A stretch of DNA of 64,000 bases from Candidatus Kapaibacterium sp. (GCA_963665665.1 OY762428.1:5394199-5458198), one strand, 5' to 3'; positions 1 to 64,000 are shown, numbered from the stretch's first letter. A program made the numbers and translations. Notes: generated from the sequence alone by a model not told the origin.

Positions 1-791
1 ATACATGAATTCAAACCGCCGATATCCTTGCGATATTCATCAACTTCTTCATTGGAAATCATCGCCGGAACACTTGATTCATCAAAATCAATATCAGATT
101 CCGGATTAATATTCAGCAGAATTAAAAGTTCCGCCCTTGAGGTTTCAAAATTTCTTTGAGCATTTATTACATTCAATTCTTTATTACTAATTTCGGTTTC
201 CTGTGTGTAAACATTTGTTACAGGTACAGTTCCAACCTCATATTGTGCCCTGATCATTTCAAGCTGTTTCCTGGAAGCATTCAAATCTTTCTCTCTCGTA
301 TTCACGATTTTCATATTTCGTACCACCTCGAAAAATTTAGATTTTACAAGGTATTCAGTCCTGAATATTGTTTGCTCGGTATTCAATTCTTCAGCTTTTA
401 GCCTGTTCTTTGCGCCACTGTATGTTCCCTCACGGTTAAAACCATCAAAAATAACCCAAGAAAGTGAAGCCTGAACATTAAAAGAATTTGGTGTTTCACC
501 GGGAAGGGTTATTGTCTGGCCTCCAACAGAAATATTTGAAGCACCTTCCACATTAAGTTTTCGTGAAAAACTTGAGTACAGATTAAGTGATGGCAAATAG
601 TTGCCGAAACCATTCATTAGCCTTGCTTCGGCAGCAGCCATTTTTGATTCAGTCAGTTGAATGTCAGGATTGTTTTTACGGCTAATTTCAAGGCATTCGT
701 CAAGAGTCAGAATCTTTCTTCCCGCCATAGTCTGAGCAAATGTTGTTGTTCCAAATAACAAAATTATTAATATTAATATCAGCTTTTTCAT
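1..791 (-). CDS. TolC-family outer membrane efflux protein (3' end runs off the window start)
   Basis: Not in ORF track; manual translation from ATG at 791: signal peptide MKKLILIIILLFGTTTFA, then LTLDECLEISRKNNPDI, YLPSLNL, ASLSWVIFDGF, AQYEVGTV, typical OEP/TolC motifs. Confidence 0.85.
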   Translation of the reverse strand, partial: MKKLILILIILLFGTTTFAQTMAGRKILTLDECLEISRKNNPDIQLTESKMAAAEARLMNGFGNYLPSLNLYSSFSRKLNVEGASNISVGGQTITLPGETPNSFNVQASLSWVIFDGFNREGTYSGAKNRLKAEELNTEQTIFRTEYLVKSKFFEVVRNMKIVNTREKDLNASRKQLEMIRAQYEVGTVPVTNVYTQETEISNKELNVINAQRNFETSRAELLILLNINPESDIDFDESSVPAMISNEEVDEYRKDIGGLNSC

Positions 792-824
792 CAAAATCAC
801 CCAACGTTTTTCAAAGATACTTAC

Positions 825-852
825 TATACGGTAACAGGTATGAATAGTTACA
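825..852 (-). promoter_or_regulatory. Putative ECF-type promoter upstream of the TolC gene
   Basis: Minus strand TGTAAC-N16-CGTATA, about 35 bp upstream of the start codon. Confidence 0.45.
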
Positions 853-924
853 ATTCCACTTTAACCAAGTCAGCATGAAAATTAATAAAATTTCAAGACT
901 ATTCAAATCTTAAATGCAATAAAT

Positions 925-2415
925 TTAAAATTTATAGTCCTTTACAGCAGATTTTCGTCCCCGTGAGTCAACAGCAATAAACTCAATAACACCCGAAAAA
1001 TTTTCATCCACGGTAATTTCAAAAAACTGAAGCCATATAAATTTATCGGCATCCTTCTGGTCATGGCCGAATTTCTCCCGAACTACACCTTTGCCACTGG
1101 ACAATTCTATCTTACAGAAATTATCCGCCCCTCTTAACTTGCCGTAGGACCTTGTAGCAATTCTTATCTTGTTTTCTGAAATTTTCCATGTCCTGACTAT
1201 TTCCGGCCCGGAGAAATCCTGTACTTCAATATTATAACTGTCAATAGTTTCATTATCCACAAGCCGGGTTAAAACAAATCTCTTACCTGTGTCCGCAAGC
1301 TGAGGTGTGAAATTTAATTTTCCTCTTTCGGTTTTGCTGACAACCCTGCTGCCCTGGGTCAGTTTCGCTAAGGTCTCCTTATCCTGGAGAAATGGCAGGT
1401 TAGTTTCAATAGAGTATTCAATCCCCGGATAAAGAATAGGATCGAATAGAGGTTTGCTCAGACGCGCAGGAATAACATTGAACTCTGTAGTAAATTCTTT
1501 GTTATCTGCATTACGTATAAAGCTCACAAGAACTTTAATATTACCGGTAAAAGGTGTAATCCCCGATAGAGAAATAGTGTTCTCGGTAAAATCACTGATA
1601 ATAGCAGAGCCGCCATTATTTTCTTTAGTTTGAATAACTTCAGTTTTCGGGAAGCCTTTTAATTGCTTTTTCAGGTTTATACCCGAAACCCAAACCTGAT
1701 TAGACCATCTCCTTGAAGCAAGAGCTTTCAATGACACAGCCCAGGGCCTGAGGTTTACTTCTCCTACCGGATATACCGCTGTCTGGTTCAAACCTGTAGG
1801 AGCCTGATTGTCAATCACAATATCAGGTGATGCAGTCAGGCTGTCAATCGTAGAAAACGACTGGCCGGTTTCGTCATTAAGATGAATTACATTCAGGCTG
1901 AAACGGGTTTTGGCATTAATTTTTCTTTGTTTTTCATTACTGATCCTGATCATTCCGGTAGCAGTCACGTTCACAATGTATGTTTTATTAACTTTTTCAT
2001 CAAGAGGTGGTTTCCAATGGAATTCAGCAGCGCTTTGCCCTCCGATTTCTCTTATCCTGAAATATTTAGTAGAAGATCTTTCATCTGATTTTAGCACGAT
2101 ATTCCTATTTATCGATTGATCTTCAACTGAAAATTCAAAAACAATATTTTGTGCATTTCCCGAATAAAAAATTGTATTAACAGAATCGATTGAAAATATT
2201 TTATAATGGCCGGGATTTCCGGTAACTGTACAGTTCAATGTGGTTTTTTCAACATTCAGAACAAATTCCCGGGCAATTGACTGAACTTCCATGCTTTCCT
2301 CATCCCGGATTTCATCGTCTTTTCCGGGCAATAAAAAGATAAGTGCTGCGAGATACAGCACAAAATAGATCTCTACAGAACCTTTTCTTTTAAGATTAGC
2401 CTTCATGGCGGTCAA
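925..2415 (-). CDS. Single-pass inner-membrane protein with large periplasmic beta-rich region; divergent GldM/PorM-like
   Basis: 496 aa; basic N-terminus then one TM helix (KRKGSVEIYFVLYLAALIFLLP); beta-strand-rich remainder; overlaps the stop of the GldL-like gene. Confidence 0.5.
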   Translation of the reverse strand: MTAMKANLKRKGSVEIYFVLYLAALIFLLPGKDDEIRDEESMEVQSIAREFVLNVEKTTLNCTVTGNPGHYKIFSIDSVNTIFYSGNAQNIVFEFSVEDQSINRNIVLKSDERSSTKYFRIREIGGQSAAEFHWKPPLDEKVNKTYIVNVTATGMIRISNEKQRKINAKTRFSLNVIHLNDETGQSFSTIDSLTASPDIVIDNQAPTGLNQTAVYPVGEVNLRPWAVSLKALASRRWSNQVWVSGINLKKQLKGFPKTEVIQTKENNGGSAIISDFTENTISLSGITPFTGNIKVLVSFIRNADNKEFTTEFNVIPARLSKPLFDPILYPGIEYSIETNLPFLQDKETLAKLTQGSRVVSKTERGKLNFTPQLADTGKRFVLTRLVDNETIDSYNIEVQDFSGPEIVRTWKISENKIRIATRSYGKLRGADNFCKIELSSGKGVVREKFGHDQKDADKFIWLQFFEITVDENFSGVIEFIAVDSRGRKSAVKDYKF

Positions 2416-3187
2416 TTTTTTTTGAAAAGATTTTCTCTACTTCTTTCCGGACTGCCAATTCAATTTGTTCTTTCCGGATAATTTCTGCCGACTTATTCAA
2501 TTCTTTCACAGTTTCACTGAATTGATTAAGTTTTTCACCTGTTTTATTCATACTATCAAGAAGTTTAGGGTTCGGAGCCACTGCCTGAGCAGTATTATCG
2601 GCAATCTTGCTAATTTCTCCGATCAATTCTTTCTGGTTTGCTATCATTTCACTAAAGGAATTCCCAAGTTCTTCAAGGCGGATCTCTAAAGAAGCAAAGT
2701 CACGCCCTATCTCACCAATCTCCATCAGCAATTCATTCTCTTCGGATTCTTCGTCGTCCTCCGGTAATTCGTCGTGAGGTGAAAACAGCATTACAATAAA
2801 TAGAAACAGAAGCATTAAAGCTTCGAAAATAATACCCATTATAACAATATCATCATTAACAATATCCGAAAACCTTCGAATACCTATCAGAACGAGCAAT
2901 ACCGCAGCACCGAAATAAACAAAGGAATTGAATGAAGAATAGTAGAACCTGTTTACAATTTCTTCCATCCAAAGCCAGGTTCCTGAAACAAAACCAAGAT
3001 GATGAAGAATATTTATATCCTCACGGGCATACTTGCTAATTTCTTTATTTTGTACGCATATCCTCCAGGTTACTAAAAGAGTAGCTATTCCGGACATTTG
3101 CCTGCCGAACCTCAAATCTTTAAATAATTTCCTTAGCAGTTTCCTGCCTTCAAGTGATGTAAGAGCATCTATTTTTTTCATTAACAA
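2396..3187 (-). CDS. Two-TM protein with cytoplasmic coiled coil; divergent GldL/PorL-like
   Basis: TM1 NSFVYFGAAVLLVLIGIRRF and TM2 IVIMGIIFEALMLLFLF resemble GldL YGxGAAVVIxG and GLLTEALIF including the intramembrane Glu; followed by acidic linker and coiled coil. Confidence 0.6.
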   Translation of the reverse strand: MLMKKIDALTSLEGRKLLRKLFKDLRFGRQMSGIATLLVTWRICVQNKEISKYAREDINILHHLGFVSGTWLWMEEIVNRFYYSSFNSFVYFGAAVLLVLIGIRRFSDIVNDDIVIMGIIFEALMLLFLFIVMLFSPHDELPEDDEESEENELLMEIGEIGRDFASLEIRLEELGNSFSEMIANQKELIGEISKIADNTAQAVAPNPKLLDSMNKTGEKLNQFSETVKELNKSAEIIRKEQIELAVRKEVEKIFSKKIDRHEG

Positions 3188-3241
3188 CTCCGATATATTC
3201 CTGTCTTAAGATAATCATCAAATCAAATATCATACCTATTA

Positions 3242-4324
3242 TCAGGTTTTTGTCCTGAAAAGCACAATAATACCGGCAATAAAAAATATCATATTTGCCA
3301 GCCAGCCGAAGAACCAGGGCTCGTAACTCATGGAATAACCTATAGCCTTGCCAATATTCAGAAAAAGCAGGTAGAAAATTGAAATAACCATTGCAGCTCC
3401 TATTTGCAGAGCAATTCCACCCTTCTTACGAACTGATGCGAATGGAACGCCAAAAAGGATGACGATAAAATTAGCAAAAGGAAAAGCATACTCGCCATAA
3501 TAATCAATCATGTACTTACGAACATCCTTCCCACCCTGCTTCATCAGAGCAATATAATCTCTTAATTCATCAAGATTCATTTCTTTAATTGATTTTTTTA
3601 GCTTAACAATCTGACTATGAGATATTTTCAGGCTCACATACAAAGTATCAAAGGTTTTCGTATCAACCTTATTTTTTGAATATTCACGGCTGATTCCGCC
3701 AATAAGCATCCAATTATTTGAAACAGTATCCCATTTTATTTTTTGTGCTTCCGTTCTTTTTACGAGCCGTGGAGATAAACCTTCGGTGTAAGTCTCAATA
3801 CTGACTTTATTCCCGTATCTTGATTTTGCGTTATAATATCTCATTACAACATTGGTTGTAGGGTTATCCCTGAAATACAAATTATAAATAGGGCCGCCGT
3901 GTTTTCCCTTTTTTAAATATTTGCTTTCTATATCCAGTTTTTTTTCAACTGCTTCAGGAACAATCCATCCGTTGAAATAAAGCTGCCCCAAACTAATTGC
4001 CAGGCTAAAAAAAACGAGTGGGATCATCAACCTGTACAGGCTCATGCCGCCGGATTTCATTGCTGTTATTTCATTTGTTGTGGACATCCTGCCAATTGTA
4101 AACAAGGTAGATAGCAGGGTGGCTATCGGAGTGATTATTTTGATAATCTCCGGGAATGTATAAATATAATATTCTGCGATCAGCCCGAATGAAGCATCCT
4201 GATCCAGAAATTCATCGAGGTTTTCGAGCAAATTTACGATCAGATAAATTATGCACAGGGCAAAAAGGGAAAAGAATATCGTCCCGAGAAAATTTTTAAT
4301 GATATATCTGTCAAGAATATTCAT
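3242..4324 (-). CDS. LPS export ABC transporter permease, LptF/LptG family
   Basis: MNILDRYIIKNFL start, NEITAMKSGGMSLYRL motif, 3+3 TM helices around a periplasmic domain, FPFANFIVILFGVPF. Confidence 0.92.
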   Translation of the reverse strand: MNILDRYIIKNFLGTIFFSLFALCIIYLIVNLLENLDEFLDQDASFGLIAEYYIYTFPEIIKIITPIATLLSTLFTIGRMSTTNEITAMKSGGMSLYRLMIPLVFFSLAISLGQLYFNGWIVPEAVEKKLDIESKYLKKGKHGGPIYNLYFRDNPTTNVVMRYYNAKSRYGNKVSIETYTEGLSPRLVKRTEAQKIKWDTVSNNWMLIGGISREYSKNKVDTKTFDTLYVSLKISHSQIVKLKKSIKEMNLDELRDYIALMKQGGKDVRKYMIDYYGEYAFPFANFIVILFGVPFASVRKKGGIALQIGAAMVISIFYLLFLNIGKAIGYSMSYEPWFFGWLANMIFFIAGIIVLFRTKT

Positions 4325-4325
4325 A

Positions 4326-5192
4326 TCAGTCCAACCTTGCCCTTGAACTTAGCAAAGCAGTTATAAAAACAATAAGATATTCGAATATAATGGAAATTAT
4401 AAAACCGCTTATAAATACAGCACTAATATCAATATTCAGCCATGCAAATTTCTCGCTTCCAAGGCTCCAGAGTATAATAACAAGACACATCCCGAAAGCT
4501 ATTCCGGCCAATGCAGAAAAGAAAATATAAATAACCTGGGGCATCATAGAAAATATTTTCCCTGCGCCAAGAGAGTAATATATTTTTAAATCGTCGTGAT
4601 AGTTGTTAAACGTATGCTTTATTGTATTGAAAATTATATAAGTTAAAACAGACAATACAAAAAACAGCGCAACAAGCATTATAGAAGAAGCCCTGTCATT
4701 TAGCTCAAATACGGAATTGATAAAATCATCCCTGAAAAGAACATCTTTTACAAGTTCATACTTACCGATTCGGTCAAGTAATTTACTGAAAGCCAGGCTG
4801 TTTTGTGATTCACGGTTGATATGCAGTGTGGCAGTACCGGGGAACTCTCTTTCAAAAATAAGATTGGTTCCCTGCAGGTCGAACTCCTTAATAAAATCTT
4901 TTGCCGCCTGTTCTGGTGATATTCTTTCTATATCATCAACAAATCCTGTATTCGATATGCTGATCAGAAAATTATTAATCTTTTCTTCTTCGGCATAGGG
5001 ATCAAATACAACCGTAAGGTTGAAATTTTCAGATAAAGATTCCAGTTCGTTTTCAACTGCAAAATATGCTATTACTGACAGTACCGTGCCCAGCCCTACA
5101 ATAGTTGATGCTAAAAAAATACGAACAGTATCAGAAGTGCGTATTCTGAATATTCTTAAAGCAGCGTTAATTATAAATTTAAATCTCATCAC
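4326..5192 (-). CDS. FtsX-like permease
   Basis: N-terminal TM, periplasmic domain with ISPEQAAKDF, three C-terminal TMs with IYYSLGA motif; 288 aa. Confidence 0.7.
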   Translation of the reverse strand: MMRFKFIINAALRIFRIRTSDTVRIFLASTIVGLGTVLSVIAYFAVENELESLSENFNLTVVFDPYAEEEKINNFLISISNTGFVDDIERISPEQAAKDFIKEFDLQGTNLIFEREFPGTATLHINRESQNSLAFSKLLDRIGKYELVKDVLFRDDFINSVFELNDRASSIMLVALFFVLSVLTYIIFNTIKHTFNNYHDDLKIYYSLGAGKIFSMMPQVIYIFFSALAGIAFGMCLVIILWSLGSEKFAWLNIDISAVFISGFIISIIFEYLIVFITALLSSRARLD

Positions 5193-6490
5193 TTTCCGAA
5201 TTTTTTTCTAATGAAATTAATTGAATCTCCAAATGCCCTGAAGAAAAGAGATAAAGGAAATTCAAATCGTTTCCTCAACATAAACAGGCCAATAATGCCA
5301 AAAGCATAATAGAAAGAAACAAGCCCCAACGGTGACAATACAGGCTTATTAATATGGCCTGCAACTGCAAAACCGATAAATCCGAAAATAAGGGATAAAA
5401 CAGTAATCTGCAATACCTTTTCCGGATGCCCTTGTGCCTGAATTATTACCGGTAAAATTACAAACGGAAAAGCAAGGGCTGCTATCAACAAAATATTAAA
5501 CTGCCCTGCTGCCATTGAATACGATGCCGGCAGAAAATTAGCGGTAATAAAGTCTGTAAATCCAAGCCATAATATTATAGCGCCAATAAAAAATGCCGCG
5601 AACATAAAGGATGATGCTTTGGTGAACAGGTCTATCAGTTCTTTCTTTTTATTTTCATTTATCAATTTAACTGCCACCGGATATATTAGCCCGTATGAAG
5701 CGTTGGTAGCTTCGTCAAATACGCGGAACAGACTTTTTGCAGATCCGTAAACTGCTGTTGTCTCAGTTCCGAAAAATCTCTGGACAACCAGGACATCCAA
5801 AGTTTTCGGCAACGAGTACAAGCCGGAATTAAGCATTACCGGCAAGCCGAATTTCAGCATTTGCTTAAGACGTATGGTTCCGGTAAGCGAAAATTGTAAA
5901 TCTTTTTTTGACAATATTATCGAGAATATGGAACTTAGTACCGAACCAGCAAGGAAGATATTTGCAATATCGTCGAAAAGAAAGTCATCAGCGGAAAATA
6001 TAATAATAAACGTGAGAGCAGTCATTGAGCCGAAATGAATAAAATCTGTGATGAAAACTTTTTTCAGGTCTCGGTTTCGGTAGAATATTTTTATGGCAAA
6101 CATCCTGGGAATTGTTATAATAGCAAATATTGGCAGGTAATTAGCTACCAGAATCAATTTTTCTTCATTGAAAATCTCAGCGAACGATTCGTTGAAAAGG
6201 AAGATAAATAGCGATATGCCAAGAGCAATTGCTACGTGAACAGACAAAGCTATGGCATTGGCTTTTTTTCTGCTTTCCTCTTTCATACCAAATTGAATTA
6301 GTCCCTGCAATGCCATTGAATCGCATATTATGAAAATATAATTATTCATCGACAGCAACAGGTAAAATAGCCCCCAGTCCACCTTCGGCAGGTGGTTGAT
6401 CTGAAACAATGTGACTAAACCGTAAATAATCAGGATAACCTTATCTGCGGCTGACCATGAAATTTTATCAATATGTTCCTGAATTCTCAT
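5189..6490 (-). CDS. Polysaccharide flippase (Wzx/MOP superfamily)
   Basis: About 12 hydrophobic segments; MLKFGLPVML, LDVLVVQRFFG, TAVYGSAKSL motifs. Confidence 0.8.
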   Translation of the reverse strand: MRIQEHIDKISWSAADKVILIIYGLVTLFQINHLPKVDWGLFYLLLSMNNYIFIICDSMALQGLIQFGMKEESRKKANAIALSVHVAIALGISLFIFLFNESFAEIFNEEKLILVANYLPIFAIITIPRMFAIKIFYRNRDLKKVFITDFIHFGSMTALTFIIIFSADDFLFDDIANIFLAGSVLSSIFSIILSKKDLQFSLTGTIRLKQMLKFGLPVMLNSGLYSLPKTLDVLVVQRFFGTETTAVYGSAKSLFRVFDEATNASYGLIYPVAVKLINENKKKELIDLFTKASSFMFAAFFIGAIILWLGFTDFITANFLPASYSMAAGQFNILLIAALAFPFVILPVIIQAQGHPEKVLQITVLSLIFGFIGFAVAGHINKPVLSPLGLVSFYYAFGIIGLFMLRKRFEFPLSLFFRAFGDSINFIRKKFGK

Positions 6491-8565
6491 TTGTTTAGTT
6501 TAACTGCCCATTTAATTTTATTTTCAAAGTTTTCAATTACAATTTTCTTTGTCTTTTTTAACAATCCGTAAGACGGGGAATAAAATTCATCAGCAACATT
6601 TGCACTTCCATTGTTGAAGCTGATAAGAAGTTCAATTCCCTCATTTTTCAAAACTATGGAATTTTCGCTTCTGTTCTGAATTATTTCAATATCCGAAGCC
6701 AAAATAAATACAATAGATTTTTGTCCCTCAGCGCTGCACTCGTCCATACCTTCAATTGTTGTATCGGATAGCTTCAAACTTCTTATGTGAGGCTGGCCAT
6801 AACCATTATGTCGTGCTTTTATGCTATTCGGGGTCATCTCATCAATTTTTGAGTATGTTTTTTCTTTCAGCCAGAACAGATCATTCCTGGTATTTCCAAA
6901 GGGATGGTTTTGCTCAATATCATTGATTATCAATGTATTATGCCGGTTAGTCGATCTGAAATAATTGCGTTTCTCATGATATGCTGTATAATTAAATGTA
7001 CCCGGATCAATAAATATCTCAATACCCTTAACTGATAAATAGATTGTGAGCTGATCGTTATGAGCGTGGCCTCCCTTCCCTTTTTGCCCTACGGAACCAC
7101 AGCGCAATGTACAAAATATTGTTTCATTCCTTAAGATGTAAAGCCCAAAATCCGGGAAATTATTTTTAATCTCCGGTTTGGGAAAGGAATATATACTAAT
7201 ATCATCAGAATTGTATATATCTTTGGAATTATAAATATTTATAAAATTTGATTGATACATTTCCAACACTCTGGCATTTGGATTTACCATTTTTACCGGA
7301 GGTAATATTGAAAAGAAATATCCACTGTCGTCATCGCCGATCAGCGGCATATTATTATTTTTATCAAGGATAGAAAAGCTGAATGAAGCAATATCTTGTA
7401 AAATCGATTTCAATTTTTCGGAAAATATAATCTTAGAATCTGAAACAGATAATCCTGTTTTTTCAATATCAAATATATTTTCTAATTTCTTAATATTATT
7501 AATACTTAAATTATTAATCATTCTGTAGGTAAATAAAATAATTTCAGCGGCAAGATTGTGATAAGAGCTTGATGCCTCGAAATTTGATCCGTCCGGATTG
7601 AATTGCCAGGATAATTCGATATATAGTTTTTCAACATAAGTATTTAATATTTCAATTATCTTCTCATCAGCATCAAAATAACAGCAAATAATGATTATTC
7701 CGCAAATATTTGTCAGGTAATGATTTCCCCTCATACCTGAAGACCATTCGTCATTGGAAATTATATGCTCCATGTGGTACAATATACTCTGGCGGAAGGC
7801 AATATCAATTTCATCTGAAAATCCAAGCCCCTGATTTGCAAATATCTCTCTTGTTATCAGCCAGTTAACAGCCCTGATAGAAACATCCATTGAAGTCATC
7901 CACTGCGGGCCGAACCGCGGAGGATTGGATATAATGAAATCAATCAGCTGATCCTGAAATTCAATAAAATATCTCTTTTTTTCACTTATATCATCTGATA
8001 AAGCAGCAGCTATTGCTAAGGCAGGCAAATGCTGCATTCGTCCTAATTCCCAGGGAACCTTAATATCCGGGCCTTCAACATGGCCATAGTCAATATCCTT
8101 ATACCATTGCATGGCATCCCATCTATATCCGATTTTAAAATCAATATGCCAGTCAATAAGCTGGTAGCCATGTGATAGTTTTTCAATTAATCCTGATATT
8201 GCTTTGTAATTTTCCTTGTGAAGTCTATCCTGTAAGAGGTTTGAATTACTAATGTTTGCATTTGCTCCTATATTCTTTCTCAAACATAGTTCAACCGGGC
8301 CGGATCCGAGAAAATCAAATACATGCCTGCATGATTGATCAGCATAATCAATTACTTCATCTCTAAGATTTATTTTGTAATCAGGATTGAAATTTGAATT
8401 AGTAATTTCAGGAGGATTAGCATCAAAGTTATATGTTGATGAGTTTAAATCTTTTTTTCTTGATGAGTTATCTTTAATAACTGAGGAAACCTTTTTAAAA
8501 GCTTTCCTAAAAGCAACCCCCGGCGAAACTGACACTGCCTGCGATATTAATGATTTTAAACTCAA
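6487..8565 (-). CDS. Heparinase II/III-family protein
   Basis: IDWHIDF, DIKVPWELGRMQHL, GNHY, GSNFEASSSYH, GGHAHNDQL, IDPGTFNY, FRSTNRHNT motifs. Confidence 0.9.
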   Translation of the reverse strand: MSLKSLISQAVSVSPGVAFRKAFKKVSSVIKDNSSRKKDLNSSTYNFDANPPEITNSNFNPDYKINLRDEVIDYADQSCRHVFDFLGSGPVELCLRKNIGANANISNSNLLQDRLHKENYKAISGLIEKLSHGYQLIDWHIDFKIGYRWDAMQWYKDIDYGHVEGPDIKVPWELGRMQHLPALAIAAALSDDISEKKRYFIEFQDQLIDFIISNPPRFGPQWMTSMDVSIRAVNWLITREIFANQGLGFSDEIDIAFRQSILYHMEHIISNDEWSSGMRGNHYLTNICGIIIICCYFDADEKIIEILNTYVEKLYIELSWQFNPDGSNFEASSSYHNLAAEIILFTYRMINNLSINNIKKLENIFDIEKTGLSVSDSKIIFSEKLKSILQDIASFSFSILDKNNNMPLIGDDDSGYFFSILPPVKMVNPNARVLEMYQSNFINIYNSKDIYNSDDISIYSFPKPEIKNNFPDFGLYILRNETIFCTLRCGSVGQKGKGGHAHNDQLTIYLSVKGIEIFIDPGTFNYTAYHEKRNYFRSTNRHNTLIINDIEQNHPFGNTRNDLFWLKEKTYSKIDEMTPNSIKARHNGYGQPHIRSLKLSDTTIEGMDECSAEGQKSIVFILASDIEIIQNRSENSIVLKNEGIELLISFNNGSANVADEFYSPSYGLLKKTKKIVIENFENKIKWAVKLNK

Positions 8566-8687
8566 TACTCTCTTCGATATTAAAATTACAATAAACGTAA
8601 AGATAAAGGATTTTTTAAAATTATTTCGTAATTTATCAGTCTAATAGAAAAGTTTTTTGTTATTTATTCTAATTACAAGGTTAATCA

Positions 8688-8873
8688 ATGGAAATTAAGA
8701 AACCAACAAGCAAAGACATCCATGACTACGAAATACTGATCCGCAGAACCGGAGTTGAAGAATATTCATCTTATTGTCCTCAGCTTAATTATATGATTAA
8801 AGGAACAGTACACGAAGAAGTACAGGATCAGATGACCGATTACGTAAAGAAATACATTGATTCTCTGAACTAA
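8688..8873 (+). CDS. Small protein resembling a HicB-type N-terminal domain
   Basis: 61 aa; YEILIRR...YSSYCPQL...KGTVHEEV pattern like HicB YxAxxPxL...GxTxEEA; RBS-like AAGG upstream and terminator downstream. Confidence 0.55.
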   Translation: MEIKKPTSKDIHDYEILIRRTGVEEYSSYCPQLNYMIKGTVHEEVQDQMTDYVKKYIDSLN

Positions 8874-8891
8874 GAAATCAGTTAAAAATAG

Positions 8892-8928
8892 AATAAAGCC
8901 GGAAACTATGTGTGGTTCCGGCTTTATT
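8892..8928. terminator. Bidirectional intrinsic terminator
   Basis: AATAAAGCCGGAA...TTCCGGCTTTATT inverted repeat between convergent genes. Confidence 0.8.
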
Positions 8929-8951
8929 TATTTGGTCTTATTATTTCAGGA

Positions 8952-11525
8952 TCATCTGTTCAGAACAACTGTTTCGCTGTATTTTTTACCACCCACACTT
9001 ATATTTACTATATAAGTCCCTGATGATAATTTCATTCCTGTAGCATCGCATCCGTTCCATTCAAGCGAATAATTCCTTGCAGGAAGGCTTCCATTATGTA
9101 AATCTGCAAGCTTTCTTCCGCTAATATCATAAACAGAACATGTAACATTCTGTCCTGCATTCCTGCTGTCAACACGGAAGAATATTGTAGTAGATTCAAC
9201 AAAGGGGTTAGGATATGAATTTATCTCGAAAGGATTTTCTGATTCTTCTTCAACTCCGGTAGCCACTGTAGGCAGTGATAACGGAGCATTGCTTCTTATA
9301 GCTCCTTTATCATCTGTCTGGTAAAGATCGCATATTTCAGGGCGCATAACGGCATATTGCTGCTCTTCTGTGAAATTATCAGTCCAAATTTCATCAGTCA
9401 ATCTTTTGAAGTTCAGGCTAATGTGTTCGTAGTAGCTCATTACGGGACCCACATAAGCAGTTTCTTCCCCATCTTCATTTTCATTGTATATTACGCAAAG
9501 ATTTAACGGCCCGGTACCAACATGCAATACCTTACCAACCGGGTTGCCGGCTTCATCAGTAGGCTGCGTATGAACGTCTGCAACAACGTAGTCGACAGTA
9601 TTCATTGCATCGCCAAAATCGAGATAAAGGTCTGCATACCAGCCTGTTGGAGTAACAACACAGCCCATACTTTCGCTGTAGAACCTTCCGAGGAATCCGT
9701 TCTCAGCATCGCTTAACAGATCTCCTGCAAGCATCTTAGTGGAAATTGTATAACATGTATCATTGATATTCTTCATATTGTCAAGATATCGGAATATCAT
9801 CTGAATTCTCCATGAATCATATCCTTCAAGAGATTCTTTGAAAATATCACTCGCATTTTGAGAAAGATCAATAAAAGCCTTATACAAATCAGGGTTGGGC
9901 TCCAGGAAAACATGCGGGAATGAACATGTAGCGCCGCCGGTATAGCTTTGTTTTGCGTAAAGCAGGTTGTCATGGCGAAGCTGTGCCCAGGAAGCAAGCT
10001 GAGTATTTATCTGGCTCTGCTGCCAGTTAGCTGTCTGCATAAATTCCGGGAATTTTTTTAGTTCTGCTTTTTCCGGAGCGTTTAGTGTTCTGATAACATT
10101 CAGCCATGAATTATATATAGATGATGTCCAGAAATCATCTTTATAAGAATCAATGAGGTATCTCATTGCAGCAAGATTACTGCCATACGGATACTCTTCC
10201 ATTTCGTCTTTCAGCAGATAAGAAGCAGCATTATTCCCCAATGCAAATATCACATCAAGAGATGAAGGCATCATTCTCATTACTTTTTTGTTTTCAAATA
10301 GAATCCTGTCGTAAACAACATTGCTGAAAACATAGGAATCAATAACAAAACGCTGGCCAAATAGCATAAATGCAGAGGCAGGTTCAATCTGATCAGGTGT
10401 TAGCGGGTCTGACATTAATATCTGGGACAAAATCTTCTGGCCGGCATAAGATTTTGTTTTAAGAAGGTCTTTGAACTCTTCGCACTTTTCAAGGCTTGTC
10501 AAATCCCGGGGGCCTGAAATAGAAAGTTCACCGGCAAGTTCTATCATGTGATTAACTTTTACGTTATCACTTTCACCAACCATAGTAGTAATGATAGCAT
10601 CCATGTTGTCAAGATTTTCACCAGCGCCTGAACTCTCAGTAGATTTTGCTATAAGATAAGAACCAATAATCTGCCTGCGGATATCTTCGGGTGTTTGTTT
10701 CGGGCAGTCATCCGATTTCGGAGCAATAAGATAAAATTCCGTTCTGCCAAGCCAGATCATCGATTTGAAATATTTTTTCAATACTTCAGTATCAGTATAA
10801 TGTCCCCTTGGTGTAAACTGGCTGAAATCAATTGTCCTGGCAGTAGTTGAAAACAATTTATATACGCCAGGTTTCTCATTGTTGATCATCTGCATCAACT
10901 TAGCGATCTCGGATTCGTTTTCAGAGAAATAACAGGGATGTTTTGTACCTGTCAGCAAATCGTGAGCGATTGTGTAATAAACATCCATATCCATCAATGA
11001 GGTTTTAATAATCTCATCGGATCCGTATTCCATATCAAGTCTGCCAAGATCATTTCTTAAAGCTGATAACGCTCCGTCTAATTCATCAATTAATATCTCG
11101 GTTTCGAGATACTTCAATATCTGATCGTAAGACATGTGGAAAGCATGGAGAAATGCGTCGCTTGTTATAAACAATGGCAGGTCATTGTGCCAGATGTTTG
11201 AATAAGCATGGCCGAAAGAAGTGCTGAAATCATCAATATCTCTTCCACTGACAACAAAATTATACTTTTCAAGCATTTCCTTTTCATCATTAGTAAGGCC
11301 GTATTTCCCGAAAATACTATCCGCATATTCAGGAAGGTCATCATTCAGCGCTTTGTCCAGATAAATCCCCGGAGGATACATCTGCTGTAACTGCGAGTTA
11401 GTCATATCCTGATTGTCATTTAAAAACTTCACGTAATTCTCAACCGAGAAATCATCCGAGTAGATTTTCCCGAAAGAAGCGAAAAGAATCAGGATAAAAG
11501 CCGTCGTAAAAATCTTTTTACCCAT
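8952..11525 (-). CDS. DUF3160-family protein with C-terminal T9SS/FlgD-Ig domain
   Basis: LPLFITSDAFLHAFH, DFSQFTPRGHYT, LASWAQLRHDNLLYAKQSY, VADVHT; C-terminal SYPNPF...VYDISGR...WNG...SGTYIV. Start moved from 11654 to ATG 11525, which gives a signal peptide. Confidence 0.85.
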   Translation of the reverse strand: MGKKIFTTAFILILFASFGKIYSDDFSVENYVKFLNDNQDMTNSQLQQMYPPGIYLDKALNDDLPEYADSIFGKYGLTNDEKEMLEKYNFVVSGRDIDDFSTSFGHAYSNIWHNDLPLFITSDAFLHAFHMSYDQILKYLETEILIDELDGALSALRNDLGRLDMEYGSDEIIKTSLMDMDVYYTIAHDLLTGTKHPCYFSENESEIAKLMQMINNEKPGVYKLFSTTARTIDFSQFTPRGHYTDTEVLKKYFKSMIWLGRTEFYLIAPKSDDCPKQTPEDIRRQIIGSYLIAKSTESSGAGENLDNMDAIITTMVGESDNVKVNHMIELAGELSISGPRDLTSLEKCEEFKDLLKTKSYAGQKILSQILMSDPLTPDQIEPASAFMLFGQRFVIDSYVFSNVVYDRILFENKKVMRMMPSSLDVIFALGNNAASYLLKDEMEEYPYGSNLAAMRYLIDSYKDDFWTSSIYNSWLNVIRTLNAPEKAELKKFPEFMQTANWQQSQINTQLASWAQLRHDNLLYAKQSYTGGATCSFPHVFLEPNPDLYKAFIDLSQNASDIFKESLEGYDSWRIQMIFRYLDNMKNINDTCYTISTKMLAGDLLSDAENGFLGRFYSESMGCVVTPTGWYADLYLDFGDAMNTVDYVVADVHTQPTDEAGNPVGKVLHVGTGPLNLCVIYNENEDGEETAYVGPVMSYYEHISLNFKRLTDEIWTDNFTEEQQYAVMRPEICDLYQTDDKGAIRSNAPLSLPTVATGVEEESENPFEINSYPNPFVESTTIFFRVDSRNAGQNVTCSVYDISGRKLADLHNGSLPARNYSLEWNGCDATGMKLSSGTYIVNISVGGKKYSETVVLNR

Positions 11526-11692
11526 TTTTTTTACCTCAACTGTTAATGTTAGTAAAATTAAAATATAATAAAAACAAGTACTTGTGTCAACACATTTCTT
11601 GTTTTGATGGGATTTTTTTTCAAATTTTTTCGAATTTTCCCATCCCTTTACCATAGATTAACAGATTTGCAAAAAAAAGTTCCGCGCAAGCC

Positions 11693-11722
11693 AAAAAAAA
11701 TGAGCGGAAGTAACCGCCCATT
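11693..11722 (-). terminator. Intrinsic terminator after the OsmC gene
   Basis: GCGG/CCGC stem with A-tract on plus strand (U-tract on minus). Confidence 0.5.
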
Positions 11723-11767
11723 TAGGAAAATAAATTATAACATCGTTCTATTTCAGGTTGTTAGATT

Positions 11768-12202
11768 CTAATTCATTGATACTTCAGCAACTTCTTTTCT
11801 TTCAACCTCGGTTGTATAAACATCAAATGCCGGTGGATTTTCCATATATTGCTTTACTGCACATAGATTAGCAGCATTCACAAGAGCACCTTTATATTTT
11901 TCCGGGAAGCCCTTTGGCACCTGAATATCCAGAGCAATTGTGCCGATTCTTCTTTTTATCGGATCCCACTGGATTTTTTGTTCAATTTCTACTCCCTCGG
12001 TTGGAAGGTTTCGGCTCTGAAGAAAACTTAATACATATATTCCGGCGCAAGTTCCAAGCGATGCAAGAAAATAATCAAACGGGGCCGGAGCAGTACCATC
12101 GCCTCCACCCTGCCTTGCCTGGTCGGTATGAACTGTAAAACCATTAAAATTTGCATCTACTTTTTTGTTTCCGGGAAATGTAATCTTCATCATTTTTTTC
12201 AC
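11768..12202 (-). CDS. OsmC/Ohr-family protein
   Basis: TDQ...GGDGTAPAPFDYFLASLGTCAG and second Cys in LCAVK. Confidence 0.9.
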   Translation of the reverse strand: MKKMMKITFPGNKKVDANFNGFTVHTDQARQGGGDGTAPAPFDYFLASLGTCAGIYVLSFLQSRNLPTEGVEIEQKIQWDPIKRRIGTIALDIQVPKGFPEKYKGALVNAANLCAVKQYMENPPAFDVYTTEVERKEVAEVSMN

Positions 12203-12342
12203 CTATATTTAATTTTTTTAAAATTATATTATTAAATTGATTTTTTTACTGTGTGAATTTTAGTATTTAAATTATTTATATTACCAATTGGTAATATAGT
12301 CGAAATATCCGGCATTTTATTTGAACGAATTTATAACAAAAT

Positions 12343-13368
12343 ATGAAAAAAATTTTATCCCTCTCGATTACAGCATTTGTAAGTATTTTATTATTATCAA
12401 TTTATATACTATACAGCACAAACAACATCCCGGTTGTAAACTCTGTTATTGAACTCAATATTAAGAAGGGCAGCAGTTTTTTATCTGTAATTGAACTTGC
12501 AGAAAGCAAAGGCGTACTAAAACCGGCATGGCTTTTTAAACTTATCGGACGATATGTTGATAAAACCGAAGGCTCAAAGATTATTGCAGGTTACTATGAA
12601 ATTCCGCCGGGCCTCACGAATCTGGAAATTCTCAAGGCCTTGATGAATGGTAAATATCTGAGTACTATACGTCTTACTTTTACAGAAGGAAGAAGTTATT
12701 TGGATTACGCAGATATAATATCGCGAAAATCAAAAGTTGACGCTGATACATTCAAATACCTCTGTAAATCGGATTCCCTACTGAAGGCAAGGAAAATCCC
12801 GGCAAAAAATGTTGAAGGTTATCTTATGCCGGATACTTATGAATTTTTCTCCAACGCAACTCCTGAACAACTTATTGACAAGCTGCTGGACGAAGCTGAA
12901 TTCTTTTGGTGCGAAACAAGGCTGGGGCAACTGAAAATATTGAAACGATCCAAGCACGAAATCCTGACTCTTGCCTCAATTATCGAGGCAGAAGCCATTG
13001 TTGCTGACGAAAAACAAAGAATAAGCGGAGTATATCACAACCGGTTAAAACGCGGCTGGCTTCTTCAGGCAGACCCAACGGTTCAGTTTGCAATAGGGGA
13101 AAAAAGAAAATTATTATACAAAGACCTTGACTTTGATCACCCATACAATACATATATGTATTCCGGGCTTCCACCGGCGCCGATAAACTGCCCAGGCAGA
13201 TCATCAATACTCGCAGCATTGAATCCTGAACAGCATGGATACATGTATTTTGTTGCTGTCGGCGACGGAAGTCACAGGCATAATTTTTCCCAAACACTTG
13301 CCGGGCACAACAGGTATAAGCGTATATTCAAAGCAAATGTAAAGGCATCACGAAACAGGGCACAATAG
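12343..13368 (+). CDS. mltG: Endolytic transglycosylase MltG (YceG family)
   Basis: N-terminal TM; EGYLMPDTY, LASIIEAE, LQADPT, PYNTY, GLPPAPI, YMYFVA motifs. Confidence 0.95.
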   Translation: MKKILSLSITAFVSILLLSIYILYSTNNIPVVNSVIELNIKKGSSFLSVIELAESKGVLKPAWLFKLIGRYVDKTEGSKIIAGYYEIPPGLTNLEILKALMNGKYLSTIRLTFTEGRSYLDYADIISRKSKVDADTFKYLCKSDSLLKARKIPAKNVEGYLMPDTYEFFSNATPEQLIDKLLDEAEFFWCETRLGQLKILKRSKHEILTLASIIEAEAIVADEKQRISGVYHNRLKRGWLLQADPTVQFAIGEKRKLLYKDLDFDHPYNTYMYSGLPPAPINCPGRSSILAALNPEQHGYMYFVAVGDGSHRHNFSQTLAGHNRYKRIFKANVKASRNRAQ

Positions 13369-13528
13369 ATATATCGATGAATTACAAAAACTTAGTGATC
13401 AGTAGACAGTTATTTATTAAAAATTAATTTTTATAATTGTAATATTTTTTGTTTTTTGTGGTTCTAAATTGTGTAATATTTTACACACTTTGGATTAGAA
13501 TGTTATTTTCCTGTATTCGGGGACACAG

Positions 13529-14326
13529 ATGAAAGATTGGTTTCTTAGAAAATTTAAACTGCTAATATCAGTTCTTCTGCTAATATCGCTAATACCTTTA
13601 GCTCCTGTAACTCTTGATGCCAGGAAAAGAAATAAAAAAGCAAATGTAAGAAAACAAGCGATTGAAACAATCAGAAGCAGTTCGGAAATTGTAAGTGAAT
13701 TAGCCGGACTGGAACCTGATATTCAAGAGGATACTCTTACAATTACAGACGAAACATGCCTGTTCGATGAAGGTGAAATACCGGAAGAGCTTGAAGAAGA
13801 AGACGACATCACTGTTGACCTTGAAACATTCAAAACTCTCTGGCTTTCCTTTGTATCCGACGACGAAGATGAAGAATTTACCTACGCCGGTGTCCGTAAA
13901 TCCGAAATTATGGATATTATCATGGACTGGCTCGGTACCAGATACCGTTACGGCGGGGTAACAGCCAGGGGTATTGATTGTTCTGCTTTCATGAGGCTTA
14001 TATACCGTGAAACTGCCAATATTGAACTGCCTCGTACTGCGAGGGTTCAGTGGCTTGTAGGTGATCATATACAAATAGATCGTCTGGAATTTGGGGATTT
14101 GGTATTTTTCCACACCCGCCGCAGGTATTATGTTTCTCACGTTGGTATTTATCTGGGCGATAATCTTTTTGCTCATGCAAGCTCAAGGTACGGTGTTACT
14201 GTATCTTCACTTGAAAGTAAATACTACAGTAAAAGATTTATTGGAGCCAGAAGAATTACACCGAGAGAAATTGAAGAATTAAGCAGGAATAAAAACCAGG
14301 ACTCGGTACTAACCTCAAAGAATTAA
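13529..14326 (+). CDS. NlpC/P60 (C40) peptidoglycan endopeptidase
   Basis: WLGTRYRYGG, GIDCSAF, LPRTA, GDLVFF, SHVGIYLG, FAHASS. Confidence 0.93.
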   Translation: MKDWFLRKFKLLISVLLLISLIPLAPVTLDARKRNKKANVRKQAIETIRSSSEIVSELAGLEPDIQEDTLTITDETCLFDEGEIPEELEEEDDITVDLETFKTLWLSFVSDDEDEEFTYAGVRKSEIMDIIMDWLGTRYRYGGVTARGIDCSAFMRLIYRETANIELPRTARVQWLVGDHIQIDRLEFGDLVFFHTRRRYYVSHVGIYLGDNLFAHASSRYGVTVSSLESKYYSKRFIGARRITPREIEELSRNKNQDSVLTSKN

Positions 14327-14348
14327 TCTGGCCTGAAATATTTAAAAG

Positions 14349-14380
14349 AAGCCTGAATTTATTGATATAAGTTCAGGCTT
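14349..14380. terminator. Bidirectional intrinsic terminator
   Basis: AAGCCTGAA...TTCAGGCTT between convergent genes. Confidence 0.75.
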
Positions 14381-14404
14381 TTTAAAATAATATCGGGGGT
14401 CTTT

Positions 14405-15604
14405 TTACACTCCGGGCAATGTAAAGCAAACACATGTTCCCTTCCATTGTTCACTTTCTATCCAAAGTTCGCCATTATTTTTCTGTATAAATTCCCTGCA
14501 AAGAATCAACCCCAAACCGGTACCACTTTCATTTTCGGTACCTTTTGTGGTATGATGTTCTTCAATTTTGAATGCTTTTTCAATATCTTCGCCAGACATT
14601 CCAATCCCTGTATCTTTAACTTTGATAAGAATATCATCTCCTCGTTCTTCAGCCACAATGGATATCGTACCGTCCCTTTCGGTAAATTTTATTGAATTGG
14701 AGACCAAATTCCTTATTACTGTATTTACAGAATTAATATCAGCAAAAACCATCAAATCATCTGATACTTCACATATCAAATCAATATTCTTATTTTTTGC
14801 ATTCATATTTAGCAAGGAAATAACATCTTCTGTGATATTTTTAAGGTGGAAAGGTTCCGGAGAAACACTGAGGCTTCCTGTTTGTGTTCGAGACCAGTCA
14901 AGAAGGTTCTCCAGAAGCTCATAAAGATTTTTTGCTGAATCATTCATTAAGGTTAGGAATTCCAATTTATCTTCTTCATCCATTTCATCATAATCCTGAA
15001 CAAGTAATTCAAGAATATTTTTAAAAGACCCAATCGGATTTTTCAGGTCATGAGCAATTATGGAGAAGAAGGTATCTTTTGTACTGTTTGCTTCCTTTAA
15101 ATCCTTTTCAGATTTTGTTAAAGCCCTAAGTGCCTGACGTCTGTGAGTAATCTCTTCACTCAGTTTTTTATTATTCTGTTCAAGAATAGAATTTCTCTCT
15201 TTCTCCCTGTTTATAAACCTCATATACAATGTTATTAGCCTGGAAAGCTCGATTTCAGTAAAAGGTTTGGATAAGTAGTCAATACCACCGGATTCAAAGC
15301 CATATTTCATTTTTTCCTTAGTAGGATCGCTGGCAGTCATGAAAACTATCGGAATATGAGCAAACCTGTCCTGGGACCTGATTATACGAGATGCCTTAAA
15401 ACCGTCAACCTCAGGCATTATAACATCCATGAGTATTAAATCAATTTCATGATTACCGATTAGCCTGAGCGCAGCCATAGCATGTTCTGCCTCGAAAACT
15501 TCAATATCTAAATTTCTTTTAATCATATTGACAATAGTTTTTCTTGTTATTTCACTATCATCAACGATAAGAATTTCAAATTTTTTTTCGGTTTTATCAG
15601 CCAT
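14405..15604 (-). CDS. Hybrid response regulator-histidine kinase (REC-HisKA-HATPase), copy B
   Basis: ILIVDD, DLILMDVIMP, KPF; FFSIIAHDLKNP H-box; NLVSNSIKF, DTGIGM, GTGLGL. Likely start ATG 15604. Confidence 0.93.
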   Translation of the reverse strand: MADKTEKKFEILIVDDSEITRKTIVNMIKRNLDIEVFEAEHAMAALRLIGNHEIDLILMDVIMPEVDGFKASRIIRSQDRFAHIPIVFMTASDPTKEKMKYGFESGGIDYLSKPFTEIELSRLITLYMRFINREKERNSILEQNNKKLSEEITHRRQALRALTKSEKDLKEANSTKDTFFSIIAHDLKNPIGSFKNILELLVQDYDEMDEEDKLEFLTLMNDSAKNLYELLENLLDWSRTQTGSLSVSPEPFHLKNITEDVISLLNMNAKNKNIDLICEVSDDLMVFADINSVNTVIRNLVSNSIKFTERDGTISIVAEERGDDILIKVKDTGIGMSGEDIEKAFKIEEHHTTKGTENESGTGLGLILCREFIQKNNGELWIESEQWKGTCVCFTLPGV

Positions 15605-15705
15605 CTTTGTACCCCGTAAAAAATTATTATTTATTAATTCATTTACGGAAAGTACGAAAAAATATTTATTGTTTTTATATTTTTTAACAGAATTATTTAA
15701 TTTAT

Positions 15706-16914
15706 TCAATCAAGCTTTGCAGCTGGAACTGTAAAACACACTCCGGTACCGTCTCCCTCATCGCTTTCTATCCAAAGTTCGCCTTTGTTTTTTTCAACAA
15801 ATTCCTTGCAAAGGATTAGCCCCAGTCCCGTACCGGCCTCGTCGTTAGTTCCCCTTGTAGTATGGTGAGTATCAATTCTGAAAACTTTATCAATATCTTC
15901 CCTGCTCATACCAACGCCACTATCCTTAACCATTACCATGTAGTTATCCTTAATTTGTCCGGCACTAATCAAGATATTACCGCCTTCAGGAGTAAATTTT
16001 ATTGCATTTGAAATTAAATTTCTAATAACGGTTCTCAGGCTGTTCATATCAGCAAAAACCTTCACTTCATGGGGGATAATATTTGAAATTCTAATATTTT
16101 TCTTCTCTGCATTCATTTCCAACAGAGATATTGATAATTGAGATAATTTCCTTAAAGAAATGGCTTCCGGTTCAATTGTAAGCTTACCTGTTTGAGTTCT
16201 CGACCAATCAAGAAGATTCTCAAGCAACTGGTATAAAATTTTAGCAGAATTGTTCAAAGCTGTAATAAATTCAAACTTTTCCTCTTCTACCATCTCCTTG
16301 AAATCTTCTACAAGCATCTGGAGAATATTTTTAAAAGACCCAAGCGGATTTTTCAGGTCGTGGGCGATTATTGAAAAGAATGTATCTTTTGTCCTGTTAG
16401 CTTCCTTTAATTCTTTTTCAGATGATTTAAGATCAAGTACTGCCTTTTGTCTCTTGGCAATTTCTTCATTTAGTTTTAAATTATTATCTTCAAGAATTGA
16501 ATTAATGTGCCTTTCACGCTTGATAAACCTGATATAAAGATTTACAAGCCGAAGTAATTCAATCCTTGTAAATGGCTTTATCAAATAATCAATACCACCG
16601 GATTCAAACCCTTTTTCCATTACTTCCTCGGTCGGCTCGGATTCAGTCATGAACACTAAGGGTATATGCTGATATTTTTCTGTTTCATGAATAATCTGTG
16701 ATGCTTTTATACCGTCAACTTCAGGCATCATAATATCCATAAGTACCAGGTCCACATTTTTATTATGAATAATCCCCATAGCATTCAGTGCATTATCAGC
16801 CTCGTAAACAATCAACCCGCTGTTTTGGTTTAACATCTTTAGAATTGATTCCCTTGTTTTTGCATTGTCATCGACAATAAGAATCGAAAACTTGTTTTCA
16901 GGAGAATTTTTCAT
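15706..16914 (-). CDS. Hybrid response regulator-histidine kinase (REC-HisKA-HATPase), copy A
   Basis: Same architecture as its neighbour; AHDLKNP, NLISNAIKF, DSGVGM, GTGLGL. Confidence 0.93.
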   Translation of the reverse strand: MKNSPENKFSILIVDDNAKTRESILKMLNQNSGLIVYEADNALNAMGIIHNKNVDLVLMDIMMPEVDGIKASQIIHETEKYQHIPLVFMTESEPTEEVMEKGFESGGIDYLIKPFTRIELLRLVNLYIRFIKRERHINSILEDNNLKLNEEIAKRQKAVLDLKSSEKELKEANRTKDTFFSIIAHDLKNPLGSFKNILQMLVEDFKEMVEEEKFEFITALNNSAKILYQLLENLLDWSRTQTGKLTIEPEAISLRKLSQLSISLLEMNAEKKNIRISNIIPHEVKVFADMNSLRTVIRNLISNAIKFTPEGGNILISAGQIKDNYMVMVKDSGVGMSREDIDKVFRIDTHHTTRGTNDEAGTGLGLILCKEFVEKNKGELWIESDEGDGTGVCFTVPAAKLD

Positions 16915-16931
16915 GATTTCACCAAGTGTTA

Positions 16932-17411
16932 TTATTCAGATAAGATAGAACCAGTAATTTCATTAAAATCAGGAATAGAATCAAGAAAAACTGCCTTACC
17001 GTTATACTGGTTAATTTTTGCAATATAATGTTCAATACCGTTTGTAACAATCATAAAATTTACATTTAATACGGAATTATACACTGCGGCCTGGTTGAAT
17101 GCAGCCTGAGTTATCTTAACATCAGGAGCCTTGAACTCTAATATCAACACGGGATATCCTGCCTTATTATAAAAAACAGCATCAAACCGTTTATTTCTAC
17201 CGGAGATTTTCAGGCTACGCTCTATGCTTAGCAATCCGGCAGGATAATTCAGATAATCTACAAGGTATACCAAAAAATTTTGCCTTACCCATTCTTCCGG
17301 AGTCAGAACAAGTTGCTTGTTCCTAAAGCGGTCGAAAACCATTAGCCTGCTCCCGGATTTATTTATACTAAGCCTGGTTTCCGGCAGGTTCAACTCCGGC
17401 AGGTTTGTCAT
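16932..17411 (-). CDS. Stand-alone type I restriction HsdR N-terminal-like domain protein
   Basis: LTPEEWVRQ, RFDAV...ILEFKAP, QAAVYN, IVTNG PD-(D/E)xK pattern; 159 aa. Confidence 0.85.
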   Translation of the reverse strand: MTNLPELNLPETRLSINKSGSRLMVFDRFRNKQLVLTPEEWVRQNFLVYLVDYLNYPAGLLSIERSLKISGRNKRFDAVFYNKAGYPVLILEFKAPDVKITQAAFNQAAVYNSVLNVNFMIVTNGIEHYIAKINQYNGKAVFLDSIPDFNEITGSILSE

Positions 17412-17737
17412 ATTAATAGTTTATTATTGTTCAAATGCCTTTCTTTGTCTCTTTCCGATTTTTTCTTAAAATTCTTTTTCAATGCATCTGTTAAATCCGT
17501 ACCTGTTTGATTGGCAAGGCAAATCAACACCCAAAGAACATCTGCCATTTCATCAGCAAGGTTCAAATTCTCTTCACCTTCTTTGTAGGACTGGTCTCCA
17601 AATTTCCTTGCAAATATCCTTGCCAGTTCACCTACTTCCTCCGTAAGAATAGCCATGTTAGTCAATTCACTAAAATATCTTACTCCAGTTGTTTTAATCC
17701 ATTTGTCAACCTGCTTCTGTGCTTCTTCAATCGTCAT
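17408..17737 (-). CDS. MazG-like nucleotide pyrophosphohydrolase
   Basis: LTEEVGELAR...DEMADVLWVLICLANQTG. Confidence 0.92.
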   Translation of the reverse strand: MTIEEAQKQVDKWIKTTGVRYFSELTNMAILTEEVGELARIFARKFGDQSYKEGEENLNLADEMADVLWVLICLANQTGTDLTDALKKNFKKKSERDKERHLNNNKLLI

Positions 17738-17755
17738 AATTATTCCGTAATATTT

Positions 17756-18511
17756 CTAATCTATTCTTTTTCCAACGGCGGAAAGGTAAATCGTAAACTC
17801 ATCTTTTCCGTCAACACCAATCAGTTTATCTGTTTCTGCCTGGTAATAAGCACCAATGGCACATGTACCGGCATTAATCGCTTCACAGGCAATGTACAAA
17901 TTCTGGCAAACATGGCCGACATCAATAGCAATCACTTTTGCTGCTGCAAGATCATAACGCCATTCCATCCTGTATGGCAGGGCAGTCCAGGCAAACGTAA
18001 CAGCAGCTTCCCCGGCAAAAGGTTGATTCATTACTGCAAGCGATATCTTTGCACCAACATTTTCGTCCATTTTCAACATTATCAGAGAGTGTTCCAATGG
18101 TAAATACCTGTATAGACCTTTGGCCAGGCCTTCAACATTCATTACGCAGAGATATGTTTCAAATGCATGCCTGCATCCTGCCGAGGGTACAGTACGCAGG
18201 GCATGGCCTTCATCAATTACTCTTTTTATTCCCTGAGTAGCCCATATAAGAAATGAGAGTTCCTTCAGGGATAATGGCTTTTTACTGTAATTCCTTATAC
18301 TTTTTCGTCCGGCTAGGGCATCAAGAACATTTACATCCTTAAAATCAGTTTTGCCGAATTGCGGCAACTCGATAAATGAAGAATTCCCCGGGACTTTTTT
18401 CTGTAGTGGTGGTGCAGGAACCCCTCTGTTTTGTGGCGTTCCTCCAAAATCAATCTCCATCCTTATTGAATCTTTAAGAAAATACCGTAAATCGTCAATA
18501 GTTTTATTCAT
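17756..18511 (-). CDS. SagB/ThcOx-type nitroreductase-family oxidoreductase
   Basis: RKSIRNYS, LRTVPSAGCRH, IDVGHVCQNLY, GTCAIGAY; likely start ATG 18511. Confidence 0.88.
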   Translation of the reverse strand: MNKTIDDLRYFLKDSIRMEIDFGGTPQNRGVPAPPLQKKVPGNSSFIELPQFGKTDFKDVNVLDALAGRKSIRNYSKKPLSLKELSFLIWATQGIKRVIDEGHALRTVPSAGCRHAFETYLCVMNVEGLAKGLYRYLPLEHSLIMLKMDENVGAKISLAVMNQPFAGEAAVTFAWTALPYRMEWRYDLAAAKVIAIDVGHVCQNLYIACEAINAGTCAIGAYYQAETDKLIGVDGKDEFTIYLSAVGKRID

Positions 18512-18609
18512 AATCCCTTCCGTTAGTTCAACACATTGCAAGATAATAATTATATTACTAAAACGTAAAACTTCAAAATTAAATGTATCAGTATTTTCGG
18601 AATATTTTT

Positions 18610-19290
18610 ATGCAAACTGAAGAAATAATAGAAAAATTGAAATCAATGGGTAACCCCGTTTACTCAGATTCTAACAACAAGCTTGGTATAGAAGGAGTAA
18701 AAGTCCTCGGTGTAGGAGTAACAAAGATAAAAAAACTTGCAAAAGAAATTAAGAAGAACCATGAGTTAGCTTTGAAATTATGGGATGAACCTTATATTGA
18801 GACAAAATTATTATCAGTGTTTATTGAAAACCCAAAAGAAGTAAGCCTGGAACAGATCAAAGAACAAATTCCTAATTCACGTGGATTTATGCTGGCTGAT
18901 TATTATGCCGAATACATAACGGTTAAAACCAAATACACTGATGAACTGATTAAAGAATGGACAATTTCCGGGAACAATCATATCAAAAAAGCAGGATACG
19001 CATTATTATACATAAAAGCCAAAAAAGATAAAAAAGCTGATAATGATTTCTTCCGTCCCTTTATTCCGATAATCGAAAATGAACTTCAGGATTCTGAAAA
19101 CTGGGTAAAAGAATCAATGAATTATTGCCTTATGTATATTGGCGCAAGGAGTAAAGAATTAAATCAGTTATGCCTTGATGCAGCAAAGAAAATCGGTAAA
19201 GTCACAATTGATTACGGTGAAACATCATGCATGACAGTGGATTCGATCAAATTTCTGAAATCAGAAAATGTACAAAGAAAATTGTATTGA
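18610..19290 (+). CDS. DNA alkylation repair protein (AlkD-like)
   Basis: KKLAKEIKKNHELALKLW, WVKESMNYCL, IGKVTIDYGETSC motifs; likely start ATG 18610. Confidence 0.8.
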   Translation: MQTEEIIEKLKSMGNPVYSDSNNKLGIEGVKVLGVGVTKIKKLAKEIKKNHELALKLWDEPYIETKLLSVFIENPKEVSLEQIKEQIPNSRGFMLADYYAEYITVKTKYTDELIKEWTISGNNHIKKAGYALLYIKAKKDKKADNDFFRPFIPIIENELQDSENWVKESMNYCLMYIGARSKELNQLCLDAAKKIGKVTIDYGETSCMTVDSIKFLKSENVQRKLY

Positions 19291-19530
19291 CCGGATATTA
19301 ATTAATACCGCTTAAGCAGTAATTCAGTCTAAGGCTTATTAAACAAATCATGAAACCGCAGAATTTTTTTTCGCAGTGTTTGATTATTCCAATACGGATT
19401 ACAATACCTTCCAAACACTCCCCGAACTGCAGGGCTGCGCACTAAGCCACTCATATTGGCTTTTTACGATATTCTTTTACATTCAATAAACATATTTTAT
19501 TATAATATACCGGGATTATTAGCTATAGTT

Positions 19531-19800
19531 GCGTTGATTTGCCTCATCTGAGCGTTGGTTTGTCTCATCTGAGCGTTGGTTTGTCTCATCTGAGCGTTGG
19601 TTTGCCTCATCTGAACGTTGGTTTGCCTCATCTGAACGTTGGTTTGCCTCATCTGAACGTTGGTTTGCCTCATCTGAACGTTGGTTTGCCTCATCTGAGC
19701 GTTGGTTTGTCTCATCTGAGCGTTGGTTTGCCTCATCTGAGCGTTGGTTTGTCTCATCTGAGCGTTGGTTTGTCTCATCTGAGCGTTGGTTTGTCTCATC
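19531..19800. repeat. Tandem repeat, 13 units of 21 bp
   Basis: Unit (G/A)CGTTGGTTTG(T/C)CTCATCTGA repeated head-to-tail with no spacers; two main polymorphic positions. Confidence 0.97.
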
Positions 19801-20351
19801 AAAGTAATATTTTTTCAAATAATTTTTAAATTTCACCCCAAAAAATGAATAAAGCTCCCTTTACCCGGGCTTTTCACATACTTTCAAATCGTTTATAGAG
19901 CTATCGAAATTATCTTTTAAGACGTAATTTCACTCATTCCAAGGAAAAGATTCCCTTATAGATATAAATTATGCACTATTGAGAGTGGCAGAACTATAAA
20001 ATACGTCCGGATTTCAATTTATAAGGAATCAGTATTACACTATAATCTTACATATATCAGAAAAACTAATGGTATTTCGGAATTAATCAGCAGAAATTTG
20101 CAAATATTATGAAGCCCAAGGCTCAGGTGGCAAGTGCTATCGGGATTATCAGATTAAGGAAGCAGAGTAAGTTAACTTTCCGGGGTATTGGCATGATTAG
20201 AAAAAAGATGTTGTTCACATCAGGTTTTCATCGGAATAGCAACTTTAAGTGATAGTTCCGTCTGTTTCCAGATATAAAACAATTATTACATGTTAAAAAC
20301 CATACTGCTTATTTGTTCCTGAAAACTGATATTTTCAAAGTATTGGGTATC

Positions 20352-20380
20352 TAAAAAAAAATCCCGGAAGAACCGGGATT
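20352..20380 (-). terminator. Intrinsic terminator downstream of the tRNA
   Basis: AATCCCGG-AAGAA-CCGGGATT stem with A-tract on plus strand. Confidence 0.8.
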
Positions 20381-20386
20381 ATTATG

Positions 20387-20458
20387 TAGCGCATAGGGGA
20401 ATCGAACCCCTGTTACCGGCGTGAGAGGCCGGCGTCCTAACCGCTAGACGAATGCGCC
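20387..20458 (-). tRNA. tRNA-Glu (anticodon CTC), CCA not encoded
   Basis: Reverse complement GGCGCATTCGTCTAGCGGTTAGGACGCCGGCCTCTCACGCCGGTAACAGGGGTTCGATTCCCCTATGCGCTA: acceptor stem, CCGGC/GCCGG anticodon stem, GGTTCGATTCC T-arm. Confidence 0.96.
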
Positions 20459-20738
20459 AGAACAATACAAAATTACTAATTATTTGTGTAAAAAAAAATA
20501 ATTATGACTATCAGGATATTTATCTTATTATTTGTATGAAATAAAAATATTTAGCTGATGGGAATTATTTGTGTTTCAAGATTTAGTGAATGCTTAAGCC
20601 ATTTTTTTCTTCTTAAAAAACAGAACTTTTATTATATTATGATGTTTAGGATTATGATTAGCTCGGCCATAATATGATTGTGCGTACTCAAGTAATTTGA
20701 AAATAATTTTTTGTTACCATAAACACGAGGTTCTTAGT

Positions 20739-21887
20739 ATGCGTCCTTTTTACAGGTTTGTGCATAAAGGGTTAATTCTCTTTTTTTGCGTGGCGCTAAT
20801 GGCTCCAATATCTGCCGGAGCCGGGGAATACATCGAGGTAAGCAAGGATTTCACCCTGTTTACATCAAAGAATATGCAGGGATATTTGAAACCATTGTTT
20901 ACATCCGTTGAAGAAAGTTTCAATTCTAATTTCTTTACTACTGCCAACTACAAAGAAGAATGGTCTATTGCCCTGGATATTTCCGTAAACGGCATGTTCA
21001 TCCCAAGCAGCAACAGAACTTATGATGCCGAAATGCCTGACCTTTACGGCCAGACTGACATCGTTGATGTTGCCCAGTTACGTGATGGCTCAACAAACAG
21101 GAACAATGTTCCGGGAATGATTAAACAGCCGACTATTTATGGTGGTATGTCCTACCCTGTTTTTTCAGCTCCGCAAAATCACCTGGATCCGGATTCCCTT
21201 TACAAATCCGTTGCTTTCGTAGAAGGTAATGATATCAGCTTCATGTCAGGTATTCCTGCATTCCAGCTGATGATGGGCTTCCCTACAAGAACACAGCTTA
21301 GGATTCGTAGTTGGGGTGTACCGAATGTGCAGGATGAAACATTATTCTATTTTGCTTTCAATATCAACCAGCAGATCGATCATTTCTTCGATATGTTTGG
21401 TGAAGACAAATCATTGGCATTAGCTTTAAATTTCGGATACCACATGATGAACCGCGGCAAAGGCCTTTCGATGAATTCTTTATCTTTCGGTGCTCATTTC
21501 AGCAAAACATGGGAAAGCGGTATTTTTGCTTATGCAGCAGCCCAATATGAAAATGTTGGCGGTGAGTTCAAAGCTATCAGAACAAATTTCAATCCTGACG
21601 ATGTAGCTAACAGCCCTTATAAAGAAATTCGCGATGGCGATCCACTTGAATTTGACATTGAAGGGCTGAATTCATACAGAATTCTTGGAGGGCTTGGATA
21701 CCGCTATGGTATTCTTGAACTTCACCTTGATGCAGGATGGGCTGAACAGCCAATTGTCTCCACTGGTATAACATTCTGGATAGCTTCGTGGGGCGGCAAG
21801 AAAAAAGAAAAAGAACATATCGAGCAGTTCGAAGAGATCGAACGTATCGAAAGAGTTAAAAAAGAAGAAAAACGCGAAACGAAATAA
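20739..21887 (+). CDS. Putative outer-membrane beta-barrel protein (DUF6588-like)
   Basis: Signal peptide, GYLKPL N-terminal motif, alternating amphipathic strands with aromatic residues; likely start ATG 20739. Confidence 0.55.
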   Translation: MRPFYRFVHKGLILFFCVALMAPISAGAGEYIEVSKDFTLFTSKNMQGYLKPLFTSVEESFNSNFFTTANYKEEWSIALDISVNGMFIPSSNRTYDAEMPDLYGQTDIVDVAQLRDGSTNRNNVPGMIKQPTIYGGMSYPVFSAPQNHLDPDSLYKSVAFVEGNDISFMSGIPAFQLMMGFPTRTQLRIRSWGVPNVQDETLFYFAFNINQQIDHFFDMFGEDKSLALALNFGYHMMNRGKGLSMNSLSFGAHFSKTWESGIFAYAAAQYENVGGEFKAIRTNFNPDDVANSPYKEIRDGDPLEFDIEGLNSYRILGGLGYRYGILELHLDAGWAEQPIVSTGITFWIASWGGKKKEKEHIEQFEEIERIERVKKEEKRETK

Positions 21888-21915
21888 AATGAATAATTTT
21901 AAAAGGATAAATAAA

Positions 21916-22638
21916 ATGAAAAAATTAATAATTCCCTTCGTATTTATCGGAGTATTATTTTCGGGCGCGTTCTTCTCCGGTTGCTATACCGATACGGTTG
22001 ACGCCCTGAGCACTTTTGATTTTCAGCTTCCGCTGATATTCCATTCTACTCACTTCAACAAAGCATCCCCCGATACCTCGGTAGATTTCACTAACCTGAA
22101 TGAATATAAAGAATATCGCGATAATAAAGAAAGAATTCAGGAAGCAATTGTTCACCAGTTCAATTACTGGATTGATGATATTAAATTAAGCGGTAGTATA
22201 CCTATGGAAGTTGATCATTTAGGAAGAAAACCTCCGGAAAACGATATGCAGGATTCAGCTCTCTATTTCCACCCGGAAAGAGACAACCTGGAATTCGAAT
22301 TTATTAAATTTTATCTGCATTTTGCCAAGCTCAAAGACGGTTATATGAATGAAGATACCCTGGATGAAAATCTCTGGGAAATTGATACAACTGAAAAACC
22401 ATACCTGCTTGGGGCTTACTATGATGTAGATGTAAGTGATTACTATCGCCAGGCACATCACATTATTGAAGTTTCTGATGAAATTTCAGCAATAATTTCA
22501 GAAGCGGTAAAAGAAAGGCCAAGCTTCTATATTATAACTGAATATAGCAAGACGAAAGACCAGGATGATGACAAGCGTTACTTCCCTTATGTAGGCGCTC
22601 GTTACGATATGGTGATAAGATTCTCGGTTGATCTGTAG
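21916..22638 (+). CDS. Lipoprotein of unknown function
   Basis: MKKLIIPFVFIGVLFSGAFFSGC lipobox; adjacent to the upstream barrel gene. Confidence 0.7.
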   Translation: MKKLIIPFVFIGVLFSGAFFSGCYTDTVDALSTFDFQLPLIFHSTHFNKASPDTSVDFTNLNEYKEYRDNKERIQEAIVHQFNYWIDDIKLSGSIPMEVDHLGRKPPENDMQDSALYFHPERDNLEFEFIKFYLHFAKLKDGYMNEDTLDENLWEIDTTEKPYLLGAYYDVDVSDYYRQAHHIIEVSDEISAIISEAVKERPSFYIITEYSKTKDQDDDKRYFPYVGARYDMVIRFSVDL

Positions 22639-22658
22639 AAGCACTTATTTTTTGAAAC

Positions 22659-22683
22659 AAAGCGGCTTTCGGGCCGCTTTTTT
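22659..22683 (+). terminator. Intrinsic terminator
   Basis: AAAGCGGC-TTTCGG-GCCGCTTT followed by T-tract. Confidence 0.85.
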
Positions 22684-22771
22684 CTTTTATCTGTAAAAGC
22701 AATTTTTAATTTGTAGAAAATGATGTAATTTTGTTTAAAGTAATATGTATAGAATTATCAAGACGTTTAGC

Positions 22772-23686
22772 ATGGAAAAAAGAATAATACTGGCATTTAT
22801 AATCATCATAATCACATCAGTTTTTGCTTCAGCACAAAATCTTGAACTTGATATTGATGACAACCTGAAAGAAGTAGATACTGTTTGTTTTAAATATAAA
22901 TTCTTTCCGGGAGATACTATAATCTATTATGCTGTTGGATATGACAGTATTTCGATTGATTATGACAACCCTATTTTGAAAAGCCGATTTGAAAAATTCA
23001 GAATTGTATGCGATTCGGTAAATAAGGAAGGCCATTATTATTTGTCGCAAACCCTGATTGAATTTATTTCCAGGGAATCCAAGGGCGACATCCGAAATGT
23101 TGGCCGAGAGGAAAGCCCATGGCGTGGCAGAACCATGCATTTTGCTATCGACTCGCTTGGATACAGGAAATCAGTATTTCCTGATGATACCCTGCGGGCA
23201 GGTGTTTCTCCCGGTGGTGCTTTCAATCCGATAATATTTAATCTTATTGCTGAACCATGCAAAAAAGTTGACGAAAGCTGGCTGGCACAGGATACATTCT
23301 ATCTTCCCGAGAACGCTTATCCTTTTCCGCTCGCGAGGCTAACCTATTTAAACAGGGCATCTCAATCCAACGACACACTGGGATATAATTGCAATGTTTA
23401 CGAGTTCATTAATACGGGCCAGGGACGTATGAAAATTGATGCTGATAACCTGAAAATGGAAATGACTTCAAGGATTAACGGCCATGGTAAAGTATATCTG
23501 GATACAAATTTGTTCATTCCGATTCATATATTTTCCACAGTGGAACTAAAAATGATGATAGTTGACGAAAGTGGAATAAAAAAGCCCGGATGGCATCATA
23601 TCAATCTAAACTATACTCTTGAAGAGCTTATTCCCGGCAAAGGCCGAAAAATTGAGGAAAAGCAAATTATGAAAGAATCAAATTAG
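22772..23686 (+). CDS. Secreted hypothetical protein
   Basis: Signal peptide ending VFASA; FKYKFFPGDT...Y start; beta-rich; likely start ATG 22772. Confidence 0.65.
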   Translation: MEKRIILAFIIIIITSVFASAQNLELDIDDNLKEVDTVCFKYKFFPGDTIIYYAVGYDSISIDYDNPILKSRFEKFRIVCDSVNKEGHYYLSQTLIEFISRESKGDIRNVGREESPWRGRTMHFAIDSLGYRKSVFPDDTLRAGVSPGGAFNPIIFNLIAEPCKKVDESWLAQDTFYLPENAYPFPLARLTYLNRASQSNDTLGYNCNVYEFINTGQGRMKIDADNLKMEMTSRINGHGKVYLDTNLFIPIHIFSTVELKMMIVDESGIKKPGWHHINLNYTLEELIPGKGRKIEEKQIMKESN

Positions 23687-23712
23687 ATATTGAATTAACA
23701 TTGAATATTGAA

Positions 23713-23741
23713 AAGCCCGGAGAATTCAAATCTTCGGGCTT
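23713..23741 (+). terminator. Probable intrinsic terminator
   Basis: AAGCCCG...CGGGCTT inverted repeat just after the stop codon. Confidence 0.55.
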
Positions 23742-23927
23742 CATTATTTAATATAATCATGTTTATCGGTAAAACCCAAAAGCCAATATTCTTCAGTTAG
23801 AAGTTTATGTCAACGTCAGTACGCAAATATCCGCTGCCTGATTTATTGATATAAAATTTGTTCAGACCTTTACCGTTTTCATATATGGGAATTTTGTATA
23901 TGAGTATATCAATGTAAGGAAGCTGTT

Positions 23928-25298
23928 TTGGCACAAAGCCAATTAGATAATCTTATTAATAATCAAAAAGACTTTTTCCAATCAGGAAAAACCAAAAGCA
24001 TTGAATTCAGAATCAGTGCTCTAAAAAAAATATCCGGGATGATAGAGCAACATGAATCTGAAATTATCACAGCTTTATTCAAAGATCTTCATAAAAGCCC
24101 GACAGAAGCATTTACAAGCGAAATATCCTATGTGCAAAATGAGATCAAACATACAATTAAAAATTTAAAAAAATGGAACAGGCCGGTTAAAATTTATACT
24201 CCGCTAATAAATCGTCCCGGAAAGAGCTTTTACAAATATGAACCTTTCGGTATAGCTCTTATTATAAGTCCCTGGAATTATCCATTCGGTTTATTATTTT
24301 CTCCGTTGATCGGGGCAATAGCTGCCGGCAACTGTGTGATTGCCAAGCCGTCAGAAATGGCTTCGCACTCATCTGAATTAATTCACAGATTAATTTGTGA
24401 TTATTTTGATGCGAACTATATCGCTGTTCAGGAAGGTGATGCCGAAGTAACTCAGTCGTTGATAAATGAAAATATTGATCATATATTCTTTACCGGCAGC
24501 ACAGCAGTCGGTAAAGAGATCATGAAATCGGCATCCAATTATCTGATACCAGTAACTTTGGAATTGGGAGGAAAAAATCCCTGTATTGTCGATCAGGATA
24601 TCAATATCGATGTAACTGCTAAAAGAATACTGTGGGGTAAGTTCTTCAATGCCGGGCAGACTTGTATAGCTCCTGATTTTGCTCTTGTCCACGAAGATAT
24701 CTACGATCAATTTATCAACAAATTGAATCATTTTATTGATCAATTCTATTCGGAAGATGATTTCAGCCACATTATTAACAATAATCACTTCGATCGTTTA
24801 TCAGCATTGATTGAAGAAGGAGAGATTATCAAGGGTGGAATTCTTAAGCCGGACGATCTTTATATTTCACCAACCATAATCACAGATATCGATTATAATT
24901 CAAAAATTATGCAGGAAGAAATATTCGGGCCTGTTCTGCCGATAATCAAATACAAAAACCTTGATAATGAATTACTGAAATTGGCAAAATTACCCAAACC
25001 ATTGGTTCAGTATTTCTTTTCAAAAGATAAGTCCTTGCAGGATATGGTTATTAACAGATCAACATCAGGTTCGGTTTGTATTAATGGAACAATTCATATA
25101 CTGATGTCATCCGGGCTGCCCTTTGGCGGTGTTGGCGCCAGCGGTATGGGAAGGTATCATGGAAAAGAAAGTTTCTCAACTTTCAGCTATAAAAAATCAG
25201 TAGTACGAAAAAGTTTTTTTGCTGATATGAAAGCAGTATATCCGCCGTATAAAACTCCAATAAAGATCTTGAAAAAAGTAATAAAATTTCTATATTGA
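23928..25298 (+). CDS. aldH: Aldehyde dehydrogenase (family 3 type), likely diapocarotenoid aldehyde oxidase AldH
   Basis: PWNYP, KPSE, FTGS, LELGGKNP, NAGQTCIAPD, EEIFGP, FGGVGASGMG; first gene of the crt cluster. Confidence 0.8.
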   Translation: MAQSQLDNLINNQKDFFQSGKTKSIEFRISALKKISGMIEQHESEIITALFKDLHKSPTEAFTSEISYVQNEIKHTIKNLKKWNRPVKIYTPLINRPGKSFYKYEPFGIALIISPWNYPFGLLFSPLIGAIAAGNCVIAKPSEMASHSSELIHRLICDYFDANYIAVQEGDAEVTQSLINENIDHIFFTGSTAVGKEIMKSASNYLIPVTLELGGKNPCIVDQDINIDVTAKRILWGKFFNAGQTCIAPDFALVHEDIYDQFINKLNHFIDQFYSEDDFSHIINNNHFDRLSALIEEGEIIKGGILKPDDLYISPTIITDIDYNSKIMQEEIFGPVLPIIKYKNLDNELLKLAKLPKPLVQYFFSKDKSLQDMVINRSTSGSVCINGTIHILMSSGLPFGGVGASGMGRYHGKESFSTFSYKKSVVRKSFFADMKAVYPPYKTPIKILKKVIKFLY

Positions 25299-25343
25299 AA
25301 CACAAATTAGTTATTAGTAAAAAATTTTATTTCAGGGGGTTAT

Positions 25344-26837
25344 GTGAGTATAAAAAAATCAAAAAACAAAAAGATTATCATAATAGGTGCAGGACTCGGT
25401 GGTATTTCAGCAGCAATAATGTTGAAGATCAATGGCTATGATGTTGAAATATTTGAAAAAAATGAAAAGATTGGCGGAAAGTTAAATACACTGACCGAGA
25501 ACGGCTATACATTTGATCTGGGGCCGTCAATCCTGACACTGCCGCAATATTTCCGAAAGCTATTCGAAGCATCCGGAAAAAATATGGATGATTACATTCC
25601 TATTCAAAAAGTCAGGCCCCACTGGAGGAATTTTTTCGAAGACGGAACAATTGTCGACCTGGACCCGGATATGGATTTCATGAAAACCGAACTATCAAAA
25701 CTCGGGCCTGATGTTTACGGGCAATTCAGAAAGTTCCTTGATTATTCCGAACAGCAGTATGATATTCTGGCAGATGGATATTTTGATTCAGGGCTTGACA
25801 ATACATTTGATTTTATGAAATTCTATGATTTCTCGGCGGTATTTAAAATTGACTTTTTCCGCACAATGCACGGAAGCGTTTCAAAGCACATAAAAAATCC
25901 ATATCTCGTTGATATAATGGATTATTTTATTAAATATGTCGGTTCCTCGGCATATAATGCTCCCGGATTTATGAATCTTATGCCGACAATCCAATTCAGG
26001 TACGACTTATGGTACGTGCCCGGCGGAATGTATAATATTGCTATCGGATTCAATAAATACATGGAAGAACTTGGAATAAAAATTAACCTGAAAAGTGAAG
26101 TAACTAAAATAATCAAGGAAAATAATAAAGTAACGGGAATCGAAGCGAATAATGAAATTCATAATGCCGACTTCATTGTATCGAACATGGAGGCATTTCC
26201 GGCATATAAAAAATTATTGAATGAAGACAGTAATTTTCTGCGGAAACAACTCAGATACGAACCGGCTTGTTCAGGGCTTGTTCTCGACATTGGACTTGAT
26301 ATTCAATACCCGCAATTGCGTCATCATAATTTCCTGTTTTCAGGAAACCAAAAGCAGCATTTCAGTACTGTTTTCAATAAAAAGCAGTTGCCGAAAGATC
26401 CGACGATATATCTTGTTGATGCATCAAAGTCTGACCCTGCTGTTGCTCCAGAAGGATGTTCCGGATTAAAAGTATTACCGCATATACCATATATCGATGA
26501 AAATAATCCTCTGACCCGTGAAGATTATATGGAGTATAAAGAACTTATTCTTGACAAATTGGAAAGAACCGGCCTGACAGACATTCGTAAGCATATAGTT
26601 TACGAACACGTGCTAACCCCTCTGGATATTGAACAAATGTATTATTCCAACCATGGTTCAGTATATGGAGTTGTATCTGACCTGAGAAAGAACTTCGCTT
26701 TCAAATTCCCGAAGAAAAGCAAAAAGTATTCTAACCTGTATTTTACTGGCGGATCGGTTAATCCCGGGGGTGGAATGCCAATGGTTCTGCTTTGCGGACA
26801 GAATGTATGTAAAAAAATTATCGAAGACGACAAGTAA
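25344..26837 (+). CDS. crtP: Diapolycopene/diaponeurosporene oxygenase (CrtP/CrtNb, phytoene desaturase family)
   Basis: GAGLGGISAA, FDLGPSILT, YFIKYVGSS, YPQLRHHNF, KVLPHIPYI, GGSVNPGGGMPMV match S. aureus CrtP motifs as recalled. Confidence 0.85.
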   Translation: MSIKKSKNKKIIIIGAGLGGISAAIMLKINGYDVEIFEKNEKIGGKLNTLTENGYTFDLGPSILTLPQYFRKLFEASGKNMDDYIPIQKVRPHWRNFFEDGTIVDLDPDMDFMKTELSKLGPDVYGQFRKFLDYSEQQYDILADGYFDSGLDNTFDFMKFYDFSAVFKIDFFRTMHGSVSKHIKNPYLVDIMDYFIKYVGSSAYNAPGFMNLMPTIQFRYDLWYVPGGMYNIAIGFNKYMEELGIKINLKSEVTKIIKENNKVTGIEANNEIHNADFIVSNMEAFPAYKKLLNEDSNFLRKQLRYEPACSGLVLDIGLDIQYPQLRHHNFLFSGNQKQHFSTVFNKKQLPKDPTIYLVDASKSDPAVAPEGCSGLKVLPHIPYIDENNPLTREDYMEYKELILDKLERTGLTDIRKHIVYEHVLTPLDIEQMYYSNHGSVYGVVSDLRKNFAFKFPKKSKKYSNLYFTGGSVNPGGGMPMVLLCGQNVCKKIIEDDK

Positions 26838-26842
26838 AAACA

Positions 26843-27961
26843 ATGGATACAAACACCGTAATATTGCTAACTGTTTCAATTATTTTATTTCTTTCCGGAT
26901 TTTGGTTTCTTTTCAGGATACCGAAATGCAAATCTGATGATATTAAGAAAATAAATCTGAAAATATCAATTATTATCCCTGCCAGAAATGAAGAACATAA
27001 TATCGGGAAATTACTTGATTCGATCAATATACAGGAATTCAGGCCCAATGAAATAATAGTTGTTAATGACGGATCGACAGACAGAACAAAAGAGATCGGC
27101 CTTGCAAAAGGGGCAAGCGTTATTGATTCTAAACCGCTTCCGGACGGATGGCTTGGCAAACCCTGGGCATGTTACCAGGGAGCTTCGGCAGCAGAAGGAG
27201 ATCTGCTGTTTTTTATTGATTCGGATATTGAACTGGAACCCGGAGGCTTAAAAAAAATCGTTGATACATATCTATTGTCATCTGATAATTCTGAAATTGC
27301 AATGTCAATTGCACCCTTTCACAAAGTAGAAAAACCTTACGAAGAACTTTCGGCATTTTTCAATATCATTATGGCCGGATCGATGAATGCATTTACGCCA
27401 ATTAAGAAAACAAATCCGACCGGCCTGTTCGGTCCCACTCTTATTGTTAGCAAAGAGAACTATTATAAGATCAATGGGCATGAATCAGTTAAAGATAAAA
27501 TTCTCGAGAATGTTTTTATGGCCGAAAAATTCAGATCCATAGGAATCAAACTGAAATTATTCGGCGGAAAAGGCAGTATATCTTTCAGGATGTACCCCGC
27601 CGGATTAAAAGACCTTACAAACGGCTGGACAAAGGCTTTTGCCTCAGGCGCAGGAAGAACTCCATTTTTTATTCTGTTGAATATAATTTTATGGATCTCA
27701 GCCGGGTTCGTTATAACAATTGCTGCCATCAGAAGTCTGCTGCTTGATAATTTTTTCTTATTGTGGGCAGTATTTTATTTCGCTTATTCATTGCAGCTAT
27801 TCTGGATGTTGAAAAGAATTGGATCTTTCAGGATATTCAGTGCAATTTTTTATCCTGTCCATTTATTATTTTATACAATTGTTTTTTTTCGATCATTGTA
27901 CTACCAAATTTCCGGTAAGAAAATTAAGTGGAAATCCAGAGAAGTTAAGGCAGAAAGGTGA
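26843..27961 (+). CDS. crtQ: GT2 glycosyltransferase, CrtQ-like (carotenoid acid glucosyltransferase)
   Basis: SIIIPARNEE, DGSTD, GWLGKPWAC, FIDSD, FRMYP, IKWKSR; crt context. Confidence 0.75.
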   Translation: MDTNTVILLTVSIILFLSGFWFLFRIPKCKSDDIKKINLKISIIIPARNEEHNIGKLLDSINIQEFRPNEIIVVNDGSTDRTKEIGLAKGASVIDSKPLPDGWLGKPWACYQGASAAEGDLLFFIDSDIELEPGGLKKIVDTYLLSSDNSEIAMSIAPFHKVEKPYEELSAFFNIIMAGSMNAFTPIKKTNPTGLFGPTLIVSKENYYKINGHESVKDKILENVFMAEKFRSIGIKLKLFGGKGSISFRMYPAGLKDLTNGWTKAFASGAGRTPFFILLNIILWISAGFVITIAAIRSLLLDNFFLLWAVFYFAYSLQLFWMLKRIGSFRIFSAIFYPVHLLFYTIVFFRSLYYQISGKKIKWKSREVKAER

Positions 27962-27967
27962 TGATTT

Positions 27968-28447
27968 ATGCTAATTGAATTACCGGTTTTATGGATAATT
28001 ATAATCGATTTTGTTCTGTGGTTCATTATCCATATGTCCATAGCTTATCTGGCAACAATATTACCAGACAAATATATCAATGTAAATTCAAACTGGTTTC
28101 AGGAGAAAAGTTGGGAAAAGGGAGGCTTCTTCTATGAAGATTACTTCCACATCAAAAAGTGGAAAGAACTTTTGCCTGACGGTTCGGCTTTGTTCAAAAA
28201 AGGATTCCGAAAAAAAAGGATGACTTCCGTGAATGAAGAATATTTCAACAAATTTATTCTGGAAGTAAGCCGTGCAGAAATGGCTCACTGGATCGTGATA
28301 TTATTTTCCCCTGTATTTTTTATATGGAATTACTGGTGGGCCGGCCTGATAATGATAGTTTACGCATTTATTGCCAACCTCCCCTGTATCCTGGCCCAGC
28401 GATACAACAGGATTCGATTCAGGAGAATTCTTTCGAAAATGAATTGA
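27968..28447 (+). CDS. crtO: Glycosyl-4,4'-diaponeurosporenoate acyltransferase, CrtO-like
   Basis: IKKWKELLPDG, RAEMAHW, NLPCILAQRYNRIR motifs; 159 aa. Confidence 0.85.
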   Translation: MLIELPVLWIIIIDFVLWFIIHMSIAYLATILPDKYINVNSNWFQEKSWEKGGFFYEDYFHIKKWKELLPDGSALFKKGFRKKRMTSVNEEYFNKFILEVSRAEMAHWIVILFSPVFFIWNYWWAGLIMIVYAFIANLPCILAQRYNRIRFRRILSKMN

Positions 28448-28473
28448 TTGAAAATCTAATTGAATTATTATTG

Positions 28474-29601
28474 TCAAATACTATTCAGGTTTGCTTTCTT
28501 CTTTTTCTTATCAGATTTACAATGCTTTTCAAGCATATCGGCTGCGTCGTTAAGCCCAAGTTCCATTGCCCTGTTCCATTGTTTGCATGCTTTGGCTTTC
28601 TTACCTTCCAGATAATATACCATTGCAATTCCCATATATGCTTCAGCAAAATTTTTATCAATTTCCAGGGCTTCTTCAAAATCTTTTCTCGCACTTTTTT
28701 TATCACCTTTTTGAAGGTATGTTGTACCACGTCCGTTATAAGCAATTTTATTGAGTGAATCAATACTAATGGACTTGTCAAAATCTTTGATTGCTTTATC
28801 AAATTTTCTCATCCTGAAGAAGGATGATCCCCTAAGGGAGTATAATTCCGAATTTTCAGGAAAGTACTTCATAGCGCGATTGTAAATCCACACTGAGCTG
28901 TCCTGCTTATTAAGCATGTTATAAACTTTGCCTGCTTCAATGTATGCGTTAAAATAACGCGGATTAATTGAAATTGCATGATTAAAATCATTCAAAGCTT
29001 TTCGCAGATTTCCTGACTTAAGATAAACGATCCCCCTGCCGAGAAAAGAATATGCAATACCGGGAGTATAAGCAATAGAACTGTCGAAATATTTAATAGC
29101 CTTCTCGTTATTACCCTTTGCAAAAGAAATGAAGCCAAGTCCGTTGTATGCATCAGGATTCATTTTCATAAGTTGTACTGAATGTGAGAAATACTTTACG
29201 GCAATATCATTCTTCTTATGAGTAAAAGCTTTTGTACCTTCGCTAAGCAATACTTTTGCAAAATCAGAAGCTTCATGTATGTTTAAAAAAACGGTTTTGT
29301 CTGCCCCTGCTACAGCCCCGGAACTTTCTTTATTACTAATGACCAATCCCAGGGACAAAGCTTTGTAATAATCTTTCAATCCCCTGTCATTATTTCCTTC
29401 TTTGATAGCACAAAGCCCCCGCCTGATAATATATTCACCGTTTTCAGGGTTTTTCTTTACCAGTCCGTTCATAATTTTCAATGCCTCAGAGTATTCATTA
29501 TTTTCATAATGCCTGCAGGCAGAATTGTAAAGGCTGTCACTTGCAAAAGAATAAAGTTGAAATGATATTAATAGGCTAATTATCAGTATTGGTATTTTCA
29601 T
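28474..29601 (-). CDS. Secreted TPR-repeat protein
   Basis: Signal peptide; multiple 34-aa repeats (AYNGRG...A..DF..AL). Confidence 0.9.
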   Translation of the reverse strand: MKIPILIISLLISFQLYSFASDSLYNSACRHYENNEYSEALKIMNGLVKKNPENGEYIIRRGLCAIKEGNNDRGLKDYYKALSLGLVISNKESSGAVAGADKTVFLNIHEASDFAKVLLSEGTKAFTHKKNDIAVKYFSHSVQLMKMNPDAYNGLGFISFAKGNNEKAIKYFDSSIAYTPGIAYSFLGRGIVYLKSGNLRKALNDFNHAISINPRYFNAYIEAGKVYNMLNKQDSSVWIYNRAMKYFPENSELYSLRGSSFFRMRKFDKAIKDFDKSISIDSLNKIAYNGRGTTYLQKGDKKSARKDFEEALEIDKNFAEAYMGIAMVYYLEGKKAKACKQWNRAMELGLNDAADMLEKHCKSDKKKKKANLNSI

Positions 29602-29683
29602 AACAAATGCAATTTAATTTTCTTAAAACTAATTACCCAAAACTAAGTATTATTCAGACAAATTCCGAAAACCAAAAAAAATT

Positions 29684-29711
29684 TGAGACGTTTTTCCACT
29701 TTTTACGTTAT
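29684..29711 (+). promoter_or_regulatory. Putative ECF-type promoter
   Basis: TGAGAC-N16-CGTTAT about 40 bp upstream of the vWA gene start. Confidence 0.4.
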
Positions 29712-29749
29712 TATATTAAACTCAGAAAATTTCATACAGGGGAAAAGTT

Positions 29750-32323
29750 ATGAGAGTATTCCTGATACTTCCGCTATGCTTGCTTATTATATTTTATAAT
29801 ACGGCTTTTTCGCAAAAATTTAAAATATCTAATATTTACCCGGAATTATTTCCTACTATGCAATTAGATTTTTGGGCTGTGAATGAATACTGGGAAGCCT
29901 ATGAAGATATTGAAAAATCGGAATTGAACCTTGAAATAGATGGCAGGAAAATTGAAAATTTCGAAATGGACTGCAATATTGAATTTTTCTCGCCGCCAGT
30001 ATCTGTTATTCTTCTTTTCGATGTGAGCCACTCGATGAGTACAACCTGCCCCGGCGGCGAACAAAGGGTTGACTGGGCAAAATTTGCAGCAAAAACCTTC
30101 GTGGATTCACTGAATATGGAGTTTAGTTCTGCAATAAAAATTATGACTTTTACTCATGGTATCGAATATGTCGGGGATTTTCTATCAAATAAAAATAAAA
30201 TCTATGAAGAAATTGACTCTATAAATGTTATTGAAAGTACAACAAATTTTAATGCCCCATTCTTAGATCCAAGGCAGGGAGCAATAAAAAGTATGAAGCA
30301 CGGAATCCCCGACAGCAGAAGGATAATTGTTTTCCTGACTGACGGTTTCCCATGCGAAGAAATAAGAACTGACGCAATAATAAATCTGGCAAACAGCTGG
30401 CTGACTGAAATTTATGCTATCAATCTTTTCACTGATTATTCCGAAGAATTAAACAGAATAGCAACAGAAACAAAAGGCAAATATTTTCAGGCATCAGGAA
30501 AATCAGAACTTGCCGATATATATTCCGATATTGCACGAAATATTATGAGCGGTGATCTGTGCCGGTTAACCTGGCATGAACCATACATTTGCAGCAAAGA
30601 TGATCCATTCAGAAATGCAACTCTCTCTTTTTCCAGATCAGGTTTAAATGATGAGAGAAAATTTCATATTTCCGAAAGCGAATACGCTAAAATATATGCC
30701 CGGGAAAAGGAAGTATTGTTCGGTGGTGACAATGCTGTCGGAAAAAAAATCACAATACCATTTATTGCTAAAAATACAGATTTTATTATCAACAATATCG
30801 GGATTGAACCAGAGAATGAATCATTCGAGTTACCGGATATCCCCAATTTGCCCTATATGTTAAATATGAATGATACTCTGTATATTTCTGTTGCAATGAA
30901 GAATCCACCAAACGACAAAAAGCAATATAAAGTAACATTTGACACCGAACCATGCCCTTTCGAAGGTATTGATATCATATCAGGCTGCGAGGTAAAAGCT
31001 CTCGAAAAATTTGAATTTGAAGGCGCAGTAGTTGGTTATTCCAGAACTATCACAATACCTGAGGTTGTTACCAATACGTTTTCCCACAAAGTATGGGGCG
31101 CTATTGGTATTGACGGAAACAATCCGGAGAGCTTTAAATTGTGCAGTAATCAATATTTTTCTCTTGATCCCGGCGAAAAACTGAATATTGATATTGCCTT
31201 CTGTCCCGGAAAAGAGGGATTGAATACAGCAAGGGTAAGATACTTATTACGTGATGCCTGTGACGAAGGAATGACTTTGCTAAGCGGTAAGGGGCTTGGA
31301 TATTTCAAGAATGACATGATAGATTTCGAAGAGATTAGCTTTTGTGCAGCTTCCGACACAACAATATATATCCCAAATAAATCACAACATGATGATGAAA
31401 TGTTCGGTTACACAATACTCGGTGATGACAGAAATAATTTTCTTGTTGAATTTCCGGAACAAATAATCAAATCAGGCAAAACAACCCCGGTAAATATTAC
31501 TTTTCTGCCGCAGGATTCACTTCGCGAATTAAATTCAACAATTTTTATTCAGAAAAATAGTGGCAATATATATATAGATGTAAAAGGAAAAGCAACCCTG
31601 ATAAATCAGAAAAATTCAATTGTCGGAATCAGAAGTAATTCAGCTCTTTATACATCAGGGATAGTTCAAACAGTTCCCGGCCATGATTATTCACTTATTC
31701 TACAATCCGAAATTCCCGAAACAAAAGGAGAAAAATTCTCACAGCTAAAATTCATTTTTAATTATCATCCCGGTTTTTTGTTCTTTGCCGGGAATGTAAA
31801 ATCAGGAAATTCCGATTGGGCCTGGACTATAAACGACAGAGGGCAGGGAATAATGACTCTTGACGGGATTGGCCCGAGAACTGATACACCTGAAAATATT
31901 GCTCTGGAAATTCCTTTCAGAACTTATCTGTCTGATAGCAATTTTTGTTTGCTCAAGCTCAGCGCCGTGTTTCCGGAAGAATTAAAATGTTTGAATCCCT
32001 TGCCGGATAGCATAAATATCGAAAATAATATCTGCTTTGGGGATGGATACAAAGTAATTTTTTCTGATTTTATCGATTTAAATTTATTTCCCGAACCGGC
32101 AATTGAGAAATTAAATATAAATTACACGGGAAATTCCGATGAATTGATAACAATATCCATAGTTTCAGCAAACGGGCAAAAGATTAAAGATATTACATTT
32201 GAAAAATCTGAAAAAAACAACCCCATTGTGCTGGATATCAGCGAGTTTCCGAATGGAATATATTTTCTCCGTGCAAACACAGAAAGGGGAACAATAAATA
32301 AGAAATTTTCCGTATTTAAATAG
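29750..32323 (+). CDS. vWA-domain T9SS cargo protein with Ig-like and cohesin-like domains
   Basis: MIDAS DVSHS...T...FLTDG; Ig-like repeats; C-terminal FPEPA...NGQ...NGIYFL...KKFSVFK. Confidence 0.8.
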   Translation: MRVFLILPLCLLIIFYNTAFSQKFKISNIYPELFPTMQLDFWAVNEYWEAYEDIEKSELNLEIDGRKIENFEMDCNIEFFSPPVSVILLFDVSHSMSTTCPGGEQRVDWAKFAAKTFVDSLNMEFSSAIKIMTFTHGIEYVGDFLSNKNKIYEEIDSINVIESTTNFNAPFLDPRQGAIKSMKHGIPDSRRIIVFLTDGFPCEEIRTDAIINLANSWLTEIYAINLFTDYSEELNRIATETKGKYFQASGKSELADIYSDIARNIMSGDLCRLTWHEPYICSKDDPFRNATLSFSRSGLNDERKFHISESEYAKIYAREKEVLFGGDNAVGKKITIPFIAKNTDFIINNIGIEPENESFELPDIPNLPYMLNMNDTLYISVAMKNPPNDKKQYKVTFDTEPCPFEGIDIISGCEVKALEKFEFEGAVVGYSRTITIPEVVTNTFSHKVWGAIGIDGNNPESFKLCSNQYFSLDPGEKLNIDIAFCPGKEGLNTARVRYLLRDACDEGMTLLSGKGLGYFKNDMIDFEEISFCAASDTTIYIPNKSQHDDEMFGYTILGDDRNNFLVEFPEQIIKSGKTTPVNITFLPQDSLRELNSTIFIQKNSGNIYIDVKGKATLINQKNSIVGIRSNSALYTSGIVQTVPGHDYSLILQSEIPETKGEKFSQLKFIFNYHPGFLFFAGNVKSGNSDWAWTINDRGQGIMTLDGIGPRTDTPENIALEIPFRTYLSDSNFCLLKLSAVFPEELKCLNPLPDSINIENNICFGDGYKVIFSDFIDLNLFPEPAIEKLNINYTGNSDELITISIVSANGQKIKDITFEKSEKNNPIVLDISEFPNGIYFLRANTERGTINKKFSVFK

Positions 32324-32327
32324 TTGG

Positions 32328-34379
32328 TCAGTCGAAAAAGCTCCAGGAAACAGTCAGACGGAAATTTCTGCCGGCCTGGGGATAAACAGGAACGTAATAC
32401 CAGCACTGATCCAACAGGTTCCTAAACATTAGCCTTAGAAAAGCATTGCCAAGCCTCATCTCGGCAAAAGCATTGATTCCATTGTTGGATGTGTTGTATT
32501 CTACATCATTATTAAAATAAGAGCGGGTCATTGGAAAAAAGTAAAGTCCGTTTTGCGGCCCGAGAACATATATTTCGGCACCGAGGTTCATTACACTCTG
32601 GCCTGAAAATGCCTGATACCATAGTTTTCCTCCGCCGTGGAAAACAGGAAACATCCCGTTATCCCTGGAAAGAGTCTGCGAATAGTTAAAACCACCTTTT
32701 AAAGAAATCATCAGTCGTCCGTCATCGATAATTTTGATGATTCTGAAATTATCAAACAGTTGTGTACTTAGTGAAATATTGCCACCGAGAATTTCCTGCC
32801 TACCTCCGTTATAAACGTTTGTAGAAACAATATTTCCGGCATCATTAACTGTTCCGGCAAAAATCAAAGGATCTGAAATAAGCCTGTAAAAAACACCTGC
32901 TGAAACCTGAAATTCACCCGATTTGTAATCGGCTCCTGCCAAAATTAAAAAATGAGATTCCTTGTCAGGCTGTTGCTTCCAAACCGGGGAAGGAGCATTT
33001 TCCGATAATGAAATATCACCGTGAAAAGTCATATTTTCAATGAGGTCAGTTGAAATCCTGCCGCCCATAGAAACAACAGGAATATCATTCACAAAACTGT
33101 GCCTGTACCCACCGCTGATTTTAATATTATTAACAGGCATCAGTTCCCCGCGGAAAAATGCGCTGATCTTGCTGCCGGAAGATTCATTGTAATATGGTGA
33201 TCCTGGAAAATCATAATACATGATATTTCCCCCGGCAGTGAGTTTTATCATATCAAATATCCCCTGTTCCAGCCTGCCGCTCACACCAAGATAATTCGTG
33301 CGATATTTGTAGTAATTTGTTGTGTCATAGTAATCAATCAGAAAAGCATCATCCCTGGAACGATTCCATTCTGCTGTTGTAAAATATGGCTGAATACAAA
33401 ATGCTGAAGATGAGTCTTTGCTAAGAAATCTTGAGAAACTCAAAGTCAGATCATGCCGGTAAATTCTTTCATTAACACCCGACATTATTTCATTCGCGCT
33501 AATATCCTCGCAATAGTCAATCGAAGCCGGGTCAATTCCGCCAAAAAGTTCGGTTTTATAATTAGTAAAAATTTCCGTCAGGGAAATACTTGTCTGATCA
33601 TCAGGATTCCAACGCAAAATACCACGAATATTCCAGGAATCATATTCTGAATTATCATACCGGCCATCAGAGGAACTTCCCCTGAAACCAAATGTAAAAT
33701 TCCAGTTTTTCCTGAAGTTCTGACTGTAAATACCATCAGTGGAGATAAATTCATACCCGTCCTGAGCAATCCATAATCGTGTATATGGTTTCCCGGTATT
33801 ATACCTAATTTCCTGAATATTGATAAATGCTCCCGAAGAATTATCAGAAAATATTACGGCATCTGAGCCGGTAAATATCTCAATACTCTCAAAAAACTCA
33901 GGGGCTATCATGCCGGGATCAAAAGAATTAAATTGAATATCAGTTATTGGCCTGCCGTTAAAAGCAAATGAATTCGATCCTGGCAAAGCACCGTTGGCCG
34001 AAAAATGATTAAACTGTCCCCACATCCCAAGGGACAATGGGAAAAAAATGGTTTTATCATAAATTATGTCAGAAAATTCGGTATATGGAATAAATTCGAG
34101 ACCTCTTTTGCTTACCTTTTCTCCGGAAGAGCTATCGGTCATCAGGAAAGCCCCATGCCTTAGAAGAGGAAATGCCGGAGGAATTGTATCAATTTTTTTA
34201 TCTGCATTGCTTGTATCAACTTCATTTTTAATATCAAGACTGTCGCTGGAAATCTTCAGGCTATCAGGTTTGAGGGATACTTTTTGCTTGCTTTTTCCAC
34301 TTGCGGCATTCAGGTCAACTTTCTGCCCTAAAACAGGCAGAATACCAACTATCAGTAATATGATTATATATTTCAGCAA
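32328..34379 (-). CDS. TonB-dependent receptor-like / putative porin outer-membrane protein
   Basis: Plug-like FNGRP...IEIFTGS...GAFINI, beta-barrel strands, FRNLLD...GRNFRLTVSWSFFD terminus. Confidence 0.75.
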   Translation of the reverse strand: MLKYIIILLIVGILPVLGQKVDLNAASGKSKQKVSLKPDSLKISSDSLDIKNEVDTSNADKKIDTIPPAFPLLRHGAFLMTDSSSGEKVSKRGLEFIPYTEFSDIIYDKTIFFPLSLGMWGQFNHFSANGALPGSNSFAFNGRPITDIQFNSFDPGMIAPEFFESIEIFTGSDAVIFSDNSSGAFINIQEIRYNTGKPYTRLWIAQDGYEFISTDGIYSQNFRKNWNFTFGFRGSSSDGRYDNSEYDSWNIRGILRWNPDDQTSISLTEIFTNYKTELFGGIDPASIDYCEDISANEIMSGVNERIYRHDLTLSFSRFLSKDSSSAFCIQPYFTTAEWNRSRDDAFLIDYYDTTNYYKYRTNYLGVSGRLEQGIFDMIKLTAGGNIMYYDFPGSPYYNESSGSKISAFFRGELMPVNNIKISGGYRHSFVNDIPVVSMGGRISTDLIENMTFHGDISLSENAPSPVWKQQPDKESHFLILAGADYKSGEFQVSAGVFYRLISDPLIFAGTVNDAGNIVSTNVYNGGRQEILGGNISLSTQLFDNFRIIKIIDDGRLMISLKGGFNYSQTLSRDNGMFPVFHGGGKLWYQAFSGQSVMNLGAEIYVLGPQNGLYFFPMTRSYFNNDVEYNTSNNGINAFAEMRLGNAFLRLMFRNLLDQCWYYVPVYPQAGRNFRLTVSWSFFD

Positions 34380-34802
34380 TTAAATATTCAACAGAAGTAT
34401 TATAACAAATAATGGTATCAGAGGGAGCAGAACCGAGAAAATTGTAATTTTTATTACTTTCGTCCGGGACCCGGCATTGATGAAACGCTGCCAGGGAACA
34501 AACGGCCAGTAGTGTAGTGCTTTTCTCATCGTAGTTGAAGCAAAAACAAGATATATGGCAGATGAAAAGTAAAAAGAATATTCAAGTTCCTTAGGTATCA
34601 TGAAGATATTATAATAAAAAAGAAAAGAAATCAAGAATAAAACTAATTTCAAAATTGTCGGGTGAATTTTTGCTCTGATATTTTTCCAGAAATCAAATTT
34701 GAGCTTATAAATCAGGCTCATTGTTGCAATTGAATTAAAAAATGTCAGCGCAAACAGAAATGCCCAAAGAAAAATTAAACTCATCAAATCATTATCAAAC
34801 AC
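34380..34802 (-). CDS. Small four-TM membrane protein, unknown function
   Basis: 140-aa ORF with four hydrophobic segments, abutting the receptor gene. Confidence 0.6.
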   Translation of the reverse strand: MFDNDLMSLIFLWAFLFALTFFNSIATMSLIYKLKFDFWKNIRAKIHPTILKLVLFLISFLFYYNIFMIPKELEYSFYFSSAIYLVFASTTMRKALHYWPFVPWQRFINAGSRTKVIKITIFSVLLPLIPLFVIILLLNI

Positions 34803-34955
34803 TTTGCCCTCAATATCATTTCATCAATCTTTCAATATACTGAAAATGCAGTTAAAGATAAATGAAAATGTAAAATCAATAGTTATTATCAATATTATTG
34901 ACAGATATATATTTTGTTTTATTCACATAGCCGGCAAATCAAAATAGACATTACG

Positions 34956-34982
34956 AAAAAAGCCCGACAAACGCCGGGCTTT
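34956..34982 (-). terminator. Intrinsic terminator after dsbD
   Basis: AAAAAAGCCCG...CGGGCTTT. Confidence 0.75.
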
Positions 34983-35004
34983 ATAACAAATTTTTCGATT
35001 TCAA

Positions 35005-37422
35005 CTATTTGTGAAAATCATCAATACCATCCTGCAGGAATTTAACAAATTCCTGTTCATCCCTTGTAAACTCACGTGTTCCAAGTGTTTTTTCGTCAAT
35101 AGTCTGAATTACATAAAGCGGCTGTGCAATAGTATTGAACCTTTCAAGCTGCATTTTCTTATATGCATCGCTTTTAGGTGTTTTCCTGTCTGTATAAATC
35201 CTGACACGAACCATTTGCTCAAGCCTTGATTTCACGTTATTACGCGGGAACATATTTAGTTCCATCCAGCGGCAGTTTGTGCAGGTAATTCCGGTAAAAT
35301 CAATAAAGAGTGGTTTATTCTCCTTCTTAGCGGCTTCAAGGGCCGGTTCATAATCCGAATACCAGAAAAGCTCTTCATGGCCACCGTTGGATTTTGATAC
35401 TGCTCCTACTGCTGCTGCTGAAACAACAGCTTCATCTCCGTCACTCATCAGCATTTCATAATCGGGTGGTGGAAGAAAAGCATCAAGTTCACCAAGCGGT
35501 TTACCAATCAGGCCCACAGCAAGATAGAATGTAATTGTAGTAAAGAAAATTGCAAAAAGAATCCTTGGTGTTCCTATCGAATCAACAGGAGAGTCATGAC
35601 TAAGACGGAAAATACCGAGCGTATAGAGTACTATAAGTACTGTACAAGCAATCCATATAGCAAGGAAAATCTCCCTCGGGATAATTCCCCAGCGCCATAC
35701 CAGGTCAGCATTGGAAAGGAATTTAATTGAAGCTGCTATTTCCAGAAAGCCCATCACAACTTTCACGTTATTCATCCAGCCGCCTGCCTTTGGCATTTTA
35801 TTCATAGCCGACGGAAATAATGCCAGAAGGAAGAATGGAGCTGCGAAAACTCCGCTGAACCCGAGCATACCGATAATCGGGTAGAACCATTCACCTCCGG
35901 ATGCGGATGCAAGAGCAGTACCCACGAAAGGCACAGTACATGTAAATGATGTCAACGAGAAAGTAAGGCCCATTAGCAGGACACTTGTTATTCCGCCTCC
36001 GCTCTGGCTCTTTTGGTTTAATTTATTCATTAGCCCGGTAGGCACCTGAATTTCAAATGCTCCAAACAGGTTCAGTGCAAATATTATAAATATTGCAGCT
36101 ATAAACATGTTAATCCAAGGATTTGTAGCAAAATCCTGGATACCTGTTGCTCCGAAGATCAAAGCAAGAATAAAACCAAGTGCTGTAAAAGTAGTAATAA
36201 TACCAAGTGTATAAACCAGAGAATCACGAAGTCCTTTGCCACCTTCTTTTTCAGCTCGCTTAGTAAAGAATGAAACTGTTATCGGAATCATTGGGAATAC
36301 GCAAGGAGTTAAAAGTGCAATAGCGCCGTTTGCCATAGCAAACCATAGGAACGAAAATACGCCTTTTTTCTTTACTTGTTCAACTTCTGAACCAAATTGT
36401 GTTCCTGCTGCATGAATATCATCTTCATCAGCTTCAGCTATATACATTTCATTTTGCACAGGAGTGAAATATGATGTCGGAGGAAGACATTTTGATGTAT
36501 CACATTGCTGAAGGTAAACTTCAACTTTAACTTCGTCCTGAGCAAAATTCAGATCTTTTTTTGCTTTAACGGGAAGTTCAAATACAACTTTACCTTTATG
36601 ATAGTCTATATCCATCTCGAAACCCTTATCCATTTTGGTTTTAGGTTTCGGGGCTTTCAGATTCTTAGCATCAAATTCAACAGCATCGGCATCGGGTACG
36701 ATCTCTGTCATTGTCGGGCCGATACCTTCCGGGCTAAGCTGTTCTTTAGTACTGTATGTGTACCAATGCTCATCAAAGTTAAGAGTAACAAAAATGCTGA
36801 ACTCTTCATCTTTTTTCACTGATAATTTTGAAGGGTTTGCCTTCATATCAAATTTCTGTGATTCGTCCTGTCTTGCAGAATTTGATACTGCAACAGTTTC
36901 TTCACCTGTTTTGGAGTAATCACCTGTTTCGATATTAATATTAAAAGCTTCAGGCGGCAGGCATTTGGATGTATCGCACTGCTGCATATATGCTTCAACT
37001 GTCGGCGATTCCATAGTGAAATCAATAGCTTTTTTTGCAGTAACGGGAATCTTGAATTCAACAGTCCCATCGTAATACTCAATATCCATTTCGAAACCGG
37101 CATCATAATGAACTTTGGGTTTCGGAGCCTGGATTTTTGTTTTGTCAAACTCAAAATATTCATCCTTTGGTACAAGCTCTGTTGTTGTAGGGCCAATACC
37201 TTCAGGGCTTAACTGTTCATTAAGAGAGTAAACGTGCCAGTGTTTCTCAAATTCCATTTTCACAAGGATAACTAACTGCTCCCCTTTTTCAACCTTCTCT
37301 TTCGATGCATAAGCTGACAGGTCAGCGTGCAGGTTAGGATTTTTAGCTGCCCAACCCGATTGCAGGAACAGCAACAAAGCCAAGACCATCAATCCGGACA
37401 AATTTCTTAATCCTTTAAACAT
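35005..37422 (-). CDS. dsbD: Thiol:disulfide interchange protein DsbD with two N-terminal DsbD-alpha domains
   Basis: Two QQCDTSKCLPP domains, TM domain LLTPCVFPMIP and FTCTVP, thioredoxin domain FTGITCTNC. Confidence 0.92.
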   Translation of the reverse strand: MFKGLRNLSGLMVLALLLFLQSGWAAKNPNLHADLSAYASKEKVEKGEQLVILVKMEFEKHWHVYSLNEQLSPEGIGPTTTELVPKDEYFEFDKTKIQAPKPKVHYDAGFEMDIEYYDGTVEFKIPVTAKKAIDFTMESPTVEAYMQQCDTSKCLPPEAFNINIETGDYSKTGEETVAVSNSARQDESQKFDMKANPSKLSVKKDEEFSIFVTLNFDEHWYTYSTKEQLSPEGIGPTMTEIVPDADAVEFDAKNLKAPKPKTKMDKGFEMDIDYHKGKVVFELPVKAKKDLNFAQDEVKVEVYLQQCDTSKCLPPTSYFTPVQNEMYIAEADEDDIHAAGTQFGSEVEQVKKKGVFSFLWFAMANGAIALLTPCVFPMIPITVSFFTKRAEKEGGKGLRDSLVYTLGIITTFTALGFILALIFGATGIQDFATNPWINMFIAAIFIIFALNLFGAFEIQVPTGLMNKLNQKSQSGGGITSVLLMGLTFSLTSFTCTVPFVGTALASASGGEWFYPIIGMLGFSGVFAAPFFLLALFPSAMNKMPKAGGWMNNVKVVMGFLEIAASIKFLSNADLVWRWGIIPREIFLAIWIACTVLIVLYTLGIFRLSHDSPVDSIGTPRILFAIFFTTITFYLAVGLIGKPLGELDAFLPPPDYEMLMSDGDEAVVSAAAVGAVSKSNGGHEELFWYSDYEPALEAAKKENKPLFIDFTGITCTNCRWMELNMFPRNNVKSRLEQMVRVRIYTDRKTPKSDAYKKMQLERFNTIAQPLYVIQTIDEKTLGTREFTRDEQEFVKFLQDGIDDFHK

Positions 37423-37580
37423 AATATCTTCCCATTAAGATTTAACATTACATACCTGATTTTTGGTTCTAACAGCCTGGCATTCTATTTACCATATCAG
37501 GTTTTCATTTCATAATTTTTCAATTTCAATAATCACAAAGTCGAATAAATCAAGATTATATTGCCAAGGTGTAATATAGT

Positions 37581-38606
37581 TTATTCATGATCTATAAAAT
37601 AATCAATACCCTTTCTGATAGGGAATTTTTTTCCGGCATTTCTTTGAATAGTGTCCTGAAGCTTGGTTGAAAAAGTTTTTGCAGCATCGTATCCATAGGT
37701 ACGAAGCAAATAATTCAAGGCTATTACTTCAGCAATAACAGTAATATTTTTTCCGGCAAAAATCGGAAGCTGTACATAATGAACATCAGCGTTCATCACT
37801 GTAATTTTTTCTTCATCAAGGCCGGTACGGGTATAATTTTCTTTCAAATCCCATTCTTCCAGCTCAACAATTATTTCCAGCCTTTTCTGGAATCGGATAG
37901 CCCTTATACCAAACATCTGCCTGATATCAATTATTCCAAGGCCGCGAATTTCCATAAAATGCTGTACCATACTCGTACCGGTACCCATAATTATATTTTC
38001 GCGTTTTTTTGTCAGCATTACAACATCATCGGCAACAAGCCTGTGTCCGCGTTCTATCAGGTCAAGAGCTATCTCGCTTTTTCCAATACCGCTTTTACCA
38101 ATAAACAGAATGCCTATGCCATAAACATCAACAAAGGAACCATGAATAACCGCCTGCGATGAAAACTGGTCGTCAAGATATTCCGATAGGAAGAAGGAAG
38201 CCTTTGTGGTTGTAAGTGGAGTAGTAAAGATTGCAATATTATTTTTCTTTGCTATATCAATCAACTCATCATCCAGGGGATTATCATTTGTAACAACTAT
38301 ACAAGGCAGGTTATGCGAAGTAATTTGCCTGAAAGATTTCAGCCTGTCCTTCTCGGGCAGTGCATAAAGGTAATTATATTCCGTATTACCGAAAATCTGT
38401 ATCTGATCGTAATTAAAATTCCCGTAATAGCCCGTTAGAGCAAGCTGAGGCCTGTATATATTCTTATTCCGGATATGCTTGTTCAGCCCTGTATCCCCCG
38501 TAAGCGGTTTCAGCCGGGCCGGGGATTGCAACAGGGATTCAACTTCAATATCATCCGGCTTGATGATATTAAGTCTTTCAATTTGTTTTACTTTTTTTTC
38601 AGACAT
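37581..38606 (-). CDS. hprK: HPr(Ser) kinase/phosphorylase
   Basis: GKSGIGKSE Walker A, GHRLVADD, MEIRGLGII; likely start ATG 38606. Confidence 0.96.
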   Translation of the reverse strand: MSEKKVKQIERLNIIKPDDIEVESLLQSPARLKPLTGDTGLNKHIRNKNIYRPQLALTGYYGNFNYDQIQIFGNTEYNYLYALPEKDRLKSFRQITSHNLPCIVVTNDNPLDDELIDIAKKNNIAIFTTPLTTTKASFFLSEYLDDQFSSQAVIHGSFVDVYGIGILFIGKSGIGKSEIALDLIERGHRLVADDVVMLTKKRENIIMGTGTSMVQHFMEIRGLGIIDIRQMFGIRAIRFQKRLEIIVELEEWDLKENYTRTGLDEEKITVMNADVHYVQLPIFAGKNITVIAEVIALNYLLRTYGYDAAKTFSTKLQDTIQRNAGKKFPIRKGIDYFIDHE

Positions 38607-38713
38607 TATTCTTCTATCCGATAAATTACCCAACACGAATTTAAAAGTTACTAAATATAGAAGCATTATCCAACAAAAAATTATATACTTTTAGTAGTTG
38701 AGGCAAATTTTTT

Positions 38714-38751
38714 AAAAAAAAAGCAGGCTCCCTTTTCACCTGAAGCCTGCT
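38714..38751 (-). terminator. Intrinsic terminator after the peroxiredoxin gene
   Basis: A-tract plus AGCAGGCT...AGCCTGCT. Confidence 0.7.
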
Positions 38752-38771
38752 GATTTTCGGTCTGTATTATA

Positions 38772-39425
38772 CTACTTCTCGAGACTGCGGTATAGGAACC
38801 ACCAGTCGTAATTGTCATATTTGTCTTTTTTATAACGTGCGGCTTTAATATCTGTTGCCGGCGGGATGATCACCTTGTCGCCTATAAGTTCGTTATTTGG
38901 CCAGTTTGCCGGCATAGCCACTTTGTTTGCATCAGAAATCTGAAGCGCTTTAACCATTCTCAGTATTTCATCGAAGTTCCTGCCAAGTTCCTGAGGATAG
39001 TAAATGATAGCTCTGATCTTACCTTCCGGATCAATAACAAATACCGCTCTTACCGTGTTTGTGCCTTTTCCGGGATGGATAAAGCCGAGCCTGCTTGATA
39101 CTGCCCCGTTGTCGGCAATTATCGGGAATTCAATATCCACGTCAAGGTTTTCTTTTATCCATTCAACCCATTTAATATGCGAGAATACCTGGTCTATGCT
39201 CAACCCTACGAGTTCTGTATTTAGTTTGCGGAATTCTTCATACCTTTTCTGGAATGCTACGAATTCAGTAGTGCAAACCGGAGTAAAATCTGCGGGGTGG
39301 CTGAATAATACGAACCATTTACCTTTAAAATCGCCCGGGATTGACATTTTGCCCATTGTTGTCTGTACTTCCATTTCCGGAAATTGGTCGCCGATAAGCG
39401 GCATCTGAAATTTTTCTTCGTTCAT
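38772..39425 (-). CDS. Peroxiredoxin (Prx6/1-Cys subfamily)
   Basis: [28 protein letters not shown]. Confidence 0.93.
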
Positions 39426-39493
39426 TGTAAAATCCTTGTAAAATGTTTAATAAAATTTGTTGTAAGTGTTATAATTAAAATATTGAGTTTTGT

Positions 39494-39970
39494 TTACTTT
39501 GTGTTAAAAGCAGAATACATCCACACAAGTTTCTCCTGTTCCCTGATGTAATCGCTTGCCATCGAGTTTGTGCCTTCGTCTTCAATTTCTGCGGATAGAT
39601 CAAGAACTTTCCTTTGCTTGGCAATTAGTGTTTTCAATCCGCCGAGTATCTGCGGAATTATATCTTCTGATTTTGTCAGACCGACTGCTTCCTTTATCTC
39701 GGATATTTCCATATAGCTGCCATAACTGTGCATTGGAGTTTCTCCAAGAGTCAGGATTCTTTCTGCTATCTCGTCGATCTTCAGTATCAGGTCGTTGTAT
39801 AGTTCCTCGAATTTAACATGCAGCTCGAAGAATTTCTCGCCTTTAATATTCCAGTGAAAGCCCCTGACGTTCATGTAAAATAATTGATAGTTTGCAAGAA
39901 GGTCGTTCAGCATTTCAGCAAGTTCTTTTGATTTCTTCGAGTCAAGTCCTATATGATTAATCTGTTCCAT
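39494..39970 (-). CDS. dps: DNA starvation/stationary phase protection protein Dps
   Basis: FHWNIKG..FFELH..FEELY...DEIAERI...EKLVWM; likely start ATG 39970. Confidence 0.95.
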   Translation of the reverse strand: MEQINHIGLDSKKSKELAEMLNDLLANYQLFYMNVRGFHWNIKGEKFFELHVKFEELYNDLILKIDEIAERILTLGETPMHSYGSYMEISEIKEAVGLTKSEDIIPQILGGLKTLIAKQRKVLDLSAEIEDEGTNSMASDYIREQEKLVWMYSAFNTK

Positions 39971-39992
39971 TTTAAATCTCCGTTTTATTATA

Positions 39993-40403
39993 TTACTTGT
40001 TAATATTCCCGACAATATTCAGCTTAAGTTCTTTTATTTCAAGTCCGGGAATTTGTTTTTTATTAAAATAATCAGTTAACAAAGCATTGAGTTCATCATC
40101 GTGATAATCTCTAATCTCTCCTGAATCACAGTCGTATATGTGGTGGTGGTTATCGGTAAAAGGATCATATCTCATTTTCCCCTTATCAGTTTTCACCATA
40201 CATATTATCCCTTTGTCAACAAATGTTTCGAGAGTCTTATAAATCGTTCCGACTGATATGGCAGGATTTTCATCAATCACAATTTTTGCTATCTCATCAG
40301 CCGTCGGATGAGTTTTCATGTTTTGCATCGCCTTCATAACAGCCACTCTCTGTGGCGTTATTTTTAGTCCGGCATTCCTGATTTTTTCTAAGCTCTCTTT
40401 CAT
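39993..40403 (-). CDS. Fur-family regulator, probably PerR
   Basis: GLKITPQR, HPTADE, ISVGTIYKTL, RYD...HHH; heads dps and peroxiredoxin genes. Confidence 0.88.
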   Translation of the reverse strand: MKESLEKIRNAGLKITPQRVAVMKAMQNMKTHPTADEIAKIVIDENPAISVGTIYKTLETFVDKGIICMVKTDKGKMRYDPFTDNHHHIYDCDSGEIRDYHDDELNALLTDYFNKKQIPGLEIKELKLNIVGNINK

Positions 40404-40416
40404 AATCAATCCTTAT

Positions 40417-40431
40417 CAATAATCATTCTGA
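40417..40431. promoter_or_regulatory. Possible Fur/PerR box
   Basis: CAATAAT-C-ATTCTGA, imperfect 7-1-7 dyad just upstream of the Fur-family gene. Confidence 0.35.
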
Positions 40432-40800
40432 TTTAGGATACGATATTATTTGATATTTATTTTAAATTAGTTTTTTTTTATTTTCAAAAAATAAAATTTT
40501 GAAACTGACAGCACAGCAATCTTTGGATATTTTCATTCGGCTTGTGCCGGCACTGTTCGTCTTATAATTTTCTCCTCATTCCTTTTAAAGAATCTGAATC
40601 TAACAAATAATAAATTAATTTTTTTGGGATTTCATGCAGCTGTTTTAAAATATCGAGGATCCCAAATATTATTCATTAGCTATTAAATTTCAATAAAATA
40701 CACGGTTTTTTATTCAAAACTGATTAGAAGGATCAATTACAATAAGATTTTCCTGCATTAAAATGTTTTCTTGAAATATGGGTATTATGCTTATCCCATT

Positions 40801-40833
40801 AAAAAAAGCTGAAGTACAAACTTCAGCTTTTTT
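40801..40833. terminator. Intrinsic terminator after the sensor kinase
   Basis: AAAAAAAGCTGAAG-TACAAA-CTTCAGCTTTTTTT. Confidence 0.85.
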
Positions 40834-40856
40834 ATAATTGATTACTTTTTGGGGAA

Positions 40857-43800
40857 TTAATTCAAACCACGCGGTATTCTGATACTGAAGGTAGTTCCTT
40901 TATTTTCAACACTATCGAATTTTATCTTGCCGTTTAGTGCTTCAACAGCTCTTTTAACAATGGATAATCCAAGTCCTGTTCCGGAAATTGTCCCCACATT
41001 AGTAGATCTGAAAAAATGCTGAAAGAGATTCTTCTGATCTTTTTCCGGAATTCCTATACCCTTGTCTTTAACTTCAATTTCAACATCATTGTTGGCAGAA
41101 CGTACAACAACATCAATCGGGAGCCCCTCAGGTGAATATTTCGTTGCGTTGGTAAGCAGATTTGTCAGAATATGCTGAATCATATTCGGATCGGTATGGC
41201 AATCAATATGTTTGGATTCAGCCTGGAAATTTATTGTATGACGATTGTTATCAGCAATTTTTATTTCCTGTATCACGCTGCTGATAGCAGAATTAAGATC
41301 AATTTTTATCGGATTGATCCTGAAAGTACCTTCTTCACTTCTACCATAAACCAGTACATCATCAAGCAGTTCTGTCATAGCTTTTACAGCTTCCTGTATC
41401 CACCCAAGATGCTTATGATGTTCTTCCGGGTTATCTTCTTTAAAATAGTTCTCTAAAAGATAAGTAGAAGACAGTATCACTGTTAAAGGAGTTCTGTATT
41501 CATGAGAAACCATAGAAATAAATCTTGTTTTCAGGTCATTAAGTTCTTTTTCTTTTACCAGTGCTTTTGCTGCTTCATCATTGGCAACTTTCAGTTCTTC
41601 AAGAGCTTCCTGCAATTTAGCTGTTCTGTCTATCACTCTTTGTTCTAGTTCTTTATTAAGCTCAATGATCTCATCTTCGTCGCTTTTCCTTTTTATAGCA
41701 ATAGCGATTTGATCGGATACGAACTGAAGAATTTTCTTATCTTCTTCCGAATAGCAGTTTTCGTCTTCATAATGCTGAACGACCACCGCACCAATCACAT
41801 CACTATCCACTTTCAGCGGAACCCCAAGCCATACTTTAGAAGGAGTTCCAATAAACTCAACTATCTTACTTTTTTGAAGATTCAATATATCCTTTTCTTT
41901 AAGTAAAAGCGACCTGTTGTTTCTGATAAGATAGGAAGTAAGAGTTTTACCTGCCGGGAAGGACTTGAAATTATCTTTTGTGTCCTCGAAAAAAGGCAGT
42001 GAAATTGTATCTGTATTTTCATCATAAAGAGCAATAAAGAAATTCGTTGTATCAAGAACTTTCGCCAGGTTTTTCTTTATTGATTTAAAAAACTCGAAGA
42101 GGTCTTTGCTGATATTGGTTGATTTACTTATCTCGTAGATAACATCCTTTACAAGTTCATTTTTTCTTCGGGCTGTGAAATCCCTAGTAATACCCATGAC
42201 TGAAATAATATTTTCATCCTGGTCATATTCAGGGATAAGACGCCTGTTCAGCCAAAGCTCTTTGTTATGGCTATGGAAATGAAATTCTTCTTCTGAATAG
42301 TCACCGGTAATAAATACTTTTTTAATCACATTTTCTTTAAAAATTTTGGGCAGGTCAGATTCCTGCATTTCCGATATTGTTTTACCGATAAAGTTTTCTG
42401 CCGGCAAGCCCGTAAATTCTGACACATTCTCGCTAAGAAACAAACATCTTGCATTTTTATCGAAACGGGAAATAATATCAGGAGAATTTTCTGTTATTTT
42501 CCTGTGTCTTTCTTCGCTTTCCCTAAGTGCTTCTTCTGTACGATTTCTTTCTGTAACATCCCTTGACATAGAAAGAACTTCATTATCGCCGCATTTTACC
42601 ATTCTTATTTCAAATGACCGTGGAAGTGAATTCAATTCCATTTGATATTCAAATGATTTGGGTTCATCCGATTCAATAACATCCTGAATATTCTCAATCA
42701 TTTCATAAGCAAGATCGATTGGTACGAATTCACTTAAATGTTTTCCTACAAGGCTGTTCCTTTCAATTTTCAGATCTTCGATACCGGAAGTATTATGATT
42801 TAAAATAATTCCGCCACCATCAGCGTGAATCATCAAGTCCGGAATAATGTTCAGGATAAGCCTGTTCTTCTTTTCGGCCAGAATCCTGTTTTGCTCGGCA
42901 TTTCTTTCAGCAGTAATATCTCTTAAAATTGTAATAACTCTGATCACTTTGCCGTTCTCTTTGATAGGGATCATTCGTATATCCATAATATACTGATAAG
43001 CGCCAATCTTATACTTTTCTTCAAAAGTAAGTATCTGTCCGGACTTAAGGACTTGTTTGAATGTTGAAGTTGCCTTTTTGCCCTGAAACTTGAATATATC
43101 CATAAAATGGCTACCAATAATACTATCGGAATCATCCGAAATATTTGCAAATTCCCTTAATGGCCTGTTTATAAGTAAAAGCTGCATATCCGTATCACAT
43201 ACATGAATATAATCGGCCATCGAATCAATTGTGAGCCTGTATGATTCTTCAGACTGCTTGATTTTTGCGGCTGACTTGAAATGTTCTGTCATATCGCGAA
43301 TAATTCCTTCTACAGCTACCGGTTCACCATTACTGTTCCTGATCAGTTTGGAATTTGTTTCAACTAATATTTTCTTGCCATATCTGTTTTTAAGTGGAAG
43401 TTCATACTGGTTAACATAGTTTTCTTTGTAAAGCTTTTCAAGGAATTCATCCCTGTCTTCGGGATTGAAATAGAAATCCCTTCTGATATTAAGCCCGATT
43501 AAATCATCCATGGAATCATAGCCAAAAAGTCTTAGAGCAGAAGGAGTGGTAAGTTCAATATCACCGTTCAGGTCGCATCTGTAATAAACATCTATCATAT
43601 TCTCAAAAATATGCCTGTACTGCTTTTCATTTCTGATCAGTTCGTCCTGAATTTTTCTTTTCCTTAAAAAAGCCGCTGACTGACGCAGGAAAGCCTCTAA
43701 TAATTCTCTGTTTTTTAATTCATCATTTTTCCTTAATACCAGGAAAACAACCCCCTGATTAAGGGCGCCGTTCACAACGGGAAATACTATGATCTTATAA

Positions 43801-44414
43801 GGGCCGATCAATTTAATAAGTTGTGTTTCGATATCATTATTTATTACCTCGTTAAAAATTATTTTTAATGATTTATCAATAATCTTTAAGTCTCCGGTAG
43901 GATCCGGTTCCAGATCAATAGGATTAATAAAAAATTCTCGATTTTCAATATTCAGGAGGTTAAAAATATCCCTGTATTTTATCATCGATTGATTTATTGA
44001 ATGCTTTATTACCTTACCTTGAAAACCATCTTCTTTTGTATCGGCAAAAATTGCTATTCTTGCATCCGAAATATCAATTACCTTGTCGAGAATGTATTTA
44101 TGATGATTCTCGTCAGTTGGGAAATTGCACATTTTAATTGCCGTGTCGCAATAGGATTTCATCTTAGCAAGCTTGTCATCTTTTCGATCGGCTTTTTCCG
44201 ATCTTTTCCGGATTTCCATTGTAGCATAAAAACCTACAATAATAAATCCAATAAAGAATAAAAGCCTGCCGGGAAAACCTTCGAAACCCGTTTCCAGAAA
44301 GAGTATTTCCAAAATCGAATTAGTATCTGTAAATAGTAAATTCCTGACAATTACAATAGCCCAGATTATTAAACCAATAATTAGGGAAAAAGTAAAAATA
44401 CCTGGCTTCTTCAT
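40857..44414 (-). CDS. Membrane-anchored multi-PAS/GAF sensor histidine kinase
   Basis: Two N-terminal TMs, GAF-like region, about four PAS domains (GIIRD, ILRDIT, SRDVT, TRDFT), GAF (WLGVPL), SHEYRTPL H-box, GTGLGL. Confidence 0.93.
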   Translation of the reverse strand: MKKPGIFTFSLIIGLIIWAIVIVRNLLFTDTNSILEILFLETGFEGFPGRLLFFIGFIIVGFYATMEIRKRSEKADRKDDKLAKMKSYCDTAIKMCNFPTDENHHKYILDKVIDISDARIAIFADTKEDGFQGKVIKHSINQSMIKYRDIFNLLNIENREFFINPIDLEPDPTGDLKIIDKSLKIIFNEVINNDIETQLIKLIGPYKIIVFPVVNGALNQGVVFLVLRKNDELKNRELLEAFLRQSAAFLRKRKIQDELIRNEKQYRHIFENMIDVYYRCDLNGDIELTTPSALRLFGYDSMDDLIGLNIRRDFYFNPEDRDEFLEKLYKENYVNQYELPLKNRYGKKILVETNSKLIRNSNGEPVAVEGIIRDMTEHFKSAAKIKQSEESYRLTIDSMADYIHVCDTDMQLLLINRPLREFANISDDSDSIIGSHFMDIFKFQGKKATSTFKQVLKSGQILTFEEKYKIGAYQYIMDIRMIPIKENGKVIRVITILRDITAERNAEQNRILAEKKNRLILNIIPDLMIHADGGGIILNHNTSGIEDLKIERNSLVGKHLSEFVPIDLAYEMIENIQDVIESDEPKSFEYQMELNSLPRSFEIRMVKCGDNEVLSMSRDVTERNRTEEALRESEERHRKITENSPDIISRFDKNARCLFLSENVSEFTGLPAENFIGKTISEMQESDLPKIFKENVIKKVFITGDYSEEEFHFHSHNKELWLNRRLIPEYDQDENIISVMGITRDFTARRKNELVKDVIYEISKSTNISKDLFEFFKSIKKNLAKVLDTTNFFIALYDENTDTISLPFFEDTKDNFKSFPAGKTLTSYLIRNNRSLLLKEKDILNLQKSKIVEFIGTPSKVWLGVPLKVDSDVIGAVVVQHYEDENCYSEEDKKILQFVSDQIAIAIKRKSDEDEIIELNKELEQRVIDRTAKLQEALEELKVANDEAAKALVKEKELNDLKTRFISMVSHEYRTPLTVILSSTYLLENYFKEDNPEEHHKHLGWIQEAVKAMTELLDDVLVYGRSEEGTFRINPIKIDLNSAISSVIQEIKIADNNRHTINFQAESKHIDCHTDPNMIQHILTNLLTNATKYSPEGLPIDVVVRSANNDVEIEVKDKGIGIPEKDQKNLFQHFFRSTNVGTISGTGLGLSIVKRAVEALNGKIKFDSVENKGTTFSIRIPRGLN

Positions 44415-44773
44415 AATTCAGCTTCAAATAATAAACATGATTAAAATAAATCAGGATTAAAAAATCCCGAGCGCCCAAATGCACGTATAATTGAAAGCAA
44501 ATGTCGAGCCAAAAATTATGTTTCTTTGTGGTATAAATACTTAGGCAAGCTGTAAATTAATTTTTTCGTCATTCCATCCACCCGTCTGTCTATAAAAATC
44601 AGTACATCCTGTTCGTCATTATATTCCTATGCAAATATACATATAAACTAAGATATTAAAAAGCAATTAGAATAATTTTGTACAAAAAATGTAGTTGTTA
44701 TTATTCTTTTTGAATGTTAATCCGGAAAGATAGTCAGGTTCACTTTTATTAGCAAATTTTAATAATAAAATAA

Positions 44774-45517
44774 TTAATACATGCCTTGTCCGTTAAGCAG
44801 GCCGATATTATCGATTATACCGCTTGCTTCGATATTAAATTCAATGCTTGCCTGATAGGGTTTTATTTCTTTGGGTCCAAACTGAATTATTAGCTGCAGG
44901 GTACTTTGCGCCGGTATCTCTTTTGGCAATTGCGAACGAAAAACAAAGACGTTTTCCGAGCTTACAATTTTGTAAGATTTAACATTAACTGTCTGGTTAG
45001 TGTTATTTCTGATGTAAATTGGTTTTGATTTTGTTGTATTAACAGATTGATTCGAAAAATCTACATCACCAACTTCGACCGAAGGGACGGAAGCCCTGAG
45101 CAAAAGAAACGGTTTATCATATCCACCGATAAACATGGTATCTTTGAATACCCCAAGTTCTTTAGCAGTAAAGTTAATAAATACCGGCTGCCTGAAACCC
45201 GGACTACCCTGCGGAGCAAGAGTTACAGGTAAAGAACCGTTCAAAGGGCTGAACAATTCCGGATGCTGAGAAAATGAAAGGCTGTCAATTATCAACTGTT
45301 TTTTTGTGAGATTAATAATTTCAATATCAAGGGGCTTGGTAAGTTCATAAGAAACCAACTCATAATCCAGCCCGGTTCTATTGAGTGCAATATCGTCATT
45401 GCTTGTTCCACCGGATCCGGTTTCTGTTACTTCACGATTTGCAGGTACATCAATTGGCGAAGAACATGATACCCATGCCAAAATAGCAATTAACGTTATG
45501 ATGATAAAATATTTCAA
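44774..45517 (-). CDS. Lipoprotein with two Ig-like (ASH/choice-of-anchor D type) domains
   Basis: Lipobox AWVSC; two repeats of D(Y/F)...I.I.N.T.....I.S...P...F pattern. Confidence 0.7.
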   Translation of the reverse strand: MKYFIIITLIAILAWVSCSSPIDVPANREVTETGSGGTSNDDIALNRTGLDYELVSYELTKPLDIEIINLTKKQLIIDSLSFSQHPELFSPLNGSLPVTLAPQGSPGFRQPVFINFTAKELGVFKDTMFIGGYDKPFLLLRASVPSVEVGDVDFSNQSVNTTKSKPIYIRNNTNQTVNVKSYKIVSSENVFVFRSQLPKEIPAQSTLQLIIQFGPKEIKPYQASIEFNIEASGIIDNIGLLNGQGMY

Positions 45518-45536
45518 AATACTTTCCTGTTTATTA

Positions 45537-46706
45537 TCAGAATTTTACAGATGCACCCCAGGACATCCCGATTTTTCTGGTACTGAAGTACCTGCCGTCG
45601 AAATTATAAACCAATACAGTTCCCTCGATACCTGCAAACAGATTAAATCTGCTTGATATATCATATTTCAGTCCGATCAGGCCGCGCCCAATTGGCCCTA
45701 CACGGGTACCGCCAAGCGTGGCCCTGACAAGCGGGTAAAATCTATTGTTATCTTCAGGATCGGTAAATGAATACTGCCCGGAAACACCCCACCAGAATGC
45801 CATGTAATTTTGCTCAACTGTTTTATCATCATTGTAGAATACCTGGTTGAGATTTTCCTGCCCAAGTTCAACTCCGACAGCTAAATTATCTGTTAAATTG
45901 CCAAGAAGGCTGAAACTGAAGTTGTTAAGTACCGGATCGACAAGAGGCGCGATATCAACCTCAGGCATTGAACGGGCCGTGAAACCCCGTATCTGAAATT
46001 CGAAGTTGCGGTCCGTATTCTCATAAACAGGAGCCGGCATATTCAATTGTGTCAGATTAACATTATATTCACCATTATCAGAAAAATTAACTGGCCGCAG
46101 CAGGTTAATATTTGGTGTTACAATTTCCCGATTTTCAGGGATTTCTTCATAAGCTATATCATTATTCAAACTGTTATTATTGTCGTCATTTTCAACAGTA
46201 GAAGAAACAGAAGTATTTTCATTCATATCATTTGCAATTGAATTTACTATCGGTATTTCTTCTTCGGCAGCAGGAATTATACTGGAAAGGTCAACCGGTT
46301 GAGTAATTTCATTGTCAATAATCTGATCAGACGATGCCATAAAATAATCTTTACCAGGATGATCTGTGTTGTAATTGCTCATAATAAAGACTGTAGCCAG
46401 GGTTGACATCATAGCCGTTACAGCCATAATAAATCCCCTGTTCAAGAAAAAGCCCGCAAGAGCTCCCCCGGCAGATGATGCCGTAAGGCCGGCTGTCTGC
46501 TCGATTCCGGCTTTAAGGTGTGTAGGAGGATGCAATTGAGCGTTGCCGAACATTTTCCGGATGGACAGGTGCTCTTTCATTTCATCCTGCAGAGCAGGGT
46601 TGCTCGCCAACTCGTAGAACAGAGTCTCGGACTCTGCAGGGCTGAGTTCCCCGTCAAGCAGGGCACACAGCTTTTCTGATGATGACATATATTCTGCTTC
46701 GTACAT
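45537..46706 (-). CDS. Anti-sigma factor with C-terminal outer-membrane beta-barrel
   Basis: N-terminal LLDGELS anti-sigma helix bundle, TM near aa 88-110, N/D/E/S-rich linker, amphipathic strands ending GMSWGASVKF; directly after the ECF sigma. Confidence 0.7.
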   Translation of the reverse strand: MYEAEYMSSSEKLCALLDGELSPAESETLFYELASNPALQDEMKEHLSIRKMFGNAQLHPPTHLKAGIEQTAGLTASSAGGALAGFFLNRGFIMAVTAMMSTLATVFIMSNYNTDHPGKDYFMASSDQIIDNEITQPVDLSSIIPAAEEEIPIVNSIANDMNENTSVSSTVENDDNNNSLNNDIAYEEIPENREIVTPNINLLRPVNFSDNGEYNVNLTQLNMPAPVYENTDRNFEFQIRGFTARSMPEVDIAPLVDPVLNNFSFSLLGNLTDNLAVGVELGQENLNQVFYNDDKTVEQNYMAFWWGVSGQYSFTDPEDNNRFYPLVRATLGGTRVGPIGRGLIGLKYDISSRFNLFAGIEGTVLVYNFDGRYFSTRKIGMSWGASVKF

Positions 46707-46726
46707 TTTAATTAACCTTCGATATT

Positions 46727-47305
46727 TTATTCTTCATTTTCTTCAATATACGGGGCCAGTATATCCCTGAGTTTTTGCTTGGCCCGATAGATCCTGATTC
46801 TTATTGACGGAAGAGTTGAATCCAGTACTTCGGCAATTTCCTGATAGGACATCCCAAGGAATTCTTTCAGAACAAGAACCTCCCTATATTTTTGGGGTAA
46901 GGCCTGCAGGGCTGTTTCCAAAAGGTCAACTCTTTCTTTCGTTTCGTATGACTGGTCGCTGACCGGATAGATTAATTCTTCGAATGATAGAAAACTATGA
47001 TGTTTTCTTGCTTTTTCGTTGATACACAAATTTCTTGCAATTCTGAAAATAAACGCGCTCACATTTGTCATATTTCTTTCTTTTTTCGCGCTTTCCAGAA
47101 ATCGAAGAAATGTTTCCTGGAAGATATCTTCAGCAAGTTCACTGTCAAACAGGATCCTGTTACAATAGGTAAATATCTTTGTCGAAAACCTGTTGTAAAG
47201 TTCATCAAATGCCAGCCGCGCAGATTTTCTATTTCCACCGAGGAAATCGTAAAGTTGCTCATCGGACAACATTTTCATACTGTTTATGTCATTTCTTCCT
47301 ATCAT
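46727..47305 (-). CDS. ECF (sigma-70 group 4) RNA polymerase sigma factor
   Basis: AEDIFQETF, FRIARNLCIN, LPQKYREVLVL, SYQEIAEVL, RAKQKL. Confidence 0.95.
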   Translation of the reverse strand: MIGRNDINSMKMLSDEQLYDFLGGNRKSARLAFDELYNRFSTKIFTYCNRILFDSELAEDIFQETFLRFLESAKKERNMTNVSAFIFRIARNLCINEKARKHHSFLSFEELIYPVSDQSYETKERVDLLETALQALPQKYREVLVLKEFLGMSYQEIAEVLDSTLPSIRIRIYRAKQKLRDILAPYIEENEE

Positions 47306-47315
47306 CTTAAATATA

Positions 47316-47343
47316 CTAACAGGGAATCATCAATTTTGTCACA
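47316..47343 (-). promoter_or_regulatory. Putative autoregulatory ECF promoter
   Basis: Minus strand TGTGAC-N16-TGTTAG immediately upstream of the sigma gene. Confidence 0.45.
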
Positions 47344-47698
47344 TCATTTTTTTAAATAAAATTTTTTTATTACCAGGATTGCCGGATTATATAATACTAT
47401 GATTCCTGTCAAAAATATGGCAAAAGCAAAATAGAATCTTGAATTTCATGCTCAATATAACTAATTTCTTATATTACATAACGATTGAACTTTATATTTG
47501 TTTATCATTTCCTTCCCTTCCTTGATTAAGTTCATTTTTATTGTTAAATTCCATGTGATCAACAAGCGGAATTGGTAAACTGACAACAAAGAAAAAAATG
47601 CAATCACAGATTGGAACAAATTTTGATAAGATACTCTGAATTTCTGATGGTTGACTTTATTATTGCAAATACATTTATATTAATATACAGGAAATTAA

Positions 47699-50389
47699 AT
47701 GAAAAGAGCACTACTATTACTATTCCTTATGTCAATATTGCCTTTAAAAGCAATAAACAGAATTGACAACGAGGTTTACAAAGACAGCGATTGCGGGCTG
47801 AATTACACGGCCATTTCCGCGAAGATAACCGACCGAACGAAAAGTCCGGAACCAAACGGAAAGGGGCTGCCCCTGACTTTAGTCGTAAAGGACATTCCCT
47901 CTACCTGTGTTGAAATCAAGCAGGCTTTTGTCTGGTGGACTGTATCCTATGACGAAGGATCGCCCGAAAAACCGAATCTCGAAATCACCAACCCGTACAG
48001 TGAGAAATTTAACTTCTCTGCTGACATGACTGGGTTCGGGCCTGCTAAATGCTGGCACGAAGACGGTACGAGAGGTTTCAGAGTTGATGTGAAGGAAGCC
48101 ATAACAGGGAATGGTATTTACAGAATCGATCTCAGCAATTCTGTTAAGGAAACTGACGGCCTGACTTTATTTATTGTTTATAAGGACTACAAAGCTGATT
48201 ATCAGGGTACTTTTGTAATTTACGACGGACTTGCCACACTTGAAAAAGGTTCGTTCCGGAAAATTGTATCGGGACTTGATGTATGTGAAGATACCGATGA
48301 TGCCCGGGCATTTGTTATTATCTCTGACCTTGAGAAAGCTAAAAACAAAAAATACCCCCTGACTATTAATGGTAAAACCAGTTATTTGGATAAAAACTTC
48401 TGGAATGCTGATTTTGTTGATATCAGCTTACAAAAAGGGCAAAATTATACAAATATTGAAGTAAATGGAAGTGATGATTGTTTTTCATGGATAACAGCAG
48501 GTGTTTATTACCAGACAAAAAACTGTGAAACCTGCCCGGAACCTCTCAATCTGAATTTAACTGTATCGAAGGATACTGTTTGCCCCGGATACCCGGTAGC
48601 ACTTAGCGCCTTCAATGCAGATGAATACGAATGGAGCAGCAAGCCCTATGGATTCTTATCGCAGCAACAATTCCCGGTTGTCAACCCCAAGGTAACAACT
48701 ACATATTATGTCAGAGGAAATTATTTTAATGATTGCGTTCAGGCTTTCGATTCTGTTACAGTATTTGTATATGAATCTCCGGAAGTTGAAGCAGGGGAAA
48801 ATAAAGAAATTTGTGAAGGGAAATCAGTAACGATCGGCAATCCTGCAACTAAAGGTACAGGGCCGTATAATTATGACTGGTATCCCAAAATAGGACTTTC
48901 TGCTGATAACATTGCCGTACCTTCTGCTACTCCTCCCCAATCTATAACATACAAAGTCAGGGTTACGGATGCCAACGGATGCGAAACAGAAGATACAGTC
49001 CGTATAGTAGTAAATTATTCCCCGGAAGCCCACGGCGGGCCTGATGTCGAAACATGCCTTGGCGATTCGGTTAAGATCGGTGAAGAAGCCAGCGGAGGTT
49101 CGGGAGAATATAGCTATGAATGGGAACCTGCTGACGGATTATCAGCTACAAATATTGCTTCCCCGATGGCTTCTCCTAACCAGACAACGGCATACAACGT
49201 AACTGTAACTGATTCCAAAGGCTGTATAAATACTGACAGAGTTATTGTTATTGTAAATTACCCTCCCGTGGCAAATGCAGGAGAGGACATCGAACTTTGC
49301 CTTGGTGAATCTGCCGATATTGGATTTCCAGCCACAGAAGGCTTAGCACCTTATGAATATTCCTGGTTCCCGCCCGACGGCCTGGAAAGCACTACTGAAC
49401 CTACGGTAACAGCATCACCGGATATTACCACTTCATATATTGTTACTGTAAGCGATGCTAACGGATGTATTAGCAGTGATACTGTTATGGTTATTGTAAA
49501 TCCCCTCCCGGAGGTCAGAATAACAGCCCTCGGGCCTACGAGGATTTGCATTTGCGATAGCGTAACCCTGGATGCAGGTGATGGCTTTGCTTATTATGAA
49601 TGGTCTGACGGATCTAACGGAAGGATGCTGACAGTAACCGATGAAGGTGCATATTCAGTAACTGTAGAAAATACTAAGGGATGCCGGTCAACTTCGGAAC
49701 CTGTATACATTACTAATATTATACCGCAATCTACGATATCACTGCCAGATGAAACAATTTATGCAAAGCCCGGCGATAAAGTAGATATCCCCGTCAGGAT
49801 AACATCCTCACAAAACCTGGACTCATGCAACGCGGACAAATACCATATCTGGGTTAAATTAAATAAAAGCATACTCGTTCCAACAGCCAATACGCCAAAA
49901 GGATCGCTTGTTTTTGAAAACCGTATTATTGAACTTACAGGCGAAAGAACTGACGGCAACGAACTATTGAATCTGGAATTCACGGCAGCACTCGGGAGTG
50001 TTGAATCAACAGCAATCGAAATCCAGGATTTCTATTGGGATGACTGCCTTTTCGATTCTGAACTTGAAAACGGAGAATTTGAACTCCACGGTTTATGTGA
50101 AGAAGGCGACGTAACCAGATTGATATTATCCGGGCCTGAGGATGTCAGTTTAATTCCCAATCCTGCCGAAGAAATAGTTAATATCGGTTTTGAAGCCATT
50201 CACGAGAGTAACTTCACAATCAGTATCTATAATTATCTCGGGCAGGTATTACTACAGAGAACTATTGGCAAACAATCTCCGGGAAATATAAATACAAAAA
50301 TGAACATATCGGAATTAACGCCCGGCTCATATTTTGTTGTCGTCAGGTCGAACTTTGCAACAAGAACTAATCATCTGGAGGTAAGATAA
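47699..50389 (+). CDS. T9SS cargo surface protein with PKD/Ig-like repeats and a cohesin-like domain
   Basis: Signal peptide; repeats AG.D.E.C.G...Y.W.P..GLS...Y.V.VTD.NGC; C-terminal LIPNPA...YNYLGQ...PGSYFV. Confidence 0.85.
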   Translation: MKRALLLLFLMSILPLKAINRIDNEVYKDSDCGLNYTAISAKITDRTKSPEPNGKGLPLTLVVKDIPSTCVEIKQAFVWWTVSYDEGSPEKPNLEITNPYSEKFNFSADMTGFGPAKCWHEDGTRGFRVDVKEAITGNGIYRIDLSNSVKETDGLTLFIVYKDYKADYQGTFVIYDGLATLEKGSFRKIVSGLDVCEDTDDARAFVIISDLEKAKNKKYPLTINGKTSYLDKNFWNADFVDISLQKGQNYTNIEVNGSDDCFSWITAGVYYQTKNCETCPEPLNLNLTVSKDTVCPGYPVALSAFNADEYEWSSKPYGFLSQQQFPVVNPKVTTTYYVRGNYFNDCVQAFDSVTVFVYESPEVEAGENKEICEGKSVTIGNPATKGTGPYNYDWYPKIGLSADNIAVPSATPPQSITYKVRVTDANGCETEDTVRIVVNYSPEAHGGPDVETCLGDSVKIGEEASGGSGEYSYEWEPADGLSATNIASPMASPNQTTAYNVTVTDSKGCINTDRVIVIVNYPPVANAGEDIELCLGESADIGFPATEGLAPYEYSWFPPDGLESTTEPTVTASPDITTSYIVTVSDANGCISSDTVMVIVNPLPEVRITALGPTRICICDSVTLDAGDGFAYYEWSDGSNGRMLTVTDEGAYSVTVENTKGCRSTSEPVYITNIIPQSTISLPDETIYAKPGDKVDIPVRITSSQNLDSCNADKYHIWVKLNKSILVPTANTPKGSLVFENRIIELTGERTDGNELLNLEFTAALGSVESTAIEIQDFYWDDCLFDSELENGEFELHGLCEEGDVTRLILSGPEDVSLIPNPAEEIVNIGFEAIHESNFTISIYNYLGQVLLQRTIGKQSPGNINTKMNISELTPGSYFVVVRSNFATRTNHLEVR

Positions 50390-52365
50390 TGAAAAGGAAA
50401 ATATTTATTCTGATTATCGGCCTGATAATATCAGCAAATTCATTTGCTCAGGAAAACTCATCACCAAGCAGAATAGGGCTTTACGGAGCTTATGGATTCA
50501 ATTCCCACACAGCGGATTTTAATTCACTGACCGGCCTTGTCAGCTGTTGCCCTGATTATAAAGATGCAAGCGGCTCCGGCCTGATCTTCGGGGCAATATT
50601 CGAACAATATATAGCAAGCAAATTATATATTGGTGTGCGCCTGGGTTACTATTCATTCAAAGGCGAATTTGAAAATGACGAAATACAGACCGTTTATGAT
50701 TATACAACAGATGATGCCGTGGATGCAACTTTTCGTCATAACTTCAACCCGGAATTTGCCTATCTTTCCTTCCAGCCTGAGTTATCATATAACCCGATAG
50801 CCGGATTAATGCTCAGAGCAGGTGTAAGAACTGACTTTTTAAATATTTCATCTGATTTTGATCATTCTGAAACAATTATTAACCCGGAATATTTGAATTA
50901 TGAAAACGGTACAAATACCAGGTTAAATTCCGAAGGTGAAATCGAGGATCTTGTGAAAACAAATTTTTCAGTCACCCTCGGGCTGGGATATGATATTGCT
51001 TTGTCGGACAATAACAAGTTCTACCTGACACCGGAAATATCTTATCAGCTTGGATTAACAGACATTGTAAAAGATAAAGACTGGAAAGTAAATATTTTTA
51101 CCGCAGGATTATCTTTTAAATATGCATTTGGTTCTGAATCTGATTCCCACTCCCCTATCGTATCGCTTTCTGAATCAGGAACAAGTTCCGGCACCGGAAA
51201 TATCAGAGCAATGGCTTTAACCGATGATGGAAATGTTGACGATCTGGCAACTGTACGGATTGAGGAATTTAAAACTAAGAAAATGAAACCGCTGCTTAAT
51301 TATATATTTTTCGATGAAAATTCTGCAAGAATACCTGAAAGATATAAAAGAATTTCAAGAAACGAAACTTCTAACTTTTCCGAACAGGACTTATCAACAT
51401 ACAATGATATACAAACTTATTATCACATTTTGAACATTCTTGGCAAAAGAATGAAACTGAACCCCGATGCGAAAATTTCCGTTGACGGATGTAATAGTAA
51501 TTCAGGCCTTGAAAAAGACAACCTTAACCTTAGCGTCAGAAGAGCTTTAGCTGTCCGGAATTATCTTATCAGGATATGGGATATCAGCCCGGATCGGATC
51601 ATTGTTGATAAGCGGGGCCTGCCGGCCAATCCATCAGCAATTGACAATCCCGACGGAATGGCCGAAAATCGCAGAGTTGAGATAAATTCCGACAAATGGG
51701 AAATAATTGCTCCGGTTTATTCAGAAACAACTTCAATAGAAACAAAACCTGCCGGAATCAGGTTCGAAACAGAAATCGAAGGTAATACCGACATCAGTGA
51801 ATGGAATATTGATGTTCTGCAGAACGGCAGACAGGTAAAAACTTTCTCAGGAAGGGATGCTGTCCCCGGAACTATCGACTGGAAGATTAGCGGCTCGAAT
51901 TCCAGCAGCATCACAAATGACGATCTGCTGACATATAAAATGACAATGAGCAACGGCTCTGACATATTTACTTCAAATGAGCAAACCATTCCTGTTGAGT
52001 ATCTCTCACTGAAGAAAAAAGTAGTTGAGAAACTCTCTGATATATCTTTATACAGATTCAGCCTGCTCTCATCCTTTGATGAAAATGAACTTAGCCCGTA
52101 CAATAAAAAATTAATGGATATGATAAAAGCCGAGATAAGCCCTGAATCAGAGATTACAGTTGCCGGTTATACCGACAGGCTCGGCACAGAAAATTATAAC
52201 AAGGAATTATCAGAAAAAAGAGCAAAAGCCCTGGCTGATGAATTTAGTGCCAGCAAAATTGAAACAGTAGGCTATGGCGAGTCAAGAATGGATTTCGACA
52301 ATAACAATCCGGAAGGACGATTCTATAGCCGTCGTGTAGATGTTACAATTTCAACCCCCCGCTAA
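50389..52365 (+). CDS. Outer-membrane beta-barrel protein with two OmpA-like domains
   Basis: N-terminal barrel ending AGLSFKYAF; OmpA-like 1 IFFDENS...LSVRRA...NRRVEI; OmpA-like 2 GYTDRLG...LSEKRA...SRRVDV. Confidence 0.85.
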   Translation: MKRKIFILIIGLIISANSFAQENSSPSRIGLYGAYGFNSHTADFNSLTGLVSCCPDYKDASGSGLIFGAIFEQYIASKLYIGVRLGYYSFKGEFENDEIQTVYDYTTDDAVDATFRHNFNPEFAYLSFQPELSYNPIAGLMLRAGVRTDFLNISSDFDHSETIINPEYLNYENGTNTRLNSEGEIEDLVKTNFSVTLGLGYDIALSDNNKFYLTPEISYQLGLTDIVKDKDWKVNIFTAGLSFKYAFGSESDSHSPIVSLSESGTSSGTGNIRAMALTDDGNVDDLATVRIEEFKTKKMKPLLNYIFFDENSARIPERYKRISRNETSNFSEQDLSTYNDIQTYYHILNILGKRMKLNPDAKISVDGCNSNSGLEKDNLNLSVRRALAVRNYLIRIWDISPDRIIVDKRGLPANPSAIDNPDGMAENRRVEINSDKWEIIAPVYSETTSIETKPAGIRFETEIEGNTDISEWNIDVLQNGRQVKTFSGRDAVPGTIDWKISGSNSSSITNDDLLTYKMTMSNGSDIFTSNEQTIPVEYLSLKKKVVEKLSDISLYRFSLLSSFDENELSPYNKKLMDMIKAEISPESEITVAGYTDRLGTENYNKELSEKRAKALADEFSASKIETVGYGESRMDFDNNNPEGRFYSRRVDVTISTPR

Positions 52366-52392
52366 AAAAAAGATAAAAATTATTCTGATAAG

Positions 52393-52425
52393 GCATCCGG
52401 AAATAATTTCGGATGCTTTTTTTTT
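52393..52425 (+). terminator. Intrinsic terminator
   Basis: GCATCCG...CGGATGC followed by a run of nine T. Confidence 0.85.
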
Positions 52426-52496
52426 GCAAAAATTATTAGCCTGTATTGGCGGGGGTGGATTCTTCTCTGGTAACAGGCATCCCTGAACAAAAAGTG

Positions 52497-52586
52497 GTCA
52501 TTCTGAGAAAGCGAAGCGACCGAAGAATCCATGCAAAATAGCAGATAATGTATGAGGAATGGACTCTTCGCTGCGCTCAGAGTGAA
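52497..52586. repeat. REP-like palindromic element, copy A
   Basis: GTCATTCTGAG...GAAGAATCCAT-(variable loop)-ATGGACTCTTC...CTCAGAGTGA. Confidence 0.85.
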
Positions 52587-52634
52587 AGATCTGCGGGGAT
52601 TGAGACAGGGCCGGAAATAATAATTCAAAACCCC

Positions 52635-52662
52635 TGCAACTTTATACCGGATAATTTGTTAT
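52635..52662 (+). promoter_or_regulatory. Putative ECF-type promoter of array gene 1
   Basis: TGCAAC-N16-TGTTAT. Confidence 0.5.
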
Positions 52663-52702
52663 ATTTATAAATCACGAGAATAAAAAAGGAGAGGATGAAA
52701 AT

Positions 52703-55700
52703 ATGCCATTTCCAACAAAAAAAGAGATTGATGGTTTTATTAATCCAATTCATCCTATTAATCCAAGTTTAGAATCATACTATCCCGGAGTTTTTATGCG
52801 TGCTTTAATACTATCTATTTTAGTTTTTATAATATCAATATCTTCATCCTACTCACAAACAAGAGACAGCATCCCCATTCACTTAGACTGGGCTGCTTAT
52901 TATGCCGGAGCATTCCTTGATGATATTGATTACGATTCAAAAGGTAATGTCATATTTGTTTCAAATATTCAACCGAACCATAAAAAGGACTGGAAAACAT
53001 ATTTGGTCAAAATGGATTCTAATTCCAATCGTTTATGGGAAATTATGTTTCCGGAAGACAGGCTGCCGACTATTTGTATTGACCCCTGGGATAATATTAT
53101 TATTGGTACTGAAAACAGGCTGGAAAAATACTCTCCCGACGGTAAACTTTTATGGTCATTCAAAGATCCCGAAGTTGTTCCCATATTCTCATATCTAATT
53201 TCTGATAAAGAAGGAAATATTTATTGCCGGTATGGATATTGCGAAAATTTCTGTAAAATAAATAGGGACGGAATTCTTGAATGGAAAAAATATTATGGCA
53301 ACGATGTACTTATTATTGCATTAAATAGTAATGATGATCTGATCGTTCTAAGATCAGACACACATTCCATGTTGGATTATAATTACTATATTTTAAATAA
53401 AGAAGACGGTTCAGTCCTGTTTAGAAAAAAATCAATATCGGGATATGAAGTCAGGTGGATTGCAGTTGATAGTGATGATAATATCATTTTTTCGGGCGTT
53501 GATTATAATTTTGACGATACACCCTGGGATAATAAATGTACTGCAAAGATTGATAAGGATGGGAACCTGATTTATAATATTATTTACCCCACTAACGAAG
53601 CTTTATTTGATGTTGATCCGATGTTTGAATTCCAGATAAACGCTGTTGATCAGTTCGGAAATGCTTATATAGCTTCAACTCATGCAATTTATAAAATTGA
53701 TCCAAACGGCAAAATACTATGGGTTTACGATGTACCATTTTATTTATTATCAATTAAATATCAACCGCCAAATACATTATTTGTGGGAGGCTCAGCAAAA
53801 GACTTTTTACCTGAGGTATGGGATTCTGTAAATACTGATTACCAGATACCCGGCCATCCAGCATTCCTCGCGAAATTTACCGTTGAGAGGATTAATTTTG
53901 AGATTTACGACCAAAACATTGAAGAGCAGTTTGATACCCTTGATCTTGGTAAAATATGCCTTGGCGATACGAAAACAGGCTTTGCGGCAGTTAAGAATTT
54001 CTCGGATTTCGGCCTGCAACTAAAACCGCCGGTGTTTACTGACTCAGAGCATTTCACGGGCGAATACATGCGCGGGGATTCGCTTTTCTGGAATGATACG
54101 CTTGGCGTTAGAATACATGTTGGCCCCGACAAAACCGGGCCGATTGAAACCATGATGTACATATACTCCAATGAAGACGATGCTGTAATGGATTCCCTGC
54201 TGATAAAAGCCCTCGTCGTAGAGCCGGGAATGGAGATCAGCAATGATATTGACTTCGGGTATGTGAAGTTCGGGAAACGTCCCGAGAAGACATTCACAAT
54301 ACACAATTCCGGAACATCAGATTTGTATATCAGTGATTTAAATGAGTTCGATCTGCCATTCAGGATCACGGAAACAGCCCCTGCTATACCGGCAGTCCTC
54401 ACCCCCGGCGACAGCATGATTGTTACAATGACAGTTCAGGGCACAGCCGAGGCTGAGTATTTTGATACGCTTTCTGTTGAAACCCAAAAGATTGGCGAGG
54501 CCTGCCCGATTGACGGCTTTGTGAAACTGCATACTATAACACTTCGCTACGAACTTGCTGCAAACGATATTGACTACGGCTTCGTGGCGGACTGCAAGAC
54601 CCCGCAAGACACCGTCAGGCTTGTGAACTGCGGCGGCGCCCCGGTTAAACTCATTGACGAAGGATACCTGAAAAATAAAGATGATTTTGAAATTGTCTCG
54701 GCAACGCCTTCTGGGACTGTCATTAATTTTCTCGACACCGCTTTTTATGTGATACGCTTTACTCCTCAAGTTCCCGACGGCCTGAAAACTGGTGAATTGA
54801 GGATTAAGACAGATCACCCTGAAGAGGGATTCCGCACTGTCCAGCTTCGCGGCGAGACCGAATCTGTGAACCTCACTGCTGAGAATATTTCCTTCGGCGA
54901 AGTGGGAATAAACCGCGATTCAACTTTGAAATGCGTACTCACCAACCACAACGGATTTGAACTAACAATATCCGAAATAATTGAGAACCATGACTGGCTG
55001 GAAATTCAGCCGCAATCATTCATCATCCCGGCAGGCGAGGAATACGAAATAGATGTGAAGATCAACCTAAGCGATCCTATCGATTATTCAGCATGGCCGC
55101 AGATCATTGTTCAAGGCCCCTGCCCTGACACTGTGGCTTTCAAAATTGATGCTACCGGCATAAAATCCTCCGTTGAGGTAACTCCCCTTTGCAATTATAA
55201 TGAAACGGAATTCTGCCAGTACAAAACGATGGATATTGAGATTAAAAATACAGGCAAACTACCGCTAACACTACTTTCCGGGGAAATTCAGGGCGCTGAT
55301 AAAGAACTCTTTGCATTCGAAGATAGTTATGAAAATTTGGAGATCCTGCCGGGAGAATCAATAATAGAAAAAATTGTATTCACTCCCGAATCATCAACAA
55401 ACGGCCACAAAACAGCACAGGCTCGAAATATAATATTGATCGATATGGTTGAGGAAGAATTTATTACAGAGCTGCAAGGTGAAAGATACACCATACTTTA
55501 TAATATTCCTGAATCTGTCTCGGTTTCGGCAAGGATCAGCGAAAACGGAACAGAGCAAATTGAACTAAAGAACACGGCAGAATATGATTTTACTATAGAA
55601 GAAATCAGCCTTGAAAATCCAGCCGAATTTTCAATTGCTCCCGACCTGGCAGGAAGGAAAATCAATGCGGGACTTTCTGAAAAGCTGACTGTATCTTTAT

Positions 55701-56470
55701 TCTCAAACATTGCAGGAGATTATGATGATAAAATATACCTGAAGTTTGCCGGCCCATTCTGCGAATACCGCGACACTATTGATATATCCGGAATAGTAAA
55801 ACATGAAAACCTGATTTTCTTTCCCGAAGCAATAGGAACTATAGGCGATCCTGATTTCCGCATCCCGTTAATGGTGAACCTGAATTCCACCGAGGATGTA
55901 AGCGGACTTTCCTACACCGCCGAGATCAGCCTTGACGCTTATCTGTACGACCTTACAGGCATTGACAACGCAAACATTCTCAGCAATGAAATATCAGGCA
56001 GGGAGCGGATTTTAAGCATATCAGGAGAAAACATCAGCCTTAGTAATGGCGAACAGGCAATCGCGGAACTATCCGGCGGCCTGCTTCTTTCCGACATTCG
56101 AGAATGCGAATTAAAAATAAACAGCTTCGAGTGGGACAGTCCCTATATCGACAATTCCACCCAAAACGGCCTGCTGAAAGTGGAAGAAATTTGCATCGGC
56201 GACCTGCGGGCAATATCCACATTCGCAATACCCGGCATCACAGCCTGTCCCAACCCTGCAACCGGCCAAATCGAAATCAACCTCAGCGGCGACATTTCCA
56301 ATCCGCAGAGCCTCGAAATATACGATTCACAGGGCAAGCTCCTCCGCGAACTTCCCATTAACAGCAAAGACAAAATTAAAATAAACATTCAGGAACTGTC
56401 CTCAGGCCTCTACTTCCTCATCCTGAAAACCGCCACCGGCATATATTATGACAAGGTGGTTGTGGAGTAA
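52703..56470 (+). CDS. Large T9SS surface protein, array copy 1 (beta-propeller head, Ig-like stalk, cohesin-like domain, CTD)
   Basis: DxxGN...K.D..G...W blade repeats, several IDFG.V...I.N.G Ig-like repeats, ACPNPA...YDSQGK...SGLYFL CTD. Alternative start ATG 52796 (GGAG RBS, signal peptide). Confidence 0.85.
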   Translation: MPFPTKKEIDGFINPIHPINPSLESYYPGVFMRALILSILVFIISISSSYSQTRDSIPIHLDWAAYYAGAFLDDIDYDSKGNVIFVSNIQPNHKKDWKTYLVKMDSNSNRLWEIMFPEDRLPTICIDPWDNIIIGTENRLEKYSPDGKLLWSFKDPEVVPIFSYLISDKEGNIYCRYGYCENFCKINRDGILEWKKYYGNDVLIIALNSNDDLIVLRSDTHSMLDYNYYILNKEDGSVLFRKKSISGYEVRWIAVDSDDNIIFSGVDYNFDDTPWDNKCTAKIDKDGNLIYNIIYPTNEALFDVDPMFEFQINAVDQFGNAYIASTHAIYKIDPNGKILWVYDVPFYLLSIKYQPPNTLFVGGSAKDFLPEVWDSVNTDYQIPGHPAFLAKFTVERINFEIYDQNIEEQFDTLDLGKICLGDTKTGFAAVKNFSDFGLQLKPPVFTDSEHFTGEYMRGDSLFWNDTLGVRIHVGPDKTGPIETMMYIYSNEDDAVMDSLLIKALVVEPGMEISNDIDFGYVKFGKRPEKTFTIHNSGTSDLYISDLNEFDLPFRITETAPAIPAVLTPGDSMIVTMTVQGTAEAEYFDTLSVETQKIGEACPIDGFVKLHTITLRYELAANDIDYGFVADCKTPQDTVRLVNCGGAPVKLIDEGYLKNKDDFEIVSATPSGTVINFLDTAFYVIRFTPQVPDGLKTGELRIKTDHPEEGFRTVQLRGETESVNLTAENISFGEVGINRDSTLKCVLTNHNGFELTISEIIENHDWLEIQPQSFIIPAGEEYEIDVKINLSDPIDYSAWPQIIVQGPCPDTVAFKIDATGIKSSVEVTPLCNYNETEFCQYKTMDIEIKNTGKLPLTLLSGEIQGADKELFAFEDSYENLEILPGESIIEKIVFTPESSTNGHKTAQARNIILIDMVEEEFITELQGERYTILYNIPESVSVSARISENGTEQIELKNTAEYDFTIEEISLENPAEFSIAPDLAGRKINAGLSEKLTVSLFSNIAGDYDDKIYLKFAGPFCEYRDTIDISGIVKHENLIFFPEAIGTIGDPDFRIPLMVNLNSTEDVSGLSYTAEISLDAYLYDLTGIDNANILSNEISGRERILSISGENISLSNGEQAIAELSGGLLLSDIRECELKINSFEWDSPYIDNSTQNGLLKVEEICIGDLRAISTFAIPGITACPNPATGQIEINLSGDISNPQSLEIYDSQGKLLRELPINSKDKIKINIQELSSGLYFLILKTATGIYYDKVVVE

Positions 56471-56530
56471 TTTAAACGAAATGTTACTATTCAGCTGAAC
56501 TTTGAAAATATATAAAAATTGTATAAAGTG

Positions 56531-56619
56531 GTCATTCTGAGAAAGCGAAGCGACCGAAGAATCCATATAAAATAGCAGAAAATCATAAAGAATGGACTCT
56601 TCGCTGCGCTCAGAGTGAC
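56531..56619. repeat. REP-like palindromic element, copy B
   Basis: Same arms as copy A, different central loop. Confidence 0.85.
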
Positions 56620-56667
56620 AGCTCTGAGGGGTTTGAGACAGGGCCGAAAATAATAATTCAAAACCCC

Positions 56668-56695
56668 TGCAACTTTATGCCGTATAATTTGTTAT
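56668..56695 (+). promoter_or_regulatory. Putative ECF-type promoter of array gene 2
   Basis: TGCAAC-N16-TGTTAT. Confidence 0.5.
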
Positions 56696-56727
56696 ATTTA
56701 CATATATTATCATAATAATATGAAAAA

Positions 56728-59700
56728 ATGAGGATGGAGACCATGCCGGACAATTACAAAAATATTTTTGATTATATATTTTCGCGTTCCCTTATATTTA
56801 TGTCAATCTTTATCATTTCTTATTTATCAGCCCTTTCCCGCAATAATGACAGCATACCTGTTCACTTAGACTGGGCTGCATATTATGCCGGAGGTTCCTG
56901 TGTGGATATTGATTTGGATTCAAAAGGTAATGTCTATTTTATTAGCGACGGAGTTGCAAGTGAGATTGACTATTTTGTAAAATTCGGTCCGGATTCTAAA
57001 TTAATTTGGTCAAAAGAATTTATTAATAGTAAATACACGTGCCTGGACGTAGATCCTGATGATAATATCATTGTTGGAATAGGAAAAACTTTGAGGAAGT
57101 ATTCACCTGATGGAGAAATAATCTGGAGCTATGACTTTTCAGAAAAATATGCAGAAATATCATATTTAATTTGCGATAGCAAAGGAAATATATTTTGCAG
57201 ATATAAAAGTGACTACATGATATGTAAAGTTGGAAAGGACGGAAATCTGGTTTGGAAAAATGTTTTCTGGGGAGGAAACAATTCAATAATAGCAGTTAAT
57301 AGCAATGATGATTTGATCGTTCTAAAATCTGATACTCATTCCACATTAGATAATAATTATTTCATTCTCGATAAAAATGATGGGAGTATTATTTTCCAAA
57401 AAAAAGCTATTTCCGGATATGCACCATTTTGGATAGCTGTTGATAAAGATGATAATATTATTTTTTCGGGAGTAAACGCAAATTTACCAGATTCAGTAGT
57501 CGATAATGAAAACACTACTAAAATCAATAAAAATGGAGATTTTGTTTATGAAATAATATATCCAAATCATAGCTTATTGATCACTAAAATAACAGAGCCA
57601 GAATTTCAAATTAATACTGTAGATCAATATGGTAATGCTTATGTAGCTTGTAGACATAGTTTTTCTGGAAAGCCAGATAACTGTGATATCCTTATAAAGA
57701 AAATTAATCCTGACGGACTGATACTTTGGGAACATAGATTTGGAGATATTGAAATTGGTGTTCATGACGTACCTTTAACACTAATTTTCACTCCACCGAA
57801 TACATTATGTGTTGGAGGTACTACTGAAGGAAAATTAGAAAAATATTATGATAATGTCAATACAGATTACCAGGTATCCGGCCATCCAGCATTCCTTGCA
57901 AAATTTACCGTTGAGCGGATTAATTTTGAAATTTACGACCAAAACATTGAAGAGCAGTTTGATACACTTGATCTGGGTAAAATATGCCTTGGCGATTCGA
58001 AAACAGGCTTTGCGGCAGTTAAGAATTTCTCGGATTTCGGCCTTGAGCTAAAACCGCCTGTTTTCGATGATAGCGATCATTTTTCCGGCGAATACATGCG
58101 GGGGGATTCGCTTTTCTGGAATGATACGCTTGGTGTTAGAATACATGTTGCCCCGGACAAAACCGGGCCGATTGAAACAATGATGTACATCTACTGCAAT
58201 GAAGATGATGCTGTAATGGACTCCCTGCTGATAAAAGCTCTCGTCGTAGAGCCGGGAATGGAGATTAGCAATGATATTGACTTCGGGTATGTGAAGTTCG
58301 GGAAACGTCCCGAGAAGACATTCACAATACATAATATCGGAACTTCAGATTTGTACATTAGTGATTTAAATGATTTCGATCTGCCATTCAGGATCACCGA
58401 AACAGACCCTGCAATACCGGCAGTCCTCATTCCCGGCGACAGCATGATTGTTACAATGACAGTTCAGGGCACAGCCGAAGAGGAGTATTTCGATACCCTT
58501 TTTATTGAAACACAAAAGATTGGCGAGGCCTGCCCAATCGACTGCTTTGTGAACCTGCATACTATAACACTGCGTTATGAACTTGCTGCAAACGATATTG
58601 ACTACGGCTTCGTGGCTTCTTGCGAAACTCCGCTCGATACTGTCAGGCTTGTGAACTGCGGCGCCGCCCCGATTGAACTCCTTGACGAAGGATACCTTAA
58701 TAATAAAGATGATTTTGAAATTGTTTCGGCAACGCCAATGGGGACTGTCCTTAATTTTCTCGACACCGCGTTCTACCTGATACGCTTTACTCCGCAAGCT
58801 CCCGACGGCCTGAAAACTGGCGAACTAAGGATCAAAACAGACCACCCTGAAGAAGGATTCCGCACTGTCCGGCTTCGTGGCGAGACTGAATCTGTGAACC
58901 TCACTGCTGAGAATATTTCCTTCGGCAATGTGGGAATAAACCGCAATTCAACTTTGAAATGTGTACTCACCAACCACAACGGCTTCGAACTAACAATATC
59001 CGAAATAATTGAGAACCATGACTGGCTGGAAATCCTGCCGCAATCATTCATCATCCCGGCAGGCGAGGATTACGAAATAGATGCGAAAATCAAACTGGTT
59101 GACGCAATTGAATATTCTGCATGGCCGCAGATCATTGTTCAAGGCCCCTGCCCGGATACCGTGGCTTTCAAAATTGACGCTACCGGCATAAAATCCTCCG
59201 TTGAGGTAACTCCACTTTGCAATTATAATGAAACTGAATTCTGCCAGTCCAAAACGATGGATATTGAGATTAAAAACACCGGCAAACTACCAATATCACT
59301 ACTTTCAGGAGAAATTCAAGGCGCTGACAAAGAGCTGTTTTCATTCGAAGACAATTATGAGAATATTGAGATTCTGCCCGGAGAATCAATAATTGAGAAA
59401 GTCATTTTCACTCCCGAATCATCCATAAACGGCCCGAAAACAGCACAGGCTCGAAATATAATATTGATCGATATGGTTGAGGAAGAATTCACTACAGAAC
59501 TGCAAGGCGAAAGATACACAATCCTTTACGAAATTCCCGAATCAGTCTCGGTTTTGGCGAGGATCAGCGAAAACGCAACAGAGCAAATCGAAATAAAGAA
59601 TACCGGCGAATATGATTTTACAATAGAAGAAATCAGCCTTGAAAATGCAGCCGAATTTTCTATTGCTCCCGACCTGACAGGAAGGAAAATTAACACAGGT

Positions 59701-60498
59701 AATTCTGAAATGCTGACTGTATCTTTATTCTCAGGCATTGCAGGAGATTATGATGATAAAATATACCTGAAGTTTGCCGGCCCATTCTGCGAATATCGGG
59801 ATACTATTGATATATCCGGTATAGTAAAACATGAAAACCTGATTTTCTTCCCCGAAACAATAGGAACTATAGGCGATCCTGATTTCCGCATCCCGTTAAT
59901 GGTAAGCCTGAATTCCACCGAGGATATAAGCGGATTGTCCTACACCGCCGAGATCAGCCTTGACGCTTATCTGTACGACCTTACCGGCATTGACAACGCA
60001 ACCATTCTCAGCAATGAAAAATCCGGCAGAGAGCGAATTTTAAGTATATCGGGAGAAAATATCAGCCTTAGCAAAGGCGAGCAGGCAATAGCGGAACTAT
60101 CCGGCGGCCTGCTGCTGTCCGACATTCGCGAATGCGAATTAAAAATAAACAGCTTCGAGTGGGACAGCCCCTATATCGACAATTCCACCCAAAACGGCTT
60201 TCTGAAAGTTGAAGAAATCTGCATCGGCGACTTGCGGGCAATATCCACTTTCGCAATCCCCGGCATCACAGCCTGTCCCAACCCTGCAACCGGCCAAATC
60301 GAAATCAATCTCAGCGGCGACATTTCCAATCCGCAGAGCCTTGAAATATACGATTCACAGGGCAAGCTCCTCCGCGAACTTCCCCTCAACAGCAAAGATA
60401 AAATTAAAATAAACATTCAGGACTTGCCCTCCGGCCTCTACTTCCTCATCCTGAAAACCGCCACCGGCGTTTATTATGATAAGGTGGTTGTGGAGTAA
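56728..60498 (+). CDS. Large T9SS surface protein, array copy 2
   Basis: Same architecture as copy 1; near-identical from NTDYQxxGHPAFLAKF to YYDKVVVE, divergent head. Possible start ATG 56743. Confidence 0.85.
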   Translation: MRMETMPDNYKNIFDYIFSRSLIFMSIFIISYLSALSRNNDSIPVHLDWAAYYAGGSCVDIDLDSKGNVYFISDGVASEIDYFVKFGPDSKLIWSKEFINSKYTCLDVDPDDNIIVGIGKTLRKYSPDGEIIWSYDFSEKYAEISYLICDSKGNIFCRYKSDYMICKVGKDGNLVWKNVFWGGNNSIIAVNSNDDLIVLKSDTHSTLDNNYFILDKNDGSIIFQKKAISGYAPFWIAVDKDDNIIFSGVNANLPDSVVDNENTTKINKNGDFVYEIIYPNHSLLITKITEPEFQINTVDQYGNAYVACRHSFSGKPDNCDILIKKINPDGLILWEHRFGDIEIGVHDVPLTLIFTPPNTLCVGGTTEGKLEKYYDNVNTDYQVSGHPAFLAKFTVERINFEIYDQNIEEQFDTLDLGKICLGDSKTGFAAVKNFSDFGLELKPPVFDDSDHFSGEYMRGDSLFWNDTLGVRIHVAPDKTGPIETMMYIYCNEDDAVMDSLLIKALVVEPGMEISNDIDFGYVKFGKRPEKTFTIHNIGTSDLYISDLNDFDLPFRITETDPAIPAVLIPGDSMIVTMTVQGTAEEEYFDTLFIETQKIGEACPIDCFVNLHTITLRYELAANDIDYGFVASCETPLDTVRLVNCGAAPIELLDEGYLNNKDDFEIVSATPMGTVLNFLDTAFYLIRFTPQAPDGLKTGELRIKTDHPEEGFRTVRLRGETESVNLTAENISFGNVGINRNSTLKCVLTNHNGFELTISEIIENHDWLEILPQSFIIPAGEDYEIDAKIKLVDAIEYSAWPQIIVQGPCPDTVAFKIDATGIKSSVEVTPLCNYNETEFCQSKTMDIEIKNTGKLPISLLSGEIQGADKELFSFEDNYENIEILPGESIIEKVIFTPESSINGPKTAQARNIILIDMVEEEFTTELQGERYTILYEIPESVSVLARISENATEQIEIKNTGEYDFTIEEISLENAAEFSIAPDLTGRKINTGNSEMLTVSLFSGIAGDYDDKIYLKFAGPFCEYRDTIDISGIVKHENLIFFPETIGTIGDPDFRIPLMVSLNSTEDISGLSYTAEISLDAYLYDLTGIDNATILSNEKSGRERILSISGENISLSKGEQAIAELSGGLLLSDIRECELKINSFEWDSPYIDNSTQNGFLKVEEICIGDLRAISTFAIPGITACPNPATGQIEINLSGDISNPQSLEIYDSQGKLLRELPLNSKDKIKINIQDLPSGLYFLILKTATGVYYDKVVVE

Positions 60499-60558
60499 TT
60501 TAAACGAAATGTTACTATTCAGCTGAACTTTGAAAATATATAAAAATTGTATAAAGTG

Positions 60559-60649
60559 GTCATTCTGAGAAAGCGAAGCGACCGAAGAATCCATCTTTGT
60601 TTGCAGATAGTGTGTGAAGAATGGATTCTTCGCTGACGCTCAGAATGAC
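60559..60649. repeat. REP-like palindromic element, copy C
   Basis: GTCATTCTGAG/CTCAGAATGAC and GAAGAATCCAT/ATGGATTCTTC perfectly complementary arms. Confidence 0.88.
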
Positions 60650-60815
60650 AGCTCTGCGGGGTTTGAGACAGAGCCGGAAATAATAATTCAAAACCCCTGC
60701 AACTTTATACTATTTCAGATGGACTCCACCTTTTTTCGACAAAATTCTAATTTTCTTATTTCAATTTTCTTGTCTATAGCAGGTAAATTCTATCGTTCTA
60801 AAAAAAGATTTTTCC

Positions 60816-60843
60816 TGCAACTTTCTAGATTTTGATTTGTTAT
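60816..60843 (+). promoter_or_regulatory. Putative ECF-type promoter of array gene 3
   Basis: TGCAAC-N16-TGTTAT with a spacer different from those of copies 1 and 2. Confidence 0.5.
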
Positions 60844-60987
60844 ATTATTTGATAATCGATGTTATTGTAAGGAAAAAAGCAATCATTTGAAGTCAGCAAA
60901 ATGAATTCAAAGCGGGGAATTTGATCAATTTACATTTAACTTTAAAACAGTAAATAAATTTTGTTTCCTGATTTTACGGAGTCAGTT

Positions 60988-63900
60988 ATGCGCCCGATCA
61001 TACTTCTTATTATTTTATTTGTCGCTTCAATAAATACATTCGCAAAAATCGAAAAGACATCCCCACTTGTTAAGGAATGGGAAATAGGTACTTATGGTTT
61101 TGATTCATACTGGCATGCAGATTTCAGCGTTGATACAAAAGGAAATGTTTATATATTTGAACCATATAAACACTACGGACATCCCGATAATTGTTCTGAT
61201 TATAAATTAAGTAAAATTGATAAAAACGGTAAATTAGTATGGCAAATAGAAGTCTATCATTGGTATAGGAATCATTCGGCTCATAATGACGAACTTGAAT
61301 TAGATCCCTTTGGCAACATTTTTTTTTGGAAGTTAGATACGCTAATGAAATACGATTCTGATGGAAATTTTGTGTGGAAAAAAAATTTGCTTAACTACAA
61401 ACGTTATTATTATTACGATTGGTATTCATTTGAAATTGACAGCAAGGGAAATATTATATATTATGATTTTGTTGATACCCAACCGCGAAATTATTTTTTA
61501 ACAAAAATTGATAATGATGGAAATTTGATTTGGAAAGTCCCAATAAATTATTTTAATACATATAATAATGAAATTATGATTGATTCAAATGATAATATTG
61601 CAGTTTATTCCAATAAAATAGATACCTTATTCCAAATTATAACATATTCTGGTACAAATGGAGAAATTTTGTCAACATCAAAAAATTTTTCAAAGTTTAT
61701 TTTTGATGCAAAATTTGATAATTACGATAATATTTGTTTTGTTGAATACGTGGCTCATGGTTTTTCCTGCTATTTTAATAAAATGTCAGGTGATGGAAAC
61801 ATTATGTTTCGTAAATTGTTAGATACAAATCCAACTTATTATTATTCTAATACTGGAAATTATAACGATGATGATAACGATTTTTGTTTCGATAATAATA
61901 ATTCAGCATATATTCCTGTTGGAATTACACCTGAAGGAACCTCCGCCGATACTCTTTATGCTTATAATGCAAATTTTAATCCATCAATCATTAAAATTGA
62001 TAAAAATGGAAGAAGAATGTGGAAATTCACGGATCCTGGCCCTAAAAATAAATTTTTCACACATATAATATTTTCACCGCCAAATACATTATATGTTCTT
62101 GGAAATTCTGAAATTAAAGCAGGAAATAGTTCATACAATCATCAAAATAAATTATGTAAATATTATATTGACACCATTGATATGATAATAACCGATTACC
62201 AAGTAGAAAATGAAATTGATACCCTTGATCTTGGGAAAATATGCCTTGGCGATACGAAAACAGGATATGCGGCAGTTAAGAATTTCTCGGATTTTGGCCT
62301 TGAACTAAAACCGCCGGTGTTTACTGACTCAGAGCATTTCACGGGTGAATACATGCGGGGGGATTCGCTTTTCTGGAATGATACACTTGGTGTGAGAATA
62401 CATATTGCCCCGGACAAAACCGGGCCGATTGAAACAATGATGTACATCTACTGCAATGAAGATGATGCTGTAATGGACTCCCTGCTGATAAAAGCTCTCG
62501 TCGTAGAGCCGGGAATGGAGATTAGCAATGATATTGACTTCGGGTATGTGAAGTTCGGGAAACGTCCCGAGAAGACATTCACAATCCGAAATACCGGAAC
62601 CTCAGATTTGTATATCAGCGACTTAAATGAGTTCGATCTGCCATTCAGGATTACGGAAACAGACCCGGCTATTCCGGCAGTCCTCATTCCCGGTGACAGC
62701 ATGATTGTTACAATGACAGTCCAGGGCACAGCCGAAGAGGAATATTTTGATACGCTTTCGGTTGAAACCAAAAAGATTGGCGAGGCCTGCCCAATTGACG
62801 GATTTGTGAACATGCATACTATAACCCTGCGTTATGAACTTGCTGCAAACGATATTGATTACGGCTTCGTGGCTGACTGCAAGACCCCGCAAGACACCGT
62901 CAGGCTTGTGAACTGCGGCGCAGCCCCGGTTAAACTCATTGACGAAGGATACCTTAATAATAAAGATGATTTTGAAATTGTGTCAGCAACGCCTTCGGGG
63001 ACAGTCCTCAATTTTCTCGACACCGCGTTCTACCTGATACGCTTTACCCCAAAAGCGCCCGACGGCCTGAAAACTGGCGAACTGAGGATTAAGACAGATC
63101 ACCCTGAAGAGGGATTCCGTACTGTCAGGCTTCGTGGCGAGACCGAATCTGTGAACCTCACTGCTGAGAATATTTCCTTCGGCAATGTGGGAATAAACCG
63201 CGATTCAACTTTGAAATGCGTACTCACCAACCACAACGGTTTCGACCTGCTTATTTCCTCAATCATTGAAAACCATGCCTGGCTGGAAATCCTGCCACAA
63301 TCATTTACTATCCCTGTCGGAGAGGATTTCGAAATAGATGTGAAGATCAACCTGGCTGACGCAATTGAATATTCAGCATGGCCGCAGATCATAATTCAAG
63401 GCCCCTGCCCGGATACCGTGGCTTTCAGAATTGATGCTACCGGCATAAAATCCTCCGTTGAGGTAACTCCACTTTGCAATTATAATGAAACTGAATTCTG
63501 CCAGTCCAAAACGATGGATATTGAGATTAAAAACACCGGCAAACTACCAATATCACTACTTTCAGGAGAAATTCAAGGCGCTGACAAAGAGCTGTTTTCA
63601 TTCGAAGACAATTATGAGAATATTGAGATTCTGCCCGGAGAATCAATAATTGAGAAAGTCATTTTCACTCCCGAATCATCCATAAACGGCCCGAAAACAG
63701 CACAGGCTCGAAATATAATATTGATCGATATGGTTGAAGTGGAATTCATTACAGAGCTGCAAGGTGAAAGATACACAATACTTTACGATATTCCGGAATT
63801 CGTCTCGGTTTCAGCAAGGATCAGCGAAAACGCAACAGAACAAATTGAATTAAAGAACACGGCAGAATATGATTTTACGATAGAAGAAATCAACCTTGAA

Positions 63901-64000
63901 AACGCAGCCGAATTTTCTATTACTCCCGACCTGGCAGGAAGGAAAATCAATGCGGGACTTTCGGAAATGCTGACTGTATCTTTATTTTCAAACATTGCAG
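60988..64000 (+). CDS. Large surface protein, array copy 3 (runs off the window end)
   Basis: Not in ORF track; ATG 60988 after GGAG, signal peptide MRPIILLIILFVASINTFA, propeller repeats, and the same frame reaches DTLDLGKICLGDTKTG at 62218. Confidence 0.85.
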   Translation, partial: MRPIILLIILFVASINTFAKIEKTSPLVKEWEIGTYGFDSYWHADFSVDTKGNVYIFEPYKHYGHPDNCSDYKLSKIDKNGKLVWQIEVYHWYRNHSAHNDELELDPFGNIFFWKLDTLMKYDSDGNFVWKKNLLNYKRYYYYDWYSFEIDSKGNIIYYDFVDTQPRNYFLTKIDNDGNLIWKVPINYFNTYNNEIMIDSNDNIAVYSNKIDTLFQIITYSGTNGEILSTSKNFSKFIFDAKFDNYDNICFVEYVAHGFSCYFNKMSGDGNIMFRKLLDTNPTYYYSNTGNYNDDDNDFCFDNNNSAYIPVGITPEGTSADTLYAYNANFNPSIIKIDKNGRRMWKFTDPGPKNKFFTHIIFSPPNTLYVLGNSEIKAGNSSYNHQNKLCKYYIDTIDMIITDYQVENEIDTLDLGKICLGDTKTGYAAVKNFSDFGLELKPPVFTDSEHFTGEYMRGDSLFWNDTLGVRIHIAPDKTGPIETMMYIYCNEDDAVMDSLLIKALVVEPGMEISNDIDFGYVKFGKRPEKTFTIRNTGTSDLYISDLNEFDLPFRITETDPAIPAVLIPGDSMIVTMTVQGTAEEEYFDTLSVETKKIGEACPIDGFVNMHTITLRYELAANDIDYGFVADCKTPQDTVRLVNCGAAPVKLIDEGYLNNKDDFEIVSATPSGTVLNFLDTAFYLIRFTPKAPDGLKTGELRIKTDHPEEGFRTVRLRGETESVNLTAENISFGNVGINRDSTLKCVLTNHNGFDLLISSIIENHAWLEILPQSFTIPVGEDFEIDVKINLADAIEYSAWPQIIIQGPCPDTVAFRIDATGIKSSVEVTPLCNYNETEFCQSKTMDIEIKNTGKLPISLLSGEIQGADKELFSFEDNYENIEILPGESIIEKVIFTPESSINGPKTAQARNIILIDMVEVEFITELQGERYTILYDIPEFVSVSARISENATEQIELKNTAEYDFTIEEINLENAAEFSITPDLAGRKINAGLSEMLTVSLFSNIA

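What the first reader, a model, noticed from the sequence alone, without database searches (positions are those of the whole stretch)
52497..64000. Tandem array of surface proteins with variable beta-propeller heads on a constant stalk, each unit led by the same hairpin/promoter cassette
Seen: at least three co-oriented paralogs (52703, 56728, 60988; homologous stalk positions 53933, 57961, 62218, i.e. spacings of 4028 and 4257 bp). The C-terminal ~850 aa (Ig-like repeats, cohesin-like domain, T9SS CTD) is nearly identical between copies 1 and 2, and in copy 3 as far as the window reaches. The N-terminal ~400 aa propeller is divergent, keeping only blade motifs and PPNTL(F/C/Y)V. The switch is abrupt: copies 1/2 converge at NTDYQxxGHPAFLAKF (53831/57859), copy 3 at DTLDLGKICLG (62218). 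Copies 1/2 also share a short 5' anchor (cacttagactgggctgc.tattatgccggag), so their variable part sits between two conserved blocks. Inference: a modular adhesin or receptor diversification system in which heads are exchanged by recombination on a shared stalk. No recombinase, reverse transcriptase or transposase is visible in the window.
Basis: partly seen in the sequence, partly recalled or inferred. Interest (0 to 1): 0.8.

Follow-up and report, generated by a model that had tools for sequence, protein, structure and literature searches.

The report
Surface-protein gene array with shared stalk
Three neighbouring genes encode secreted surface proteins that carry different propeller-shaped tips on an almost common stalk, kept alike by repeated copying between the genes: a clear but not unprecedented example of how bacteria build families of surface proteins.

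Summary
Three co-oriented genes (52703-56470, 56728-60498, 60961 to the window end) share a stalk of Ig-like domains with a type IX secretion tail, behind a repeated upstream cassette. The stalks are about 90% identical in DNA and 91-92% in protein, not nearly identical. The heads are homologous seven-bladed beta-propellers, 26-53% identical.

Stalk and head have different histories:
- Synonymous divergence is 0.30-0.36 in the stalk and saturated (1.7-2.5) in the head.
- Variant sites in the stalk form a mosaic (111 runs against 174.6 expected, 0 of 10000 shuffles).
- Head and stalk trees conflict (AU p 0.0005 and 0.0016).
- Stalk GC3 is 0.47-0.49, head GC3 0.21-0.30.
- Two further same-stalk proteins appear to lie on the same genome contig. 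One carries an unrelated FGE-sulfatase/C-type-lectin head.

Best reading: a paralog family evolving in concert by gene conversion and occasional head replacement, displaying binding heads on the cell surface. I found no sign of a programmed switching system: no recombinase or reverse transcriptase and no silent cassettes. The cohesin-like domain and the promoter are unconfirmed. This is a new member of a known kind (compare the gingipain/HagA adhesin regions and the Bartonella Vomp array). Interest is moderate.

The parts
52390..52419 (+). Intrinsic-terminator-like hairpin ending the upstream OmpA-family gene. It marks the left border of the array.
   Evidence: 13-pair stem followed by a T run, the only strong terminator-like site in 52300-64000. 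One search shows the OmpA domain of ORF 50389-52365.
52488..52672 (+). Upstream cassette of unit 1. It holds a long imperfect hairpin (52497-52586), a second hairpin (52595-52634) and the conserved box CTGCAACTTT...ATTTGTTATATTTA (52634-52672).
   Evidence: The hairpin folds at -38.7 kcal/mol (z -1.95). There is no Rfam family. Promoter function is not shown.
52738..52764 (+). 9-nt tandem repeat (3 copies) in the leader, upstream of the likely true start at 52796.
   Evidence: The equivalent stretch is much longer in the annotated N-terminus of paralog P0005.
52796..53830 (+). Head 1: a signal-peptide-like leader (MRALIL..., about 52796-52858) and a seven-bladed beta-propeller. The longest ORF starts at 52703.
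   Evidence: The model has pLDDT 81.4, pTM 0.82 and 28 strands, and matches CylK at TM 0.66-0.67.
53831..53938 (+). Linker (NTDYQ...EEQFDT). It is alike in copies 1 and 2 (95% aa) but not in copy 3 (35% aa).
53939..56470 (+). Stalk 1: about six Ig-like (choice-of-anchor D / HYDIN-VesB type) domains, an unassigned beta domain, and the T9SS type A C-terminal domain (56249-56464).
56471..56705 (+). 60-nt tail after the stop codon (identical to 60499-60558), then the upstream cassette of unit 2 (hairpin arm from 56531, box at 56667).
56728..57858 (+). Head 2: leader and beta-propeller. The database version of this protein starts at 56743.
   Evidence: It is 53% identical to head 1.
57859..60498 (+). 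Linker and stalk 2, with the T9SS C-terminal domain at 60277-60492.
60499..60960 (+). Tail, upstream cassette of unit 3 (hairpin arm from 60559, box at 60697), then a stretch unique in the window that carries a second copy of the box at 60815.
60988..62217 (+). Head 3: leader (MRPIILL...) and a divergent beta-propeller. The longest ORF starts with TTG at 60961.
   Evidence: It is 25% identical to head 1 (E 8e-13) and 28% identical to P0012 (E 3e-44).
62218..64000 (+). Stalk 3, cut off by the end of the window.

Best explanation
This is a tandem family of type IX secretion cargo proteins. Each gene encodes a Sec leader, a distal N-terminal binding head, a rod of about six Ig-like domains, and a type A C-terminal domain that directs export and probably surface attachment. 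In the window the head is a seven-bladed beta-propeller.

The heads are old, separately evolving lineages. The stalk, the short tail after the stop codon and the upstream cassette are kept alike within the genome by repeated homologous gene conversion between copies. Conversion tracts run from tens to a few hundred bases and end at different points. Occasionally a whole leader or head is replaced.

The result is a repertoire of co-existing surface proteins with one scaffold and different specificities. It is not an on-demand switch.

- Shown: the architecture, the homology of the three window heads, the mosaic stalk, and the conflict between head and stalk histories.
- Inferred: surface display, ligand binding by the heads, and that the cassette carries the promoter.
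For: **Architecture**
- PF22544 (64.7 bits, cut-off 25.5) and PF18962 (46.8 bits, cut-off 27) match.
- NF012200 (80.7, cut-off 45) and TIGR04183 (43.6, cut-off 23) match.
- The head model has pLDDT 81.4, pTM 0.82 and 28 strands. It matches CylK at E 1.6e-15, TM 0.66-0.67, and other seven-bladed propellers.
- A profile of the family matches the CylK propeller at 1.2e-10 over profile positions 41-357.
- The stalk model is all-beta and matches chains of tandem Ig/ASH domains.

**Different ages of head and stalk**
- Stalk dS is 0.30-0.36 with dN/dS 0.13-0.15. Head dS is 1.7-2.5, which is saturated.

**Mosaic stalk**
- There are 254 variable sites in 1773 nt, in patterns of 97/80/67 (plus 10 three-state sites).
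- They form 111 runs against 174.6 +/- 7.1 in 10000 shuffles (0 reached the observed value).
- The longest exact tract between copies 2 and 3 is 302 nt.
- Protein-level identical tracts are significant in 6 of 15 pairs at p <= 0.004. Examples are P0002-P0005 with 274 aa and P0002-P0004 with 127 aa.
- 590 of 990 site pairs fail the four-gamete test. Local incompatibility is lower than in shuffles, p 0.0055.

**Incongruent trees**
- Head 3 groups with P0012 (support 100/99), yet its stalk is 91-95% identical to the other same-stalk proteins and 54% identical to P0012.
- The AU test rejects the head topology on stalk data (p 0.0005) and the stalk topology on head data (p 0.0016).

**Reassortment**
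- P0004 has the leader of copy 2 and the head of copy 1.
- P0011 has an FGE-sulfatase head (E 4.9e-43) on a stalk 92% identical, joined at the same point as copy 3.

**Composition**
- Stalk GC3 is 0.47-0.49 and head GC3 0.21-0.30. Twenty-one other genes average 0.357 (sd 0.031, maximum 0.415).
- This fits the link between recombination and GC content reported for bacteria (PMC4450053, abstract).
Against: - Average stalk dS of about 0.3 means homogenisation is not very recent or frequent overall.
- The correlation between local identity and GC3 within the stalk is weak (rho 0.33, p 0.14).
- Polarised third-position changes give an equilibrium GC3 of about 0.42, so they do not settle biased conversion against foreign origin.
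- Only three DNA copies were available. The other family members were seen as proteins only.
Their position relative to the array is unknown.
- The full-length copy 3 was not found in the protein collection, so its integrity beyond the window is unknown.
- No experiment or expression data bear on function. The head itself does not reach any Pfam cut-off.
Confidence: 0.75

Rival explanations
1. This is a programmed, high-frequency head-switching or antigenic-variation system. The conserved 5' anchor and stalk serve as recombination handles, and the hairpin cassette serves as a recombination or regulatory site.
For: - Conserved blocks flank the variable part in copies 1 and 2, with raised synonymous identity at the 5' anchor (0.81).
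- P0004 shows leader/head reassortment.
- Some tracts are recent and identical: 302 nt and 274 aa.
- An exact 36-nt hairpin arm lies before every unit.
- In unit 3 a 14-nt inverted repeat, 93% complementary, brackets the hairpin segment.
Against: - Each copy is a complete gene with its own cassette. No promoterless cassettes were seen.
- A full HMMER scan with head 1 found only 2 representatives at E <= 1e-30, so no stand-alone head genes surfaced.
- No recombinase, invertase, reverse transcriptase or transposase family was found (41 proteins, 18). Eight ORFs had no match in either library.
- Mean stalk dS is 0.3.
- Junctions differ between copies.
- The hairpin shows 0 compensatory changes in 29 pairs across the three copies.
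Confidence: 0.1
2. A recent tandem duplication was followed by fast divergence of the heads under positive selection. The stalk stays alike only through purifying selection.
For: The genes are in tandem and share a unit structure. Stalk dN/dS is low, 0.13-0.15.
Against: - Synonymous sites differ about five- to eight-fold between head and stalk of the same genes. Selection on the protein cannot explain that.
- Head 3 is closer to a protein of another organism, whose stalk is only 54% identical.
- The stalk is a mosaic.
- One head on the same stalk is non-homologous.
Confidence: 0.03
3. The stalk is a foreign, GC-richer module that entered the genome once. It was then fused to pre-existing head genes by domain shuffling, with little later gene conversion.
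For: Stalk GC3 (0.47-0.49) lies above all 21 other genes tested (maximum 0.415). Non-homologous heads share the stalk. Crude polarisation shows slightly more S>W than W>S changes (73 against 62).
Against: - A single capture followed by independent divergence predicts a tree-like stalk. Instead the three site patterns are nearly equal in number and strongly clustered.
- Long identical tracts link different pairs of copies.
- The upstream cassette and the tail are homogenised too.
- No match to the stalk or the cassette was found in the plasmid collection.
Confidence: 0.1
4. This is an assembly artefact: a collapsed or chimeric repeat.
For: Repeats of 2.5 kb at about 90% identity can mislead short-read assemblers. 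No reads were available.
Against: The copies differ at 254 of 1773 aligned stalk sites, so they are not collapsed. Each unit has an intact reading frame of about 1255 aa. The proteins are listed with a contig of 5.46 Mb. A related contig encodes an independent, intact member, P0004.
Confidence: 0.02

Closest known systems
Porphyromonas gingivalis RgpA / Kgp / HagA adhesin regions (T9SS cargo)
   Same: These are T9SS type A cargo proteins. Their C-terminal adhesin regions contain identical repeats within and between genes, behind different N-terminal parts. They show combinatorial modularity, variants not linked to the catalytic-domain variants, and recombination or gene conversion invoked as the cause (PMC5266723: passages, section 20).
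   Different: Those genes are dispersed, not a tandem array with a repeated upstream cassette. The shared part consists of cleaved-adhesin and DUF2436 modules, not choice-of-anchor D Ig-like domains. The heads are cysteine proteases or absent, not propellers. No sequence relationship to them was tested here beyond the shared CTD family.
Bartonella quintana Vomp array (trimeric autotransporter adhesins)
   Same: It is a tandem array of four surface adhesin genes with conserved regions. Recombination between copies changes the repertoire, for example by deletion of vompA and vompC during infection (PMC10936683, passages).
   Different: It uses a different secretion route (type Vc) and fold (trimeric coiled-coil stalk). 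The variation described there is loss of copies. Here no deletion variants were seen and no host context is known.
CylK C-terminal domain, YncE and designed propellers (fold of the heads)
   Same: They share the seven-bladed beta-propeller fold. CylK matches at E 1.6e-15 and TM 0.66-0.67, and YncE has TM 0.64/0.75. The family profile matches CylK at 1.2e-10. The CylK domain is described as seven-bladed in PMC8916777 (passages).
   Different: Identity is 13-18% only. CylK needs an N-terminal calcium-binding domain that is absent here. No catalytic role is implied.
Treponema denticola TvpA, a variable protein of a diversity-generating retroelement (relates to the head of paralog P0011 only)
   Same: The P0011 head aligns to TvpA (2y3c) at E 5.8e-34, far better than to formylglycine-generating enzymes (5.6e-15) or PorK/GldK (3e-11). 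TvpA has the FGE-type C-type-lectin fold that carries the variable region (PMC5006420, passages).
   Different: P0011 lies outside the window and only its protein was seen. No reverse transcriptase or template repeat could be looked for. In P0011 the lectin domain is followed by the stalk, whereas in TvpA the variable region is at the very C-terminus.
Tandem Ig-like extender regions of long bacterial surface proteins (Aureispira GhpA neck, ice-binding adhesin extender)
   Same: The stalk model matches such chains of beta-sandwich domains: 9flp at rank 21 and 4p99 at rank 44.
   Different: The stalk model is of low confidence (pLDDT 60.0, pTM 0.32) and the TM-scores are about 0.1. This shows the kind of architecture, not kinship.

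Membership tests
T9SS type A cargo | C-terminal sorting domain matching PF18962 / TIGR04183 above the curated cut-off | tested here: met
   PF18962 scores 46.8 and 47.0 bits (cut-off 27) in copies 1 and 2. TIGR04183 scores 43.6 bits (cut-off 23). Copy 3 is cut off before this domain.
T9SS type A cargo | N-terminal Sec signal peptide | tested here: inconclusive
   Hydrophobic leaders (MRALILSILVFIISISSSYSQ, MRPIILLIILFVASINTFAK) were read by eye. No signal-peptide predictor was on hand.
T9SS type A cargo | T9SS machinery in the genome, and export and attachment shown | not testable with these tools
   Only other cargo-like genes are in the window (8952-11654, 29750-32323, 47699-50389). Attachment of type A cargo to anionic LPS is stated in the abstract of PMC9143113 (listing).
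SBBP / PQQ-like beta-propeller | Match to the Pfam repeat model above its cut-off | tested here: not met
   SBBP scores 8.6 bits (cut-off 20.5) and PQQ_2 16.6 bits (cut-off 27.6). Kinship is indirect: of the distant relatives that were scanned, 10 of 12 (E <= 0.001) and 20 of 30 (E <= 1e-8) carry SBBP.
SBBP / PQQ-like beta-propeller | Seven-bladed propeller fold | tested here: met
   The model has pLDDT 81.4, pTM 0.82 and 28 strands. Foldseek hits are CylK, YncE and designed seven-bladed propellers. The profile matches CylK at 1.2e-10.
Choice-of-anchor D / HYDIN-VesB Ig-like domain | Match above the curated cut-off | tested here: met
   NF012200 scores 80.7 bits (cut-off 45). PF22544 scores 59.0-65.6 bits (cut-off 25.5) in all three copies. 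Weaker internal repeats appear.
Cohesin domain | Sequence or fold match to cohesin for the region before the CTD (P0001 residues about 1005-1180) | tested here: not met
   There is no Pfam match at E <= 10 and no cohesin among the PDB matches. The leads are weak: Atlas clusters with cohesin score 0.79-0.81, and a cohesin-FN3 entry sits at rank 36 with TM 0.10/0.31 on a low-confidence model.
Gene family under concerted evolution by gene conversion | Paralogs within the genome are more alike than head-matched relatives from other genomes, in the converted part only | tested here: met
   See the identity matrices and trees and the AU tests, p 0.0005 and 0.0016.
Gene family under concerted evolution by gene conversion | Variant sites clustered in a mosaic, with identical tracts longer than chance | tested here: met
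Cassette-type antigenic variation (pilE/pilS, vlsE type; features recalled) | One expressed locus plus promoterless partial cassettes | tested here: not met
   All three units have the cassette, a start codon and a leader. No head-only relatives surfaced. The rest of the genome could not be read.
Diversity-generating retroelement | Reverse transcriptase gene and a template/variable repeat pair with adenine-specific differences | tested here: not met
   No reverse transcriptase family matched the window ORFs and no such repeat pair lies in 50000-64000. For paralog P0011, outside the window, this is not testable.
Invertase / shufflon type switch | Site-specific recombinase gene and inverted repeats around a promoter or gene segment | tested here: not met
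   No recombinase family matched. Only short AT-rich inverted repeats lie around the hairpin segment.

The most novel reading that the evidence does not exclude
The stalk is a shared display scaffold onto which this lineage loads unrelated binding heads. At least one of them, the TvpA-like C-type-lectin head of P0011, may be hypervariable through a diversity-generating retroelement. The genome would then combine two layers of diversification on one surface-protein family: gene conversion and head replacement between paralogs, and retroelement mutagenesis within a head. The repeated hairpin cassette would mark the unit borders at which whole units are duplicated or exchanged.
Probability: 0.1. 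Interest if true: 0.7.

Novelty: new member of a known kind. Interest (0 to 1): 0.4.

Why it matters
This is a clean natural example of head and stalk modularity in type IX secretion cargo outside the oral pathogens. Three independent signals agree on concerted evolution of the scaffold under ancient, diverging binding heads: synonymous divergence, the mosaic of variant sites, and tree conflict. A sharp GC3 step at the junction is consistent with the same reading.

Practical uses:
- It cautions annotators and binning or assembly pipelines about 2.5-kb near-repeats.
- It suggests a scaffold that tolerates unrelated heads, which may be useful for surface display.
- It points to a set of rare propeller heads whose ligands are unknown.

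The family is very small in public data. Searches of about 5.8 billion clustered proteins returned 8 proteins for the head and 9 for the stalk. Function therefore cannot be borrowed from relatives.

Tried and rejected
**Extending the array**
- The scan of genome contigs found only one distant locus: L001, 23% identity, a single 2178-aa ORF and not an array.
Copy number, the order of P0005 and P0011, and the organism's name therefore stayed unchecked.

**Head 3**
- A search with head 3 gave no hit among 2934 candidates, not even the full-length copy 3.

**Hairpin cassette**
- Rfam has no family for it.
- The sigma-70 scan gave nothing specific in the cassette, and the recalled Bacteroidota -7 motif TAnnTTTG is absent there and not enriched in the window (69 found, 77.8 expected).
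- The hairpin shows no covariation (0 of 29 pairs).

**Cohesin idea**
- It was not supported.

**Composition**
- GC3 against identity within the stalk is not significant.
- W/S polarisation is inconclusive.

**Other searches**
- Plasmid collection: no match to the cassette or the stalk.
- PADLOC: no defence family on the array proteins.
- A weak SAR11_0636 sRNA match at 53690-53779 (36.4 bits, gathering score 67) was set aside as chance.
- One literature search returned nothing relevant.
- Searches for T9SS cargo families with homogenised regions found only the P. gingivalis work.

**Structure prediction**


Full report
**What is there**

The last 11.5 kb of the window holds three co-oriented long ORFs: 52703-56470 (1255 aa), 56728-60498 (1256 aa) and 60961-63999, which runs off the window. 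Direct-repeat analysis finds the stalk repeat at 53931/57959/62216 with spacings of 4028 and 4257 nt. It also finds upstream repeats at 52491/56525/60553 and 52552/56585/60615. A 36-nt arm of the upstream hairpin is exact in all three units and occurs nowhere else in the window; no match appeared in any of 100 shuffles.

The array begins just after the only strong terminator-like site of the region (52390-52419). That site ends an OmpA-family gene (50389-52365), which follows another T9SS cargo gene (47699-50389).

**Unit anatomy**

Each unit consists of the following parts.
- A long imperfect hairpin that folds at -38.7 to -47.5 kcal/mol (z -1.95, -3.82, -3.53). Its arms are conserved and its loop varies.
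- A second small hairpin.
- A conserved box, CTGCAACTTT...ATTTGTTATATT, found exactly four times in the window. All four are in these cassettes, two of them in unit 3.
- A leader.
- A head of about 380-410 aa.
- A stalk of about 840 aa.
- A 60-nt tail after the stop codon, identical behind copies 1 and 2.

Unit 3 has an extra stretch between the cassette and the start codon that is unique in the window. Promoter function is not shown. The sigma-70 scan gives nothing specific to the cassette. The Bacteroidota -7 motif, which I recalled from memory, is absent there and not enriched in the window. No Rfam family matches.

The likely true starts are 52796 (MRALIL...), 56743 (the database version) and 60988 (MRPIIL...). 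I judged this by eye from the hydrophobic leaders.

**Domains**

The stalk matches the HYDIN/VesB Ig-like family and the choice-of-anchor D domain above their cut-offs. It ends in a T9SS type A sorting domain. A profile of the first clear domain finds weaker repeats along the stalk. The AlphaFold model is all-beta but of low confidence (pLDDT 60.0, pTM 0.32). Its Foldseek matches are chains of tandem Ig/ASH domains.

The heads reach no Pfam cut-off.
- A full HMMER scan with head 1 finds 726 proteins at E <= 0.001, but only 2 at E <= 1e-30.
- Of the distant hits that I scanned, 10 of 12 and 20 of 30 carry the SBBP propeller repeat.
- A profile of the family matches the propeller domain of CylK at 1.2e-10 over profile positions 41-357.
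- The model of head 1 is good (pLDDT 81.4, pTM 0.82, 28 strands). It matches CylK (TM 0.66-0.67), YncE and designed seven-bladed propellers.
- CylK's domain is described as seven-bladed in PMC8916777 (passages).

Head 3 is homologous to head 1 along its whole length (25% identity, E 8e-13).

**How alike the parts are**

- Per 100-nt window, the stalks are about 85-100% identical. Heads 1 and 2 are about 42-73% identical, and head 3 about 32-50% to the others.
- In protein, head identity is 53% (1 against 2), 26% (1 against 3) and 30% (2 against 3). Stalk identity is 91-92%.
- The short 5' anchor of copies 1 and 2 (DSIP.HLDWAAYYAG...DSKGNV) has third-position identity of 0.81, against 0.23-0.68 in the other head windows. 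It is therefore more than protein-level conservation.

**Head and stalk have different histories**

1. Synonymous divergence is 0.30-0.36 in the stalk (dN/dS 0.13-0.15) and 1.7-2.5, saturated, in the head. Purifying selection on the stalk protein cannot produce this gap.
2. Of 1773 stalk positions aligned in all three copies, 254 vary. The three two-against-one patterns are almost equally common (97, 80, 67; 10 sites have three states) and strongly clustered. There are 111 runs against 174.6 +/- 7.1, with 0 of 10000 shuffles as low. The longest exact tract between copies 2 and 3 is 302 nt.
3. Other family members were found as proteins.
I infer from this that they lie in the same genome.
   - P0004, P0007 and P0012 come from other contigs.
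   - Among the six proteins with the common stalk, 6 of 15 pairs have identical tracts longer than chance at p <= 0.004. Examples are P0002-P0005 with 274 aa and P0002-P0004 with 127 aa.
   - 590 of 990 pairs of informative sites fail the four-gamete test, and incompatibility is lower between neighbouring sites (p 0.0055 and 0.003).
4. In the head tree, head 3 groups with P0012 (100/99), and heads 1, 2, P0005 and P0004 group with P0007. In the stalk tree, the six common-stalk proteins form a star, with P0007 and P0012 far outside. Stalk identity is 91-95% within the six and 45-56% to P0007 and P0012.
5. AU tests reject the head grouping on stalk data (p 0.0005) and the stalk grouping on head data (p 0.0016). 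I had named the P0003-P0012 grouping from the sequences, before building the trees. The long branches of P0007 and P0012 remain a caveat.
6. P0004 combines the leader of copy 2, the head of copy 1 (81-96% in the first half) and a stalk segment identical to copy 2.
7. P0011 carries an unrelated FGE-sulfatase head (E 4.9e-43) on a stalk 92% identical to copy 1, joined at LDLGKICLG as in copy 3.

**Composition**

GC3 is 0.47-0.49 in the stalks and 0.21-0.30 in the heads. In 21 other genes of the window it averages 0.357 (sd 0.031, maximum 0.415). In that table the stalk 1 row is one base out of frame, and its true GC3 is the 0.492 column.

This step at the junction is what GC-biased gene conversion would give, as reported for bacteria (PMC4450053, abstract). 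A foreign origin of the stalk is not excluded. The correlation with local identity is weak (rho 0.33, p 0.14). Polarised changes (62 W>S, 73 S>W) imply an equilibrium GC3 near 0.42.

**What it is not**

- No recombinase, invertase, transposase or reverse transcriptase family matched the window ORFs (41 proteins against NCBIfam, two of them the same-stalk proteins; 18 ORFs against Pfam). Eight ORFs matched nothing in either library.
- There is no template/variable repeat pair.
- All three units are complete genes with their own cassette.
- The junction position differs between copies.
- Mean stalk dS is 0.3.

Together these argue against a programmed switch and for ordinary homologous gene conversion acting over evolutionary time, with some recent events. 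An assembly artefact is unlikely because the copies differ at 14% of stalk sites and all frames are intact, but no reads were available.

**How it most likely works (inferred)**

The C-terminal domain directs export through the T9SS. Type A cargo is then linked to anionic LPS (abstract of PMC9143113, listing). The C-terminus would therefore sit at the cell surface and the rod of Ig-like domains would hold the N-terminal head away from it. Propellers of this class, and the lectin-fold head of P0011, are typical binding modules. The ligands are unknown.

The window holds another protein built on the same plan: a VWA head, Ig-like domains and a T9SS tail at 29750-32323.

**A lead outside the window**

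The head of P0011 has as its best solved relative TvpA of Treponema denticola (2y3c, E 5.8e-34). True formylglycine-generating enzymes score 5.6e-15 and PorK/GldK 3e-11. TvpA is the variable protein of a diversity-generating retroelement, with an FGE-type C-type-lectin fold (PMC5006420, passages). Whether P0011 is such a target could not be tested, because neither its DNA nor its neighbourhood was available.

**Comparison with known systems**

- The nearest known case in the same secretion system is the gingipain/HagA group of P. gingivalis. There, identical adhesin repeats are shared within and between genes, the modules are combinatorial, and recombination is invoked (PMC5266723).
- The Bartonella quintana Vomp genes are a tandem array of adhesins with conserved regions and recombinational change (PMC10936683).
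- The present array differs in protein family, in being tandem with a repeated upstream cassette, and in carrying non-homologous heads. The principle is the same.
- My searches for T9SS cargo families with homogenised regions found only the P. gingivalis work.

**Verdict**

This is a new member of a known kind, of moderate interest.

**What stayed unchecked**

- The rest of the genome, including copy number and the end of copy 3, whose full-length protein was not found.
- The organism's identity.
- Metagenome contigs and viral contigs, which were closed.
- Any expression or population data.

Noticed in passing
52738-52764: A 9-nt tandem repeat (TATTAATCC, 3 copies) lies between the conserved upstream box and the likely true start of copy 1. 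In paralog P0005 the equivalent stretch, read as NPIHP/VHP repeats in its annotated N-terminus, is several times longer. It is therefore a variable-number repeat in the leader.
   Followed up: partly
53939-56470, 57967-60498, 62224-64000 versus 52796-53830, 56728-57858, 60988-62217: There is a sharp GC3 step at the head/stalk junction: 0.47-0.49 in the stalks against 0.21-0.30 in the heads, with other genes at 0.357 +/- 0.031. Inside the stalk, a stretch around 55136-55856 drops back to 0.33-0.38.
   Followed up: partly
outside the window (protein P0011, apparently the same 5.46-Mb contig): A same-stalk paralog carries an FGE-sulfatase / C-type-lectin head. Its best solved relative is the retroelement variable protein TvpA (E 5.8e-34).
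   Followed up: partly
60961-64000 and beyond: A search with head 3 returned nothing, not even the full-length copy 3, although the other family members of this genome are in the collection. Copy 3 may be broken beyond the window or left unannotated. This is unexplained.
   Followed up: no
60544-60557 and 60702-60715; weaker in unit 2 at 56503-56519 and 56696-56712: Short AT-rich inverted repeats (14 nt at 93% complementarity; 17 nt at 82%) bracket the hairpin segment of the cassette. They could be chance. No invertase gene is in the window.
   Followed up: no
44774-47305 (- strand): An ECF-type sigma factor gene (46727-47305) is followed by an ORF without family match (45537-46706) and a small protein with a choice-of-anchor D / ASH Ig-like domain (44774-45517). 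They run divergently from the cargo genes that precede the array. The box GCAACTTT in the cassettes resembles ECF -35 elements, from recall only.
   Followed up: no
29750-32323: Another protein is built on the same plan: a VWA head, HYDIN/VesB-type Ig-like domains and a T9SS type A tail. It has no close similarity to the array stalk.
   Followed up: partly
8952-11654 (- strand): A 900-aa DUF3160 protein (E 8.3e-155) has a T9SS-type C-terminal domain, so it is a further candidate cargo in the window.
   Followed up: no
16932-17411 (- strand): A short ORF matches only the N-terminal domain of type I restriction R subunits (HSDR_N_2, E 3.6e-33). It is a stand-alone fragment or small domain protein.
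   Followed up: no
20386-20458 (- strand): tRNA-Glu (anticodon CTC) is the only RNA gene found in the window.
   Followed up: yes
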